DNA of 64,000 bases from Candidatus Kapaibacterium sp. (GTDB lineage: Bacteria; Bacteroidota; Ignavibacteria; Kapaibacteriales; UBA2268): contig OY761611.1 of assembly GCA_963664875.1 (NCBI GenBank), positions 512,001 through 576,000 of the forward strand. Direction: 5' to 3'. The position numbers and the translations under genes are program-made. Below are positions 1 to 64,000 of the stretch, in pieces. Within the stretch, counting starts at the first letter, position 1; each line of letters begins with the position of its first letter. The notes beneath the pieces were generated by a model, which made no database searches, had not been told where the DNA came from, and saw nothing but the letters and a program-made list of their open reading frames with translations.

Positions 1-1017
1 CAAAGCTTCTTCGGTATAGTCAGGAGCAACAATAATTTCAGAAAAAATACCATGTACTGTTTCTGCAAATTCTTTATCAACTATACGATTAACTGCAAAG
101 ATTCCACCAAAAGGCGAAACTGTATCGGTTTCAAAAGCTTTGTGATAAGCTTCTGTAATATTATTACCGATGCCGACTCCACAAGGGTTAGTGTGTTTAA
201 TAAGTGCCACTGCAGGTTCTTCAAATTCGATAATAATCTGTGCTGCAGCACTTAAATCTATAATATTATTGTATGATAACTCTTTTCCGTGCAATTGCTG
301 GAATATATTATAGAAATTTGCACCAAACAATGTAGCCGCTTGATGTGGATTCTCTCCGTATCTTAAATCTTGTGCTTTTTTTAATCCTAAACCATATTGG
401 CAGCTTTGTTTTTCTGAATATGAACGCATATAGTCAGATATTACTGAATCGTAGTATGAAGTCAATGAATAGACTTCAGCAGCTAATTTTGCTCTTAATC
501 CAAGAGAAATAGTATTGTTTTCTGCCATTTCTTTTAAAATAGTTTCGTAGCAATTAGGATTAACAACTGTTGCAGTCCATTTGTAGTTCTTTGCAGCTGC
601 TCTAAGCATTGCAGGTCCACCAATATCAATATTTTCAATCATATCTTCATGAGTAGAATCAGCTTTTGCAAGAGTTTCTTCGAACGGATATAAATTAACA
701 ACCAATAAGTCAATTGAATTTATATTATGTTCTTCCATTTGCTTTATGTGGCTTTCTTTACCTAAATCTGCAAGTAAACCTGCATGGACATTTGGGTGTA
801 AAGTTTTTACACGTCCATCCATTATTTCAGGAAAATTTGTAATTTCACTAACTGATTTCACTGGTATATTATTCTCTTTTAGAAGTTTCGCTGTTCCTCC
901 TGTGGAATAGATAGAAACATTCTTGTTAGATAGTCCTCTGGCAAAATCAATTATTCCTGTTTTGTCAGAAACTGAAATAAGAGCAGTTTTAATTACATGA
1001 GTATCAGGAGTATTCAT
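1..1017 (-). CDS. purH: Bifunctional AICAR transformylase/IMP cyclohydrolase, 5' part (runs off window edge)
   Basis: Manual minus-strand translation from ATG at 1017: MNTPDTHVIKTALISVSDKTGIIDFA...STGGTAK...DGRVKTLHP...NLYPFEE...IDIGGPAMLRAAAKN...LRYGENPHQ; not in the ORF track because it is truncated. Confidence 0.95.
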   Translation of the reverse strand, partial: MNTPDTHVIKTALISVSDKTGIIDFARGLSNKNVSIYSTGGTAKLLKENNIPVKSVSEITNFPEIMDGRVKTLHPNVHAGLLADLGKESHIKQMEEHNINSIDLLVVNLYPFEETLAKADSTHEDMIENIDIGGPAMLRAAAKNYKWTATVVNPNCYETILKEMAENNTISLGLRAKLAAEVYSLTSYYDSVISDYMRSYSEKQSCQYGLGLKKAQDLRYGENPHQAATLFGANFYNIFQQLHGKELSYNNIIDLSAAAQIIIEFEEPAVALIKHTNPCGVGIGNNITEAYHKAFETDTVSPFGGIFAVNRIVDKEFAETVHGIFSEIIVAPDYTEEAL

Positions 1018-1092
1018 AAGTACAAACCTCGGTTTATAGTCTTTACAATTTTTTATCTTTACAAATAAAATAAATATTTTATAGAGATGATA

Positions 1093-2364
1093 TTAAATCT
1101 TATTAAGCAGAGCAATCATCTCACCAGTTAGATAAAACGAGCCAACAATGATTGTATCGTAATTAGAATCTATTTTTGATAAAGCTGATTTTGTGTTTGT
1201 TGTAACAGCAACTGATGTAAAACCTTTTTTTAGTGCAAGCTCTTCAATTTCCTTTACGTTTGCAGCCCTATCAATTTCAGGTTTTGTTATAATTAGATTT
1301 CTACAAACAGGCTTTATAATATCTAATATTTTAGAAATATCTTTGTCTTTCATAATAGCGAAAACGAAGTCATAAGTTTTAGTATTGAGATGTAAATCTA
1401 AAGTTTCTATCAATCTTGCTACCGCTGCTTCATTATGGGAAGAATCTATAATTAGCATAGGTTCTGTGCTTAGTAACTCTATTCTTGTATGCAAATCTGT
1501 ATTAGATTTCAGGTTCTTAATACCATCCATTACATTTTCTAAAGAGATTTCGAGTCCACTATACATCAGTGTAGTAATTGCAAGTTCAAGATTGTCAACT
1601 TGGTGTTCCCCGGGAAGCGGAAGATTGGTATAAGCCAAATTCCCATTAAAGTTGATGCAGACTTCCGTAGTAAGATCTTTATGATATTGATGCTGAATTA
1701 CAGTTTCTTCCTCAGGCGCATAGTAATATCTGACATCTTTCATTCGAGAAGCTATTTTAAATATCTCCTCTCTTACTTCTGTTGTATTTTTAGCTAATAC
1801 TACAGGTACATTGGGTTTAATAATACCTGCCTTTTCATAAGCTATTTTGTCAATAGTATCACCTAGATATTCCTGATGTTCCAAACTGATAGAAGTAATT
1901 GCAGAAACTATTGGTTCGATAATATTAGTAGCATCGTATCTACCTCCCATTCCGGTTTCTATTACAGCTATATCTATCTTTTGTTCTTGAAAATATTTAA
2001 ACGCAATAGCTGTAGTTATCTCGAAGAAAGTAGCTCCGATTTGTGCCGGAAAATGGAGTAATTGCTGAGCAAGTCTAATTAGTTCGGAATCTGGTATTTT
2101 GACACCATCTATTCTTATTCTCTCATTGAAGTCAACTAAATGTGGAGAAGTATATAGTCCTACTCTATATCCTGCTTCCATCAGAACTGAAGCTATTACG
2201 GAGCTTGTAGAACCTTTTCCGTTAGTACCGGCTATATGTATTGTCTTATAACTATTGTGGGGATTACCCAAGAATTCGGAAATTGTAGATATTCGCTCCA
2301 AGCCCGGTTTGATTCCGAATCTATGGAGAGCATATAGTTCGCTTAATATTTCTTGTTTTTGCAT
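1093..2364 (-). CDS. folC: Folylpolyglutamate synthase/dihydrofolate synthase
   Basis: HIAGTNGKGST P-loop, YTSPHL, TFFE, ETGMGGRYDATN, EKAGIIK motifs; ATG at 2364 preferred over the ORF-track start at 2376. Confidence 0.95.
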   Translation of the reverse strand: MQKQEILSELYALHRFGIKPGLERISTISEFLGNPHNSYKTIHIAGTNGKGSTSSVIASVLMEAGYRVGLYTSPHLVDFNERIRIDGVKIPDSELIRLAQQLLHFPAQIGATFFEITTAIAFKYFQEQKIDIAVIETGMGGRYDATNIIEPIVSAITSISLEHQEYLGDTIDKIAYEKAGIIKPNVPVVLAKNTTEVREEIFKIASRMKDVRYYYAPEEETVIQHQYHKDLTTEVCINFNGNLAYTNLPLPGEHQVDNLELAITTLMYSGLEISLENVMDGIKNLKSNTDLHTRIELLSTEPMLIIDSSHNEAAVARLIETLDLHLNTKTYDFVFAIMKDKDISKILDIIKPVCRNLIITKPEIDRAANVKEIEELALKKGFTSVAVTTNTKSALSKIDSNYDTIIVGSFYLTGEMIALLNKI

Positions 2365-2374
2365 ATTTATACTC

Positions 2375-2409
2375 AAAAAAAAATCCTGTCAAAAATAACT
2401 GACAGGATT
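2375..2409 (-). terminator. Intrinsic terminator after nuoK
   Basis: Inverted repeat AATCCTGTCA/TGACAGGATT followed on the minus strand by a T-run. Confidence 0.8.
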
Positions 2410-2430
2410 ATAAATTCAAAAGAGCTTTTT

Positions 2431-2742
2431 TTACCATTTCATAATATTAACTTCGTCAACATATATAGACTGTTTTAATCTAAAGAGACCTAATACTATC
2501 GCAAGGCCAACCGCAGCTTCTGCAGCAGCAACTGCCATCACAAAAAATACAAAAATCTGTCCTGCTTGGTCACCCATAAATGCACTAAATGATACTAAAG
2601 TAAGATTAACAGCATTGAGCATAATCTCAATTGACATAAATATAATAATTGCATTTCTTCTTGTAAGCACTCCTATAGTACCAATTGTGAATAGTATGGC
2701 AGAAAGAGCTAAATAGTAATCTTGAGGTATATTTTCTAACAT
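2431..2742 (-). CDS. nuoK: NADH-quinone oxidoreductase subunit K
   Basis: 103 aa, 3 [21 protein letters not shown] and [11 protein letters not shown] motifs. Confidence 0.97.
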
Positions 2743-2754
2743 TTTTTTTCTCTC

Positions 2755-3264
2755 CTAATCTATTTTCTTTTTAGCAAGCATAACAGCACCTACAATGGCA
2801 GCTAATAGCAAAAATGAGATAGCTTCAAATGGGATTATATAGTTTGTATATAGTTCTTTTCCTATCGCTTCGGCAGTTCCTATTTTCAGAGAAGCCGTTG
2901 GTAAAACGTTTATAACATCCGGGTTGACCAAAAATGCACTAACTAACTGGAATACAAGTACTACTCCAAAAAGCGAAGCAAACACAAATCGTAGATTAAA
3001 TTTAAGTTTAAGCTTTTCTTCGTCGCCGAGGTTGAGAAGCATTATAACGAATACGACTAACACCATAATGGCACCGGCATAAACAAGAATTTGAACAATA
3101 GAGACAAATTCTGCATTAAGTGTCAAATATAATCCTGCAAGAGAAAAGAAATGGACTATAAGTGACATAGCAGATTTTACAGGATGTTTGCTTGCGATTG
3201 TAACTACAGCACTTGCAATAGCAAAGATTGCTAAAAACGCAAAAAATAGGCTTTGTAATTCCAC
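2755..3264 (-). CDS. nuoJ: NADH-quinone oxidoreductase subunit J
   Basis: QILVYAGAIMVLVVFVIMLL and PFEAISFLLLAAIVGAV motifs; GTG start. Confidence 0.96.
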   Translation of the reverse strand: MELQSLFFAFLAIFAIASAVVTIASKHPVKSAMSLIVHFFSLAGLYLTLNAEFVSIVQILVYAGAIMVLVVFVIMLLNLGDEEKLKLKFNLRFVFASLFGVVLVFQLVSAFLVNPDVINVLPTASLKIGTAEAIGKELYTNYIIPFEAISFLLLAAIVGAVMLAKKKID

Positions 3265-3326
3265 TTTAAATACTCATTTAGTTAAGCAAAATTTCTTATG
3301 ATAGACTATAACGAAAAACACAAGCT

Positions 3327-5603
3327 TTAATTTTTAGAATTTTTTACCGATTCGACACCTCTAATCTCATAGATTCTTTCTATTAGATGGGTTATTTGGT
3401 TAATATCATTGAAGTTAATTGATATAATCCCCTCAAATACGGCATCGTTTGTGTCAAAACTTATTTTATTGATATTGATGTCTCCAAATTCAAGTATAGT
3501 ATTGGTAATTTCGTTCAGAATACTAGCTCTGTCTTCACCCTTTATGTGGAGTACAGAATCTTTAGTATCCTTAGACAAAATAAGATTCCAATCAATTTCT
3601 ACATTGCTCAGGCGTTCGTTTGATGGAATGTCTGTTATTTCAGGGCAATTCCTTTTATGAATCTTGAGGCTTCCGTCAGCTTGTCTGATAGCGACTATCT
3701 TGTCCTCTTTTTTTGGATTGCAACAAGATGCCAAAGAAGTAGTATCTGAGAGTATCTCTGTATTCTCTGAGTACTTATCCGAAATATCTTTCCTAATTAG
3801 CTCAGGGGCAGATCTAAACCCATCTTTTACTTTAAATTTTAAAATTTGGATGGCTTTATCAATTGAAAGCTCTCCATTGCCAATTGAATGATAAAAATCA
3901 TCAATTGTTGCAAGGTTGAACGAACGAATCAGATTCCTCTTCTCATTTTCTTCTAGTCTTATACTCTCTCTTTTAATAGCAGCTTCAAACAACATTTTAC
4001 CGTTGTCTATATTTTGCAACCTACAATCTTTGATATACTTATGTATAATCTGTTTTGCTTTATTGGTAGTTGTATATTTTAACCAATCAGGATTTGGAGC
4101 TTGTTTTTTAGATGTTAGAATTTCAATTCTGTCTCCATTCTGAAGAGTGTAATCCAAAGGTACAATTTTGCCATTTACTTTTGCACCTATGCACGAAAAA
4201 CCAATTTCACTATGAATATCGAAAGCAAAATCGAGAGGAGTAGAGTATTTAGGAAGCGATCTAAACTCATTAGTTGGAGTAAATACAAGAATTTCATCAG
4301 TAAATATGCCTTTAGGAAGGTGCTCAAGTACTTCTTTGCTGTTGTGTTCGCCAATATTCTCAAATATTTCTCTTACCGCATTTACCCATGATTTGATATC
4401 ATCGTCATCCATAACAGACTGAGCAGTTTTTATCCCACTCTTATACACAAAGTGTGCTGCTACGCCGTTTTCCGCGTAGTCATGCATCTGTCTGGTTCTT
4501 ATTTGTACCTCAACTGCCTTCCCCCCGGGACCGATTAGGCCCGTATGGATAGATTGATAACCATTTTTTTTCGGTGAAGATATGTAGTCTTTAAAAGTTT
4601 CCGGAACCGGTGGATATATTGCTGCAATAAGTCCGTAAACATAAAAACACATATACGGATCGTCAGTATCTACAATTATGCGAGCTGCAAACAAGTCATA
4701 TAATTCGTCCATATTTTTTTGACGAGCTTTCATTTTATTGAAAATTGAGTAAATATGCTTAGCTCGACCTTTAATCTCACTCTCAATCTTTAAGCGTTTA
4801 AGGAATTTATCAGACTTGAGCTTTGCTATTATAGGTGCCTTCAAATTTTCAATATATTGTTCTCTTTCTTGCCTGGTACTCGACAATTTGTTTTTAATAG
4901 CATTATACTCTTCATGATTCAGTATTTTGAAAGATAAATCCTCTAATTCCCATTTTAAAGAACGAATACCAAAACGATTGGCAAAAGGAGAATAAATTTC
5001 CATTGTTTCTTTGGCAATTCGGTGTTGCATCTCCGGAGACAGATATTCCAAAGTTCTCATGTTATGCAGTCTATCAGCCAACTTGATCAAAATAATACGT
5101 ACATCTTTGAATAATGAAAGTATAAGTTTGCGATATTTTTCTAAATGGTTAAGTCTGTCTATAGTATATTTTTCTATGTACTTTATTTTGTTTATCCCAT
5201 CTACAATGTTGGCAACATCTTTTCCAAATTCTTGCTTTAAAATGTCAAAGCTGTATTTGTCGGTTTCATTCAGCACATCATGCAACAATGCAGAAATTAC
5301 AGACGTAAAATCGAGAGGTATTTCAGTAATTACAATTTTTGCAACAGTCAGAGGATGTTTGTAGTACTCTTCCCCGGATTTTCTATACTTGTTTTTATGT
5401 ACATCAATACATGTATAAAATGCTTTCCGTAGAAGTTTAGGGTCGAAGTCTGTGAAGGTGGATTTACAAAGCTCAGAAAGTTCCCTGAACTCTCTATCTG
5501 TTTCTGACTCTTCCTTCTTGGTAAACAGAGATATATATTTATCTTTTAGATAATTAGCATTTTTTTCGATATTAGAAACAGTAGCTTGTTTATCTTCTGT
5601 CAT
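3327..5603 (-). CDS. Long RelA/SpoT homologue (HD-SYNTH-TGS-ZFD-ACT)
   Basis: RKSGEEY..HP, LLHD, KLADRLHNMRTL, KNGYQSIHT, EVQIRT, TPLDFAF.IH, CCNP motifs; start uncertain (5603 or 5615). Confidence 0.93.
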   Translation of the reverse strand: MTEDKQATVSNIEKNANYLKDKYISLFTKKEESETDREFRELSELCKSTFTDFDPKLLRKAFYTCIDVHKNKYRKSGEEYYKHPLTVAKIVITEIPLDFTSVISALLHDVLNETDKYSFDILKQEFGKDVANIVDGINKIKYIEKYTIDRLNHLEKYRKLILSLFKDVRIILIKLADRLHNMRTLEYLSPEMQHRIAKETMEIYSPFANRFGIRSLKWELEDLSFKILNHEEYNAIKNKLSSTRQEREQYIENLKAPIIAKLKSDKFLKRLKIESEIKGRAKHIYSIFNKMKARQKNMDELYDLFAARIIVDTDDPYMCFYVYGLIAAIYPPVPETFKDYISSPKKNGYQSIHTGLIGPGGKAVEVQIRTRQMHDYAENGVAAHFVYKSGIKTAQSVMDDDDIKSWVNAVREIFENIGEHNSKEVLEHLPKGIFTDEILVFTPTNEFRSLPKYSTPLDFAFDIHSEIGFSCIGAKVNGKIVPLDYTLQNGDRIEILTSKKQAPNPDWLKYTTTNKAKQIIHKYIKDCRLQNIDNGKMLFEAAIKRESIRLEENEKRNLIRSFNLATIDDFYHSIGNGELSIDKAIQILKFKVKDGFRSAPELIRKDISDKYSENTEILSDTTSLASCCNPKKEDKIVAIRQADGSLKIHKRNCPEITDIPSNERLSNVEIDWNLILSKDTKDSVLHIKGEDRASILNEITNTILEFGDININKISFDTNDAVFEGIISINFNDINQITHLIERIYEIRGVESVKNSKN

Positions 5604-5816
5604 ATTTATTCTCAACTTAATTACTGTCTTTGACGATTATACTTGATATCATACCCAAAATACGAAGTTTTCAGCTTTATCAAAAAAAGATAAAACAATA
5701 TTTGGCAGGAAACACCCTCTAAATTATAAGAAGATTTTATTTATAAATATTTTGTAGTTTTGGGAATAGAATTTCTACTTTAATAAATATAATCGATCCC
5801 TTAACTCGATAATAAT

Positions 5817-6080
5817 ATGCAAAATTTTAAATTAGGGCCAAAAACATTCTTCGAAGAATTGGCAATAGACAACCATCTTCGGGAATATATAGACACAAAT
5901 ACTACAATACTAAAAAAGTATAACGAAGATAAATTGTTCAGAGACGAGATGTTGCATCTTCTCTATATACATTCTGATAGTTTCCAAAAAGATGTTGAGT
6001 ATGCAATCCTTGAAGATTTAAATAATACCTTATCCTATTTTTTAGACAAGATTGAAACATGGAACACAAACAATCAATAA
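5817..6080 (+). CDS. Small hypothetical protein (87 aa)
   Basis: ATG-started ORF with natural composition, overlapping the next gene by 22 nt. Confidence 0.65.
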   Translation: MQNFKLGPKTFFEELAIDNHLREYIDTNTTILKKYNEDKLFRDEMLHLLYIHSDSFQKDVEYAILEDLNNTLSYFLDKIETWNTNNQ

Positions 6081-7060
6081 GTCCTGAATTGAATGAACTC
6101 CTAAAAAAAGTAAAATTTCAGGCTGATCAATACAACAAAGCTTTCGAAATATTGAACCGCAGAATTGCTGAGTTTGATTCAACGAGAATCGAAATAAATT
6201 CTCATGCAGCTCATTTTAAAAACGAGTTGTCTCAAATTTTGGAAAAGTTAAACACTTCATACTCACAAAAAGAAAATGCTCTTGAAAAAAGCATAACTGC
6301 AGCAAATAATCTGACCGGAGAGCTTCAGTCGCTAAAAACTTTGCAAGACAATGTTAAAACCGGAATTTTAACTCTTTCCGATACTTTAGAAAATCATTCT
6401 AATGAGCTGAATCAACTCAAATTATACTCACAAGAGTTTGTCAAAGAAGCTTACATCAAACTTGACGATACACTTGAGTACCTTAAACAAAAAATTAGTT
6501 CTACTCTTGAGAAAGAATCCCAAGCGATAGAAGAGAGAGTAAATAATAGAATCCAATACTTAGAAGAGAATTTAAAAAAGGGCGATAAAATATTAAATTC
6601 GAGGCACGAAAAGTTACAGAACGAAATTAAGCTCTTAAAAAAGGAAATACTCGCAATAAAAGAAGTATCCGGATTAGGCAATAGTAATTCTCTAATGAAT
6701 GACAAAATAAATTTCAGATTCGAAAATATCGAAGATAGCCTGAAAGAATTGAAAGCACTTTCTGATGCGATTATGCAAAACATTGCTATTCTTAATTCTG
6801 CTGAATCAGAGGAGATTTTAGCTGATGGCTCTGATAAAATGAGTTCTGATAGCACAGAAATATTTACCGGTGCTAAAATCCATGACGTAGAAGTAGAAGA
6901 ATTGCAAACTACGATGAAAAAGTATGCTTCTACAATTCAAGAATTTCAATATCTCAAACAAAAATCTCTAAGTGCTGAAAAAAGATCAGGAATTAGTATG
7001 ATTCTTTCCGTATTTGCAATTTTGAGCATATTAATGATACTATTCCTCTTCCTCATCTGA
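6059..7060 (+). CDS. Coiled-coil protein with a single C-terminal transmembrane anchor
   Basis: E/K/L/Q/N-rich heptad-like sequence ending in a hydrophobic tail GISMILSVFAILSILMILFLFLI. Confidence 0.75.
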   Translation: MEHKQSISPELNELLKKVKFQADQYNKAFEILNRRIAEFDSTRIEINSHAAHFKNELSQILEKLNTSYSQKENALEKSITAANNLTGELQSLKTLQDNVKTGILTLSDTLENHSNELNQLKLYSQEFVKEAYIKLDDTLEYLKQKISSTLEKESQAIEERVNNRIQYLEENLKKGDKILNSRHEKLQNEIKLLKKEILAIKEVSGLGNSNSLMNDKINFRFENIEDSLKELKALSDAIMQNIAILNSAESEEILADGSDKMSSDSTEIFTGAKIHDVEVEELQTTMKKYASTIQEFQYLKQKSLSAEKRSGISMILSVFAILSILMILFLFLI

Positions 7061-7819
7061 TATTTCCAGAAGACCATAGTTGTTTTCAATTTGACTTTGA
7101 AGAGTTTCGTCTATCTCAAAAGTAATTATCTCTTTATCAGAATTATCGTATTCCATTAGAGCAAGTTCTTCGAGTTCTCTCAGTTTAGGTAGCTCTGATA
7201 AATTTTTTAGTCCAAATTGGCGTAGAAATTCATCAGTTGTGCCATATAATAGAGGTTTTCCAAGTGCATCACTTCTTCCAACCATTTTTACGAAATCTTT
7301 TTCTATTAAGGAGTTTACCACTTCGTTCGAGTTCACACCTCTGATTTGCTCAATTTCCGGTTTAGAAACAGGCTGCCGATAGGCTACAATAGCTAATGTT
7401 TCTAATGCTGCTTTAGAGAGCCTTTTTTTTGTCTTCAATTTTAACAGGTTTTGTACTATTTCGCCATACTCTTTTCTTGTTGCAAATTGGTATCCATTTG
7501 CAAAATTTACAATTTCATAAGGTCTTCCTGTTTCAGATAGCTCCTGATTGATTTCGCTGATTAGTTTTTCGATATCCTCCTTAGAGAAGTTGAATTTTTC
7601 TAAAACTTCTTTTTCAATCGAAGTCTGACTTGCTTTTTTAATATCGATGGTTCCATCATTATCGTCCAAAATTATATTGTCATAACCGACCATGATGTTA
7701 AATATTTGTTTCAAAGTCAGCGTTTCATCAGAAGCAAAAATCAAAGCTTCAAGAGATGCTTTTTGCTGGGCTTTATCAAGAGTAAGAAACAAAGGCACAT
7801 TGTCTAAGCTATTCATCAT
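7040..7819 (-). CDS. scpB: SMC-Scp complex subunit ScpB
   Basis: LEALIFAS, LSKAALETLAIVAYRQPV, IRGV, GKPLLYGTT.EFL..FGL..L.ELP motifs. Confidence 0.95.
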   Translation of the reverse strand: MMNSLDNVPLFLTLDKAQQKASLEALIFASDETLTLKQIFNIMVGYDNIILDDNDGTIDIKKASQTSIEKEVLEKFNFSKEDIEKLISEINQELSETGRPYEIVNFANGYQFATRKEYGEIVQNLLKLKTKKRLSKAALETLAIVAYRQPVSKPEIEQIRGVNSNEVVNSLIEKDFVKMVGRSDALGKPLLYGTTDEFLRQFGLKNLSELPKLRELEELALMEYDNSDKEIITFEIDETLQSQIENNYGLLEISDEEEE

Positions 7820-8543
7820 CTATTCCTATTTCTTTTGGTTCTGAAATGATAATATCTTCGAATGAGGATTCTTGAAATATATAAATTTGGTTTGCCTTAA
7901 CTAATTCAAGTATTGCAAGAAAAGAAGCAACCACATGCTCATTATTCAAATCTGTAGTTATCTCAAAAAAAGATAATCTTTTTGACTTCAGAAGTTTTTG
8001 TAACAGCACTTCTTTTTTTTCATCGACTGTAACAGGTATTATTTCTACAATATGCTCTAAATCAACATCTTTAAGTCTGCCTACTACATTTTGGAATGCC
8101 TTAATCAAATCAAACAGAGAAGCATTTTTATATCCTGCTTCTTTTGCAGCATGATAATATTCGGCACTAAATTGCTGTTTATAGAATGTATAGCGTTGAG
8201 CTTCGTACATCTCATCTATTTCAGTTCCTGCTTCTTTAAACTGTTTATATTCGAGAAGTCTCTGTACTAATTGAGTTCTTGGATCTTCTGTGCTGTCATC
8301 TCCGTTATCAGAAGACTCTCTTGGCAATAATAACTGTGTTTTGATATACATCAGGTTAGCAGCCATAACCAAAAATTCGCCTGCAAGTTCTAAATCAAAT
8401 ATTTTCATGATATTGATATAATTGAGAAACTCTCTGGCTATCTTTGCTATAGGGATATCGTATATATTGATTTCGTCTCTCTTTATAAAAAACAAGAGTA
8501 AATCAAAAGGACCTTCAAAATTGGGAAGCTTTATTTTATACAT
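7809..8543 (-). CDS. scpA: Segregation and condensation protein A (kleisin)
   Basis: FEGPFDLLL, IYDIPIA, EFLVMAA.L..IK..LLP, FLAILEL motifs. Confidence 0.95.
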   Translation of the reverse strand: MYKIKLPNFEGPFDLLLFFIKRDEINIYDIPIAKIAREFLNYINIMKIFDLELAGEFLVMAANLMYIKTQLLLPRESSDNGDDSTEDPRTQLVQRLLEYKQFKEAGTEIDEMYEAQRYTFYKQQFSAEYYHAAKEAGYKNASLFDLIKAFQNVVGRLKDVDLEHIVEIIPVTVDEKKEVLLQKLLKSKRLSFFEITTDLNNEHVVASFLAILELVKANQIYIFQESSFEDIIISEPKEIGIDDE

Positions 8544-8588
8544 TTACTTTGTCGAAAATCATAAAAAACAAAAATACCAAAATCGCTT

Positions 8589-10661
8589 TTAAATAAGAAT
8601 ATTTGTTTTGGGAAATAAGACTCTGACAGTTGTACCACTACCTAAATTACTTGCTATTTCTATTGTGGCTTGATGCAAATCTGTAAACTCTTTGACAATC
8701 GTAAGACCCAATCCACTTCCCTTTTCATTTGCTGTTCCTACACGTGAGTATTTTTGGTCTATTTTAAATAGCTTTTCTATACTCTCTTTACTCATTCCAA
8801 TTCCTGTGTCAGCAACAGAAAGAATTACACATTCTTCGGCATTTTCCAGAGAAATGGATACCTTACCTCCGGGACTGGTAAACTTCAGAGAATTTGAAAG
8901 TAGGTTTCTGATGACAAATTCTATCATATCCTTATCTGCTTCTAATAGAATGTTGTCTGTTACATCTATTTTGAGTTCGATATTTTTTGTTTCCATATTC
9001 AATTCAAACGTTTCTGCGACAGAAACAAGTGTCTGAGATAAATTTATTTTTGTTTTGTTAAACTGCATCGAACCTGTTTGTGTTCTAGACCACATCAGTA
9101 AATTGTCAAATAGATACATCAAGCTATTTATAGATTGTTTAAATTTCTCGAATTTTTCGGGTATTTTGTGATACTCCCCTTTCTGGAAATAACTTTCTAT
9201 TATTGATAGCAACAAAGTCAGATTTGTAACCGGGTTTCTCATATCGTGTGATATGATAGAAAAGAATTTATCCTTCACAGAATTTAAGTTTGATAATTCC
9301 TGGTTTTGGTTCAATATCAAATCGTTTTGATGTTCGAGTTCAATATTTGCCTGTTCAATGACAACATTTTTTTCTTCTATAAGTTTTAGATTTCTATTTT
9401 TTGTTCTATAAAGCCAAAATATAAGAATAATTATTAGGGTCAATACTATAATAACTAAACTTAGTATATATAAATCGGCTTCCTTTTGAGTCATCTCCAA
9501 TTCTTGTATCTTTAACTGATTATCTTTTTTTTCGGTTTCATATTTTATTGTTAATTCGTTTATTTGCTTTATAGATTCTTGTGTAAGCACCGAATCTTTG
9601 AAATCGAAACTTAACTTGAGATAGTCATAAGCTTTTTTGTGTTCACCGATTTCTTTATAAAACTCTGATTTATCGCTATAAATGTAGCTGAGATGTTGAT
9701 AATCTTGAATTTTGATTGCCATATTTTCTGCGATTTCAAAATAATGAAGAGCTGAATCATTTTTGTTGGCAGCAAAAAACGAAACAGCCAGACTATGATA
9801 TATTTCCATAAGACCATCATTGTTATCTGTTTCTTTGAAAAGATTTAAAGCTTTTATGTAATAATAATTTGCATTTTCATAGCTCTTTAGATTTTGATAA
9901 GTAGCTGCAATATTTTGATAAATATTTGCAAGCAAAGAAGAATTGCCCAAATATTTTGTGCAGTCTAAAGCAGCTTTATAGTTTTCTAATGCTTTTTGGT
10001 ATTCGCCTAGATAATGATATATATTTCCTATATTGGTGTTAGCAGCTGCCTCGGAGTACTTATCTCCTGTTTTCCTTTGAATGTTGAGTGCTTTTTCGAA
10101 AAACTGTATTGATTTTTCTAACTCCCCTAGTCGCAAGTAAACATTACCAATATTGTTTAATGTTGCTCCATGATTCTCATGAATTTTAGTTTGATTTGAA
10201 TTATCATGAAGAAGAATTTTCTCAAAAAGATTGTCTGAAATAATGTAACTCTTTAAAGCTTCTTGGAATTTTGATTGTCGGTAGTAAACATCTCCGATAT
10301 TTCTGTTTAATGCAGCCACTTCGAGCGTGTCATTTTTTTGGGTAAAAAATTGCAATATTTCGTTGTATGTCTTTAAGGCTTTATCATATTCTCTATTTAG
10401 AGAGTATATCATACCATAATTTCTTTTTGCCTTATAGAGTTTAAATGTATCTTTTTCATCGGTGGCAATATCTATAGCATTTTGTGCATATATTTTACTT
10501 TGTTCTGAATCAATTTCCCAGAGCAATGAGGATAATTTGCAATAAACTGAGTATTTGTCGCTCGCATCATCATCCAATAAGGATCTAAGACTATCTAACT
10601 GATCCGCTTGAAGTTGTTGTGATAGAAATAATAGTATTAAAAAGTAAAATATGTGTCTCAT
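8589..10661 (-). CDS. TPR-containing membrane sensor histidine kinase
   Basis: Signal peptide, periplasmic TPRs (NNIGNVY), TM, H-box SIISHDMRNP, N-box RNLLSNSLKF, G1 DTGIG, G2 GSGLGL. Confidence 0.92.
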   Translation of the reverse strand: MRHIFYFLILLFLSQQLQADQLDSLRSLLDDDASDKYSVYCKLSSLLWEIDSEQSKIYAQNAIDIATDEKDTFKLYKAKRNYGMIYSLNREYDKALKTYNEILQFFTQKNDTLEVAALNRNIGDVYYRQSKFQEALKSYIISDNLFEKILLHDNSNQTKIHENHGATLNNIGNVYLRLGELEKSIQFFEKALNIQRKTGDKYSEAAANTNIGNIYHYLGEYQKALENYKAALDCTKYLGNSSLLANIYQNIAATYQNLKSYENANYYYIKALNLFKETDNNDGLMEIYHSLAVSFFAANKNDSALHYFEIAENMAIKIQDYQHLSYIYSDKSEFYKEIGEHKKAYDYLKLSFDFKDSVLTQESIKQINELTIKYETEKKDNQLKIQELEMTQKEADLYILSLVIIVLTLIIILIFWLYRTKNRNLKLIEEKNVVIEQANIELEHQNDLILNQNQELSNLNSVKDKFFSIISHDMRNPVTNLTLLLSIIESYFQKGEYHKIPEKFEKFKQSINSLMYLFDNLLMWSRTQTGSMQFNKTKINLSQTLVSVAETFELNMETKNIELKIDVTDNILLEADKDMIEFVIRNLLSNSLKFTSPGGKVSISLENAEECVILSVADTGIGMSKESIEKLFKIDQKYSRVGTANEKGSGLGLTIVKEFTDLHQATIEIASNLGSGTTVRVLFPKTNILI

Positions 10662-10672
10662 GGCTTGCACTC

Positions 10673-10717
10673 AAAAAAAATAAAAAAAGGCGATTCAAGT
10701 ATAACTTAATATCGCCT
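10673..10717 (-). terminator. Intrinsic terminator after sucC
   Basis: AGGCGAT...ATCGCCT stem with inner AAGT/ACTT and an A-run on the left (T-run on minus). Confidence 0.75.
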
Positions 10718-10738
10718 ATTTTCCAAATATTTGAGCTA

Positions 10739-11977
10739 TTATTTTTTTATAGCTTTGGCAACTAACGCTGCAGCCTGCTCAAAGTTTTCGGCTACTTCAA
10801 ATTTCATTCCTGAATTGCGTAGTGTTTCAGCTCCTTCTTTGGCATTTGTACCGTCAAGTCTTACGATAACCGGCAAAGTTATTTCTATATTTTGCAATGC
10901 CTGAACTATCCCATCGGCTACTTTGTCACATCGAACGATTCCACCAAATATATTTATCAGAACTGCTTCTACGTTAGAATCACTTAACATAATTCGGAAA
11001 GCATTTGCAATTCTTTCAACATTTGCTCCACCACCAACATCTAAGAAGTTAGCAGGTTCGCCACCTGAAAGTTTAATCATATCCATGGTAGCCATAGCAA
11101 GCCCGGCACCATTGACCATACAGCCAACATTACCATCTAATTTGATATAATTCAAATCGAATTTTGAAGCTTCCACCTCTAAAGGAGATTCTTCAGCTTC
11201 ATCTCTTAAATGAACGAAATCAGGATGTCTGTAAAGTGCATTATCATCAAAATTTACTTTAGCATCTAATGCTATCATTTTTTGATCTTCTGTAAGTACT
11301 AACGGATTTATCTCCATTAGAGAACAATCCATTGCTTCATAGGCTCGCACAAGGTTATTTATAAAAGGCAAAAAGCTTTTTAGTGCTTCACCTTCGAGTC
11401 CTAAACCAAATGCCAATCTACGGGCTTGATAGGCTTGAAAACCAATTTTTGGATCTATAGTTTCTTTGATTATCAAATGAGGTGTTTCTTCAGCAACTTT
11501 TTCGATTTCGACACCTCCCTCGGTAGAAACCATAACTGTATTTTTACCTGATTGGCGATCTAACACAATACCTGCATAAAACTCTTTAGAAATTGCTACA
11601 CCTTCTTCTATCAATAGTCTATTAACTATGCTACCTTCTTCTCCGGTCTGAATAGTAACTAACTTATTGCCCAACATTGCATCTGCATATTGATGGATTT
11701 TATCTGCAAGGTTTTCACCTTTTATCAGATTAACGCCTTTAACTTCTTTATCATCAATAATTTTAGCATCATTTGTTTCAGCATCAAAAATAGTTCCTTT
11801 GCCTCTACCACCGGCATGCACTTGAGCTTTGATTACTACAAGTTTGTGCCCCTTAGCTTCAAACTCATCAAAACCAACTTTTCCTGCGTCATAAGCAGAA
11901 AACACTACCTGATTGAAGAGTACTGGAACATTATACTTTTTTAGCAGGTCTTTAGCCTGATATTCATGGATTTTCAT
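10739..11977 (-). CDS. sucC: Succinyl-CoA synthetase beta subunit
   Basis: MKIHEYQAK start at 11977, KAQVHAGGRGK, EINPL, NGAGLAMATMD, NFLDVGGGA, NIFGGIVRCD. Confidence 0.97.
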   Translation of the reverse strand: MKIHEYQAKDLLKKYNVPVLFNQVVFSAYDAGKVGFDEFEAKGHKLVVIKAQVHAGGRGKGTIFDAETNDAKIIDDKEVKGVNLIKGENLADKIHQYADAMLGNKLVTIQTGEEGSIVNRLLIEEGVAISKEFYAGIVLDRQSGKNTVMVSTEGGVEIEKVAEETPHLIIKETIDPKIGFQAYQARRLAFGLGLEGEALKSFLPFINNLVRAYEAMDCSLMEINPLVLTEDQKMIALDAKVNFDDNALYRHPDFVHLRDEAEESPLEVEASKFDLNYIKLDGNVGCMVNGAGLAMATMDMIKLSGGEPANFLDVGGGANVERIANAFRIMLSDSNVEAVLINIFGGIVRCDKVADGIVQALQNIEITLPVIVRLDGTNAKEGAETLRNSGMKFEVAENFEQAAALVAKAIKK

Positions 11978-12177
11978 ATTGTTTCCGCTATGTATGATAA
12001 ATTTCTGTTTAACTATCATAGTTCTAATCGAATCCAACCGAATTTTATTTTATATACGTGAATAGCTTTTGAATACTTTTTTTGTTTTTATAGAGCTAAT
12101 AACAAATTTATGCTTTCGTAGATTTTTTGTACTTTTGTATAAAGAATGATAATTAGGCAATAAAATACTGCAAGGAA

Positions 12178-13875
12178 TTGATAATGGCTCAAGAATTGAA
12201 TGCAACGGAAAACAAGCCTGTTTCCAACTTTATTCGTACCATCATAGATAAAGATCTTGAAACTAACAAATACGAAGGGAGAGTGCACACTCGCTTCCCA
12301 CCCGAACCTAATGGTTATTTGCATATAGGACATGCAAAATCTATTTGTTTGAATTTTGGCATTTCTATAGATTACAAAGGTTTGTGCAATCTTCGTTTTG
12401 ACGATACAAATCCTGTAAAAGAAGATGTCGAATATGTAGATTCTATTCAAGAAGATGTCAGATGGCTTGGTTTTGATTGGGATAACAGAATGTATTATGC
12501 ATCTGACTATTTTGATCAGCTTTTTGAGCATGCCATTACTTTGATAAAAAAAGGTAAAGCTTATGTTGATGATCTTACTGCCGAAGAAATTAGACAATAC
12601 AGAGGCACATTGAAAGAACCGGGTAAAGAATCTCCGTACAGGAATCGCTCTGTAGAAGAAAACCTTCAATTATTTATGGACATGAAAGAAGGTGTTTACG
12701 AAGATGGAAGCAAAGTACTTAGAGCAAAAATAGATATGGCTTCTCCTAATTTGAATATGAGAGACCCGGTTGTTTACCGCATCAAAAAAGCTCATCACCA
12801 TAGAACCGGTGATAAATGGTGTATTTATCCAATGTACGATTTTACTCATTGTGTTTCCGATTCAATAGAAACAATCACACATTCTCTTTGTACTTTAGAA
12901 TTTGAAGATCATAGACCTCTTTATGATTGGTTTTTGATAGAATTAGATTTATACAGACCTCAACAAATCGAATTTGCAAGATTAAACTTGTCTTATACAG
13001 TACTAAGCAAAAGAAAACTATTACAATTAGTCCAGGAAAAACATGTTTCAGGTTGGGACGATCCTCGTATGCCTACAATCAGCGGCATTAGAAGACGCGG
13101 CTATACTCCGGAATCTATTAGAGTTTTTGCTGATAAAATCGGTGTTGCAAAAGCAGATAGCGTTGTTGATCTTGCTTTGCTTGAAAGTTGCATTAGAGAA
13201 GATTTGAATAAATCAGCAAACAGGATTATGGGAGTGCTTGACCCATTAAAAGTTACAATTACTAATTTCCCTGATAATGAAACTGTATGGGTAGATGCTG
13301 TCAACAATCCTGAAGATGAAACTGCAGGTACTCGTTTGGTTCCTTTTACTAAAGAACTATATATTGAAAAAGAAGATTTTATGGAAAATCCTCCTAAAAA
13401 GTTTTTTAGACTCTCTCCGGGAACTGAAGTTAGATTGAGATATGGATTTTTTATTACCTGCAATGAAGTAGTCAAAGATGAAAACGGCGAAGTAATAGAA
13501 TTGAAATGTTCTTACGATCCTGCATCTAAAGGTGGAAACTCACCGGACGGAAGAAAAGTAAAAGCAACATTGCACTGGGTTTCTGCCGAACATGCTGTTC
13601 CATGTAAAGTTCGATTATACGATAATCTGTTTATGGTGGAAAATCCTAATAAAGTTGAAGAAGGCAAAACATTTCTAGATAATATCAATCCAGATTCTTT
13701 GTCAGAAATAACAGGATTTTTGGAACCATCTGTAAAAGAAGGGAAAGTAGGCTCAAAATACCAATTCGAAAGATTAGGTTATTTTGCAATCGACAAAGAC
13801 ACTACAGATGAAACTATTGTTTTCAATAGAACTGTAACGCTCAAAGACACTTGGAAAAAAATCCAAAACAGATAA
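12178..13875 (+). CDS. glnS: Glutamine--tRNA ligase
   Basis: [51 protein letters not shown]; probable ATG at 12184. Confidence 0.97.
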
Positions 13876-13884
13876 GAAATATTT

Positions 13885-13914
13885 AGAGGAGTAATCGGTT
13901 TTACTCCTCTTTTT
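13885..13914 (+). terminator. Intrinsic terminator after glnS
   Basis: Perfect 10-bp stem AGAGGAGTAA/TTACTCCTCT followed by a T-run. Confidence 0.85.
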
Positions 13915-13924
13915 ATTTAAACAG

Positions 13925-13957
13925 AAAAAAGAAACCTATTTAATAGATTTCTTTTTT
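13925..13957 (-). terminator. AT-rich hairpin downstream of tRNA-Ser, possible terminator
   Basis: AAAAAAGAAA.CTATT / AATAG.TTTCTTTTTT inverted repeat. Confidence 0.5.
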
Positions 13958-13961
13958 ATTG

Positions 13962-14048
13962 CAGAAAGAAGGGGATTCGAACCCCTGATACCGTTGCCGG
14001 TATACTCGCTTTCCAGGCGAGCCAGTTCAACCACTCCTGCACCTTTCT
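13962..14048 (-). tRNA. tRNA-Ser (anticodon GGA)
   Basis: Minus strand AGAAAGG...GGAGTGG...CTCGC-CT-GGA-AA-GCGAG, long variable arm, GGTTCGAATCC T-loop, TCTTTCT-G; 87 nt; CCA not encoded. Confidence 0.96.
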
Positions 14049-14154
14049 ATGATTTCAAATATACAATATTTATAGAAAACAAACAAATCCCAAAATTTGA
14101 TTTTTGGCACAATATTTTTAGTATCTTTGTATAATCATTACTCTTAATATTGCC

Positions 14155-15201
14155 ATGAACAGACGTAATTTCATAAAATCTATAGCATATACGACAATTG
14201 CTGGTGCAGTTGCCACTAAAAGTGTCAAATCACAATCTTTATCTTTTAACAACAACACTTCTACAAAATATTTTAAACCTGAAGGTTTGAAAGAAGGAGA
14301 TAAAGTAGCAATTGTTTCTCCGGCAAGCCCTACAAGTATGTGGTCGGTGCATAAATGTGCCAATTACTTCAGAAGGTTAGGGATTGAAGTAGAACACAGC
14401 CCTTCCGTCAGCGGACAGAAAAATCAACATAATTATTTTTCTGCTCCTGATGAAGACAGAGCAAAAGAATTTATGGATTATATTAAAAGAAAAGATATTA
14501 AGGCACTCATCGCTGCTCGGGGCGGCTATGGTTCACCAAGGATTTTAAACCTATTAGACTATAATGTGATAAAAGAAAATCCCAAAATTATTCTGGGTTA
14601 TTCTGATATTACTGCTCTTTTAAATGCGATCACTCATCAAACTGGCATGATTACTTATCACGGACCGGTTGCATCATCAGAGTTTTCAGGAATTGAAGGC
14701 GATTCATTACAAAGGTGTATATTCCAGTCTTCTGAAGATAAAACTTACGCAATTAAGGACAGCCAAATGTGGTCGTTGGTTCCCGGAAAAGCAAGCGGTG
14801 AAATTGTCGGAGGTAATTTGTCTATTATTACAGGTCTTTTAGGAACACCTTACGATATAGATTTTACCGGCAAAATTGTTGCTTTAGAGGAAACAAGAGA
14901 GGCACAATACAAAATAGATAAAATGCTTACTCAATTAGTTCTATCCGGCAAACTGCATAGTGCTGCCGGTATTATACTCGGGCAATTCAATAATTTGAAT
15001 TCACGTCGTCCGTTTTTTCCTAATCGCTCTCTAACTGTGAAAGAAATTCTTGACCAACTGATTAAGCCGATAGGAAAACCAACTATTTACGGTGTCCCTT
15101 TTGGTCATATAGATAACCAATACACCCTCCCTATTGGTGGAATGGCAACTATAGACGCTATAAACAAAAGTGTTTATCTTGAGGATAGTTATGTAGTATA
15201 A
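14155..15201 (+). CDS. LD-carboxypeptidase (peptidase S66) with Tat signal peptide
   Basis: MNRRNFIK twin-arginine; ARGGYG, GYSDIT (Ser), GGNL, LEE (Glu), FGH (His), TLPIG. Confidence 0.93.
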   Translation: MNRRNFIKSIAYTTIAGAVATKSVKSQSLSFNNNTSTKYFKPEGLKEGDKVAIVSPASPTSMWSVHKCANYFRRLGIEVEHSPSVSGQKNQHNYFSAPDEDRAKEFMDYIKRKDIKALIAARGGYGSPRILNLLDYNVIKENPKIILGYSDITALLNAITHQTGMITYHGPVASSEFSGIEGDSLQRCIFQSSEDKTYAIKDSQMWSLVPGKASGEIVGGNLSIITGLLGTPYDIDFTGKIVALEETREAQYKIDKMLTQLVLSGKLHSAAGIILGQFNNLNSRRPFFPNRSLTVKEILDQLIKPIGKPTIYGVPFGHIDNQYTLPIGGMATIDAINKSVYLEDSYVV

Positions 15202-15225
15202 GAATATTGATTGTAGCTTTTTTTA

Positions 15226-16530
15226 TTAGCTATTATTCTCAACATATATTATGCCTTTAGCAACATTTACTTTGATTAAAAGTATTATACCAAGAATGAA
15301 GAATAATACTAAGGACAATATAGCAAACCTATAAGAACCGGAAAACTGCAGTGAAAGTCCAAATAGTAAAGGACCTAACCAACTTGTCCCCCTTTCTGAA
15401 ACTTCATAAAGACTGAAGTATTCAGCTTCTTTGTTTTTTGGTATTAGTTTTGAATAAAGTGAACGACTGAGAGCTTGTGTTCCTCCCATGACCAAGCCAA
15501 CAACTATGCCCAGTATATAAAATCCGGTTGCATCATACAATCCAACATAAGCATAGGTTATAGCTGCGAGCCAAATGAAAAGGGTAATCATCAAGGATAC
15601 TTTAGTGTTTGTTTTAGCAGCGATATAATTGAATAATATTGCTCCGCCGAAAGCAACAAATTGAACAATCAGAATTACTTGTGTTAACACTGAAATATCT
15701 AAGCCAAGTTCTTCTTGTCCAAATTGGGAAGATAAAGCGATAACAGCTTGAACTCCATCATTATAAAGCAAATATGCTAAAAGAAAAGTCAATGTTATCG
15801 GATATTTTTTTGCCTCAGTGAATGTTGTCTTCAGTTCTCTGAAACCGATATTCCACAAACTACTTTCTTTAGGAATATTTCTGGTTGCATTCCTTTTTTT
15901 TAGCCAAAACATTGGGAATAATGAGAATATTGCCCACCAAATACCTGCGGAGCACAGATTGATTCGAATAGCCATACCTGTTGACAAACCCAAACTTTCT
16001 GCTTGAGAAAACAACATTAGGTTTAAGAACAATAAAATTCCCCCCCCTAAATAACCGGTCGCCCAACCAAGAGATGAAACAGAATCCCGTTCATCTTTTT
16101 CCGAAATGTCATTTAGATATGCATTATACATAACCATAGAAATTCCAAATGCTAAATTTGCAATGACAAAGAGAAATCCGCCAAGAAGATAATTATTTCC
16201 CTCAAGAAAAAACATCCCCATAGTAGCAAATGAGCCTAAGTATGAAAATATTGCAAGCAAAGCTTTCTTTTGGTTTGTGTAATCCGCTACGGCTCCTAAA
16301 AGAGGAAGAAAAAGCACTTGAAGCAAAACAGAAAAAGAAACTACATAGGGAAAATAGGAACCATAATAGATATGCATGCCCAATAAGTTCAAATTGCCAT
16401 TTACATCTGCAGCATTTTCAGCTATTGATGTAAGATAAGGACCAATGAAAACCGTTACAACTGTTGCCGAAAAGGCAGAAATTGCCCAATCGTACATGTA
16501 CCATCCTATTCTTTCTTTTCTGTTACTCAT
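15226..16530 (-). CDS. MFS transporter, UMF1/Atg22-like family
   Basis: GWYMYDWA.SAF, VSSLGWATGYLGG, GGTQALSRSLY, EYFSLY; about 12 hydrophobic segments. Confidence 0.9.
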   Translation of the reverse strand: MSNRKERIGWYMYDWAISAFSATVVTVFIGPYLTSIAENAADVNGNLNLLGMHIYYGSYFPYVVSFSVLLQVLFLPLLGAVADYTNQKKALLAIFSYLGSFATMGMFFLEGNNYLLGGFLFVIANLAFGISMVMYNAYLNDISEKDERDSVSSLGWATGYLGGGILLFLNLMLFSQAESLGLSTGMAIRINLCSAGIWWAIFSLFPMFWLKKRNATRNIPKESSLWNIGFRELKTTFTEAKKYPITLTFLLAYLLYNDGVQAVIALSSQFGQEELGLDISVLTQVILIVQFVAFGGAILFNYIAAKTNTKVSLMITLFIWLAAITYAYVGLYDATGFYILGIVVGLVMGGTQALSRSLYSKLIPKNKEAEYFSLYEVSERGTSWLGPLLFGLSLQFSGSYRFAILSLVLFFILGIILLIKVNVAKGIIYVENNS

Positions 16531-16560
16531 CTGTTTTCCGTTTATAGTTTTAGCAAAAAT

Positions 16561-16594
16561 AAAAAAAAGCAGAATGAAAATATTCTGCTTTTTT
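16561..16594 (-). terminator. Intrinsic (potentially bidirectional) terminator after the aldehyde dehydrogenase
   Basis: AAAAAAGCAGAAT/ATTCTGCTTTTTT inverted repeat. Confidence 0.8.
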
Positions 16595-16635
16595 GTCTTA
16601 ACTAAATTTTGACACTCTGTTATATTGCGAAGACA

Positions 16636-18069
16636 TCATATTTGGTAGTTTTTAATTACAATTAGTTTTTCTTCTGTCATATCATTTATAGAGTATTTGA
16701 CACCACCAACATGTAATCCGGAATCTTTAGCACCGCCAAAAGGCATCCAATCCACCCTAAATGCAGTATGGTCATTGATTATGCAAGCTTTAGTTTCAAT
16801 AGTTTTTGCATAGTACATTGCAGTATCTATATCTTGCGTAAATATTGAAGTCTGAAATGAAAACTCTGTTCTGTTGACAGTCCTAATAACATCTTCCAAA
16901 TCATTGTATCGTATAACTGAAACTACTGGTCCAAAAATCTCTTTGTTATAAACCTTCATAGATGGTGCTACATTTTCGAGAATTGTAGGAATATAGCAAC
17001 TAACATTATGTCTATGACCACCTTTTCTAAGTTTCGCACCTTGGCTAATGGCTTCCATTATCCAATCATCAACCCTATCAAGTTCGCTTTTATTGATTAT
17101 AGGACCTACGTCAGTAGAGTTATCAGTAGGATCGCCTGTCTTTAAAGCTCCCACCTGTTCTGCAAACTCTTCTAAAAATTCTGAATATATGGACTCATGC
17201 ACATATATGTTTTGAGTAGAAACACAAACTTGCCCAGCGTGGTAAAAGCTACCTTTTACTAATGCAGGTATTGCTCTGTCCAATCTTGCGAGTCTATCTA
17301 CTGCACACACAGCAGTGCCACCATGCTCTAATTCGAGACGGACTCCGGGTTTGATTATACGCTGTAAATTCCAACCTACTTCCGCACTACCAATGAAAGT
17401 AATAAATCTAATCCGCGAATCAGTAACAAGTTTCTCGGTTTCTTTTCCGGGTACGACGAGTAAACTAATAACCCCATCTGCTAAACCAGCCTTTTTAAAG
17501 AAATCTACAATCTTAATTGCAGAGACAGGAGTTTGGCTTGCAGGTTTAACAATGACTGTGTTACCGGCTGCAAACGCTGTTGCTACTTGGTGACAGATAA
17601 GATTTACAGGATGATTAAATGCAGAAATAGCAAGTACAGGGCCAACACCTTGCTTAATTGTATAAGCAGTATGATTTTCACTACCTTTAGCTCTATCCAT
17701 TGTTATCTGTTCGCCATTCAAACGGAGAGCCTCTTCAGCAGACATCCTTGTTGTATTCACGGCTCGCAAAACTTCTACTCGTGCGTCTTTGATTGGTTTG
17801 CCACCCTCCAAAGCAATAGTCATTGCAAGGTCTTCAACATTTTTTTCAATCAGGTCTGCTACCTTTCTTAATATTTGAGCTCTCTCCCAAGCCGGCTTTT
17901 TTTTCATTGTATGCTCAAAATGGAATTGAGCATTCTGTAAAGCTTGCTCTATAGTCTCATCATTACCTTTTTCAATCATAGCAACGGGTTTAAAATCATA
18001 AGGCGATTTTATTTCAGTCCAGTCATTAGTAGGTTTTGCATTATGCACTCGCAAAGAGTATTTTTCCAT
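16636..18069 (-). CDS. NAD(P)-dependent aldehyde dehydrogenase
   Basis: AFNHPVN, KPASQTP, FIGS..VG, LEHGG (Glu), GQVCVS (Cys), EIFGPV, MPFGG. Confidence 0.93.
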   Translation of the reverse strand: MEKYSLRVHNAKPTNDWTEIKSPYDFKPVAMIEKGNDETIEQALQNAQFHFEHTMKKKPAWERAQILRKVADLIEKNVEDLAMTIALEGGKPIKDARVEVLRAVNTTRMSAEEALRLNGEQITMDRAKGSENHTAYTIKQGVGPVLAISAFNHPVNLICHQVATAFAAGNTVIVKPASQTPVSAIKIVDFFKKAGLADGVISLLVVPGKETEKLVTDSRIRFITFIGSAEVGWNLQRIIKPGVRLELEHGGTAVCAVDRLARLDRAIPALVKGSFYHAGQVCVSTQNIYVHESIYSEFLEEFAEQVGALKTGDPTDNSTDVGPIINKSELDRVDDWIMEAISQGAKLRKGGHRHNVSCYIPTILENVAPSMKVYNKEIFGPVVSVIRYNDLEDVIRTVNRTEFSFQTSIFTQDIDTAMYYAKTIETKACIINDHTAFRVDWMPFGGAKDSGLHVGGVKYSINDMTEEKLIVIKNYQI

Positions 18070-18188
18070 ATCTCTACCCTGATTATTTCAATCTGCAAAA
18101 TTCGGTCATTGATAATATAAATTTAAAACCTTTCAGCAAAGAATGCAACAAATATATTTTTTTTCGGTATAAAGCAGATATCTATTAT

Positions 18189-18196
18189 TATATTTG
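18189..18196 (+). promoter_or_regulatory. Bacteroidota-type -7 promoter element TATATTTG
   Basis: Matches TAnnTTTG, 4 nt before ATG 18201. Confidence 0.45.
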
Positions 18197-18200
18197 CGTT

Positions 18201-20180
18201 ATGAAATACAGACATATCATATTTATTCTCTTTTGCTTTTTAGCATTGAATCTACAATCGCAAGATACTGATACTACAATGCACAAAGACAGTAAAGAAA
18301 CTATAGAAGTAGCTATTCCTGATAGTTTACTTTCCATTCCTCTTAATTTGCACGGGAAGCTTCAAAACTTTGGATCTATCCCTTCATATATATTGAATAA
18401 AAAAGATTTACAGACAATCGTTTATCGTGATTTTAGTGATATTTTATACTCTAAGCTGCCGGTATATAAATTGTCATTAGGAAATTTTGGGATGTTCAAT
18501 TCGATTTATTATTTAGGTTTGATGCCAAATAACATAGATTATTCTCACAATGGCAGATCAATTTTAGACAAAAACTTTTTATCTCTTAATCTCTCGCAGA
18601 TTTCTCACGAGGATTTTGAAAATCTTGAGTTTATTGAAGGTTTTGAAGCTGTTGTCTTATCTCCACTTGGTTCAAATGTTTTGATTAATACTCAAGAAAA
18701 AATATTCAATACCAAAAATCCATATACGCGTCTGTGGTTTTCACAGGCAGGATTTGGGCATTTAGCATCTGACGGAATTTATAGTGCTAATTTTGCACCA
18801 AATTGGAATTTTACTTTTGGATACAAAGGGCAAACCGCACAAGGGCAGTTTGACAATGATTATTTTTCTTTTTGGAACGTTCGGCTGCGTTTAAGATGGA
18901 ACCCTTCTAACAAGACATCAATATCGTTAAATGATAACTTTACGAACCATAAGTCCGGCATTTCAGGTGGCATGAACGAAAAAACAAGCATAGACGGCTC
19001 AGGAAATATTTATCTTTATAGCCCAATCTATGCAAATCAAAACTTGACGGATGCATTAGAGAGAAACTACAGACACAATGTTGATTTGAATGTGACTTCT
19101 GACTTGAGCGACGATTCGACTTCCATACTCAACGCAGGATTATATTTCTCGAATATTCTATGGCGTTTCGAAGCTCCTAAAGAAGAGAGGATAGACACAA
19201 ATTCAAATGAAATAAATGAGTTTAGAATAAACCAATTTGGGTTATTTTCTAAATATGCTTTCCGTTATTTAGACTTTGTTCAAATAAATATTGGCGGAGA
19301 GCTTTCATATCACAATATTCCTGCAAGTGATGCTTGGGATAGCTATAAGAATGCTGAATATTCTGTGTTTGGTCTTGCTAATCTGTTTATTTCGGATGAT
19401 ATTCAATTATCAGGTGGTTTAAGACAAGCATATCTTCTTGATAATTTAAACGTTTCCTTTGGTTCGAAACTCTTGTATAATATCAATGACTTCTCAAATT
19501 CGTTTTTAGATTTTTCTTATACTGAGCAGTCACCTTCTCCGGCTCAAGGATTAGACTTGAACAAAGCTGATATTACCAGCTTCCTTTTTGCGTATAATTA
19601 TCACATTCCGGCGTACTTTATAGAAACAAAGCTTGCTTTCAGAGTATTCAATTCTCCAATAATTTCAAAGGCTGTTTACAGAGAAGAAACTATAGTAAGT
19701 GCTTATTCTTTCAATGGGGATAACAAAAATATTATTTCGGGAAGTTTGAGTACAGGAATAAATATGCAACCTGACTTTATGGGAGATTCTGATTTATTAA
19801 CTCTGTTAATGGTTTTAAATTACGATAAAGACAACAGCAATTACAAAACAGTACCGGAATATCAAGTTAATCTTGGAGCTAAGTATGATTTTACAATCGG
19901 AAGAAGTAAACTTTTTTCCGGTATAAACATCTCCTTCTTGCCTCCTTTTACCGGGCTTAGATATATCCCACAAAAGAGAGTATATGCGATATTAGATACT
20001 CCAACCGAAACAAAATTCAAGTTTAATGGCATAGATGCCTATGTTATTCTCAAACTTGGTTCTGCTTATGTAAAACTTGCCATGGACAATATTATGGGAC
20101 AGGAATATTATTATGTTCCATATTATCCTGCACTACAAAGAAATTTTAATCTATCATTTGCCTGGACTTTTTTGGATTAG
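18201..20180 (+). CDS. Outer-membrane beta-barrel protein with plug-like N-terminus (putative porin / TonB-receptor-like)
   Basis: Signal peptide from MKYRHIIFILF (ATG 18201, not 18036), alternating aromatic strands, C-terminal FNLSFAWTFLD. Confidence 0.75.
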   Translation: MKYRHIIFILFCFLALNLQSQDTDTTMHKDSKETIEVAIPDSLLSIPLNLHGKLQNFGSIPSYILNKKDLQTIVYRDFSDILYSKLPVYKLSLGNFGMFNSIYYLGLMPNNIDYSHNGRSILDKNFLSLNLSQISHEDFENLEFIEGFEAVVLSPLGSNVLINTQEKIFNTKNPYTRLWFSQAGFGHLASDGIYSANFAPNWNFTFGYKGQTAQGQFDNDYFSFWNVRLRLRWNPSNKTSISLNDNFTNHKSGISGGMNEKTSIDGSGNIYLYSPIYANQNLTDALERNYRHNVDLNVTSDLSDDSTSILNAGLYFSNILWRFEAPKEERIDTNSNEINEFRINQFGLFSKYAFRYLDFVQINIGGELSYHNIPASDAWDSYKNAEYSVFGLANLFISDDIQLSGGLRQAYLLDNLNVSFGSKLLYNINDFSNSFLDFSYTEQSPSPAQGLDLNKADITSFLFAYNYHIPAYFIETKLAFRVFNSPIISKAVYREETIVSAYSFNGDNKNIISGSLSTGINMQPDFMGDSDLLTLLMVLNYDKDNSNYKTVPEYQVNLGAKYDFTIGRSKLFSGINISFLPPFTGLRYIPQKRVYAILDTPTETKFKFNGIDAYVILKLGSAYVKLAMDNIMGQEYYYVPYYPALQRNFNLSFAWTFLD

Positions 20181-20192
20181 CAATACAATATT

Positions 20193-20208
20193 AGGCATAC
20201 AATTTGCA
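20193..20208 (+). promoter_or_regulatory. Sigma54-like -24/-12 promoter
   Basis: AGGCATACAATTTGCA has exact GG-N10-GC spacing with TTGC, in the 39-nt intergenic gap. Confidence 0.5.
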
Positions 20209-20219
20209 TCTATCATAGT

Positions 20220-21713
20220 ATGATAAAATATTTGTACTTAATATTGCTGATTCTTATTTTAAATTCGTGCGTAGAAATCCCGAATGAATTGGTCATGCCC
20301 GAATGGGATGTTGAAGTAAATTTGCCAATTACTGACAGATTTTACAACATTGATAGTCTCCTAAAGGATAGCGAGTATGGGCAAATAGAAAAAATTGGCA
20401 ATTATTATATTTATTCGTTTTATAGTGATACACTTCGATACGTAAATGGTATCTCTTCTTTCTTAGAAAATAAATTAGATTTCGAATTTATAAATTACTC
20501 ATTTCCTTTATCATCTGGTTCAATAACCATTAATATCCCTCTTCCAGATAGTATTTATATCGAAAGCTTAAAATTCCTTTCCGGGTCTTTTACTTTAGAT
20601 ATTCTTAATATGTCTGACAAAGATTTTACTTATTCCTTTTCATTTAACGACTTTACGAATTCAGGCAATAAGATTACATTTAATTCCAACATTGCAAATT
20701 ATGAAAGCAAGCAACATCATCTCTCTTTAGAAAATGTATTATTTTCTCCAACTCAAAAAAACAACATTACTCTAAAACTTGAAGCAGAAGGTAATTTCAT
20801 TTCAAATCAAGATTCTGCAAGAATATCGTTTAAACTTAAAAATACAATGATTGAATATGTCAATGGAATTCTTCCACCTACATACATCAAAGACATATCA
20901 GAATCTATAAGCATTGATTTAGATGAAAGACTTGATGATTTCCGTAACAATATTAAAATTGCAGGTGCAGAGCTCTTTCTCGAATCTAAATATATATCAA
21001 ATTACCCTAATTCGCCTGAAGTGCTGCTATCACAGCTAAATATCAATGGTTATTATAACTCAGAGATTTTGAACTTTGAAGAGAATTCAAATCCTAATTT
21101 GAATGACTTATATTTAGAGAATAAAAGTCTCATCAAAAGCTATAATGAGCAAAATTCAAATATTAACAGCTTCCTTTCCTATTTACCTAATCGCATAGAA
21201 TTCAAAGGTAATTGTTTGATAAATCCAAAAAACAAAATGCTTGAGGCATCAATTGAGGATTCTATATCTGTCTTAGCCTTTATTAAAGCTCCTCTTAGTC
21301 TGAGCATTGATACAATATCGATTAGAGACACAATAGAACACGATATAGGATCAGAAAAAGAAAATTTGAGCAATGCTAATAAAGCAACTTTGTTTTCAAA
21401 AATTATAAATGGTCTCCCTTTGCAGATTCATTCTGATATTTCTATTGTAGATGAAAACTATAATAATGTAGTAAATAAAACAATCAATCTCAGCTCAGCT
21501 CAAATTATAAACGAATTCGAGTATTTAGCATCATCAAACGACATTGAGATTGAATTGGATTCTGCAGATCTTGATAGAATTAGCAAAAGCTTTTTCGTCA
21601 TTTATAATCTGCAAATCATCGGACAAGGTAATGAGGTTAACTATTTCAAAGCAAGTGATGGAATTGATATCAAGTCCTATCTTAAAGTTGATTATCGGTT
21701 CAAGGAAGATTAG
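20220..21713 (+). CDS. Hypothetical beta-rich lipoprotein
   Basis: Lipobox LNSC, then P..WD..V..P; N/S/I-rich. Confidence 0.75.
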   Translation: MIKYLYLILLILILNSCVEIPNELVMPEWDVEVNLPITDRFYNIDSLLKDSEYGQIEKIGNYYIYSFYSDTLRYVNGISSFLENKLDFEFINYSFPLSSGSITINIPLPDSIYIESLKFLSGSFTLDILNMSDKDFTYSFSFNDFTNSGNKITFNSNIANYESKQHHLSLENVLFSPTQKNNITLKLEAEGNFISNQDSARISFKLKNTMIEYVNGILPPTYIKDISESISIDLDERLDDFRNNIKIAGAELFLESKYISNYPNSPEVLLSQLNINGYYNSEILNFEENSNPNLNDLYLENKSLIKSYNEQNSNINSFLSYLPNRIEFKGNCLINPKNKMLEASIEDSISVLAFIKAPLSLSIDTISIRDTIEHDIGSEKENLSNANKATLFSKIINGLPLQIHSDISIVDENYNNVVNKTINLSSAQIINEFEYLASSNDIEIELDSADLDRISKSFFVIYNLQIIGQGNEVNYFKASDGIDIKSYLKVDYRFKED

Positions 21714-21715
21714 AT

Positions 21716-23023
21716 ATGAAATATTTACTCTTTTTCTTTACACTTCTGACTATCCACTATATCCCTTGTTTATCAATGGATTATACGGCATTACTTAACA
21801 ATGATTCTTCCATCGTCAGTGTAAATATTTTAAAGACAAACATATTTAGCTTTACAAACGCAATTTCGCTTGATGATATAAATAAGCATTTCTCTTCGAA
21901 CTCTGATGGACTATTAGATCAAAATGATAAGGCTGAGCTATTTGATAAGTTCACTGATAATTCAAAAGTAGCAGGATTTATAGAAGTTACACCTTTATCT
22001 TTAAGCTATAAAATTTCTGATTTCAGAATTGATTTTTCGATCAAAGATTTGGCATACTTTGACTTCAAGATACCAAAACATGTACCTGAGATATTGCTAT
22101 ATGGCAATAATCAAAATAAGCATTATAACGTCGACAAATTTTCTTTCAAAAGTGCATATTTTAGGAAATACACATTAGGAACATCAACATATTTCAATAA
22201 TCTTCCTACATTCGATATCTTTCCGGAGAACTCCGAATTGGGTATAAACATTTCTTACATACAAGGGTACAGCTACGTAAACGCTAGAGTAAGTTCTTCA
22301 GACTTATTTACTGACCAATACAATAGAATAACCGGATATGTCAATATTGAAGCTCAAACAGCATTTTCGAGAGATTTTGGTGTAAATCACGACTACGCCA
22401 ATACCGAATATGCAAGCAATTTTGGTTTGCTAAATAAACCGGCAGGTACCGGCGTATCATTTGATATCTACTGGAAGTCTTTTTATCTGGATTCTGCTAT
22501 AAATTTCAAAATTGGTTTATATGACATAGGTACAATCACCTGGAATGATAATACAGGTCTTTATTGGTCAAATTCGGATTTTCTTTTGAGTGATATTTTC
22601 AATGAAGCTCAGATTGATAGTTTAGAAAATGCATTTGACTTTCAAAGTAGAGAAAATAATTTTACAGTAGCTGCCCCTGCAAGCTTTAAAGCTTCAATCT
22701 CTGCTGATATAAACAATTATGTAGAGATTCCTTTTTTGATAAATGCTCAACTGAATTATTATCAAGCTCTCAATTCTACTTTTTATAATGATTATACTCC
22801 AAAATTCTCTTTTATTCTTGAAAACAGCTTTGTGCAGTATCTCCCATCTCTTGGAATTGGAATCTGTAACAACTTTTTTAACATCATAGAATTCCCTTTA
22901 TTTATTTCTTTTCGCAATTCCTATTTTGATGGATTATTAGGAGTTAGAGACTTTGTAAGTTTCTTGTCTAATAGCTATGACAACATTTCTATTGTCTCTT
23001 CTTTTACTTTTTATATCAATTAG
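21716..23023 (+). CDS. Putative outer-membrane barrel (DUF5723-like)
   Basis: Signal peptide; PAGTGVSFD and DIGTITW motifs; terminal FTFYIN; coupled to the upstream lipoprotein. Confidence 0.65.
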   Translation: MKYLLFFFTLLTIHYIPCLSMDYTALLNNDSSIVSVNILKTNIFSFTNAISLDDINKHFSSNSDGLLDQNDKAELFDKFTDNSKVAGFIEVTPLSLSYKISDFRIDFSIKDLAYFDFKIPKHVPEILLYGNNQNKHYNVDKFSFKSAYFRKYTLGTSTYFNNLPTFDIFPENSELGINISYIQGYSYVNARVSSSDLFTDQYNRITGYVNIEAQTAFSRDFGVNHDYANTEYASNFGLLNKPAGTGVSFDIYWKSFYLDSAINFKIGLYDIGTITWNDNTGLYWSNSDFLLSDIFNEAQIDSLENAFDFQSRENNFTVAAPASFKASISADINNYVEIPFLINAQLNYYQALNSTFYNDYTPKFSFILENSFVQYLPSLGIGICNNFFNIIEFPLFISFRNSYFDGLLGVRDFVSFLSNSYDNISIVSSFTFYIN

Positions 23024-23048
23024 CTGCAACTTTATTTCAACTGATGTG

Positions 23049-23168
23049 TTTGTTGTATTGATTCTGCTTTGATAGCTATCTAAATTAAAGAATCAAAACA
23101 GCTTGCTACAAATTTATCGATGGGATACCGATTGTTTGTAGCAAGCCATTATTTCAAAGATTGAATGG
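23049..23168 (+). other. Three tandem hairpins in the intergenic region / 5' leader
   Basis: TTGATTCT/AGAATCAA enclosing palindrome GATAGCTATC; 12-bp stem GCTTGCTACAAA/TTTGTAGCAAGC; TTCAA-AGA-TTGAA. Confidence 0.6.
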
Positions 23169-23180
23169 TAGGTTGTGGTT

Positions 23181-25664
23181 ATGAAAACGATTATCTCTTT
23201 TCTTGTTATGTTTCTATTTGCTTTTGGTTTGTCCCACTCTCAGGACATCTCTTCTTATGGGCGACATTTTCTTTTTGCTATACCGCCTAATGACACAGAT
23301 AATAACGAGACTGATTTGAATGTATTGAAGTTATATATAACAGCTATAGAACAAAGTGAAGTCCTTGTTACTTACAATGGTATAACAAATACATATAACA
23401 TCGATGCAAATTCCACAAAAGAAATTGATTTGATGAATCAGATGCAACATAATAATTTCAAATTTGCACAAGAAGTATATGAGACCGGTACTGTTAAAAA
23501 TAAGTCCTTTGAAGTAACATCAAACAGAGATATCTCAATTTCAGTACTTAATTCTAAAGATAAAACTGCAGATTCATTTGTTGTATTCCCAACAAATGCG
23601 TGGGGTAATAATTATATTCACTTGGCTTATTGGGATTTGCAACATGATGTCGGACTTTTTGAAACGAAATATTCCGGTTCAGGAATGTTAATTATTGCCA
23701 ATGAAGACAATACTTTACTCACTGTTAAATATAAAGGTAAAGCAGGCACTACGACCTTAAATGGTAAAAATGTGGGAGAAATTGAAAACATAACACTCAA
23801 TCACGGCGAAATCTATTCAATTAGATCTACCGGCAATGGAGAGCTGAAATATGATTTATCCGGAACTCAAGTATTATCTAATAAACCAGTCGGAGCTATT
23901 TCGTTTCACCAACGCACATCAATCCCGGGACAGCAATGGGTAAATGGCAAGGACCATTTAGTCGAAATGATCACTCCGGTAACTGCTTGGGGGAAAAAAT
24001 ATGTATGCCTACAGTTGAATCGAGAAGATAAAGAAAGCTGGTTTCAAAAAAAATGGGGTGATTATTTTAGAGGAATAGCTTCAGTAGATGGTACGATCGT
24101 CTCTTGCAAATCTTACGATTTAGAAACTGGAGAACTTTTAGACAATCTTAAATTTGAAATCGATGCAAATCAGTTTTTTGAATACAACGGTAGCAAACTA
24201 AGTACAACAAGTAATAAGTCAATAAGAGGCATTTCAGTTTGGGAATCAAATAAACCTTTTATGCTAATGCAATATTGTTATTCTGCAGATTGGGATGGTA
24301 AGTCTAATTACGATCCTTTTATGACTCTGGCAGTTCCGACCGAACAGTATGTAGAATACACTGTATTCAATGTACCGGGTGAATCAAGCGGAATATTATA
24401 CAGTTATGCTAACTTATTAGTAAATGCCTCCGACACAGAGAAAGAAATTCTTAAAACTATGAAATTAGATGGTATATCTTTAGCAGATCAATTTCCGCAA
24501 CTACTTCTGAATAAAGTACCAAATGAAGATTTGTTCTGGCTTAGACTACCTATTTCACAAGGTAATCACATAATCGAATCCGATACAAAGTTCGGAGCGT
24601 ATTTATACGGATTCGGAGAGCATATATCTTACGGCCACACAACTTCGCAGGGCTTTAAAGTCATAAATAACGACGGTGTTCCAAAAATTGAATTGACCGA
24701 AGTAGGTTGCGGAGAGTACCGCATTTCTGTTTCTGACTCATCAGGAATTCAAAATCTTGAGTTTGCAGATGTATCTAATATTACAATCGATACTACTGAT
24801 TTTTATAAAGCTGTTAATACCTTCCATTACAGCTTTAATATTTATGTCCAAGATATTAACTTAGATTGTAAAGCAACAATTTTTGCAACTGATGTGCTTG
24901 GATTTACCGGAAAACTTGTCTTTACTTTCCCTGAAGAAGAAACGAAGTATTATCAAATTCAGTTAAATCCGACAAAACCTATTTTTGAAACTACCGATAA
25001 AATAAAGGCAGACATTAAAATAACAACTGAGTATTGGGATATTTATCCGCTGGATAATTTTGAATTGGAAGTAGAATTTGATCCCGCAAAATATCGTTTT
25101 GAGTCTTTTGAAAGTTCTTTGGGCGATGATTATATCATTTCGGAAAGATTAGATACTTCTGATGCTATCAATAAATGTATCATCAAATTTGAAGCTTTAA
25201 CAGACACAACAATCATCAATTCCGATTCTGTAATTGGAGCTATTGTATTTAATTACAGATGGAACAATGATATAAGTCCGTCCTTTACTGCGGATATGTA
25301 TGCATCTCCTTATTCAACTCGTTGTATAAAATCGAAAAAAGATACGGTCACAACTCCTGTTAGAATGTGTGCACCAGAAATTTTTGCCATTGAAATGGGT
25401 GAAAATTATAACTTAAGTAAAATAGCTCCTAATCCTATCTCTAACCAAATAGAATTTTCTATCACTGTACCTTTCGACACACAAGGTCAGATTAGTATTA
25501 TAGATTTGAATGGCAAAATAGTCAAAGATATTCTTTCAGGTACAGTAAGCAATGGTACGTCAGATTTCAAAGTTGATACTAAAGAAATACCTGCAGGTGT
25601 TTACATCTTAAAAGTGCAGGCTGGGCTTATGAATACGCAACAAAAGATAATAAAAGTTGACTAA
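23181..25664 (+). CDS. IgGFc-binding-domain-like secreted protein with T9SS C-terminal sorting domain
   Basis: Signal peptide; GRHFLFAIPPN, P.NAWG..Y, DHLVEM..P..AWGK.Y, DPFM...P.EQY; CTD IAPNP...IIDLNGKIV...PAGVYIL...KIIK. Confidence 0.82.
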   Translation: MKTIISFLVMFLFAFGLSHSQDISSYGRHFLFAIPPNDTDNNETDLNVLKLYITAIEQSEVLVTYNGITNTYNIDANSTKEIDLMNQMQHNNFKFAQEVYETGTVKNKSFEVTSNRDISISVLNSKDKTADSFVVFPTNAWGNNYIHLAYWDLQHDVGLFETKYSGSGMLIIANEDNTLLTVKYKGKAGTTTLNGKNVGEIENITLNHGEIYSIRSTGNGELKYDLSGTQVLSNKPVGAISFHQRTSIPGQQWVNGKDHLVEMITPVTAWGKKYVCLQLNREDKESWFQKKWGDYFRGIASVDGTIVSCKSYDLETGELLDNLKFEIDANQFFEYNGSKLSTTSNKSIRGISVWESNKPFMLMQYCYSADWDGKSNYDPFMTLAVPTEQYVEYTVFNVPGESSGILYSYANLLVNASDTEKEILKTMKLDGISLADQFPQLLLNKVPNEDLFWLRLPISQGNHIIESDTKFGAYLYGFGEHISYGHTTSQGFKVINNDGVPKIELTEVGCGEYRISVSDSSGIQNLEFADVSNITIDTTDFYKAVNTFHYSFNIYVQDINLDCKATIFATDVLGFTGKLVFTFPEEETKYYQIQLNPTKPIFETTDKIKADIKITTEYWDIYPLDNFELEVEFDPAKYRFESFESSLGDDYIISERLDTSDAINKCIIKFEALTDTTIINSDSVIGAIVFNYRWNNDISPSFTADMYASPYSTRCIKSKKDTVTTPVRMCAPEIFAIEMGENYNLSKIAPNPISNQIEFSITVPFDTQGQISIIDLNGKIVKDILSGTVSNGTSDFKVDTKEIPAGVYILKVQAGLMNTQQKIIKVD

Positions 25665-25665
25665 C

Positions 25666-26655
25666 TTAACGCACATTCAATTGGCTTTGGCGGATTAGAT
25701 ACAAATCCGCCAGAGCTATAGCTGTAGCAGCTTCTACTATTACCGGCATCCTTAATGCAATACAGGCATCATGTCTTCCATTGATTTCAATTTTTTGTTT
25801 TTTACCTGTTTCTAAATTGATTGTAGTCTGCACTTGAGAAATGCTACTGGTTGGTTTTATTGCAACTCTGAAAACAATATCATTACCATTACTGATACCA
25901 CCGTTAATCCCACCGGAATGATTTGTTTTAGTTTTACCGGTAGCATCTAAAATTTCATCATTATGCTCTGAACCATACATATTTGCTGCTCCAAAACCGG
26001 AGCCAAATTCTATTCCTTTTATGCCCGGAATTGCAAAAATGATGTGTGATAGATAAGACTCAATGCTGTCAAAAAATGGCTCCCCAATTCCTATATCCAT
26101 ATTTGAGACAATACATTCTACAACTCCACCTACTGAATCTTTTTTCTCTATAGCAATATCTATTTCCTTATTTATATCATGATTAGAATGTACTGATGTA
26201 AGATTTGCTTCGATTTTGGTTTTTTCAAGAATAATTTTTGCTATTACGCCTGCTGCAACTATTCCTGTTGTTAGCCTGCCTGAAAAGTGACCTCCGCCAT
26301 TTGGATTATTAAAGCCGAAGTATTTTTTGTGAGCTACAAAATCGGAATGTCCGGGTCGAGCCAGGCTACTGATTTGACTATAATCTTCTGATTTTGTATC
26401 AGTATTATTAAAAACCAACATTAAAGGAGAAGCGGTGGTTTTACCCATATATACACCTGAGACAATTTTCGGCAATAATATATCTCTTCTGCTTGTTGTC
26501 CCTTTTATCTTGGGCATTCTCCTTGATAAATCAAGTTCAAAATCAGATTCCGAAATTGAAATACCTGCAGGAACTCCATCAATAGTAACCCCTACTGCAA
26601 ATCCGTGTGATTCACCAAATATTTGTACTTTAAATAGTCTTCCAAATGAATTCAT
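25666..26655 (-). CDS. aroC: Chorismate synthase
   Basis: FGESHG, RPGHSD, GGGHFSGR, NHSGGINGGISNG, KPTSSI, GRHDAC. Confidence 0.96.
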   Translation of the reverse strand: MNSFGRLFKVQIFGESHGFAVGVTIDGVPAGISISESDFELDLSRRMPKIKGTTSRRDILLPKIVSGVYMGKTTASPLMLVFNNTDTKSEDYSQISSLARPGHSDFVAHKKYFGFNNPNGGGHFSGRLTTGIVAAGVIAKIILEKTKIEANLTSVHSNHDINKEIDIAIEKKDSVGGVVECIVSNMDIGIGEPFFDSIESYLSHIIFAIPGIKGIEFGSGFGAANMYGSEHNDEILDATGKTKTNHSGGINGGISNGNDIVFRVAIKPTSSISQVQTTINLETGKKQKIEINGRHDACIALRMPVIVEAATAIALADLYLIRQSQLNVR

Positions 26656-26657
26656 AT

Positions 26658-27917
26658 TTATTTGTCTTCTACTAATGTTTCTAAAATGTTATAAAACTCA
26701 GGGTAGGACTTAGTTATACAACTTGGATTTTTGAGAGTAATCGTACCTTCAGTTCTTAATGCAGCAACTGATAAAGCCATGGCTATTCTGTGATCATTAT
26801 ATGAGTCCACTTCAGCACCATACAATTTACTACCATGAATATACATGTTATCATTTTCAAAATAAATCTCCGCATTCAGCTTTCGAAATTGACTAACTAA
26901 AGCATCTCTCCTATTAGATTCTTTTTCTAATAGCCTGTGTACTCCTTTTATTATTGAGATACCTTCGCATTGAGTCGCTAAAGCAACCAAAGGAGGGAAT
27001 AAATCCGGAGTATTTGTTGCATCATAATTGAATGACGATAATTTAGAACGTGACACTATGATACTATTATCAGTATAATGTATATCTGCACCCACACTCA
27101 TTAATACTTGGAAAATTTCTAAATCTCCCTGTTTACTGTTAAGATTAAGGTTTTGAAGTTCTATTGAGCCTGAAATAGCAGCAGCTACAGCAAAAAAAGC
27201 AGCCGCACTATAGTCTCCTTCTATATTTAACTCAACAGCTTTATATTTTTGATTACCCGGGATTTGATAGTGTTTGTAATCGGTAGTAGTGATGTTGATA
27301 CCAAATGTTCTTAGAATATCAACTGTTAAAGCTAAATATGGTAATGAAACCGGATTAGATATCTGCAAAATACTATCTGCATCTAACAAGGGCAATGCAT
27401 AAAGCAACCCCGACACTAATTGTGAACTATCCGGAGATTCAATAAAATATTTGCCTGGTTTCAATGATGACATAATACTGTAATTATAATCAGTAGTGCT
27501 ATAATCAAGATATTGACTAAAAAGCTCTATTTCTCTACCAATACTTCTTTTAAAGAGTGACGAAGCTCCTCCGACTTTTATATCTGAACCGTTGCTTGCT
27601 GCAATTGGCAAAATGGATCTTAAACAAAAACCTGACTCTAAGCAATCTAATTTCAAATTATGATACTTTCGGTCTATATAATTTTGAATACCCAATATTG
27701 TTGTTTGATTTTCTCTTTGCTCAATTTTTGCTCCTAACTTTTGAGCAATATTCAAAGCAGCTTTAACATCGTCACAATTAGAAAGATTATTTAAGATAGA
27801 AGTCTCTTCGGAGAGCATGGCAGACCAAACTGCTCGTTGGCTTATACTCTTTGAGCCAATTACATTTACTTTACCTTGCACAGCTCCGGATTTGGGATAA
27901 TATATTTTAGATTCCAT
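26658..27917 (-). CDS. aroA: 3-phosphoshikimate 1-carboxyvinyltransferase
   Basis: SKSISQR, ESG..LR, SSQLVSGLL, EGDYS.A, PDL.P, KESNR, DHRIAM, KSYP.F. Confidence 0.95.
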   Translation of the reverse strand: MESKIYYPKSGAVQGKVNVIGSKSISQRAVWSAMLSEETSILNNLSNCDDVKAALNIAQKLGAKIEQRENQTTILGIQNYIDRKYHNLKLDCLESGFCLRSILPIAASNGSDIKVGGASSLFKRSIGREIELFSQYLDYSTTDYNYSIMSSLKPGKYFIESPDSSQLVSGLLYALPLLDADSILQISNPVSLPYLALTVDILRTFGINITTTDYKHYQIPGNQKYKAVELNIEGDYSAAAFFAVAAAISGSIELQNLNLNSKQGDLEIFQVLMSVGADIHYTDNSIIVSRSKLSSFNYDATNTPDLFPPLVALATQCEGISIIKGVHRLLEKESNRRDALVSQFRKLNAEIYFENDNMYIHGSKLYGAEVDSYNDHRIAMALSVAALRTEGTITLKNPSCITKSYPEFYNILETLVEDK

Positions 27918-29160
27918 AGTAAAGTTTCAATTCTTTTGTAAGCAAATCTATAGCTTCAAGTTCAGTTGAATTATTATCCAAAATTGAACTGCAACAACTG
28001 AAATACTTATCTTTTCGTGTTTCAAAAAGCTGTTGTGGATTTGATTTCAACATAGGACGATTATCTTTATCAATTTTAGAAATGTAAGTATTGAGATTTC
28101 TATATATCCAAATGACATGCTCATAGCTCGAAAGAATAGAGTGATTTTCATCTTTTTCAACAATTCCACCACCACAAGATATAATACAATTAGTCTTTGT
28201 AGTTAAAGACACCAAAAATTCTGTTTCGAGTTTTCTAAAATACTCTTCTCCAAATTTTTCAAATATTTCAGAAATAGACATACCAACTTTGTCTTCAATA
28301 AGATTATCAATATCATAGAATTCGAAATTCATTATATTGGCTATTTCTTTTCCAATTGTAGTTTTCCCTGCCCCCATGAATCCGATTAAGACAATCTGCT
28401 TTTTATCTTGTTGCAAAATGCTCTTTACACTCTTATAGATTCTTTCTTTGATATGCTTTTCAACTGTAAAACTGAACCAACATTCGAACGCATAAATAGC
28501 TTGTGAAACAAGCCACTCTAAACCATTTCTATATTCACACTTTACAATCTTCGCATAAGTTTGTAAAGTACTCGTAACATATTGAGAATCTATTATTATA
28601 TCATCAACTCTAATATCCAATTTGTCAAATAATACATCATTATGACTTGGTATGGTTGAGATAAATATGCACTGAGCCTCTGGATGGATAAAATCAGAGT
28701 ATTCTTGATACGAGATGTTATTTAATCTAAAAACAGAATCTATGCTATTAGGAAATCTACTTAATACAGTAACAGATTTATTTAAGGATTTGCTAGCGAC
28801 AGCAGCAGAGAAAGCGCTATTACCTCCTCCTAATATCACAAGATTGTCAATATTTATTTTACTGATAATATTTGAAAGTGCATATATATCTGTGTTGATG
28901 ACTTCGCCTGTCGTAAAATCCAAAGTATTTACAACCGGAAGCTCTGATTTGAAATGTTTTGGTATCTCTGATTTATAAGGTGATGTTATATTGATACCAT
29001 CTATACACAAATCTTTTGCTATTGAGATGATATTATCAATATTTTCGGATATTATCCTTACATATTTTGCATCAATATCATGTTGCTTATAAAGCGTATT
29101 ATGGATATCCGGACTTTTGCTATGAAGTATAGGACTACCAATAACTCCAAATTTTCGCAT
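27907..29160 (-). CDS. Fused shikimate dehydrogenase (AroE) - shikimate kinase (AroK)
   Basis: N-half G.PI.HSKSP.IH, NITSPYK, VNT, NTD, GLEWLV.QA; C-half LIGFMGAGKTTIG, GEEYFR..E, SCGGG, RP. Confidence 0.9.
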   Translation of the reverse strand: MRKFGVIGSPILHSKSPDIHNTLYKQHDIDAKYVRIISENIDNIISIAKDLCIDGINITSPYKSEIPKHFKSELPVVNTLDFTTGEVINTDIYALSNIISKINIDNLVILGGGNSAFSAAVASKSLNKSVTVLSRFPNSIDSVFRLNNISYQEYSDFIHPEAQCIFISTIPSHNDVLFDKLDIRVDDIIIDSQYVTSTLQTYAKIVKCEYRNGLEWLVSQAIYAFECWFSFTVEKHIKERIYKSVKSILQQDKKQIVLIGFMGAGKTTIGKEIANIMNFEFYDIDNLIEDKVGMSISEIFEKFGEEYFRKLETEFLVSLTTKTNCIISCGGGIVEKDENHSILSSYEHVIWIYRNLNTYISKIDKDNRPMLKSNPQQLFETRKDKYFSCCSSILDNNSTELEAIDLLTKELKLYYGI

Positions 29161-29236
29161 ACTTCACCTTATTATTAGTTGCAACAAATATAACAAAACT
29201 TGGCAAATAATAATACATTAGAACAGCATGAAGAGG

Positions 29237-29458
29237 CTAATTAAGACCAAACAGACGTTTGGATCGGATAAACATTCCTACAACTACAAGATAAGGAATC
29301 ATGATGCAAAGCGTAATAATTTTTGCTTTATCTATTGGAAATAAATGGGACAAGAAAGTATTTACGACAATTGCAAATACCCAACCGAATGCTGACATTG
29401 CAATAAGTTTAAAATATTCAAAAGTCTTATTTCTTTTGGAGTAAGTATAAATTTCCAT
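29237..29458 (-). CDS. Small two-TM membrane protein
   Basis: 73 aa, ATG start, two hydrophobic segments, basic termini. Confidence 0.65.
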   Translation of the reverse strand: MEIYTYSKRNKTFEYFKLIAMSAFGWVFAIVVNTFLSHLFPIDKAKIITLCIMIPYLVVVGMFIRSKRLFGLN

Positions 29459-29541
29459 AATTTCCCCATACCTATAAACACTTATAGCAAATTACAACTA
29501 TCAATTATATTTTGCAAATATATTTTTAGATAGTGAACTAT

Positions 29542-31062
29542 TTATTTTTTAATTGCTGTGTTTAGTAGTTGTGGAAATATATCTAAAAGTGATGGCAAAT
29601 TTTCGATATCAAAAGTTATTGCAAGTTTATTCAGTTCATCTCCATACTCAAGAAAAACATTAGAATTTATTTCTTCTCCGAAATTGCGAATTTCAGCTGC
29701 AAATTTTCTAATATCATTTATTACATTAGTCTTTCTGATATAATAATAGAAATCACTAAGCTTTTCGTTTTGTAGTCTGACTATGGATTTGTCTATTACA
29801 TCCAACTCCAAAACAATATCTTCAAGGTAATTCCATTTTTTCTTTGTGGTATGATCTGCGGTGTCGAATAAAGTAAAGTCTTTATTGAAGTCAATATCAT
29901 CATAAAATTTGAGGTAATTTAGACTTGAAAATTCCTGAATTGGAAAATCAATTATAAATTCGGTCCCTTTTTCCAACTTTGTGTTTACGTCGATTTTACC
30001 GCCGTAAAGCTCGGTCAGTTTCTTTACTATATAAAGCCCCATCCCTGTAGAACCTTCACCGCCAGTAGGTTTAGCCGAAAGCTTTTGCATCTTTTTAAAT
30101 AATTTAATTTTATCATTCTCATTTATACCAAGCCCTTCATCTCTAACAGAAAATCTAATATAGTGATATTCATCAATTATTATTCTCGACAATGCAATCC
30201 ATACAGTCGAATTAGGATTAGAATATTTAATAGCATTAGAAATGATATTCTGAAAAATGTCGCGTGCAGTATCTTCATCCATCAATATCTTAAAATCAGG
30301 ATATTTTAAATATTTGATTTTTATGCTTTTACTATCAGCCCAGACTAAGTTATTGATTATAATTGTATCAATGATTTTTTGAGGCGAATACATTCCAAGC
30401 TTGATTTCTCTGAAACCAGCTTCTAAAATATCATGATTTAATAGCTCATTGATAGAGTCAAGCATGAAAGTAGCACTGTTTTTTATAACATTCAGCTTTT
30501 CTAATGCGGTTTCTGTTTCCATTTTCGCATTAGAGAAAGAACTAATCAACAAATCTGTATATGTGATAATAGAATGTAGAGGATTTTTCATATCATGGGC
30601 TGCAATTCCCATAAATTCTGCTCTGTCATTCAACAAATTACGCAACCTATTATTATAGTCATTGACTTGTTGCATAGTTTTTTTGAGCATTATTTGAGTA
30701 TCTACCCTGACTAATAGTTCTTGTATTCTAACCGGTTTAGTAAGATAATCTACTGCTCCGACATCAAATGCATTCAAGACAGAATCTTCATCAGTCTTTG
30801 CAGTTAAAAATATAATAGGAATATCTTTGTAAGTATCATTAGATTTAATTTGTTGGCAAGTCTCAACTCCATCCATTCCCGGCATCATAATATCAAGGAG
30901 AATCAAATCGGGCTGCACCTCCTGCAACAACTCCAAGGCAGAAAAACCGCTCTCAGCAAGTGCTACTTCATAACCATGTTGGAATAAGTGTGTAGCTAAA
31001 AGCTGCAAATTTTCTTCAATATCATCAACAATCATTATGAGAGGTTTATGTATCTTGTTCAT
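29542..31062 (-). CDS. Hybrid REC-histidine kinase with extra C-terminal helical domain
   Basis: IVDD, LLDIMMP, FLTAK, TKP; H-box AAHDMKNP; NIISNAIKY; DEGLG; STGMGL; about 120-aa tail. Confidence 0.92.
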   Translation of the reverse strand: MNKIHKPLIMIVDDIEENLQLLATHLFQHGYEVALAESGFSALELLQEVQPDLILLDIMMPGMDGVETCQQIKSNDTYKDIPIIFLTAKTDEDSVLNAFDVGAVDYLTKPVRIQELLVRVDTQIMLKKTMQQVNDYNNRLRNLLNDRAEFMGIAAHDMKNPLHSIITYTDLLISSFSNAKMETETALEKLNVIKNSATFMLDSINELLNHDILEAGFREIKLGMYSPQKIIDTIIINNLVWADSKSIKIKYLKYPDFKILMDEDTARDIFQNIISNAIKYSNPNSTVWIALSRIIIDEYHYIRFSVRDEGLGINENDKIKLFKKMQKLSAKPTGGEGSTGMGLYIVKKLTELYGGKIDVNTKLEKGTEFIIDFPIQEFSSLNYLKFYDDIDFNKDFTLFDTADHTTKKKWNYLEDIVLELDVIDKSIVRLQNEKLSDFYYYIRKTNVINDIRKFAAEIRNFGEEINSNVFLEYGDELNKLAITFDIENLPSLLDIFPQLLNTAIKK

Positions 31063-33736
31063 TTTGATTCCTAATTTCATCGGATAATTTTTTGATTGAA
31101 TTCAATATTGATTTAATACCCTTTAAGTCAAAAGACTTAGCTTTTGTATCTAATTCTTGTGCATAAACACTTAAATATTCTGCATCATATTCTTCTGCAA
31201 TATTTTTTAACTTATCAATAAATTCAGAAACTTCTCCCATCACAAATCTATGTTCGAGCTTTTTGACAGAAGGCAATATATCACTTTCAAGTTTTGCTAA
31301 AAGATACTGAGAGTTTTCGTTTGCATAGAACTGATTTTGCATTTCAGTGTCACCGGAATCATTATTTTTTACAGATGTTTTTTGCATTTTGATAATAAAT
31401 CTACTATCAATAAGAGTTTCTATCTGTTTTAACAATGCATTTTTCTCCACAGGCTTAGGTAAGTAGCCTTTGCACCCTATACTTAATATTTTATCTTCAT
31501 CCCCTTTCATAGCAGAAGCAGTAAGTGCGATTATAGGAACATTTTTTAGCTGATTTATTTCTAATATCTTTGGAGTTGCTTCATACCCATCCATTACCGG
31601 CATTTTCATATCCATTAGAATCAAATCAGGTATAATTTCTGTTGCCATCTGAATTGCTTGTCGCCCATCTTCAGCTTCGTAAATATCCAAATTATTTGTC
31701 CCCAGATACTCTCTGACAAGTTTTCTATTTAGCTCGATGTCATCAACAATTAGTATCTTCAAATCCTTTAAGGCAATTTCTACGTCGCTTATCGAATTAT
31801 CAAATCCGGAAGCCACTGTGGAAGCGATATCAATGTCGTGCAGTTTAACTTCAAAAATACTTCCTTTTCCTTGTGTACTTTCCACACTTATTTGACCATT
31901 CATCATCTCAACCAATCTTTTAGTAATGGCAAGACCAAGACCGGTTCCACCATATTTTCGAGAACTTTGTCCCGCCTGCTGTCGGAATGCTTCAAAAATT
32001 AAGCTTTGTTGTTCTTTTGAAATCCCGATTCCTGTATCTTCAACAGAAAAAATCAAATTCAGTTTAGATGTATCATGCTCATGTTCTTCTGCCTGTGCAG
32101 AAATTTTTATATATCCGGTTTCTGTAAATTTTACAGCATTCCCTACAAGATTCACTAAAACTTGTCTCAATCTGATTTCATCTAACACAAGTCCTTTAGG
32201 AATATCATTATCTATGTGAAGAATAAGCTCCAAGCCCTTTTCTTCCATTTTGAAAGCAAATATCTGTTTTACTTCTAAAAATATACTATGCGGATTGACA
32301 GCATCGTATTCGAGCTCTAACCTTCCTGCTTCAATTTTAGAAAGATCGAGAATATCATTTATCAAACCGAGCAATGATTTGCCGCTTGAAGATATTGCAT
32401 CAACATAAGAATTTAACTGAGGATTTTGCAACTTCCCTATAAGTAATTGAGAAAAGCCAAGGATAGCATTCATCGGAGTCCTAATTTCATGACTCATATT
32501 TGCCAAAAACTCTGATTTAGCTTTGTTAGCATTCTCTGCTTCTATCTTTGCTTTTTGCAATGCCTTTTCCATAAGCTTTCTTTCAGTAATATCTCTCACT
32601 ATAGAAATTGCATTTGCACTATTTCTAATTTGCACTGCAGAAAGAGATAATTCGACATTGATTTTTTTCATTTCTTTTGTGATTGCCATCAATTCCGCAG
32701 TTTGTCCTGTAAAAGATAGGTTTTTGGATAGTTTATGATGTTTGGCATCTTGAAGTACAGTAATAGCATCATCTTCAAAAAACTGAACAATATTTGCACC
32801 TATAGCTTCTTCTTCCGAATACTTAAATATTTTTTGAGCAGCTTTATTCCAGAAAGTAACAATCCCGGTTTCATCAGTAATTATTATTGCATCAGTAGCG
32901 GATTCTGTCAGCGATCTGAATTTTTCTTCGCTTTCAAGAATTTTTGCCTGTATTATTTCTTTCGAGCGAATTTCTTCATTCAGCTCATCAAGTGTATGTT
33001 GAAGTTTAAAATTTCTATCTTCCAAAGCTTCTACCATATTGTTAAAAGAACCGGCAAGCTCGCGAATCTCTCTACCACCTTTCAGATTGTCAGCACGTTG
33101 CGAAATCTTACCATAAGAAATAGTTCTTGCGGTTTCGCTCAATTTTTTAAGTGGTATGGTCATATATCTAGAAATGAAAACAGCAAGACTGATGCCTCCT
33201 AAAAGTATAAATAGTGTACGAACACCAAATTCTCCTGCGGTTTCTTCTCTTTTAGAAATTATCTGATCGGTATTAAATCCAATAAATATTTCACCTGTGA
33301 ATGGAGTTCCATCAGATAACTTAGTTTCAAATTTTTTGCTACGAACAGCAATACCTTTATTCAATCCTGTCTTTTTTGATAAAGCAAGTAATTGCTGATA
33401 ATCAAACTTTAGTTCATTAGGAAAAGAAAGAAAGACTTCAGAGTTTTGTTTATCTTTCTCAATAATTGTAAAAAACTTTATCTCAGAATCTTTTGTCAGC
33501 CAAGTCGAAACCTTATCTATCATTGAATAATTCTCTTCCATAAGCCCGTATTCTAAACCAAAGACAACAAAATTCAGTTTTGCATCTGCACTTTTTTCGA
33601 AACCTTCTTTAAAAGTATCTTTATGTATATGAATTGTAAAGAAATAGAAATAAGTAGATATAGCAAGGATAGAAACTGTAAACAGCATTACCAGCTGGGT
33701 ACTAACTTTGAAAGTAGAAAAATATGATATCTTCAT
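31046..33736 (-). CDS. Membrane hybrid sensor kinase (TM-periplasmic-TM-HAMP-PAS-HisKA-HATPase-REC-tail)
   Basis: Two TM segments, EIRELAGSFNNM HAMP, PAS, MSHEIRTPMN, NLVGNAVKFT, GGTGLGL, LMDMKMP. Confidence 0.94.
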   Translation of the reverse strand: MKISYFSTFKVSTQLVMLFTVSILAISTYFYFFTIHIHKDTFKEGFEKSADAKLNFVVFGLEYGLMEENYSMIDKVSTWLTKDSEIKFFTIIEKDKQNSEVFLSFPNELKFDYQQLLALSKKTGLNKGIAVRSKKFETKLSDGTPFTGEIFIGFNTDQIISKREETAGEFGVRTLFILLGGISLAVFISRYMTIPLKKLSETARTISYGKISQRADNLKGGREIRELAGSFNNMVEALEDRNFKLQHTLDELNEEIRSKEIIQAKILESEEKFRSLTESATDAIIITDETGIVTFWNKAAQKIFKYSEEEAIGANIVQFFEDDAITVLQDAKHHKLSKNLSFTGQTAELMAITKEMKKINVELSLSAVQIRNSANAISIVRDITERKLMEKALQKAKIEAENANKAKSEFLANMSHEIRTPMNAILGFSQLLIGKLQNPQLNSYVDAISSSGKSLLGLINDILDLSKIEAGRLELEYDAVNPHSIFLEVKQIFAFKMEEKGLELILHIDNDIPKGLVLDEIRLRQVLVNLVGNAVKFTETGYIKISAQAEEHEHDTSKLNLIFSVEDTGIGISKEQQSLIFEAFRQQAGQSSRKYGGTGLGLAITKRLVEMMNGQISVESTQGKGSIFEVKLHDIDIASTVASGFDNSISDVEIALKDLKILIVDDIELNRKLVREYLGTNNLDIYEAEDGRQAIQMATEIIPDLILMDMKMPVMDGYEATPKILEINQLKNVPIIALTASAMKGDEDKILSIGCKGYLPKPVEKNALLKQIETLIDSRFIIKMQKTSVKNNDSGDTEMQNQFYANENSQYLLAKLESDILPSVKKLEHRFVMGEVSEFIDKLKNIAEEYDAEYLSVYAQELDTKAKSFDLKGIKSILNSIKKLSDEIRNQNEQDT

Positions 33737-33747
33737 TTTATAATTCC

Positions 33748-34176
33748 TTAAATACTAATTGTAGCAATGACCCTAACGTTGTTATTCACTGAATCTAAAG
33801 CTACATAGCCTATAGCACCCGGAGTATTTTGTACTTCTTTGAGTATTTCGCTGTCAGTTTTGAAAGTTTTTGGAGCCTGACCTTTCCCGGAAAATTGCTT
33901 TCTTATCCATATTTTTTGGAGTTTAGAACTTGATAAATCTAATCGCTTATAAAAAGCAGATTTCAAATCATCTTCACCCTTTTTATCAATAACTACAATT
34001 TTTGCTCCATCCTCCCAATACTGCTTATTTAGTGTATAAATATCTGAAAGAATATTTTTATCAAATACTTTTTCTTTTACTGATTTATTTACTACAATGG
34101 CAATAGTAAGTTGCTCTTCTGAGTAGCTAACAACAGAAAAGATAAATATTAGCAATATGTAAAGCATTTTTTTCAT
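33748..34176 (-). CDS. Small exported periplasmic-binding-protein-like protein (truncated PstS/PBP2-like)
   Basis: Signal peptide MKKMLYIL; IAIVVN, L.DIY...K.YW.DG, W....FSGKG.AP, V..TPGAIGYV. Confidence 0.8.
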   Translation of the reverse strand: MKKMLYILLIFIFSVVSYSEEQLTIAIVVNKSVKEKVFDKNILSDIYTLNKQYWEDGAKIVVIDKKGEDDLKSAFYKRLDLSSSKLQKIWIRKQFSGKGQAPKTFKTDSEILKEVQNTPGAIGYVALDSVNNNVRVIATISI

Positions 34177-34177
34177 A

Positions 34178-35386
34178 TCAGAAAAGTACACTCAAAGCAA
34201 ACACGTACATATCTACATCGAAATTGAAATAAATGTTTTCGTTGCTACCTATTTCATAAGACTGAGAGTGGTTCAGATACTGAGCCTTACCAACGACATT
34301 GGGTAGGATTTTATACCCTGCTCCAAAACTCAAATCTTTTGTATTTAAATGGTCAATGGTATTTGTGATTGAGTTATATCTTGTATAGATAAACAAGTCA
34401 TCGGTAATATTATAAAGCACAGAACCAAGATATGATAATATATAAAATTCTTCCTGATTCATTAGTTTGTGTGTATTTAGTTTGTGCTCTTCAACAAAAT
34501 CTTGAGGAGAAGCATTATAATCTACATAAATAAACTCTCCATCTATTTCAATTCCTGAAAAATTGAAATTCATATCCCAACCAATACGCCATCTTTCGAT
34601 GCTACCCATCGGAGATTGCCACATTAGAAACATTGAATCTTGTCGATTATCGTAGTCGTGAGTAAAAGAAAAACCCATGCGTGCAGTTTCGCAAGCTGAG
34701 TGTATTCCAAGGCGAGCACCAATAAGTTTCTCTTTCTCAGTATTGGGGTCTATTCCACTAACAATATCAGAGAGTGCATATTCTTTGGATTCTTTATTAG
34801 TGATAATATAACTATCCTCACTATTACCTAAAAATAGACTATAATCTAATCTGATGTTGGACAAAAGAGGCACTATACCATGCAATTGTAAAAATGCTCT
34901 GTTCGGTATCAAATCTTCAACATTAAAAAGATTATTTAATATCTTTTCATAATAAACCGGTCTAATAATGTAGGGTAATATTGGTAGTTTGTTTCTATAT
35001 TCGTTATTATAATTAAACTTCGGAATAATTTGTCCAAATTGAATGTTTAGCTCATCACTTAAAGCTATTTGTGCCCAAGCTTCTTGAATTTCAAATTGTC
35101 CCCAATCCTTTTCTGATGAATAATTCCAATTGAATGTAACATCAGCAAAAGCTTTGATATTGTAGTCAAATTCATTACTAAACATTAGATCAAATTGCTG
35201 GAGAGCAAAAGTGTTGTTTTTTATAGATTCCTCTCCCTGCATTGGTAACATTGTGTTTTTAAATGATACCTTATTATCTCTATGCATAAATAAGCTTTGC
35301 ATAGAGCCAAATATGTCCATTGATTGACTATAAAGTTCAATGGAACACAATACTATACAAAAAGATAATGTTATAAACTTATTCAT
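34178..35386 (-). CDS. Putative outer-membrane porin-like beta-barrel
   Basis: Signal peptide, IQEAW, IQFGQ..P.F, amphipathic strands, C-terminal ALSVLF. Confidence 0.75.
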   Translation of the reverse strand: MNKFITLSFCIVLCSIELYSQSMDIFGSMQSLFMHRDNKVSFKNTMLPMQGEESIKNNTFALQQFDLMFSNEFDYNIKAFADVTFNWNYSSEKDWGQFEIQEAWAQIALSDELNIQFGQIIPKFNYNNEYRNKLPILPYIIRPVYYEKILNNLFNVEDLIPNRAFLQLHGIVPLLSNIRLDYSLFLGNSEDSYIITNKESKEYALSDIVSGIDPNTEKEKLIGARLGIHSACETARMGFSFTHDYDNRQDSMFLMWQSPMGSIERWRIGWDMNFNFSGIEIDGEFIYVDYNASPQDFVEEHKLNTHKLMNQEEFYILSYLGSVLYNITDDLFIYTRYNSITNTIDHLNTKDLSFGAGYKILPNVVGKAQYLNHSQSYEIGSNENIYFNFDVDMYVFALSVLF

Positions 35387-36503
35387 TTATTTCATTTGCT
35401 ATTGGATGTTCAACAATAAAACAAGCTCCATCTTTATAGTCTGAGTCAAGTATAATGGTAGCGTCCATCAAGTCCAAATATCTTTTAACTATCGAAAGGC
35501 CGAGCCCGGTAGAATTTTCGTTATTTGTCGGACGGGCTGATAGTTTAGCAAATTTTGTAAATAGTTTTGATTTGTCGTCTTCAGTAAAGCCCTGCCCCTG
35601 ATCTTTTACTATTATTTGTATGTTATTATCAACCTTAACAAGATCAATAAAAACTTTTTTATCAAAAGGCGAATATTTTACAGCATTTGAAATTAAATTG
35701 TCCAATACTTGAGTAATTGCATTCAGGTCAGTATAAATATAAGCGTCATCTGTCTTATCATTTAATTCTATTTCGAGATTTTTTTCTTCACATTGCAATT
35801 TATAATTTGAAATCATTTCTCTTACAAGAGATGCAGGATCTATCATTTCTTTTCGTAATGTAACTTTGCCCTCTTCAATCAAATTTACATTTAGAAGCTC
35901 TGATATTAACTGAAACATTTTACTGCTGGATGTAATAATATCTTGCGCAAATTCTACGACTTCATCTCTTGTTAGGTCTTCTGTATCCCGTAAGATTTTG
36001 CCAAGCATTGTCATTGTATTTATTGGATTTTTCAAATCATGGGCAGCAATGCTTAAAAACTCGCTTTTATCTTGGTTTAGTTTTTCAAGCTGAGTCTTTT
36101 GCTTTTCAAGTGTTTTTAAATATTTTACAATATTCAACTGAGTTTTTACTCTCGCAATTAGCTCAGGTGCTTTAAATGGTTTAGTTATATAATCAACTGC
36201 CCCTAATTCGAATGCTTTGACTATATCTTCTGTTCCAATTTTTGCGGTCAAAAATATTACAGGAATCTTTGAAGTCTTTTCATGCTTTTTAAGCTCCTGA
36301 AAAACTTGAAAACCATCCATCTCCGGCATCATTATATCAAGTAATATCAAATCAGGCTCAATGCGTTTAGATATTTCAATGGCTGATAAACCATTTGTAG
36401 CGATTGAAATATCAGCTTTCAATTCTTTCAAATGAGTGCCCACAACTTGAATATTTGTTGTATTGTCATCTACGATTAGTACTTTAAAATCAGAATAATC
36501 CAT
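35379..36503 (-). CDS. Hybrid REC-histidine kinase
   Basis: LIVDD, LLDIMMP, FLTAK, TKPF; AAHDLKNP; NLISNAVKY; DQGQG; STGLGL. Confidence 0.93.
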   Translation of the reverse strand: MDYSDFKVLIVDDNTTNIQVVGTHLKELKADISIATNGLSAIEISKRIEPDLILLDIMMPEMDGFQVFQELKKHEKTSKIPVIFLTAKIGTEDIVKAFELGAVDYITKPFKAPELIARVKTQLNIVKYLKTLEKQKTQLEKLNQDKSEFLSIAAHDLKNPINTMTMLGKILRDTEDLTRDEVVEFAQDIITSSSKMFQLISELLNVNLIEEGKVTLRKEMIDPASLVREMISNYKLQCEEKNLEIELNDKTDDAYIYTDLNAITQVLDNLISNAVKYSPFDKKVFIDLVKVDNNIQIIVKDQGQGFTEDDKSKLFTKFAKLSARPTNNENSTGLGLSIVKRYLDLMDATIILDSDYKDGACFIVEHPIANEINE

Positions 36504-36521
36504 AACATTCTTCTCTATTTT

Positions 36522-39500
36522 TTAGATTTTATATTTTTTTATTGACGCATCTATCAAATGTAACATTTTAAGAGTATTTTCTATATCGAATCTTTGCAAA
36601 GCTGCAATCAAATCATTAGCATAAGATTTAAGCCCTAATATTTTTTTCTTTTCAGATAGTTCAATAATTTTTTTGGATAAAGCTTTTACATCACTTAATA
36701 CAAAGTATTTCAAGCAACTTTCTATTTCTGGATATAGTGCATTATAATGTTCAATGTTATCAAGAATTTCAAAATTATATCCTACATCTATTGATTCATC
36801 TTCTTCAACAAAAGTAATTTTGTCAGGCAACAAGTCAGACATTAAAGAGTTTAATGCTTTGAAATGTACAGGTTTTTGGATAAAACCATCTATAAGTCCG
36901 AGTGTATCCATATCAATTTCTTGCTTGGACGAAGAGCTTACTAGTATAACTTTGCTTGACATTAAAGATTCCTCTGATTTTATCTTGATAAGTAACTCTT
37001 TTCCGCTCATATTTGGCATTTTATAATCTAAAAGAACAATATCATATTTCTGCTTCTTTAATAATTCTAAAGCTTTTTCTCCATTATCTGAAATTAAAAC
37101 AGAAACGCCTTCATCTGCATAGTAAGTTTTTACAACTTCCATGCTGTAAACAACGTCATCAACAATCATAAGTTTCACATTGTCAAACTTATAATTCACA
37201 ATTTTTGAGTCATTTGTGTCCGCTTTTGCAATTTCTGTTTTGTATTTAAGATTATATAGTTCGATAGTAAATCTTGAACCTACATTTATTTGAGACTCAA
37301 CATAAATACTCCCCCCCATAATCTCAGTCAAACGTTTTGATATAGCAAGTCCTAAACCGGTACCTCCATATTTCTTTGCATCTTGACCTTCTTGCTGTGT
37401 AAATTCTTCGAATATACTCTCAAGACTTTCCGGTTTTATACCAATTCCGGTATCTTGTACTGTTACCTTAATACTTTGTGTATAATCACTATTTTCCAAT
37501 ACATTTACTATTACGGAAACACTTCCGTTTTCAGTAAATTTTACAGCATTTCCGATTAGATTAAGTAGTATTTGTCTGACTCGCACTTCATCGATATAGA
37601 GATATTCTGCCAAATCATCGGAATATGTTATTGTTAAGGCTATTTCTTTTTGTTCAGCTTTATAGCTAAACATTTGGATTACTTCATCAAACATATTTTT
37701 TGTATTGACAAAATCAGGCTCAATATCTATTTTTCCTGCTTCGATTTTAGATAAATCCAGTATATCATTGATAAGTTCTAATAGGCTATTTCCTGCATTT
37801 GAAATATATTTTAGATATTTCAAATCGGTTACATCTGCTAATCTGTTTTGGAGTATTTCGGAAAAACCTATAATTGCATTCATAGGAGTACGAATCTCAT
37901 GACTCATACTTGCTAAGAATTTAGATTTTGCTGCGGTTGCTTCTTCAGCCTTCATTTTTGCTTCAGCTATCTCACTTATAGCATTTTCTAATTCCGTTTT
38001 ACTTTTTTCCAGATCATTTGTCAATATTTCTAAATCAGAACTATACCATATTAATTTATCGTTGGCTTTTTTCCAGTCTGAAATATCATTGAACACCCAG
38101 ATTCTATAGGATATTTTCCCATCTTGAATCAATACTTTATGGTTATACTCTATAATTTTTTTATTTTTAAGATACATGAGATCAAAAACTTCAATCTCCG
38201 GCATTTCAAATACTCCGGAAATCATATTTAGAAAATCTTCTGCATTTATCAGACTTTCAGCAATCACTTCAAAAAGTTTTTTTTCACTTTTACCTATAAC
38301 TTGTTTTTTGCTTATGCCAAAGAAAGATTCTAAATTTGAATTACATTCAATAATCCGTCCTGAATTATTAACTAAAATAATGGCTTCATTTATCGAAGAT
38401 AGTATTTTATTCTGAATGTTGTTTGCCGTAATCAGAGTTTCCTGCGACTTCCTTATAAAAGTCAAATCTTGAACACCACCGAGCATTTGAATTGGATTGC
38501 CATCATTATCCATAATCACTGTCCCGCTACCAATAACATGTTTTACTTCAGCACTCGGAGTTACAATTCTATGTTCAACTTTATATGATATTTTTTCTGT
38601 GAGAGCCTTTTGAAATGTCTCTCTCACTCTTTGTATGTCATTAGGATGGATAAGTTTAAGATAGCTTTCCACAGAGCCATCAAAATCATTAGGAAGAATA
38701 TCAAATATTTTATATGTGTTTTCTGACCATGTAATAATTCGGTTTTTTAAATTCAAACTCCAATGACCGATACCGGAAATCCTTTGTATCTCAAAAAGAA
38801 GCTTTTCTTTTTTTTCTAAATCTAAACGAGCATCATGAATTTTCGTTATGTCTAATCCAAAAATTGCAAGGCCACTATTGACTTTAAATGCAGAAATAAA
38901 AATCCTTTTACGCGTACCGTTGGGAAAGTAAAAATCTTCTTCATACTCTAAAACACTTCCTGTTTTTAGTAAATCTCTATACTGACTTATTCTATATTGC
39001 TTATTTGGACCAACAGTAAGATCTTCGATATTCATCTTAACAATTTTTTCTTCGGAAATCCCTGTAATTTTTATTGCTTTTTTATTAGATTTCATAACAT
39101 TGAGGTTAGAATCAAATATTATAATTCCAATAGAAGATTGATCTAATAAAGAGTCAATTCTCAAATAATCATAGTCTCTTGATAGATAGACATTTTCTTG
39201 TTTCGATACCTGATAACTATCTTCGTATTCCGAATTAACTATTGATTTTATATCTGTAAAGACATATACTGTTATGTTTGATACGCCATGTTTGAAGACA
39301 GAAAAATCAAGTAGTATATTTTCACCATGTATATTTAGTTCAAATCGTGTTTTATTATCTTTTGATTTATCAAAATCACTCTCTAAGCTGTCGATAATAG
39401 ACTGATTGGATGTATTCAATGCAGATACATCACAATTGAGAAAGTTATCTCCCATAAGTTCCTTAAAATGAATATTGCCATAGAATATCTTGTTGTCAAT

Positions 39501-39575
39501 CACTCCAAATACTATACCCGGGAAATTAGCATAGCAATTTTCAAATTCTCTAATAGTTTTACTTAGATCTTGCAT
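36522..39575 (-). CDS. Cytoplasmic multi-PAS hybrid sensor kinase
   Basis: Several PAS repeats (W....WS...Y.IF, IHP.D), MSHEIRTPMN, NLIGNAVKFT, GGTGLGL, REC LLDYKMP; no TM; ATG 39575 preferred. Confidence 0.92.
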   Translation of the reverse strand: MQDLSKTIREFENCYANFPGIVFGVIDNKIFYGNIHFKELMGDNFLNCDVSALNTSNQSIIDSLESDFDKSKDNKTRFELNIHGENILLDFSVFKHGVSNITVYVFTDIKSIVNSEYEDSYQVSKQENVYLSRDYDYLRIDSLLDQSSIGIIIFDSNLNVMKSNKKAIKITGISEEKIVKMNIEDLTVGPNKQYRISQYRDLLKTGSVLEYEEDFYFPNGTRKRIFISAFKVNSGLAIFGLDITKIHDARLDLEKKEKLLFEIQRISGIGHWSLNLKNRIITWSENTYKIFDILPNDFDGSVESYLKLIHPNDIQRVRETFQKALTEKISYKVEHRIVTPSAEVKHVIGSGTVIMDNDGNPIQMLGGVQDLTFIRKSQETLITANNIQNKILSSINEAIILVNNSGRIIECNSNLESFFGISKKQVIGKSEKKLFEVIAESLINAEDFLNMISGVFEMPEIEVFDLMYLKNKKIIEYNHKVLIQDGKISYRIWVFNDISDWKKANDKLIWYSSDLEILTNDLEKSKTELENAISEIAEAKMKAEEATAAKSKFLASMSHEIRTPMNAIIGFSEILQNRLADVTDLKYLKYISNAGNSLLELINDILDLSKIEAGKIDIEPDFVNTKNMFDEVIQMFSYKAEQKEIALTITYSDDLAEYLYIDEVRVRQILLNLIGNAVKFTENGSVSVIVNVLENSDYTQSIKVTVQDTGIGIKPESLESIFEEFTQQEGQDAKKYGGTGLGLAISKRLTEIMGGSIYVESQINVGSRFTIELYNLKYKTEIAKADTNDSKIVNYKFDNVKLMIVDDVVYSMEVVKTYYADEGVSVLISDNGEKALELLKKQKYDIVLLDYKMPNMSGKELLIKIKSEESLMSSKVILVSSSSKQEIDMDTLGLIDGFIQKPVHFKALNSLMSDLLPDKITFVEEDESIDVGYNFEILDNIEHYNALYPEIESCLKYFVLSDVKALSKKIIELSEKKKILGLKSYANDLIAALQRFDIENTLKMLHLIDASIKKYKI

Positions 39576-39880
39576 ATTAAAAATCCAATCTGTTATAAGG
39601 TACCTTATCAATAAGGACGCAGAACTCTTCAATAAAATAAATAAAAATTATGAGACTCAAAAAACTAAGTTATTGCCTAGCTAAAGTTATTGAACCACTC
39701 TCTTGTATATTACTATTTAAGACTATAATAAATAAAGAGATATGTGATATTGTCTGATTTACCAAGAGTATCTTTCTATAATGTTTTTTATCTGACTGCA
39801 AAAAACATTTGTATATTATATACATTTAATCTATCTTAGCGTCCTTAATTACAGTATTACAAACTTTGCGGCATAATATT

Positions 39881-42076
39881 ATGACATCATTACTTTACTT
39901 AATTCCCATAGCTGGTATTTTAGGGCTTGGCTATACTATGATGAATTATTATTGGGTATCAAAACAAGATGTTGGCTCGGAAAAAATGGCAAAGATTGCC
40001 AAATACATTAGCGACGGTGCTATGGCTTTTTTGGGGGCAGAATACAGAATACTATCCATTTTCGTTTTGATCGTAGCTATAATGCTTGGATTTCAGGGCA
40101 GTCAGCAGGAAAATTCGCATTGGTTCGTTGCAATTTCATTTGTTTTCGGAGCTTTTTGTTCTGCTTTAGCAGGCTATATCGGGATGAAAATAGCTACAAA
40201 AGCGAATGTTCGTACTACTAATGCTGCTCAAACTTCTCTCAATAGAGCACTAAATGTTGCTTTTAAAGGTGGCTCGGTTATGGGTATGGGAGTTGTTGGA
40301 CTTGGCGTATTAGGACTTAGCACTCTATTTTTAATTTATGCAGCATATTTTGATGCATTCAATACCGGAAAAGACTCTATAGAAACAGTTATCACAGTTG
40401 TTACAGGATTTTCTTTTGGAGCTTCGTCAATAGCATTATTCGCCAGAGTAGGTGGTGGTATTTACACAAAAGCAGCAGATGTCGGTGCTGATTTAGTGGG
40501 TAAAGTTGAAGCAGGTATCCCTGAAGATCACCCTCTAAATCCGGCAACAATAGCCGATAACGTTGGCGATAACGTTGGTGATGTTGCAGGAATGGGGGCA
40601 GATTTGTTCGAATCATATGTTGGATCAATCATTGCAGCTATGGTACTTGGTACTGCTTTTTACAATATTTCTGAACTTCAGACCACTTATTTTGGTTCCT
40701 TATCTGCCATATTGCTCCCATTATTTATCGCAGCGTCAGGAATTTTAGTATCAATAGTAGGTACTTACTTTGTTAGCGTAAAGGAAAACGAGAATCCTCA
40801 AAAAGGTTTGAATAAAGGTACATTTATTGCCTCAGCTTTGATGATTGTCGTCTCGTATTTTATCATTGACGCAATCATGCCATCTGCCTTTATGTTTGAA
40901 GATCCACTCTATGGCACGATTTACGAAATTTCTTCCTTAGGAATATTTTTGTCAACAATAGTAGGTCTTGCTGCAGGTGTTGGAATTGGTCTAATAACAG
41001 AATATTATACCGGTTTAGGGAAAAAGCCTGTAAGAAAAATAGCTGAGAAATCAATCACAGGGCATGCAACAAATATTATTGCAGGGCTGGAAACAGGCAT
41101 GATGTCAACTGCAATACCCGTTTTATTGATTGCAATTTCAATTGTTCTTTCTTTTGATTTCGCAGGTCTATACGGTATCGCAATTGCAGCTGTAGGTATG
41201 TTGGCAACAACCGGCATTCAGTTAGCTGTTGATGCTTATGGTCCAATCTCTGACAACGCAGGCGGAATAGCAGAGATGTCGGAATTACCTCATTCAGTTC
41301 GAAAAATTACTGATAAATTAGATGCCGTGGGAAATTCAACTGCTGCCATCGGTAAGGGTTTTGCAATTGGTTCAGCCGCCTTGACTGCTTTAGCGCTATT
41401 TGGTGCATTTATGACAGCTGCTCATATCAAAACAATCGACATTTCTAAAGCGAATGTAATGGCAGGCTTATTTGTAGGTGGAATTATGCCTTTTGTCTTT
41501 TCTGCTCTCTCAATGGGAGCGGTAGGACGTGCTGCAATGTCTATGATTCAAGAAGTTAGAAGACAATTCAAAAATATTCCGGAATTAAAAGCAGCTTTAG
41601 AAGTCATGCGTAAAAATGAAAATACGGAAATGACTGATTGGACAGTTGAAGATTTAGCAGTATATCATAATGCCGATGGAAAGGCAGAATATGCTAAGTG
41701 CGTCGAGATTTCTACAAAAGCATCTATTAGAGAGATGATGCTTCCGGGACTTTTGGCAGTAATTGTACCTGTTGTTGTCGGATTTGTCTTCAAAGCTGAA
41801 GCATTAGGCGGGTTGCTTGCCGGTGTTACAGTAAGTGGTGTATTGCTTGCAATCTTTCAATCAAATGCAGGCGGTGCTTGGGACAATGCCAAAAAAATGT
41901 TTGAAGAAGGTATAACAATTGACAATGAAGTTTACAAGAAAGGTTCTGAGCCACATAAGGCTGCCGTTACCGGAGATACTGTCGGCGATCCGTTTAAAGA
42001 TACTTCAGGGCCATCTTTGAATATTCTAATTAAGCTTATGTCAATAGTTTCTTTAGTCATCGCAGCTTCAATATAG
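39881..42076 (+). CDS. hppA: Membrane ion-translocating pyrophosphatase, K+-dependent, probably Na+-pumping
   Basis: [59 protein letters not shown]. Confidence 0.95.
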
Positions 42077-42137
42077 TGTAAATAAACAACGAGATATTTC
42101 GTCAAGCATGCAATATCAAATCAATTAGGAGTATATT

Positions 42138-42866
42138 ATGTTTAAAAAAATATTTTTCTTGCCTGTTGCAGCTACTTTAATGTTTTCTTGTAGCGACGCA
42201 CCAAAACAGCAAAACCTACCTGAAGGAGTTCATCAGATAGTTGTTACTCAAACAACACCTGCTACTCGATATTCAGTGATGGAAGTATCCGAAAATGATA
42301 CTAAATACTGGATTTCTACTTCCCCTATAGAAGTTAAAGTAGGCGATACCCTCTATTATACCGATGCTTTGAAGCAAATGAACTTCGAAGTTAAAGAATT
42401 AGACAAAGTATTTGATGAGTTGTATTTGGTTAACGATGTATCAAAAACACTCAATCAACAACCACAGCAAGATATTGGAGAAATGAAACACCCTAATACT
42501 CAATCAGGTTTCAATTCAGACATTAAACTCTCAATCCCAGAAGGTGGCGTTTCTATTGCTGATTTGCACACAAATGCTGAAAATTACATCGGAAAAAAAG
42601 TTAAACTCATCGGTAAAGTTGTCAAATTTAACGAAGCTATATTGAGTACTAACTGGATACATATTCAAGACGGTACAGGTTCAGAATCTCAAAACAATTT
42701 TGATTTGACTCTAACTACTAAAGATGTAGCCGCTGTTGGCGATGTCATTGTAATAGAAGGTATTTTAAACAAAGATGTTGATTTCGGCTCTGGTTACAAG
42801 TATGACTTAATAGTTCAGGAAGCGACTATTGTAAACAAAGAGCAAAGCAAAGGAGCGAATATCTAA
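42138..42866 (+). CDS. Lipoprotein with OB-fold-like domains
   Basis: Lipobox MFSC; GKVVKFN..I...NWIHIQDGTG and DVDFGSGYKY motifs. Confidence 0.72.
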   Translation: MFKKIFFLPVAATLMFSCSDAPKQQNLPEGVHQIVVTQTTPATRYSVMEVSENDTKYWISTSPIEVKVGDTLYYTDALKQMNFEVKELDKVFDELYLVNDVSKTLNQQPQQDIGEMKHPNTQSGFNSDIKLSIPEGGVSIADLHTNAENYIGKKVKLIGKVVKFNEAILSTNWIHIQDGTGSESQNNFDLTLTTKDVAAVGDVIVIEGILNKDVDFGSGYKYDLIVQEATIVNKEQSKGANI

Positions 42867-42888
42867 ATTCTCATAATTTAAATATGGT

Positions 42889-42932
42889 AAAAAAAACAGT
42901 CCGGTATTTTCATTTACTCGGACTGTTTTTTT
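42889..42932. terminator. Bidirectional intrinsic terminator between convergent genes
   Basis: AAAAAAAACAGTCCG...CGGACTGTTTTTTT. Confidence 0.85.
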
Positions 42933-42970
42933 GTTATTGTTTTTGTGTTAGTTTTTTAAGGATTTAGCTT

Positions 42971-45241
42971 TTATCCGAATACACTCACCGTATTAGTCTT
43001 TTGAATAGATTTGTCTAAAACTCTACGGCTATTGGCTAAAAACGTCTCTAATGAATCAGATTTGTCTATTGCAGCCAAACCAATACTAACAGTTACCGAA
43101 AACTGTTGTCCATCCATTTCAATCATTGTGCTTGCAATCTCTTGTCTGATTTTTTGAGCCCATAACTGTGCTTCTTCCAAACCAACACCAATCATTACAA
43201 CTGAATAAACATTTTCGTCAGCACGAGCTATTAAATCATAGTCTTTAATCTTTTTCCTGAAGATATTTAGAACATGGAAAATTATTTTCTCACGTCTGTC
43301 GCTATGTTCGTTCGGGCTGTATGAAGCATATTTGTCTAATTGGAATAAGCACATTACCAAAGGAATTTCAAAATCTTTGTAACGTTTGACTTCTTCTTCC
43401 AATCGTGTATAAAAAGCCGGTGGATTTAAAATTCCTGTAGTAGGATCTACAAGAGAGTTGTTGTTCAACATCGATATAACATGTAGTTTTTCTATAGTAT
43501 GAGCTGCATGCGAAGCAATGACTTCTAAAATATTCAAATCAAATTGAGAAATATTTAACAGTTGTTTGTTTTCAAAATATAAAGCACCATAAGTAGAAAA
43601 TCTGGTAGTCAAAGGAACTGCAACAAAAATGCCTCCATTCAAGTTATCTTCATGCTGACTAACTCTCACTGTATTGTCTTTAATTGGTGATATTACAGTA
43701 GTAGCCGCAGAGGTAATACACCTGCATACCGCAGAATTTTCGATATCTATTGCAGATCTTATAAGAGATTTTCTATCATCTGTTGAAATGCTGTCTTTTA
43801 CAATCCAATTATTCAAATCTTCATCAAATCCAACTACGCCTGATGTATTGACATCGAAGATATGTTTAATAACATTTACTAAAATTGAATAAACATCTTC
43901 AATTTCAGCTTTTTCCTCTTTTAGCATACTTTGGAATACATTGATTGCGTCCATTGTGCGTGCGACCTGCAGTAAATCATATTTCTGTGCATAGCTGTAA
44001 ACAACACCGGAAAGTAGTTTAGTAAAATGTCCTAAAATGGATACAGAATAATTATCAAATACATCGGAATGTTTAGAATCAACACACAAAATCCCAACTA
44101 CAGAGTCATTGAAAAACACAGGAACTCCAATAAAGGAAGATATTTTGACGGATTTTCTATAGTATGGAATCAAATCTAATTCTGCATTTGGATTGATTTC
44201 AGTTAGTATTTCAGGTTTAGCTGCTAAATAAATCTGAGAAACTATGTCATTAGAGACAGTAAACTTATCATCTCTTTTTATAAATTCTTCCGAATCACTT
44301 ATAATAGTTTCTAAAACTAACTCGTTCCTTTCTGCATTTGCCAGATAGAAAGCAACTGAATTTGAAGGGAGGATATTTTTAATAGCTACTAATATTCTGC
44401 CTAAAAAATATTCAAATTCTTTTTTAGGTTCATCTCCAAACCCCGGAACTTCTTCGAGAAGCAAATTGATAGGTAATTCAAATTTTTTCGTTTGCTCAGA
44501 ATTATCTTCAATATCTGAATCAAAATCTAATTCAGAATCCTCATAATCGTCTTCAGCTTCGTCAATCAGCTGTTCAGGGAGGCTATCGATGATAGATTTT
44601 TCGACTTCCTCTTTAATGATTCTTTCTTCTTTTTTATCAATAGAAGCAGGAGGTATTTTAGTATTTTCTTCTAAAAGGATTTCTTGCGTAGGCTCTTCTT
44701 GTTTTTTCTTAGCTTCTTCCTCTTTTCTTCTTTCTTCTTCCATCTGTTTCTGTTTTTGCACTTCCAACGCAGTTTTGATTTTTGCCTGATTGACTTTTTT
44801 CTTTTGATTTTCAACTTCAGTTGGTTTAGCAAAAGCTAATTTACCACCATTAGGTTTAGATATGATTCTAAAACCGTCTTCCGAGCTTAATGTCAATTCT
44901 TCGCGAAAATTTGTTTTAAGTTCAGGCTTATCATCTGCAATTGAAGCATTAAAATCTTCGATTACCTGTCTTTTTGCACTCGAATCATCTTTAACTGTTG
45001 TTTTGTATTCGGGAGCATTTGTCTGTATGTTTTTAGGTCTTGAATCAACCAAATCATTAAGTCTTTGGTAATATAGCATTGCTATTGTTACAAAACCTAA
45101 AACTGAGATAGCTCCACCTATTAGCTTAACTGCAGTCTGATCTACAAAAAATATTATTGCTAATCCTGCTACTACTGCTAAAAGGACAAGCATGTCAGAA
45201 AAGGTAACAAGTTGTGTTAGTTTGATGTTTTTCTTTGCCAT
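42971..45241 (-). CDS. Membrane-anchored GAF-GAF-GGDEF-like protein with degenerate active site
   Basis: Two N-terminal TMs, charged linker, two GAF-like blocks (VPVF..VVGILCVD; VPL..YGAL), D..TG..N and VTVSIGLA, but ARADENV in place of GG(D/E)EF. Confidence 0.85.
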   Translation of the reverse strand: MAKKNIKLTQLVTFSDMLVLLAVVAGLAIIFFVDQTAVKLIGGAISVLGFVTIAMLYYQRLNDLVDSRPKNIQTNAPEYKTTVKDDSSAKRQVIEDFNASIADDKPELKTNFREELTLSSEDGFRIISKPNGGKLAFAKPTEVENQKKKVNQAKIKTALEVQKQKQMEEERRKEEEAKKKQEEPTQEILLEENTKIPPASIDKKEERIIKEEVEKSIIDSLPEQLIDEAEDDYEDSELDFDSDIEDNSEQTKKFELPINLLLEEVPGFGDEPKKEFEYFLGRILVAIKNILPSNSVAFYLANAERNELVLETIISDSEEFIKRDDKFTVSNDIVSQIYLAAKPEILTEINPNAELDLIPYYRKSVKISSFIGVPVFFNDSVVGILCVDSKHSDVFDNYSVSILGHFTKLLSGVVYSYAQKYDLLQVARTMDAINVFQSMLKEEKAEIEDVYSILVNVIKHIFDVNTSGVVGFDEDLNNWIVKDSISTDDRKSLIRSAIDIENSAVCRCITSAATTVISPIKDNTVRVSQHEDNLNGGIFVAVPLTTRFSTYGALYFENKQLLNISQFDLNILEVIASHAAHTIEKLHVISMLNNNSLVDPTTGILNPPAFYTRLEEEVKRYKDFEIPLVMCLFQLDKYASYSPNEHSDRREKIIFHVLNIFRKKIKDYDLIARADENVYSVVMIGVGLEEAQLWAQKIRQEIASTMIEMDGQQFSVTVSIGLAAIDKSDSLETFLANSRRVLDKSIQKTNTVSVFG

Positions 45242-45537
45242 ATCTACATTTCCATTAGTTTTTTAAATACCAACAGAAAAGAAACAAAATCTAACATCCT
45301 TTCAGATTTTAGAAAAAGAAAGAATATTTTGTAGTTGATTTGTATTGTTTCCCCCCACAGGACTTTGCATCAATAATCGTACTAATGCATATTCTAAATA
45401 TAAACAATTTTTCTGTAATCCTAAAGATTAATATTTGATTGATATATAAAAATTCGTTTTCTTTTTTAGTCCTTTGCTCAATTGTCAGTAAAAATGTCCG
45501 ACAAATATAATGTCAAAGTGGATATTTCTGATGTCTT

Positions 45538-45553
45538 AGCATATCATTTGCCA
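45538..45553 (-). promoter_or_regulatory. Sigma54-like -24/-12 element facing the GAF-GGDEF gene
   Basis: Minus strand TGGCAAATGATATGCT with GG-N10-GC spacing. Confidence 0.35.
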
Positions 45554-45612
45554 TTTTATCATATTTTTAATTATATTTGTCATATCATTTTCCAATCATA
45601 GAGACACAAATA

Positions 45613-47907
45613 ATGAGTAATACCTATCATAAACCTGATTTGTCTATTTGCATTATTGCTAAAAATGAAAGCAAATTGCTGCCTGCTTGTTTAGAATCCG
45701 TATTACCTGTTGCAAAAGAAATTATATTAGTAGATACCGGTTCTGATGACAACACTATAGATTTGGCTCATAAGTCAGGATGCAAAGTTATTGAGTCGAA
45801 ATGGGAAAATGATTTTTCAAAAGCTCGCAACTTAGCTATTTCTAATGCTAAATGCGAATATATTCTTTCCATAGATGCAGACGAAAGATTACTCAACCCG
45901 GAAGTGATATTGCAGACCATATCAAATGCAAAAAATGAAACAGGAGCTTGGTTAGTAGAAGTTAAATCCGAAGCTATTACTGCCGACAAAAAAAAAGATG
46001 TCTATGTTTCAAATCTTTTAAGACTATTCAGAAATAAGCCTTTTTTTAAATATGAAGGTATTGTCCACGAGCAAATAGTCAATTCTATCATTTCGAATGG
46101 TTATCAGATTGAAAGCTCACCTGTTAAGCTGTTTCACCTTGGATATGCTTTATCTCCGGAAGAAATGTATGCAAAACAGAGTAGAAACCTAAATCTCTTG
46201 AATATTGCGATAGAAATCGATGAAAATGATGTATATGCTAAATTGCAGAGAGCTAAAACCTTTCTTGCAATGAATAATTTGGAAAAGGCAGAAACTGACA
46301 TAAACTTTGTAATCCATCATGCTGAAGCTAACGGCACAATTTTGCCTCAAGCACTGAACTATGGAGCAATTATTTCTTTAAAAAATGGTGATGCAAATAC
46401 TGCTGTTTTTAGAGCCACTCGTTCTACAGAGTTGCTCCCCGATCAGGTATTTGCAAATTTCATTCTTGCAGATTTATTCCTCAGAGCTAATCAATACTCA
46501 ACTGCATTAGAATCTTACAAAAAGGTAGAGCGTGCAATTTTATCTCCTAGTCTTAAAGCAAGGATTGTTGGTGATTATTTTGTATCATTAGCTGATATTT
46601 ACTTTAAAATTGGTAGATGCCATACCCTATTAAATCAGATTTCTGATGCTGAGAAAGCTTTTGTTCAAGGTTATAATACTGACAAAGACAATGTACACAT
46701 ATTGGTAGGCTTAGCAAATATAGCTTTCAAAAAGCATGATTACCATGAAGCTGAGAATTTACTTTTAAATGCAAAGTCACTAGCACCCGACAATAAAGAT
46801 ATTTTAAAATTCTTAGATCAATTGAAAAAACATATTAGGCAACCGCTTGAAATAACTCAATCTATCAATCATGATTTATCCAAGCCCCGCATTTCAGTCT
46901 CTATGATTGTAAAAAATGAAGAGAAAATGCTTCCTGATTGCCTTGAAAGTATTAAAGATATTGCAGATGAGATTATTATAGTTGATACCGGATCATCGGA
47001 CAGAACAAAAGAGATAGCTAATGCCTATAACGCAAAGCTTTTTGATTTTCAATGGATAGATGACTTCTCCGCTGCAAGAAATCACGCTCTAAAGCATTGT
47101 TCAGGTGATTGGATTCTATATCTCGATGCAGATGAAAGATTGGAAGAGAGCAGCAAAGAAGAGCTTTTAAATGTTATTCGAACTCAAGACAATAATATCG
47201 GTGGTTTCATTTGTATTATTCAGAGTTCTCATATGAGGTTGGACGGCTCTCCTGAGTTACACAGAGGAGGCTATCCAAGATTATTCAAAAACTTTGGCTA
47301 CCCATCTATACATTTTAAGGGTAGAGTTCACGAACAAATTACTCCTTCAATAATTGCGTTGAATAAAGTATTTGTTTTGACTGATATAAAAATTCATCAT
47401 CTTGGTTATAATCAGCCAAGAGAAATTATGGAAGATAAAATAAAACGAAATTACAAAATGCTTTTAGCTCACATTAAAGATGAACCTACTTATGGGTATG
47501 CTTGGTATCAACTGGGGCAGACATTAGCTCAGATGCGAATCTTTAAAGAAGCAGAAGAAGCAATCAGATTTGCTTTAAAATGCGGTGATTTATCAGATTC
47601 TATCTATGCTAGTGCTACAGCTACTTTGTCGCAGATGACAGGTAGTCAAAAGAAGTTTTCGGAGGCATTGTACTGGGCTGAAGAATCTCTGAAAAAAGCA
47701 CCTGAACAACTATATTCAATATCGCTCAAAGCTCACGCTCTATTATTTTTGGATAGATTAGATGAAGCAGAAAATTATTTCAACTTATTGAAAGACTTAA
47801 AAAACAGCAAAAGGGGTGTCCCACTTTCAGGCTTCGATATCGAAGTACCTGATAATATCATTGAAATCGGCTTGAATGAATTGGCGAAGAGAAGACACAA
47901 TAAGTAG
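45613..47907 (+). CDS. Tandem GT2-TPR-GT2-TPR glycosyltransferase
   Basis: Two copies of S..I.KNE / VDTGS.D / DFS.ARN / DADE / G.VHEQI / HLGY, each followed by TPR-like helices. Confidence 0.92.
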   Translation: MSNTYHKPDLSICIIAKNESKLLPACLESVLPVAKEIILVDTGSDDNTIDLAHKSGCKVIESKWENDFSKARNLAISNAKCEYILSIDADERLLNPEVILQTISNAKNETGAWLVEVKSEAITADKKKDVYVSNLLRLFRNKPFFKYEGIVHEQIVNSIISNGYQIESSPVKLFHLGYALSPEEMYAKQSRNLNLLNIAIEIDENDVYAKLQRAKTFLAMNNLEKAETDINFVIHHAEANGTILPQALNYGAIISLKNGDANTAVFRATRSTELLPDQVFANFILADLFLRANQYSTALESYKKVERAILSPSLKARIVGDYFVSLADIYFKIGRCHTLLNQISDAEKAFVQGYNTDKDNVHILVGLANIAFKKHDYHEAENLLLNAKSLAPDNKDILKFLDQLKKHIRQPLEITQSINHDLSKPRISVSMIVKNEEKMLPDCLESIKDIADEIIIVDTGSSDRTKEIANAYNAKLFDFQWIDDFSAARNHALKHCSGDWILYLDADERLEESSKEELLNVIRTQDNNIGGFICIIQSSHMRLDGSPELHRGGYPRLFKNFGYPSIHFKGRVHEQITPSIIALNKVFVLTDIKIHHLGYNQPREIMEDKIKRNYKMLLAHIKDEPTYGYAWYQLGQTLAQMRIFKEAEEAIRFALKCGDLSDSIYASATATLSQMTGSQKKFSEALYWAEESLKKAPEQLYSISLKAHALLFLDRLDEAENYFNLLKDLKNSKRGVPLSGFDIEVPDNIIEIGLNELAKRRHNK

Positions 47908-47920
47908 AAAACTATACTCT

Positions 47921-49003
47921 CTAAAATTCCATATAAAACGATATATGATGCGAAAGGTTATTATCAGTAAGTGAACTATTGGCAACAGAGTAATCTATAT
48001 GCAGATTGAATGGAATATTCAAATCATTTTTGTCAGGTCTGATTGATATTCCTGCCCCCCAATTATTCATAGGAAAGAATTTAGAGTTTCCCATATCATC
48101 TCCATATATATCAATACCGGCTCTGAATGCAAGCATTTCATGAAACACTATCTCACTTCCAAAAATGAAAGACGGATTTTCTTCGTATTGTCTAAGAACT
48201 GCATCTAATGATATTACGATGTACCTTGTAGGTGGTAAATATACTTCCTCTATTTCACCGTCTATTGTTGATCTGGTTTGGTATTTTTCATCATTAAGTC
48301 CATATTCCATAGCTATTCCACTACGTACCGAATATGGCAAATACTCATAATCTTTATTTGCATTATTCCAAAACATAATCCCCGAAATATTCTGAACAGC
48401 AACTCCAAAAGAGAACATATCCATCACATCAAATTTTGTTCCGACATCAAGCCCGTATCCGGTAGAATTAATATCAGAACCAATAAGATTATTAGTAAGA
48501 TACTTCACATTAAATCCAATTGCAGCATCATCTATTGTATAGGCACCAGCCAAATTCACAGCATATTGTAGTGCAGAAAAATCTCCCAAAGGATTGCCCA
48601 TAACATCCCTGCCTTCAAAACTTCCTGTAGAAAAAGTATTAATACCAATCCCCACACCTAATCTTGGATAAATAGACTGTGCCCATGCAACTGAAGATTG
48701 TGTTCTACCCCTTCCTAAAGAAGAAATGCCTCCAGCGACTTGCGGTTTGTTAGCCAAAAATGCTAAACCTGCAGGATTACAAAATATAGCATTGGGATCA
48801 TTTACTACTGCCGTGTAGGCTCCTCCCATAGAAATGGCTCTTCCACCTACGTCTCTCAGTAGATATGCTTCGCTATATCCTCCGCCGGCTATCTGAGCAA
48901 ATAATGATGAAGATGCAAAAAAGCAAGTTATAAATATGATAGCAACATAAAAAATGCCATGCATTTGTAGCATTGCTTCAGATTTTTTATGTATAATACT
49001 CAT
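47921..49003 (-). CDS. PorV/PorQ-family (FadL-like) outer-membrane barrel
   Basis: GGRAISMGGAYTAV.ND.NAIF.NPAGL, G.D.G, FGVAVQNI, RAG; terminal HHISFYMEF; ATG 49003 preferred. Confidence 0.82.
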   Translation of the reverse strand: MSIIHKKSEAMLQMHGIFYVAIIFITCFFASSSLFAQIAGGGYSEAYLLRDVGGRAISMGGAYTAVVNDPNAIFCNPAGLAFLANKPQVAGGISSLGRGRTQSSVAWAQSIYPRLGVGIGINTFSTGSFEGRDVMGNPLGDFSALQYAVNLAGAYTIDDAAIGFNVKYLTNNLIGSDINSTGYGLDVGTKFDVMDMFSFGVAVQNISGIMFWNNANKDYEYLPYSVRSGIAMEYGLNDEKYQTRSTIDGEIEEVYLPPTRYIVISLDAVLRQYEENPSFIFGSEIVFHEMLAFRAGIDIYGDDMGNSKFFPMNNWGAGISIRPDKNDLNIPFNLHIDYSVANSSLTDNNLSHHISFYMEF

Positions 49004-49005
49004 AT

Positions 49006-49443
49006 TTACCTCGATATGATAAACTTTTCTGTATCTCTTTGTCCATTTGCAGATTGTAGTACACAAATATAAATTCCGTTAGGTATTTTAGATATGTCGA
49101 AGCTAATTTCTTGATTCGAAGATACTTTATGTTTTTTATCTAAATCAAGGACTTTTTTGCCTAACATATTGAAACACTTTATGCTAAATTCTAAATCTTT
49201 ATCTTCTACTTCAATTTTGATTGTCAGCCTTTCTGCAGACTGATCAATATTGACCTTTTTGATTTCAAAAACCTTAGAAATAGTATCTAATTTAGCATTT
49301 TTTGTATTTGTATGCTTATCTTCTTTAGAACTATCAAAATATATGCCATTAAGTGAGACTGAGTGTGATTTGAGTTGTAATGAGTGTACTGTAGTAGCTG
49401 ATAGAAATGAAATACATAAAAGTAGATAGTAGAAAAACATCAT
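49006..49443 (-). CDS. Small exported protein consisting mainly of a T9SS type-A CTD
   Basis: Signal peptide MMFFYYLLLCISFLSA; FNMLGKKV...FDISKIPNGIYICVL...EKFII. Confidence 0.78.
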   Translation of the reverse strand: MMFFYYLLLCISFLSATTVHSLQLKSHSVSLNGIYFDSSKEDKHTNTKNAKLDTISKVFEIKKVNIDQSAERLTIKIEVEDKDLEFSIKCFNMLGKKVLDLDKKHKVSSNQEISFDISKIPNGIYICVLQSANGQRDTEKFIISR

Positions 49444-49447
49444 TTGT

Positions 49448-51064
49448 TTACTCTTTTTTGTTGAACTTTTTAGCCAATTCTTTGATAGCCTTTTCATCAC
49501 TCATAATGTCCTGAACGTTCTTCTTTGTTTCAATCGAAGCTTTGCCGGTTCCCAATTCTTTTGCAAGCTTATCTAATTCATCTTCGGATAAGTTATCTAA
49601 TTGACTTAATTTTAGGTTCTTTTGCTTCAATTCTTCTTCAGAGATTTTGATTGCCAGTTGCATCTTTGCAGATAAACCTGAGTAATCTTTGACTTCCGGC
49701 TTCTGACTTGGTTTATTATTAATACGTAATGCTTCGATGATTTGTTCAATCTTCTTTGCACGGCTATCTCGTCCGGTTGCTTTTTCTTCTTTCCCGGTGG
49801 CTTTTGAAACAGTTTCGGGATTTTTTTGAGAGCTTCTATTTTCTCCAAATTGAGAATATGCCTTTTGTGCTTGCAATACTTCAGCGCTAAAGGATGTTTT
49901 ATTTTCTAGATTTCTTTCTTTTTTTATCTCTTCTTTTGAATCATTTTCTTTTGGAATAGTCTTTTCAACCGTTTTCTTTCTAACTTCTAAACCTTTTTCA
50001 ATTTCAGATTTTAGATCTTCAGATTCAACATGATATTTACTAGCCTTCTCTTTGCGCTCATCTATTTTTCTTTTCTTCTCACTAAATTCTTTTAATGCTA
50101 ATATCTGCCTGTTTCTCCAACGCAAATACATATATACTACAGAAAGAGAAAGAATAAGTACCCCATAAAGTAAGTATTCTGTCCACCAAGGAAAGCCATA
50201 AAAATCTTTGAATAACAGGCTTGATAATGCACTACTATCAGCCTTAGCTGCCGAATCTTCCGGGAAAATGTTTTTAAATCTTTCTTCTGCTATTTTTTCT
50301 TCAGCCGTTTTTTCGTTTTTATTATTTATTTCTAAAGAGAGAAACTTGTCTTTAGAAGCATCAAAATAGCTATTCAAAGAGTCAATGTGTTTTTTTTGCA
50401 GGGATATATTCTTTAGCCCTGTAAATTCAGACATCTTCTGCAAGAAATAGTTCAACTTCAGAGTGTCTTTAGTACGTTTCGCAAAGGATGTTAACACTGC
50501 CAAATGAAGAGGCATATCGGACTTCCCAAAGGCATTGAAAGCAGCGTCAATTGCATTAGTAAAATTATTATTAGCAAGCTCTATTTCTGCAATCATATCA
50601 AATGAGTTTTTATATTTTGAATTACTCAGATCATCTAATGCCACGTCAGCAATCCCTGATTCATAAGCAAGTAAAGCATTACGGTATAAATCCTCCTGCT
50701 TGTCTATTTTTGACCAGCTAAAAGTTTCGATAGCCATCAGGTTCAATGATTTGATAGGAGCAATAGTATAGCCTGACTGTTCAGAAAGATTGATATAAAT
50801 ACTTAGCTTATTATTTTTGAATACCCAATCAATCTGATTGATGTTTCCTTTGCCCGTAAGGCTAGTTATTTGACTTTTGTTGTCAGTATCAGGCACGGAT
50901 ATGATAATTTGTCTTTTATTTTCTGAAAGAGTAGATGTAGCAGCAGCCGGATATTTGTCAAATTTCAAAAATATTCTATTTTCTTTAGTAGCAGAGACTT
51001 CCAATAAACTCTCCGCTTGAAGAACCAATGGGAAAAATAACAATATGTAAAGAAGTTTATACAA
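49448..51064 (-). CDS. Bitopic membrane protein: AMIN-like periplasmic N-terminus, TPR-like helices, TM, charged cytoplasmic tail
   Basis: Signal peptide; RIFLKFD...RQIIISVPDT; TM WWTEYLLYGVLILSLSVVYMYL followed by RWRNR; K/E-rich tail. Confidence 0.65.
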   Translation of the reverse strand: MYKLLYILLFFPLVLQAESLLEVSATKENRIFLKFDKYPAAATSTLSENKRQIIISVPDTDNKSQITSLTGKGNINQIDWVFKNNKLSIYINLSEQSGYTIAPIKSLNLMAIETFSWSKIDKQEDLYRNALLAYESGIADVALDDLSNSKYKNSFDMIAEIELANNNFTNAIDAAFNAFGKSDMPLHLAVLTSFAKRTKDTLKLNYFLQKMSEFTGLKNISLQKKHIDSLNSYFDASKDKFLSLEINNKNEKTAEEKIAEERFKNIFPEDSAAKADSSALSSLLFKDFYGFPWWTEYLLYGVLILSLSVVYMYLRWRNRQILALKEFSEKKRKIDERKEKASKYHVESEDLKSEIEKGLEVRKKTVEKTIPKENDSKEEIKKERNLENKTSFSAEVLQAQKAYSQFGENRSSQKNPETVSKATGKEEKATGRDSRAKKIEQIIEALRINNKPSQKPEVKDYSGLSAKMQLAIKISEEELKQKNLKLSQLDNLSEDELDKLAKELGTGKASIETKKNVQDIMSDEKAIKELAKKFNKKE

Positions 51065-52363
51065 CTATTTGACTCCGGGAAAACTTAATTTGAAAGTAGT
51101 GCCTCTTCCCTGTTCCGTTAGGACAGATATTCTGCCATAATGCTGCTCTATTATATATTTTGAAATATATAAACCCAATCCATGCTGCAAAGAATCTACA
51201 GAATATGGCTCAAATATATTACTAATAATCTCATCATCAATGCCTATGCCGTTATCAGATATATTGATTGATATCCGGTTGCCTTGATTAGAATAAACTC
51301 CAATTTTAATAGCTCCACCATCAGGCATATATTTTGAAGAATATAAAATTAGATTCATTATTGCCTGTTCTAAGTGTGGTTTGATTGCCAATATTCGAAT
51401 TTCATCATCTTCATAATCAGAAACCAACTCAATACCTTCTCTTTCTAATTTGTTTTTCGTAAATAGAATTACTTCATCTATCACAGAACATATATTCAGA
51501 GATTCAATTTGTTCTTTTGAGAAATCTGAAGCAGCAATTTTTTTGATTCTACTATTGAGCTTATAAATTTTATTAATTTCATTTTTGATAACATCTATTC
51601 TTTTTTGGGGATTGCCAACACCACTTTCCATTAGGTCTAAGTTCGTATTTATAACCATCAATGGCGCCTCAATCTCTTCTGAAAATGAAGCAGTAAGCTC
51701 ACCAAGTGATGAAAACTTTGCAGATTCAAGCATTCGTTTATTAAGTAAATCCATTCTTCGGTTGAGATTGGCAATAGTATCTAAGGATAGAATATTAAAA
51801 GCAGCAGCTGCTGCATTTTCAGCTATCATCTCTATTTCGTCAATATCTTCTTTATTAAAGTCATTAGCTGCAAGTGGGGTTTTGCCTATAAAAATACCAA
51901 AAGCCTCACCTGCAAGTGCAATTGGAGAAAGAAAGAAATAATTGCTTTCTTCCGGGGAAATTGTATTGGGGATTATTGAAGTCTCTTTATTTTCACAAAT
52001 CCAGTCTAAAATTCCTTCTTCTTCTAAACTCATCATATCCTTTATCAGATTACTCTCTTCATTCATTGAGTAATCTATTTTTCTATCTTTGTCTGTTCTA
52101 AATATTGTGCATTCTACTAAGTCAAACATTTTGGAACAAAACGCCTGAAGTGCTTGCAATATATCATCAGTAGAAGAATAATTCAGAAAGTCTATATCTA
52201 CTTCATGAGGCAAAGCGGATGGTGTGATTATTTGCGGAGAAGTTTTTATGTTTTTCCTTAAATCATCAACTTCCTTTCTAAGAATTTTCACAGATAGCTC
52301 TAAAGATTTAATATAATCTTCCTGAGCTTTAGCAATATCAGTATTTTGTTTTTGCTTTGCCAT
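51065..52363 (-). CDS. GAF + NtrB-type histidine kinase homologue lacking the phospho-His (pseudo-kinase)
   Basis: SSLGELTASFSEEIEAPL aligns to LGEL.A..AHEINNPL; DNGIGI, IFEPY and GLGL retained. Confidence 0.82.
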   Translation of the reverse strand: MAKQKQNTDIAKAQEDYIKSLELSVKILRKEVDDLRKNIKTSPQIITPSALPHEVDIDFLNYSSTDDILQALQAFCSKMFDLVECTIFRTDKDRKIDYSMNEESNLIKDMMSLEEEGILDWICENKETSIIPNTISPEESNYFFLSPIALAGEAFGIFIGKTPLAANDFNKEDIDEIEMIAENAAAAAFNILSLDTIANLNRRMDLLNKRMLESAKFSSLGELTASFSEEIEAPLMVINTNLDLMESGVGNPQKRIDVIKNEINKIYKLNSRIKKIAASDFSKEQIESLNICSVIDEVILFTKNKLEREGIELVSDYEDDEIRILAIKPHLEQAIMNLILYSSKYMPDGGAIKIGVYSNQGNRISINISDNGIGIDDEIISNIFEPYSVDSLQHGLGLYISKYIIEQHYGRISVLTEQGRGTTFKLSFPGVK

Positions 52364-52368
52364 ATTTT

Positions 52369-53325
52369 TTAAGCTATAGATTTAGTAGAAAAAGATTTAA
52401 AAACTGATGCTTTTTCGAATTCTTCAGTCAATTCTTGTTTTAAAATAGTAAAAGCACTGTTTTTATCCAAAAAATCAGAATCATCTTCCCCGTCAAATAT
52501 CTCATTTGATAGATAAAGCGGAGCAGGCTTTTTGTCCATCGACCAAGACATATAGCCCATTTGCTTTGCAAACCACTCTGACATGGAGACAATAGCTGTC
52601 AACGGTTCATCAATTGCACCAAAAGCAGTGTTATCAGAGTTAGCTTGAATATCTTTACCATCTTTAACTTTTTCTTCTAATATATCCATAAAATATGTAT
52701 GGTGATTAGATATAGCATTACACAATCTATCAGGTAAGTTCCATTTTTCTGCAATCCATGCACCTATTTCTGCATGTGTTGTTTCCAATATTTCTTGCTC
52801 TGCTTCCGGTAAAGACAAAGATTTTGTTTCTTGTATTTCTCTTATTTTGACAAAATCAGTATGAAATGATTCGACTAATACCAACACACCTATATCATGC
52901 ATCAAACCGGTAACAAATGCCTCTCCGGCAAGTCTGTATCCTAACTTTCGAGCAAGTACTCTGGAAGATGTACCGCAAAAAACTGAATACTGCCAAAAAG
53001 AATTTACGTCAAATGATGACTTTTGGATTTTACTGAAAAACTTCTGTATTATTAAGCTCAAAATGATTTCTTTAATTGTATTGAGCCCCATAACCACTAC
53101 AGCTAAATCTATTGTTGATATTTTTCTGGCAAAGCCATAAAAAGGAGAATTCGCTACTTTTAAAACCTTTAGAGTTAGGGACTGATCATTTTCAATTATT
53201 TTTGCCAAACTTGCAGCACTAACATCAGGATTGTCTAATGCAGACAAAACCTGCGACATAACTGTTGGTATCGTAGGCAAATCTTTTAGAGACTCTAATT
53301 TTCTTTGTACCTTTTTACTAAGCAT
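52369..53325 (-). CDS. HDOD domain protein
   Basis: LPTIP, D..LT.KVLKVANSPFYG, AF..GLMHDIG, HAEIGAWIAEKWNLP, AI.NHH. Confidence 0.93.
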   Translation of the reverse strand: MLSKKVQRKLESLKDLPTIPTVMSQVLSALDNPDVSAASLAKIIENDQSLTLKVLKVANSPFYGFARKISTIDLAVVVMGLNTIKEIILSLIIQKFFSKIQKSSFDVNSFWQYSVFCGTSSRVLARKLGYRLAGEAFVTGLMHDIGVLVLVESFHTDFVKIREIQETKSLSLPEAEQEILETTHAEIGAWIAEKWNLPDRLCNAISNHHTYFMDILEEKVKDGKDIQANSDNTAFGAIDEPLTAIVSMSEWFAKQMGYMSWSMDKKPAPLYLSNEIFDGEDDSDFLDKNSAFTILKQELTEEFEKASVFKSFSTKSIA

Positions 53326-54106
53326 TTTGAAATTCTTTCATTTTTTTTCTGAGATCTTTCATAACCTGACTGTGTATCTGACAAACTCTACTTTCCGATA
53401 CATCAATAAGCTTACCAATCTCTTTGAATGTTAGCTCTTCATAGTAATACAATGTAATAACTAATCTTTTCTTTTCCGGTAAATTTTGTAGATGTAAAAC
53501 TAAATGGTCCAATTTTTCTTCGTTTGTAATGGCATCTAAAGTTGATATTTGATCGTTGTCAGGAATCTCTTCCATCAGGTTTACATCATTATCATCAATA
53601 TTAAGAGGCATACTAAAAGATTCGTTCATAGAAAGAGAAGCTTTAGCAGCAGCAGCTGCAGCTAAGTAAGAATGGTACTGTTCGGGAGTTACCTGCAATT
53701 TCTTCATTATTTCATCAGGACTGATATCCGAACCTTTTTCAGTTCTCAGTTGGTCACTTGCATTGATGTATTCCGTTGCTTTTTTCCTTGCAGTCCTCGA
53801 AAGCCAATCTAATTTCCTTAATTCATCTTGAATAATTCCTCTGATTCTCGGGATTGCATACGATTCAAATTTCACCCCTCGTTCAGGGTCAAATCTTTTG
53901 ATAGATTCGTATAATCCTAAAATACCAAAATTCAGGAAATCATCCTCAGCGAGAAATGAATTACCGGGTAAGTGCATCTGCTGAATTACATATTTAATAA
54001 GCCATACATAATTCAAGACCAATTTATCCAAAGCATCTTTATCTTCATAAGAAGACTGAAACAATCTGTTCCACTCTTGGGTCATATCTACATTTTTTTT
54101 AGACAT
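53318..54106 (-). CDS. fliA: FliA/WhiG family sigma factor (sigma28)
   Basis: G..GL...I.RFDPERGVKFESYA.PRIRG.I.DELR.LDW; LYYYEELT.KEIG...VSESRVCQIH. Confidence 0.93.
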   Translation of the reverse strand: MSKKNVDMTQEWNRLFQSSYEDKDALDKLVLNYVWLIKYVIQQMHLPGNSFLAEDDFLNFGILGLYESIKRFDPERGVKFESYAIPRIRGIIQDELRKLDWLSRTARKKATEYINASDQLRTEKGSDISPDEIMKKLQVTPEQYHSYLAAAAAAKASLSMNESFSMPLNIDDNDVNLMEEIPDNDQISTLDAITNEEKLDHLVLHLQNLPEKKRLVITLYYYEELTFKEIGKLIDVSESRVCQIHSQVMKDLRKKMKEFQNA

Positions 54107-54125
54107 ATATTCTTATAACCCCTTT

Positions 54126-54974
54126 CTATTCATTTCTTCCATGTTTTTCAATATCCGGATAATCTTCTAAAGGAATAAATTCTTTCATTTGATTACCATC
54201 GGATTGAGCCTCTTCACTGTCTTCCATTTCTAAATCCATTTCAGGATTTGGAATATTTGTACTCTTGTTTTGTCCGGTTTTGGCATTTGTATTTACATCG
54301 CCAAGCTCTAAATCTATATCATATTTTTCTTTAGGTTCTTTAAATTCCGGCAAAGTAGGATTATCTAAATCTGTTTCTCCTAACATCTCGTTTATGATAC
54401 TGCCGGTAACCTCATCATTAGAAGCCTGCAGCTCTTTTTGAGTTTTATTTTTCAATTTCAGAGTTTCAGCCATTCTTCTTTCTTTAATCTCTTTTTCTAA
54501 GTCTTGCAGCTCTTGTAGTTCTTGCTGTTTAATCAGATCTTCTTCTACTCTGAGATTCATTTCTTCCTGTTTAGCCATTTCTATTAACTCAAGCTTTTTA
54601 TCTTCAGCTAACATATAGACATAAACAGACATCGCTCCGCCAAAAACCAAATATTGAACAAGCAATAAAAATGCTGTCCATTTTACAATGGATATTATAC
54701 TCATATCTGTAACAAATAAGAAAAAGATAAGAATCAGTAGAGTCAACATTGATATTACAAGATTTAGTATCTTATAAGGAAAATTTATCTCTTTTCTAAT
54801 TCTTTTCTTTTCTTGCTTGATTTTCTTATTTAGCTTAGCTTCTCGGCGCTTTTTGCGTTTATCGCGTTCCTTTTTTCTTTTTTCACGCTCAGCAAGCTCC
54901 GCTTTCTCAAGAGCTAATCTTTCCTTTTCCCTCTTCTTTTCTTCAGGCGTCATTTGTTTTTTTTCTGCAGCCAT
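54126..54974 (-). CDS. Hypothetical two-TM protein with basic N-terminus and acidic C-terminus
   Basis: K/R/E-rich first ~60 aa, two TM helices, coiled coil, D/E-rich tail. Confidence 0.75.
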   Translation of the reverse strand: MAAEKKQMTPEEKKREKERLALEKAELAEREKRKKERDKRKKRREAKLNKKIKQEKKRIRKEINFPYKILNLVISMLTLLILIFFLFVTDMSIISIVKWTAFLLLVQYLVFGGAMSVYVYMLAEDKKLELIEMAKQEEMNLRVEEDLIKQQELQELQDLEKEIKERRMAETLKLKNKTQKELQASNDEVTGSIINEMLGETDLDNPTLPEFKEPKEKYDIDLELGDVNTNAKTGQNKSTNIPNPEMDLEMEDSEEAQSDGNQMKEFIPLEDYPDIEKHGRNE

Positions 54975-55027
54975 AAGTCTAAACCTGAATTAGTGGGCAA
55001 TCCTTTGCCGTAATAAAAAAAACGATA

Positions 55028-55840
55028 CTATCTTTGTTGTATTTTTGAAATAATTGAAGATGCAATTTTTGATATCGCGTAATATACCTCAGAATCTCTA
55101 TATGCATCTATAAATAAATTTTGATTTAGAATCGATTGACGAATATTTCGATCATACGGTACATATCCAAATATAGCAAATTTATTGTCTAAAAACTCTT
55201 TTGTTGCCGAATTTAGTTTTGTAGAAATGTCTTCTGCGTCTTCATAATCAATAACATTGTTAACTAATAGTTGTATCTTGTCATCTGCGACGTGGTCGCG
55301 CAATATTTTTATTAACGCATAAGCATCAAGTAAACTGGTTGGTTCATCAGTTACTGTTACAACAGTTAAATCTGATATTCTGCATGTATTTAGTACCTCA
55401 GAAGATGCCCCGGCAGCAGTATCAAATATAATAAAATCATAATCACTTTCTGTAATTATCTCTGCAAATGCCGGCAATATTGCACTCCCGTCAAAAATAT
55501 CCCTTCCGGTAGAAATTGGAATATCAGCAATCAAATCGAGGTTGTTGCCAATATTAAAAATAGTTTGTGAGGCAGACACTCTCCCTGCGTATAAATCAGT
55601 TGCTCTTACAGGAGGTTCCACGCCGAATATTAAATGCAAATTTGGAAATAGCATATCTGTATCCCAAATAAGAACTTTGCAATCCTTTTGAGACAGAGAT
55701 TTTGCAATATTTGCGGATAAGACACTCTTGCCTACTCCACCTTTACCGCTGCAAACAGTAATAATGTAGGGAAGTTGCTTTTCTACAACTGCAGTTTGTT
55801 TGTTATATATATGCTTTTCGTTCATATTATATAATATCAT
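55028..55840 (-). CDS. flhG: FlhG/FleN-like MinD-family ATPase
   Basis: SGKGGVGKS deviant Walker A, DTAAG, EPTSLLDAYALIK; directly downstream of flhF. Confidence 0.88.
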   Translation of the reverse strand: MILYNMNEKHIYNKQTAVVEKQLPYIITVCSGKGGVGKSVLSANIAKSLSQKDCKVLIWDTDMLFPNLHLIFGVEPPVRATDLYAGRVSASQTIFNIGNNLDLIADIPISTGRDIFDGSAILPAFAEIITESDYDFIIFDTAAGASSEVLNTCRISDLTVVTVTDEPTSLLDAYALIKILRDHVADDKIQLLVNNVIDYEDAEDISTKLNSATKEFLDNKFAIFGYVPYDRNIRQSILNQNLFIDAYRDSEVYYAISKIASSIISKIQQR

Positions 55841-56954
55841 CAGGAAGAATTATTTTACTTAACTTTGCACGATCAGCCGGTTCTAAATCCTCTGGTATCT
55901 TTTGTCCTGATGAGACATAAACCAGAGGCAAATCGGTTCTAGAAAGAATTGGCAATATCGAGCCAATCTCTTCTGTTTCATCAAGTTTTGTCAAAATCAG
56001 TCCATTAGGTTTAAACCTGTCATATATCTTTAGCGATTTCTCAAATGTATGCCTATTGACCGCTGCGCTTTCTACAAGGTAAACTATGGCGTTAGGCACT
56101 GCATCTAAAAATAACTTTAACTCATCTAAATGCTCAGTATCCTTATAGCTTTTACCGGAAGTATCGATAAAGATAAAATCTCTTTTCTCTTCTTCATTTA
56201 TTAAGTTTTTCAACTCATCAGGAGAATAGACAGACTTAAAAGGCATCGAAACAATTGACGCAAATGTCTGTAACTGTTCTGCTCCTCCTACTTTATATGT
56301 ATCAGCAGATACTAACAAAATATTTGCTTTCGAGAGTATTTTATTTACAACAGCTATTTTGACTAATGTACTTGTCTTTCCAACACCGCTATGTCCTATA
56401 AAAACAACTATTTGCCTTTGATCTTTTTTAATCAGAGGTCGCATTGTGTCTAATCTTTCAACAATAACCTTTCTGGCTAATGCATAAGCTTCTTCATATT
56501 TTGCATTGGAGTTATAAGCAGATACTCTTGCCACAACTTCAATTGCATATTTCTCAATAAGTCCGCCATCGATAAGTTTTTTATATAGTTTTGCAAACCC
56601 CTCATTTAAAAAACTCTTATAATGATATTTCATATTTTCTGAAATATCCAGTACTAAATCTTTCAATGCTTCAATCTCACTTTTGATATCAGTATTATAT
56701 GAGCTTGAGAATTGGTCATTATTGTCAGATTTTTTTCGACTTAATGCATTGATTAAAGCAGATCGTTTATCATTGGCTGGTTTTATATTGTCTTGCTTAT
56801 CATCAGTAGCTGCTACAATTTCGACTCCTTCTCCACCGGTCTCAGGATTGATGATTGATCTAGATGACAAGATAACTGCATCCTCACCAAGTTCGGCGAG
56901 AATGTGTCTTTTGCCTTCAGACAGAGTGTTTGCTATATACTTTTTTATTTTCAT
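55827..56954 (-). CDS. flhF: Flagellar SRP-family GTPase FlhF
   Basis: MKIKKY.A......I..ELGEDAVILS N-terminus, G.GKTST, EQL, TKLDET, GQKIPEDL. Confidence 0.92.
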   Translation of the reverse strand: MKIKKYIANTLSEGKRHILAELGEDAVILSSRSIINPETGGEGVEIVAATDDKQDNIKPANDKRSALINALSRKKSDNNDQFSSSYNTDIKSEIEALKDLVLDISENMKYHYKSFLNEGFAKLYKKLIDGGLIEKYAIEVVARVSAYNSNAKYEEAYALARKVIVERLDTMRPLIKKDQRQIVVFIGHSGVGKTSTLVKIAVVNKILSKANILLVSADTYKVGGAEQLQTFASIVSMPFKSVYSPDELKNLINEEEKRDFIFIDTSGKSYKDTEHLDELKLFLDAVPNAIVYLVESAAVNRHTFEKSLKIYDRFKPNGLILTKLDETEEIGSILPILSRTDLPLVYVSSGQKIPEDLEPADRAKLSKIILPDDII

Positions 56955-56984
56955 AACTAATCTTGTAAATTTTTACTCAAAGAC

Positions 56985-57000
56985 AGAAAAAATCGTGCCA
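56985..57000 (-). promoter_or_regulatory. Sigma54-like promoter upstream of flhF
   Basis: Minus strand TGGCACGATTTTTTCT: perfect -24 box TGGCACG, -12 variant TTTC, 30 nt upstream of the ATG. Confidence 0.55.
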
Positions 57001-57170
57001 TTCTTACGTTTACTGAATATTTTTAGCTATATATTGGTATAGATTATAGCATTACATATAAGTTATCTGATTATTAGATTCAATATAATTGTTATAGCTG
57101 TACTTCGTATCAACTTTTCTTTTCTCTCGATAATATGTATTTTGTGTATTCGTGATAAAAGTATCGATAA

Positions 57171-58592
57171 ATGCAAAACTATATAAGGAATTTTAGAATG
57201 TCAATGAGAATTGAAAAAGATTCTATGGGCGAAATCCAAGTACCTATAGATGTTTATTATGGAGCACAATCTGCACGCTCCCTTATTCATTTTAACATCG
57301 GTATCGAAAAAATGCCTCGTGAAGTAATCAGGGGTATGGGGATTTTAAAAAAAGCTGCAGCTTTAACTAATGCAAAATTAGGAGTTTTGTCGCAGGATAA
57401 ATGCGAAATGATTTGTAAAGCAGCTGATGAAGTTATTGAAGGCAAGTTAGACAATCACTTCCCACTATCAATCTGGCAAACCGGTTCGGGAACTCAGTCC
57501 AATATGAACAGCAACGAAGTAATTGCAAACAGAGCAATAGAAATGGCTGGTGGGGTCATGGGCTCAAAATCTCCTATCCACCCAAATGATGATGTAAATA
57601 AATCTCAAAGCTCTAATGATACATTCCCTACTGCAATGCATATATCTGCTGCTGAAGATTTGAATAACAGATTGCTTCCTGCTATAAAAATTCTTAGAGA
57701 TACTTTAAATGCAAAATCAAATGAATTTCAAGATATTATAAAAGTTGGAAGAACTCACCTTCAGGATGCGGTTCCTCTTACATTAGGGCAGGAAATTTCA
57801 GGTTGGGTTCAGCAGCTTGATAATGCTATTGAAAGAGTAAAATTGGTACTTCCGGGATTATATGAATTAGCTCTCGGTGGCACAGCTGTTGGGACTGGCT
57901 TAAATGCTCATCCTGATTTTGCAAAAACTTCCGCTGCTCAGATAGCAGAACTTACAGGTCTTCCATTTGTTTCCGCTCCTAACAAATTTGAAGCGTTAGC
58001 TGCACACGATGCTATTGTTTTTGCACATGGTGCATTGAAAACATTAGCTGCTTCGCTAATGAAAATTGCAAACGATGTTAGATGGTTGGCTTCCGGTCCT
58101 CGATGTGGTATCGGTGAGTTGATTATCCCAGAAAATGAACCAGGTTCTTCTATAATGCCCGGAAAAGTAAATCCAACTCAATCAGAAGCAATGACTATGG
58201 TAGTAGCTCAGGTTATGGGTAATGATGCCACTATCAATTTTGCCGGCTCTCAAGGTAACTTCGAGCTGAATGTATTCAAGCCTGTTATGATTTACAATTT
58301 CTTGCAAAGCTCACGTTTGCTCTCTGATACTATGACCATGTTTAACGAACATTGTGCTGTTGGTATCCAACCAAACAGAGAAAAAATTGAATACTTACTC
58401 CAAAATACTTTAATGTTAGTCACTGCTCTAAATCCACACATTGGATATGACAACGCTGCAAAAATAGCAAAACATGCCCACAAAACAGGTGGAACATTGA
58501 AAGAAGCAGCAGTTGAGTTAGGCTTATTGACTTCCGAAGAATTTGACGCCAAAGTCAAACCTGCAGAAATGACATCGCCAAACGTGAAATAG
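57171..58592 (+). CDS. fumC: Fumarate hydratase class II
   Basis: [38 protein letters not shown]; true start may be 57198 or 57204. Confidence 0.97.
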
Positions 58593-58613
58593 TTTCTATT
58601 CTTCATAAACTTC

Positions 58614-58649
58614 AGAGGCACAAACTATTGTTAGCTTGTGCCTCTTTTT
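58614..58649 (+). terminator. Intrinsic terminator after fumC
   Basis: AGAGGCACAA/TTGTGCCTCT stem followed by TTTT. Confidence 0.85.
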
Positions 58650-58686
58650 GATTGCAACACTTTTTCTCTAGTTGTATAGTAATATA

Positions 58687-61600
58687 TTACTTTACAAATT
58701 TCGTTGACTTATTCGAAGACCCATTTATGATATCTAAAATATATACACCTTTTGGATAATTAGCAAAAGGTATATCAAGATTCTCAGAAACAGAATCAAA
58801 AATATGATCATTAGAATAAACCACTTCTCCAAGCAGATTGGATATTCTGACAAATGTTCTTTGATTTGATGCATTTGTGATTTGAATATGCAAATTATTT
58901 ACGACAGGGTTTGGAGATACAGATAAAACAATATCCGAATTATACTTCTCGAAAACTGAAGTAGAAGATATTTTTATTTCCTCGATATTAGAAATTCCGG
59001 TCTGTAAATTATCTACGTTATCTGATGCAATTGTATAGAATTTAAAAATAGAATCTCTTTCTTTATCAATTGGAAAATCTATATTTTCCTTGTAAGATTC
59101 ACCAAATAGCTGATATGGAGCATTGTTGATTGAGCCGAATAAATAATATTTTCCTATTCCTGAACCTGATTTATTGTCCTGACCTGCTAACAATATTTTG
59201 AGCTCATTTTCCCCATGAGTATAACCAATAGGGTTGATTGTTGCCACAGGTGAAACATTGTCGATTATATTTATCCAAGTATTTGTTTGGATAGGCTCGT
59301 TTATATCAAAAATAATTGACGCACTATTTTTTATCTCGATTCCGGAATACACCGATTCCTTAAGAGCAACTGAGAAATCAACCCAGCCTTCACCTTGCGG
59401 AGGTGTAATATTTGGTTCTAATTCTATTCCCTCTATATACCACCTCAACACGTTTCCGTTCCTATCTATTTGCCAATCGTATTGACTACCTTCGTGACTT
59501 TTTCTTCCAAACTTAACAGTACTTAGATCAAATATCTCAGCATCTAAGGTATCCAGTATTTCTATTCTATAAGCTGCTGCACCGGCATCCTTAACATTTT
59601 CAAATTGTATTCTGTAGTTGACGACAGATAATTCTTTTACAAAATTTCGTTGTCCATGTCCGTTGGGACCTACAATTGCATTAGGATCTCGAGAAGTAAC
59701 TATTTCTTTCTCTTTGGTCTGAACAGTAATCGGTTCTGTCTTTTTATCAATTCCATAAAGCCCGAGGTCCTTATTGATCCAATGAAATATTCTTCTTCGA
59801 TAAGAATCACTAATTTTATGCACAAATTCTGCAGCACTACCTATTTTAAATAAGACTTTTGAAACAGGATTAGTATTTGATATTTTTTCTGCTACATATT
59901 TTACCGCGGTCTTAAGTACAAAGACACCTTTCCCTTCTTTCTTTTTCTTAGTTTTCAATTGGCTTACAGTCAAATTCATCGCCCGTGCGTACTCTTTGTA
60001 TTCTTCATCGCTAAGCTCGGCGAAATCACTTAGTTCTTTAGCTATATAGTCTTCTGCTTTTTCTTTACCGAGTTTCTTTCCAAAACCTGCCAATGTTAAT
60101 CTTTGAACTCCGGATAAAGTGTGATTACTAACAGAACCAATATTAGGTAAGCCTTCGACAATTACATCAAAAGAGTATTCTTCTAAAGGTCCTAAGTACG
60201 GTACAAGAAAAACTAATGCATCTTCCCTATTGCCTATTGAATCTATAGGTATTAGCTCTAAATCTCCGTTTGTTGGCAATTCGACTCCGGTAAAATGGAT
60301 TTGATCTGTATTGTCAAAACATAGTATAAACGGTTGGGTTTCAGTTTTAGAAACATTGAACAGATTTATAGTAAACCTTGTTGGTGCTGCTATCCTTACG
60401 TCATTGCGTCCTGTATAATTCATATATATTGGGGATTCAATAGGAACTCCTGCCTCTACAGAACCTATAACAAAGTCACCAAATGCAGTTAAATGTGACT
60501 CTACTTTGTTAGAAACCCCTATCTGAAAATAGTTTTCTTCTTTATTATGCTCTACAAACTCTCCGAAACTAATAAGCTCCCAACTTGTACCTTGATCAGT
60601 ACTATGAAAAACATTCAAATCGTCTTCATTCAATCCATCCAAGTCTTTATCTTCATAATGCAATGTCATAATGTAACTGTAATTTTGCAATTCACCTATA
60701 GGCTCAATCCGCCACCATCTACTAATAGTTCCTTCGATATTAGGATATTTTTGCTGATATGTAGTTATTTCTGTCCCTTTATAAATCCCATCCCAGTTTC
60801 TAAGTTGATAGTATAAGAAACTTTCGTTCGGAGAATCAAAGGTGTTGTAGCTCCACGAATTATTTACATAATGGACTCTATAAAAATCACCATCAATATT
60901 AAATTTTGCCCCATTATTACTAATATAAAGTGAGCTTCCAGATTGATTATCCAAATATAACGTAGTATTTATAGGAACTTGCAAATCTGCATAAAGTTCT
61001 AATTTACCGGCAATATGAGTATTTCCAAATATACTATAGCTGCCACCCGGGGCTTTGTAATCTTCGTTGTAGATATAAACATTAGACTGAAAATCTCCAC
61101 CAAATAGTCTGTTTTCATTTTTGGTATAGAGGTAAAGATTAGATATTCCTGTACTACCGTAGTTATAGCAATCTCCGATTACTGAAATTTTAAAGCTTAT
61201 CGGTGCAACTAAATTCCCATCGACAAGTAATGTATCATGGCTCAATAAGCCATAATTATAAAATTTTCCGGTTACGTTAATTGGCGTAAGATGTTTACCT
61301 GATGATACCACAACATTATCGTCCACCGTAAAGTCGCCTACGATTTCCATATGCTTAATAATTGCAAAAGTCGGACTTTTGATTGTTATATTTCCGTCTA
61401 TTGTCCCGTATAATATAGACTTATCAATATTAAAGACAGAACTATTTGTTTGAATCCTTACCCTAAAATCAGAGTTGGTATTGAATGTATTATAATAGCC
61501 GTCATAAGTAGGTTCATCACCGGTTAAAAACACATCATATCCATCTAAATTAAGCATTTGCTGAGGATTAGAACTGGAAGTAACAATTGTATTTTTAAAC

Positions 61601-62103
61601 TTAAGATCGGAAATAGCTATTGCAGGATTTTTTGTATTTATATTAAAAGAACTACATTCTATATAGTTTTCTGTTAATATTGTAGCATTATCTCCGTTGA
61701 GCCTGATGTAACGAGGACTTAGCGTGCCATAATTTTTTAAATTGCCATTGATGTCTATATCAAAATAGTCATCATAATCAACAATTTCTCCATAATTAGT
61801 TAAATTACCTGCAATATTCAAAGAAGATAGTCCAGAAGAGTTTTCCAATCTGATAACTTTGCCGTTTGGTTCAATATTCAAATTATTCATTCTGTAAGTT
61901 TTAGTTGAATAGCTTTGACCCGGACAATAAATCGTAGAATTGATTAAAACGTCGTCTGCTTCAGTAGGTACAATATTTCCAACCCAAGAAGCGGGATTAT
62001 CCCAATTACCTCCAACAGGTGAACTGGTAATAGTCTTTGACACAACAAACATGGTATTTGTAATGATTATTACAAATATCAAGGGTAGCAATCTGATTCG
62101 CAT
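58687..62103 (-). CDS. Large multidomain T9SS-secreted protein
   Basis: Signal peptide; GNW.NP.SW.G..P...DDV.I head; beta-helix-like region; ISRWWRI module; SRDPN..GP, YRIQFEN, NSASIIFD.NEPI.TN Ig module; CTD SPNP..NLLGEVV..GVYIL..KFVK. Confidence 0.85.
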   Translation of the reverse strand: MRIRLLPLIFVIIITNTMFVVSKTITSSPVGGNWDNPASWVGNIVPTEADDVLINSTIYCPGQSYSTKTYRMNNLNIEPNGKVIRLENSSGLSSLNIAGNLTNYGEIVDYDDYFDIDINGNLKNYGTLSPRYIRLNGDNATILTENYIECSSFNINTKNPAIAISDLKFKNTIVTSSSNPQQMLNLDGYDVFLTGDEPTYDGYYNTFNTNSDFRVRIQTNSSVFNIDKSILYGTIDGNITIKSPTFAIIKHMEIVGDFTVDDNVVVSSGKHLTPINVTGKFYNYGLLSHDTLLVDGNLVAPISFKISVIGDCYNYGSTGISNLYLYTKNENRLFGGDFQSNVYIYNEDYKAPGGSYSIFGNTHIAGKLELYADLQVPINTTLYLDNQSGSSLYISNNGAKFNIDGDFYRVHYVNNSWSYNTFDSPNESFLYYQLRNWDGIYKGTEITTYQQKYPNIEGTISRWWRIEPIGELQNYSYIMTLHYEDKDLDGLNEDDLNVFHSTDQGTSWELISFGEFVEHNKEENYFQIGVSNKVESHLTAFGDFVIGSVEAGVPIESPIYMNYTGRNDVRIAAPTRFTINLFNVSKTETQPFILCFDNTDQIHFTGVELPTNGDLELIPIDSIGNREDALVFLVPYLGPLEEYSFDVIVEGLPNIGSVSNHTLSGVQRLTLAGFGKKLGKEKAEDYIAKELSDFAELSDEEYKEYARAMNLTVSQLKTKKKKEGKGVFVLKTAVKYVAEKISNTNPVSKVLFKIGSAAEFVHKISDSYRRRIFHWINKDLGLYGIDKKTEPITVQTKEKEIVTSRDPNAIVGPNGHGQRNFVKELSVVNYRIQFENVKDAGAAAYRIEILDTLDAEIFDLSTVKFGRKSHEGSQYDWQIDRNGNVLRWYIEGIELEPNITPPQGEGWVDFSVALKESVYSGIEIKNSASIIFDINEPIQTNTWINIIDNVSPVATINPIGYTHGENELKILLAGQDNKSGSGIGKYYLFGSINNAPYQLFGESYKENIDFPIDKERDSIFKFYTIASDNVDNLQTGISNIEEIKISSTSVFEKYNSDIVLSVSPNPVVNNLHIQITNASNQRTFVRISNLLGEVVYSNDHIFDSVSENLDIPFANYPKGVYILDIINGSSNKSTKFVK

Positions 62104-62171
62104 GGACGCACCTAAAAAAGTAGTTGTTAATTATACTTTTGAATATATGTAATTACTCTTTCAGATACAAT

Positions 62172-62206
62172 AAAATAAAGCCTATATAAACATAATTATA
62201 TAGGCT
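62172..62206 (-). terminator. Intrinsic terminator after nuoI
   Basis: 11-bp stem AGCCTATATAA/TTATATAGGCT with a T-rich tail on minus. Confidence 0.75.
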
Positions 62207-62233
62207 AACAAATTTTTTTAGAAAAGAAGATAT

Positions 62234-62731
62234 CTATTTATAATATCTCAGGTACTCTAATCTATCCTGTAACTTATGCACAGGTACTAAAAGTTTTTCT
62301 TTGCCGAGTATAGCAGAATCAAGACTTGTAAACACTATATCATAATCTTTAGACATCACTATTGCCTCTTCCGGACATACTTCTTCGCAATATCCACAGA
62401 AGATACATCTCAACATATTTATTTCAAATTTCTCCGGGAAACGTTCTTTGTCTCTTTCAGTTTCAGCAGCTTGCACTTCTATTGCAAGTGCAGGACATAC
62501 TCTTGAGCATAGCCCACAGGCAACACATCTTTCACCTTCGTCTTCCTGAACTAAAACAGGTCTTCCACGATACGAACCTGAGGGTTCCCATCTTTCTTCA
62601 GGATACTGTCTTGTCATTTTAGGTTTTAAGGCTCTTTTAAATGTCATTCCGAGACCTTTTACTATCTCAGTGAGATATGTTCGTTCCCAAAAGGTCATTC
62701 TTTCTGCTTCTGTATTTTTAGTATTATTCAT
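62234..62731 (-). CDS. nuoI: NADH-quinone oxidoreductase subunit I
   Basis: [29 protein letters not shown]. Confidence 0.97.
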
Positions 62732-62749
62732 ATCAATTTTCTCTAATCA

Positions 62750-63817
62750 TTATGCTGCAAAATACATATTATAAAGTACGACACCAAGTGCTGTTAGAAG
62801 CACATTTAGTAAAGACAAAGGCAAGAGTACTTTCCAACCTAGAGTCATAAGCTGATCGTATCTAAACCTTGGAATAGACCATCGCACCCAAATAAAGAAT
62901 ACAATCCAAAACATCACTTTAGCAATAAATACTCCCATTTGAACCAGTGCCAATAAAATTGAACCCTGCTCTAAGCCGAAAGTTTCAGGTGCAAAAGGCA
63001 ACTGCCATCCACCGAAATAAAGTAAAGTAATAAAAGCAGCCGACATAGCCATATTAGCATATTCGGCAAGGAAGAACATACCAAATTTCATACCTGAATA
63101 TTCGGTATTGAAACCACCAACCAATTCAGGTTCAGCCTCTGGTAAATCAAATGGAGCTCTGTTTGTCTCAGCAAATGCTGAAACTAAGAATATAATAAAA
63201 CCAAGTGGTTGAAGAAATACATTCCATCGCCAGCCACCCCATGCTCCCTGGTCTTCGACTATTCCATTCAATGATAAAGTACCTGAAATAAGGACAACTG
63301 CTACAACACTCATGCCCATTGAAAGTTCATAAGATATCATTTGGGCTGATGAGCGTAAACCACCAAGCAAAGAATATTTGTTATTAGAGGACCAGCCTGC
63401 TAATGTTATGCCATATACAGCAACAGAAGTCATTGCTAAAATAAACAATACGCCAATATTTGCATCAGGTGCTATACCAAAATGATATGTTTTGCCGGCT
63501 ATCACAACATCTCCGGCAAATGGAACAACAGCCCATACAGCCAAAGCTATACCCAGTGACAAAAAAGGAGCCAACCTATGGAAAAATCCATCTACTGCAG
63601 TAGGCACTAAGTCTTCTTTCCAAAATAGCTTTACAACATCAGCTATAGGCTGAAGCATACCCCATGGTCCGACTCTATTTGGACCTATACGATCTTGCAC
63701 AACTGCTGATATTTTCCTCTCCAAGTACACAGAAACGGCTGCTGATGTTTGGACTAATCCAACTATTACAGCTCCCTTTATCAGTACTTCTAAAATCAAG
63801 ATTATAGTTTCAGTCAT
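62750..63817 (-). CDS. nuoH: NADH-quinone oxidoreductase subunit H
   Basis: ERK.SA..QDRIGPNRVGP, GGLRSSAQMISYE, ETNRAPFDLPEAE, PRFRYDQL. Confidence 0.97.
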   Translation of the reverse strand: MTETIILILEVLIKGAVIVGLVQTSAAVSVYLERKISAVVQDRIGPNRVGPWGMLQPIADVVKLFWKEDLVPTAVDGFFHRLAPFLSLGIALAVWAVVPFAGDVVIAGKTYHFGIAPDANIGVLFILAMTSVAVYGITLAGWSSNNKYSLLGGLRSSAQMISYELSMGMSVVAVVLISGTLSLNGIVEDQGAWGGWRWNVFLQPLGFIIFLVSAFAETNRAPFDLPEAEPELVGGFNTEYSGMKFGMFFLAEYANMAMSAAFITLLYFGGWQLPFAPETFGLEQGSILLALVQMGVFIAKVMFWIVFFIWVRWSIPRFRYDQLMTLGWKVLLPLSLLNVLLTALGVVLYNMYFAA

Positions 63818-63842
63818 AACATATTACTTTATTTTTTACAAT

Positions 63843-64000
63843 CTAATTTGGTTTCATAACATGTGAGTGGTAATTATGTACCACTTTATCAGGTCTATCA
63901 GCATTGCCAAGGACAAGTCCCTGATGCAAATCTAATTTTTCATAGCTCATATTTTTAAAAGGAGTAACAGAATTTGCTATTTCTTCAAATACATCTTCAG
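63843..64000 (-). CDS. nuoG: 3' end of probable NADH-quinone oxidoreductase subunit G (partial)
   Basis: Open frame ...EDVFEEIANSVTPFKNMSYEKLDLHQGL...KPN* ending 25 nt before nuoH; resembles a NuoG C-terminus and fits the position. Confidence 0.65.
   Translation of the reverse strand, partial: EDVFEEIANSVTPFKNMSYEKLDLHQGLVLGNADRPDKVVHNYHSHVMKPN

Follow-up and report, generated by a model that had tools for sequence, protein, structure and literature searches.

The locus lies on the minus strand of the 64-kb window (the whole stretch of DNA that was analysed), where nine tightly packed, co-oriented ORFs occupy positions 47921-56954 downstream of a candidate promoter element. Listed from the promoter onward, the features are:

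56985..57000, minus strand: sigma-54-type box ahead of flhF, TGGCAC-N5-TTTCT, a candidate promoter with one mismatch to TGGCAC-N5-TTGCW
55827..56954, minus strand: g1, FlhF, SRP-type GTPase of B-N-G architecture (PF00448, 122 bits; TIGR03499, 171.1 bits)
55028..55840, minus strand: g2, FlhG-like MinD/ParA ATPase (ParA/CbiA/AAA_31 matches)
54126..54974, minus strand: g3, FlgV-like 2-TM protein (gene position and architecture, 19-ortholog alignment)
53318..54106, minus strand: g4, FliA/sigma-28 (TIGR02479, 205.6 bits; sigma-70 regions 2, 3 and 4)
52369..53325, minus strand: g5, HDOD-domain protein, its start overlapping the end of fliA (PF08668, 215 bits)
51065..52363, minus strand: g6, cytoplasmic histidine-kinase-like protein, His-less (HATPase_c, 76 bits, without a HisKA match)
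49448..51064, minus strand: g7, bitopic AMIN+TPR membrane protein (AF2 model, Foldseek)
49006..49500, probable start 49443, minus strand: g8, small secreted protein, nearly all T9SS type A CTD (PF18962, TIGR04183)
47921..49066, probable start 49003, minus strand: g9, PorV/PorQ-family outer-membrane barrel (NF033709, 107.3 bits)

The first-pass annotation had described nine co-oriented genes with overlaps or gaps of 53 nt or less, no obvious internal terminator and fumC as the divergent neighbour, and the ORF coordinates, a terminator scan and the window annotation agree with it on each point. With the longest-ORF starts, flhF and flhG overlap by 14 nt and fliA and the HDOD gene by 8 nt; gaps of 53 nt (the widest in the window), 19 nt and 5 nt separate flhG from g3, g3 from fliA and the HDOD gene from g6, respectively; g6 and g7 abut. 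The overlaps of 53 nt between g7 and g8 and of 61 nt between g8 and g9 become gaps of a few nt when internal Met starts ahead of the signal peptides are used. The terminator scan, run over 10 kb, returned 7 sites versus 4.1 ± 2.0 in shuffles, none of them at a minus-strand gene junction. The sigma54-like box noticed upstream of flhF also stands: the candidate, TGGCACGATTTTTTCT, at 57000-56985 on the minus strand, lies 31-46 nt before the flhF ATG and differs from TGGCAC-N5-TTGCW at one position. Of 26 related loci, 19 have a sigma-54-type box (≤2 mismatches) no more than 230 nt from the flhF start; 179 of 3437 control windows (5.2%) and 1.5% of shuffles pass the same test. At locus L009 a sigma-54 activator gene lies directly upstream of flhF. 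In polar flagellates, flhF operons are reported to be usually under sigma-54 control.

Among the first four genes, g1 bears the hallmarks of SRP-type GTPases, namely the P-loop, DTxG and TKLD motifs (GHSGVGKT, DTSG and TKLD in its translation), together with an SRP54 GTPase domain (PF00448, 122 bits). Its score against TIGR03499 (171.1 bits, cut-off 174.15) corresponds to an E-value of 5e-50 across the full model, and many of the 1267 relatives retrieved are called FlhF by their sources. The translation of g2 carries SGKGGVGKS, a deviant Walker A motif (KGGxGK[ST]) forming a MinD/ParA P-loop, and matches ParA, CbiA and AAA_31, with MinD models remaining under their cut-offs; an FlhG-like gene directly follows flhF in 26 of 28 lineage loci. 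The motif DQAxxLR, reported to activate FlhF from the FlhG N-terminus in other species, was found at the N-terminus of neither the window protein nor its 27 locus orthologs. g4 scores 205.6 bits with TIGR02479 (cut-off 189.6), which makes it FliA, a group-3 sigma-28 and not an ECF sigma factor.

The product of g3, left as 'X' in the first-pass annotation, gave no family match in profile searches. An alignment of 19 orthologs displays a K/E-rich N-terminus, two hydrophobic helices and a polar acidic tail that ends in a short hydrophobic/basic peptide; TM2 carries Y-L-G-x-G, and most rows share D.YLNE[IL].. K at the C-terminus, whilst neither an Arg inside TM2 (spirochete-type FlgV) nor GFFxG in TM1 (Campylobacterota-type) occurs in these 19 rows. 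Atlas searches gave leads only: clusters without a name, 130-180 aa long, which come from Bacillota, Spirochaetota and Campylobacterota and score 0.76-0.79. Because its slot between flhG and fliA, kept in the window and in at least 18 loci, and its architecture fit the description of FlgV, g3 is best read as a putative FlgV-like flagellar protein. The flhF-flhG-flgV-fliA superoperons of Campylobacterota, Spirochaetes, Bacillota and others begin with the same four genes in the same order, and in them, too, the third product is small, has two TM helices and carries a polar cytoplasmic tail with a short hydrophobic/basic peptide at its C-terminus. The module described here differs from them in standing apart from flhA/flhB and other structural genes (in the window and the scanned loci), in an FlhG-like protein without DQAxxLR and in five more genes downstream; g3, compared with FlgV by way of published FlgV descriptions, differs in its long K/E-rich N-terminal extension and in the missing TM2 Arg. 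The FlgV paper does not name Ignavibacteria, Bacteroidetes or Chlorobi among the phyla with FlgV.

Downstream of fliA, g5 is an HDOD protein (PF08668, 215 bits) whose ORF overlaps fliA in 19 of the 19 loci that reach that far. g6 consists of an N-terminal GAF-like region followed by DHp-like helices and a HATPase_c domain (76 bits), the KinB and ZraS cores being its closest PDB relatives. A HisKA domain was sought with Pfam and not found, and the H-box position is occupied by E, S, K, A, I or similar residues, with a His in 0 of 10 homologs; the 'His-less' character attributed to this kinase at first is thus both real and conserved. No response regulator gene is present in the operon.

g7 encodes, in order, a signal peptide, a periplasmic AMIN-like beta-sandwich followed by TPR, one TM helix, a charged linker and a conserved C-terminal helical region of ~85 aa. 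The AF2 model (pLDDT >90 over approximately residues 20-245) retrieved as its best Foldseek match a flagellar periplasmic scaffold chain of C. jejuni (9hmf_K, E 3.8e-4) and, lower in the list, the N-terminal domain of PflA (9leq_A, E 0.036). TM-scores to these chains are low (0.14 and 0.10), and the modelled protein and the scaffold appear to share only domain types. The same search matched the AMIN domains of PilQ (4aqz, B2 domain) and AmiC (4bin) with a probability of 1.00, and by fold the earlier label 'AMIN-like' appears right; PF11741 (AMIN) has no Pfam match in the window protein and weak ones in 6 of 90 relatives (best E 4.7e-4). The family comprises ~240 representatives, of which the 90 searched with Pfam include 23 with TPR and 6 with AMIN; the polar-landmark families LysM, FimV and DUF2802 are absent by Pfam from g7 and these 90 relatives.

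g8 matches PF18962 (Por_Secre_tail; 40.9 bits, cut-off 27) and TIGR04183 (34 bits, cut-off 23). In its 10-row alignment the CTD follows a signal peptide and the short motif G[IT]xFD...DT, and the hydrophobic N-terminus, read by eye, is present in 10 of 10 rows. Judged from sequence, g8 is a predicted substrate-type CTD protein with no functional domain besides its CTD. g9 belongs to the PorV/PorQ family (NF033709, 107.3 bits, cut-off 90), and its scores with the equivalog models of PorV proper (NF033710, 38.5 versus 250) and PorQ proper (NF033711, 73.9 versus 220) lie below the cut-offs, which leaves a PorV/PorQ-family paralog. It is the most conserved distal protein (44-74% identity, n = 10). 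Its AF2 barrel, with a pLDDT of only ~75, finds FadL by Foldseek (E 1e-9), the best TM-scores being those to PorV chains (8gl6_F, 0.54/0.56; 6h3i_F, 0.50/0.54). In the T9SS attachment complex, PorQ-PorZ and PorV-PorU each combine a PorV/PorQ-family barrel with a partner that retains its CTD; g8-g9 differs from these pairs in that g9 falls under both equivalog cut-offs, g8 is CTD-only and the two genes lie inside a flagellar regulatory operon. The 'T9SS components' first ascribed to the operon were overstated: the CTD protein and the PorV/PorQ-family barrel are there, but a Pfam scan of 44 window ORFs returned no core T9SS gene (SprA/Sov or PorK/L/M/N, i.e. GldK/L/M/N). The T9SS-style parts would serve as accessories, not as the secretion machine itself. 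The 64 kb hold three CTD proteins; elsewhere in the window, CTD proteins and PorV/DUF5723-type barrels occur at 23175-25664, 58687-62103 and 21716-23023.

We compared gene content at 17 informative loci, those reaching far enough downstream, from Ignavibacteria, Kapabacteria and Chloroherpeton-labelled MAGs. All nine genes occur in order at 9 of them, including the last three, so that the refutation named in the first-pass annotation, a lack of synteny of these three in relatives, fails; one locus holds six genes and seven hold five. The nine-gene order is kept at FlhF identities of 31-75%, with gaps of at most 177 nt (9 loci x 8 junctions) and with g6 and g7 abutting or overlapping in most loci. 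In these loci g7-g9 are always accompanied by g6 (9/9), and all-against-all clustering revealed no tenth conserved gene. A quick tree from FlhF+FlhG+FliA places nine-gene loci throughout the ingroup and has 4 state changes. Since g6-g9 are missing at 7 of the 17 loci, which still carry fliA-HDOD, the distal four are dispensable for the core module or located elsewhere. The flanks vary between loci; an IgGFc_binding + CTD T9SS cargo gene lies directly upstream of flhF at L003, L004, L011 and L080, and nearby at L053 and L007. Judged by gene order, the nine-gene arrangement is not chance, and it behaves as one conserved unit. Of the two versions first put forward, co-regulation of flagellar and type IX secretion functions or repurposing of the positioning and sigma module, it is co-regulation at the level of the operon that gains support, from the nine-gene synteny, the gaps of ≤177 nt and the conserved sigma-54-type box.

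With respect to the flagellum itself, no structural flagellar gene had been noticed beside the operon, and this holds for the 64 kb only: the 35 other window ORFs scanned with Pfam include no flagellar family. No flagellar gene lies within 10 kb upstream at the 7 of 9 full loci that were scanned, the neighbours being unrelated housekeeping genes. At L015, fliS-fliD-flaG is directly upstream of the same flhF module, and outgroup loci display the usual flagellar arrangement flhB-flhA-flhF-fliA. Ignavibacterium album is reported to possess a full flagellar set in a 71-gene cluster (PMC3362086), and flagellar genes are reported for Ignavibacterium, Melioribacter and OPB56 (PMC7203096).

We tentatively favour, at a little below an even chance, the reading of this locus as the FlhF/FlhG-like/FlgV-like/sigma-28 operon of a flagellated Ignavibacteria-type bacterium, extended by a distal branch for trans-envelope signalling or anchoring. 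A sigma-54 activator would start transcription of the operon; flagellar site and number would then be governed by FlhF together with the FlhG-like ATPase, the FlgV-like protein would enter the basal body and sigma-28 would activate the late flagellar genes. Less surely, the five distal genes may be a regulatory branch whose targets are sigma-28 and/or FlhF/FlhG. At its cytoplasmic end would stand the HDOD protein, presumably coupled to fliA in translation, and the adjoining His-less kinase-like ATPase; the bitopic AMIN+TPR protein, encoded next to and abutting the kinase-like gene, could relay signals across the inner membrane; the periplasmic and outer-membrane end would be the CTD-only protein with the PorV/Q-type barrel dedicated to it. 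By analogy, the flagellar sigma factor or placement system might in this way be informed of the condition of the envelope or of type IX export. The absence of the FlhF-activating motif from the FlhG-like protein, the lack of g6-g9 at 7 of 17 related loci and the frequency of CTD proteins in the genome speak against this reading. If this is true, envelope state may be linked to flagellar control. The long form of the operon is best read as probably specific to the Ignavibacteria-Kapabacteria-Chloroherpetonaceae lineage, and the combination of flagellar placement and sigma genes with T9SS-style parts in one conserved operon has not been described in print.

The closest precedent is the PorA-CTD/PorV to PorY to SigP pathway. 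In Porphyromonas gingivalis, PorA's CTD is reported to be both a PorV-bound T9SS export signal and a periplasmic ligand that activates PorY-PorX-SigP, with a full-length CTD protein bound to PorV (PMC12152298, PMC7712824). What the two systems have in common is a small protein with a type A CTD, a barrel of PorV type, a sensor of kinase type and, as output, a sigma factor. In P. gingivalis, however, the genes are scattered, a normal membrane histidine kinase works with a response regulator, and an ECF sigma factor acts on T9SS genes; here, sensor and kinase-like parts are separate proteins, neither the phospho-acceptor His nor a response regulator is present, sigma-28 stands in place of the ECF factor and an HDOD protein comes in addition. 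As g6 lacks the phospho-acceptor His (10/10) and no response regulator is encoded, the PorY/PorX-type phosphorelay is not copied one to one. Membership in the PorA-PorY-PorX-SigP cascade was considered and rejected: of its parts, the CTD protein and a sigma factor alone are present, and the kinase-like protein is soluble and His-less; the resemblance would be one of logic, not of membership.

An unlikely alternative is that the distal genes encode a landmark or scaffold: g7, bound by its AMIN domain to peptidoglycan at the septum or pole, would mark or brace, jointly with the outer-membrane pair g8/g9, the site at which FlhF initiates a flagellum, as a functional analogue of HubP/FimV/FipA or PflA/PflB, the HDOD and kinase-like proteins being separate regulators. 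The predicted fold of g7 fits a structural role as well as signalling: its high-confidence AMIN-like beta-sandwich and TPR, with the matches to 9hmf_K, 9leq_A and the PilQ and AmiC AMIN domains, recall the beta-sandwich and then TPR of the PflA/PflB scaffold, and the strong conservation of g9 is as expected of a structural part. HubP/FimV and FipA are membrane proteins whose periplasmic domain binds the wall and whose cytoplasmic part is long, and their genes lie with or near flhF/flhG; g7 would resemble them in architecture, HubP/FimV presumably sharing the periplasmic wall-binding domain, the single TM helix, the long charged cytoplasmic region and the conserved C-terminal domain. However, the periplasmic domain of g7 is AMIN+TPR instead of LysM, and LysM, FimV and DUF2802 are absent by Pfam from g7 and its 90 relatives; sequence similarity to PflA/PflB is lacking, the TM-scores are low and g7 has, in addition, a TM helix and a domain conserved on the cytoplasmic side. 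Moreover, g7-g9 are missing at the locus in 7 of 17 relatives, and g8, an export signal and little else, is left unexplained.

Rather improbable is a third reading, according to which g6-g9, or g8-g9 alone, make up a T9SS cargo/carrier set of the usual kind that brings its own sensor, co-transcribed so that a surface property is switched along with swimming, with no action on the flagellum or sigma-28. The genome is rich in CTD proteins and PorV/DUF5723-type barrels, and where CTD proteins are this common, a cargo/carrier pair beside some operon of one genome is no rarity; the 7 of 17 loci without g6-g9, and the tendency of IgGFc_binding + CTD cargo to adjoin flhF in relatives, point the same way. 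Against it, order and tight spacing hold down to 31% FlhF identity while all flanks change, g6 and g7 abut or overlap in most loci, and g7-g9 never occur without g6 in these loci.

Finally, that FlhF, FlhG and sigma-28 were repurposed to place or control a T9SS-dependent envelope structure instead of a flagellum, as first proposed in one version, is very unlikely and finds no support: it would account for the lack of flagellar structural genes in the 64-kb window and in 10 kb upstream of 7 full loci, for the FlhG-like protein without the FlhF-activating motif and for the module in two Chloroherpeton-labelled MAGs (L065, complete, and L035, ending after g3), but fliS-fliD-flaG directly precedes the module at L015, g3 resembles the flagellar protein FlgV, and the lineage is described as flagellated (PMC3362086, PMC7203096). 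The cultured Chloroherpeton species, a point in favour of repurposing, glides and is reported to lack flagellar genes (PMC3362086). As weak evidence against it, none of the 120 listed matches (of 145) to the L065 FlhF lies on a chromosome-size contig at >39% identity. The C. thalassium chromosome is ~3.29 Mb in size; given that no such match was seen, cultured C. thalassium probably does without the gene, and the Chloroherpeton-labelled MAGs would be other organisms.

The interval 47921-56954 (minus strand) of the window is filled by nine ORFs whose junctions, with the longest-ORF starts, range from a 61-nt overlap to a 53-nt gap. HMM scans assigned the following content to these genes (g1 to g9, in order of reading):

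g1, minus strand: FlhF, with an SRP54 GTPase domain (122 bits) and a TIGR03499 match of 171.1 bits, slightly below the 174.15 cut-off
g2, minus strand: MinD/ParA ATPase at the FlhG position
g3, minus strand: 282-aa protein matching no family
g4, minus strand: FliA (TIGR02479, 205.6 bits, above the cut-off of 189.6)
g5, minus strand: HDOD protein (215 bits)
g6, minus strand: protein with HATPase_c and without a HisKA match
g7, minus strand: 538-aa protein matching no family
g8, minus strand: 164-aa protein whose sole domain is a type IX secretion system (T9SS) type A C-terminal sorting domain (CTD)
g9, minus strand: PorV/PorQ-family barrel (NF033709, 107.3 bits, above the cut-off of 90)

Note that g9 lies far under the equivalog cut-offs of both PorV (38.5 versus 250 bits) and PorQ (73.9 versus 220 bits). 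The ORF junctions and HMM scans confirm the nine-gene unit described in the first-pass annotation, which had read it as a flagellar regulatory module in one operon with T9SS components. The unit is flanked by fumC, divergent upstream, and by a convergent TPR-glycosyltransferase gene downstream, and none of the 35 other window ORFs scanned matched a flagellar or core T9SS family. No terminator was found at the gene junctions, the seven sites detected (4.1 ± 2.0 expected) being all intragenic or on the opposite strand. A scan for sigma-70 promoters returned 38 sites versus 43.5 expected and is uninformative, since the lineage uses other promoter types.

We then compared flhF loci collected by an FlhF alignment scan of one genome per GTDB species, which gave at least 80 loci with 10-kb flanks (L numbers below), and queried their ORFs first with the nine proteins of the window and next with HMMs made from the initial matches. 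The window FlhF has four relatives at 75-79% identity followed by a broad set at 35-46%, the named ones belonging to Ignavibacteria, Kapabacteria or 'Bacteroidetes/Chlorobi' MAGs. Among the 80 matches listed, 28 loci are of the Ignavibacteria/Kapabacteria/Chlorobiota type; 17 of them extend at least 5 kb past the HDOD gene and are informative, nine others ending too soon. All nine genes are present in the same order in 9 of the 17 informative loci among the matches listed, with FlhF identities to the window of 75% (L001), 43% (L004), 39% (L013), 34% (L014), 41% (L018), 39% (L053), 34% (L065), 36% (L071) and 31% (L080). One informative locus (L011) carries g1-g6, and in the seven others (L002, L010, L012, L015, L020, L032 and L069) g1-g5 are followed by genes that are unrelated according to Pfam; no case of g7-g9 without g6 was found among the matches listed. 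In the nine complete loci, the junctions never exceed 177 nt (72/72), and all except one are of 101 nt or less. The 10 kb upstream differ in each of the seven annotated nine-gene loci, where they contain housekeeping genes and no flagellar gene, the neighbours including fumC/nuo, the CCA-adding enzyme, transketolase, gcvH, aconitase and lysS.

The 52 remaining loci among the matches listed are mostly from Acidobacteriota, with flhF followed directly by fliA, and contain no homologs of g3, g5, g7, g8 or g9; flhB-flhA (and fliP/fliR) lie upstream in both annotated outgroup loci of this set. In a quick maximum-likelihood tree of FlhF+FlhG+FliA, in which support of the deep branches is poor, the nine-gene loci are scattered across the whole ingroup with a minimum of four state changes, which suggests that the long form is old and was lost or moved several times. 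All-against-all ORF clustering of the 28 loci among the matches listed added no tenth gene to the conserved set. Besides the nine, a single family recurs, in six loci: it combines IgGFc_binding with a CTD and forms another recurrent connection of T9SS cargo to flhF. Homologs of its window member (23175-25664) lie on the flhF strand, directly upstream of that gene, in L003, L004, L011 and L080, and near flhF in L053 and L007.

Some loci depart from these arrangements. In two Ignavibacteria/Kapabacteria MAGs (L005, 613-2744; L007, 9926-12042), an FlhF-like gene (identity 36-37%) stands alone, with a BrkB/YihY-family gene after it and no FlhG, g3, FliA, HDOD or other member of the nine. In L004, the g6 homolog (4981-6331) is found in two ORFs, 4981-6003 and 6029-6331; the kinase-like gene of this MAG is either frameshifted, decaying or affected by a sequencing error. 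Record titles name unrelated phyla for L004, L010, L011, L020, L023, L069 (Hyphomicrobiales) and L014 (Chloroflexota); gene content and the tree place these loci clearly in the Ignavibacteria/Kapabacteria type, and the organism labels of such mis-titled MAGs (L004, L014 and others) are not trustworthy.

Upstream of flhF, the box TGGCACGATTTTTTCT at 57000-56985 departs from the sigma-54 consensus at one position and precedes the ATG by 31-46 nt. Boxes with up to two mismatches are not in excess over the whole window (31 versus 24 ± 5 in shuffles). The position of the sigma-54-like box noticed in the first-pass annotation is nevertheless conserved: 19 of the 26 related loci among the matches listed harbor a box with two mismatches or fewer at most 230 nt away from the start of flhF, and the corresponding rates are 5.2% for control windows (179 of 3437) and 1.5% for shuffles of the upstream segments. 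The form common to the related loci is TGGCA[CT]-N5-TTT[TC]CT. A sigma-54 activator gene is present directly upstream of flhF in L009. In polar flagellates, flhF-flhG-fliA operons are described as being, as a rule, under sigma-54 control.

The first four genes constitute a known module. The DQAxxLR motif is absent from g2 in all 27 orthologs listed. The g3 protein resembles FlgV, as published, by its gene position between flhG and fliA and, in a 19-row g3 alignment, by two TM helices with a disordered polar tail and by a short peptide at the C-terminus that combines hydrophobic residues with a basic one. It differs by an additional K/E-rich N-terminus and by missing both the TM2 Arg and the GFFxG motif of the FlgV description; the FlgV survey does not mention this lineage. 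Atlas places g3 near unnamed 130-180-aa proteins of Bacillota, Spirochaetota and Campylobacterota; at scores of 0.76-0.79, these are no more than leads. A PDB sequence search with g3 gave only chance-level matches. In all 19 lineage loci listed that reach past fliA, the reading frames of fliA and of the HDOD gene after it overlap by 8-20 nt (53318-53325 in the window), and this coupling persists in loci without g6-g9; the Acidobacteriota loci among the matches listed have no HDOD homolog behind fliA. As for g6, the H-box His is missing from all 10 homologs compared, most of which retain the G1 and G2 boxes, and the nearest solved relatives are ordinary kinase cores.

The g7 family is compact, with 240 representatives (E ≤ 0.001) among 1.84 billion, nearly all of 480-600 aa and matching end to end. 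The AF2 model of g7 predicts, with pLDDT >90 over about residues 20-245, a beta-sandwich then TPR-like helices. Further on, a TM helix starts at residue 293 and is followed by a charged stretch of low confidence and by conserved helices at the C-terminus. Its top Foldseek match is a flagellar periplasmic scaffold chain of C. jejuni (9hmf_K; E = 3.8e-4, TM-scores of only 0.14/0.10), and further matches include PilQ and AmiC, through their AMIN domains; Pfam detects TPR in 23 and AMIN in 6 of 90 family members. A membrane-tethered FlgM-like anti-sigma domain in the C-terminal region of g7 was considered and dropped as unsupported speculation, with no FlgM/anti-sigma Pfam match in the 90 members at E ≤ 1 and no Atlas match for residues 440-538. 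The g8 protein consists of a signal peptide, a short conserved motif G[IT]xFD...DT and the CTD. Best conserved of the distal proteins (44-74% identity), g9 is modeled as a FadL/PorV-type barrel with its highest TM-scores against PorV chains; PDB sequence searches with g8 and g9 found nothing. A predicted complex of g9 (58-381), g8 (41-164) and, as partner, the periplasmic part of g7 (18-290) scored 0.03 and 0.01 versus a mark of 0.32, a result obtained without controls and neutral on binding.

Indirect evidence, from related genomes and from L015, favours a flagellated host. A flagellar and chemotaxis cluster of 71 genes is reported for Ignavibacterium album (PMC3362086), whose G+C of 34% (PMC3362086) is near that of the window (~33%), and flagellar genes are reported in Ignavibacterium, Melioribacter and OPB56 (PMC7203096). 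In L015, the flhF-flhG-g3-fliA-HDOD module comes directly after fliS-fliD-flaG (5857-9097), with a VapB/ParE-type toxin-antitoxin pair between flaG and flhF. Survival of the nine-gene cluster in the non-flagellated glider Chloroherpeton was entertained because two MAG loci, L065 (C. thalassium) and L035, are so titled, and was dropped after a search with the L065 FlhF. Among the matches listed, its close relatives are confined to contigs no longer than 217,854 bases, and no chromosome-size contig exceeds 39% identity; the cultured species C. thalassium thus probably lacks flhF, and the two MAGs are probably other organisms. This absence may fit, if anything, a joint loss of the module and flagella, on weak evidence.

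Starting from the conserved gene unit, the conserved sigma-54-type box and the domain content of each protein, the likeliest working can be outlined. From family knowledge, FlhF and the FlhG-like protein would set flagellar site and number, the FlgV-like g3 would join the MS-ring region and sigma-28 would drive the late genes. We propose g5-g9 as an envelope-spanning branch. The T9SS would export g8, g9 would hold it as PorV holds uncleaved PorA, and the TPR/AMIN part of g7 could bind a periplasmic fraction of g8. This state would reach sigma-28 or FlhF/FlhG through the tail of g7, the kinase-like ATPase g6, whose gene abuts that of g7, and the HDOD protein coupled to fliA. A trans-envelope checkpoint made of T9SS parts, in which the CTD-only g8 is shared between g9 at the surface and the periplasmic AMIN-TPR region of g7, and the g7 tail, g6 and HDOD gate sigma-28 or FlhF/FlhG, is a tentative proposal that we consider rather unlikely to hold in full. 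If it is true, flagellated FCB bacteria would couple the expression of late genes, or flagellar placement, to the outer-membrane or type IX export state, a control route unlike FlgM export. Published experiments offer a single precedent for a CTD acting as ligand, PorA signalling to PorY-PorX-SigP in P. gingivalis (PMC12152298, PMC7712824), which the g5-g9 branch resembles in logic and not in membership.

The main rival to the envelope-spanning branch is a structural reading, with g7-g9 as a polar landmark or motor scaffold; the flagellar scaffold match of g7 points this way, at low TM-scores. Less likely is a function of the distal genes separate from the flagellum, for which the loci ending at g5 speak and against which the tight junctions of the complete ones speak. 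Also less likely is the bolder version of the first-pass annotation, a FlhF/FlhG/sigma-28 module repurposed to control a T9SS-dependent envelope structure instead of a flagellum, which the evidence for a flagellated host disfavours.

Much work has been devoted to placement by FlhF/FlhG and late-gene control by sigma-28 in Proteobacteria, Campylobacterota, Bacillota and spirochetes and, to our knowledge, hardly any in flagellated members of the Bacteroidota-Chlorobiota-Ignavibacteriota group. For this group, the conserved operon offers five candidate new flagellar regulators or accessories: the fliA-coupled HDOD protein, the His-less kinase, the AMIN-TPR membrane protein, from a family not described so far that numbers about 240 representatives, and the CTD/barrel pair. 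Full-text literature searches found no description of this extension (HDOD, His-less kinase, AMIN-TPR, CTD-only protein and PorV/Q paralog), and no published link of flhF/fliA to T9SS parts or PorV, or nine-gene cluster in Ignavibacteria. The operon would be the first genetic link of flagellar regulation to T9SS-type parts and, next to PorA, possibly the second instance of signalling by a secretion signal domain, and is testable thanks to the culturable relatives Ignavibacterium and Melioribacter.

Outside the unit, the window contains further T9SS-related genes:

21716-23023, plus strand: DUF5723 barrel
23175-25664, plus strand: type A CTD protein, with an IgGFc_binding domain
58687-62103: type A CTD protein

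The two further CTD proteins and the DUF5723 barrel show T9SS substrates to be common in this genome. The first two genes of this list end a plus-strand run (18036-25664) that begins with two unknown ORFs. On the minus strand, 29542-39632 is a run of four hybrid histidine kinase/response regulator genes, inside which two small ORFs (33748-34191 and 34178-35386) match no family. At 27907-29160 (minus strand), a shikimate dehydrogenase N-terminal domain and shikimate kinase are fused in a single ORF, which adjoins the EPSP synthase and chorismate synthase genes. The H+-pyrophosphatase gene at 39866-42076 (plus strand) is the only stretch of raised G+C (0.40 versus about 0.33) and displays a positive GC skew.
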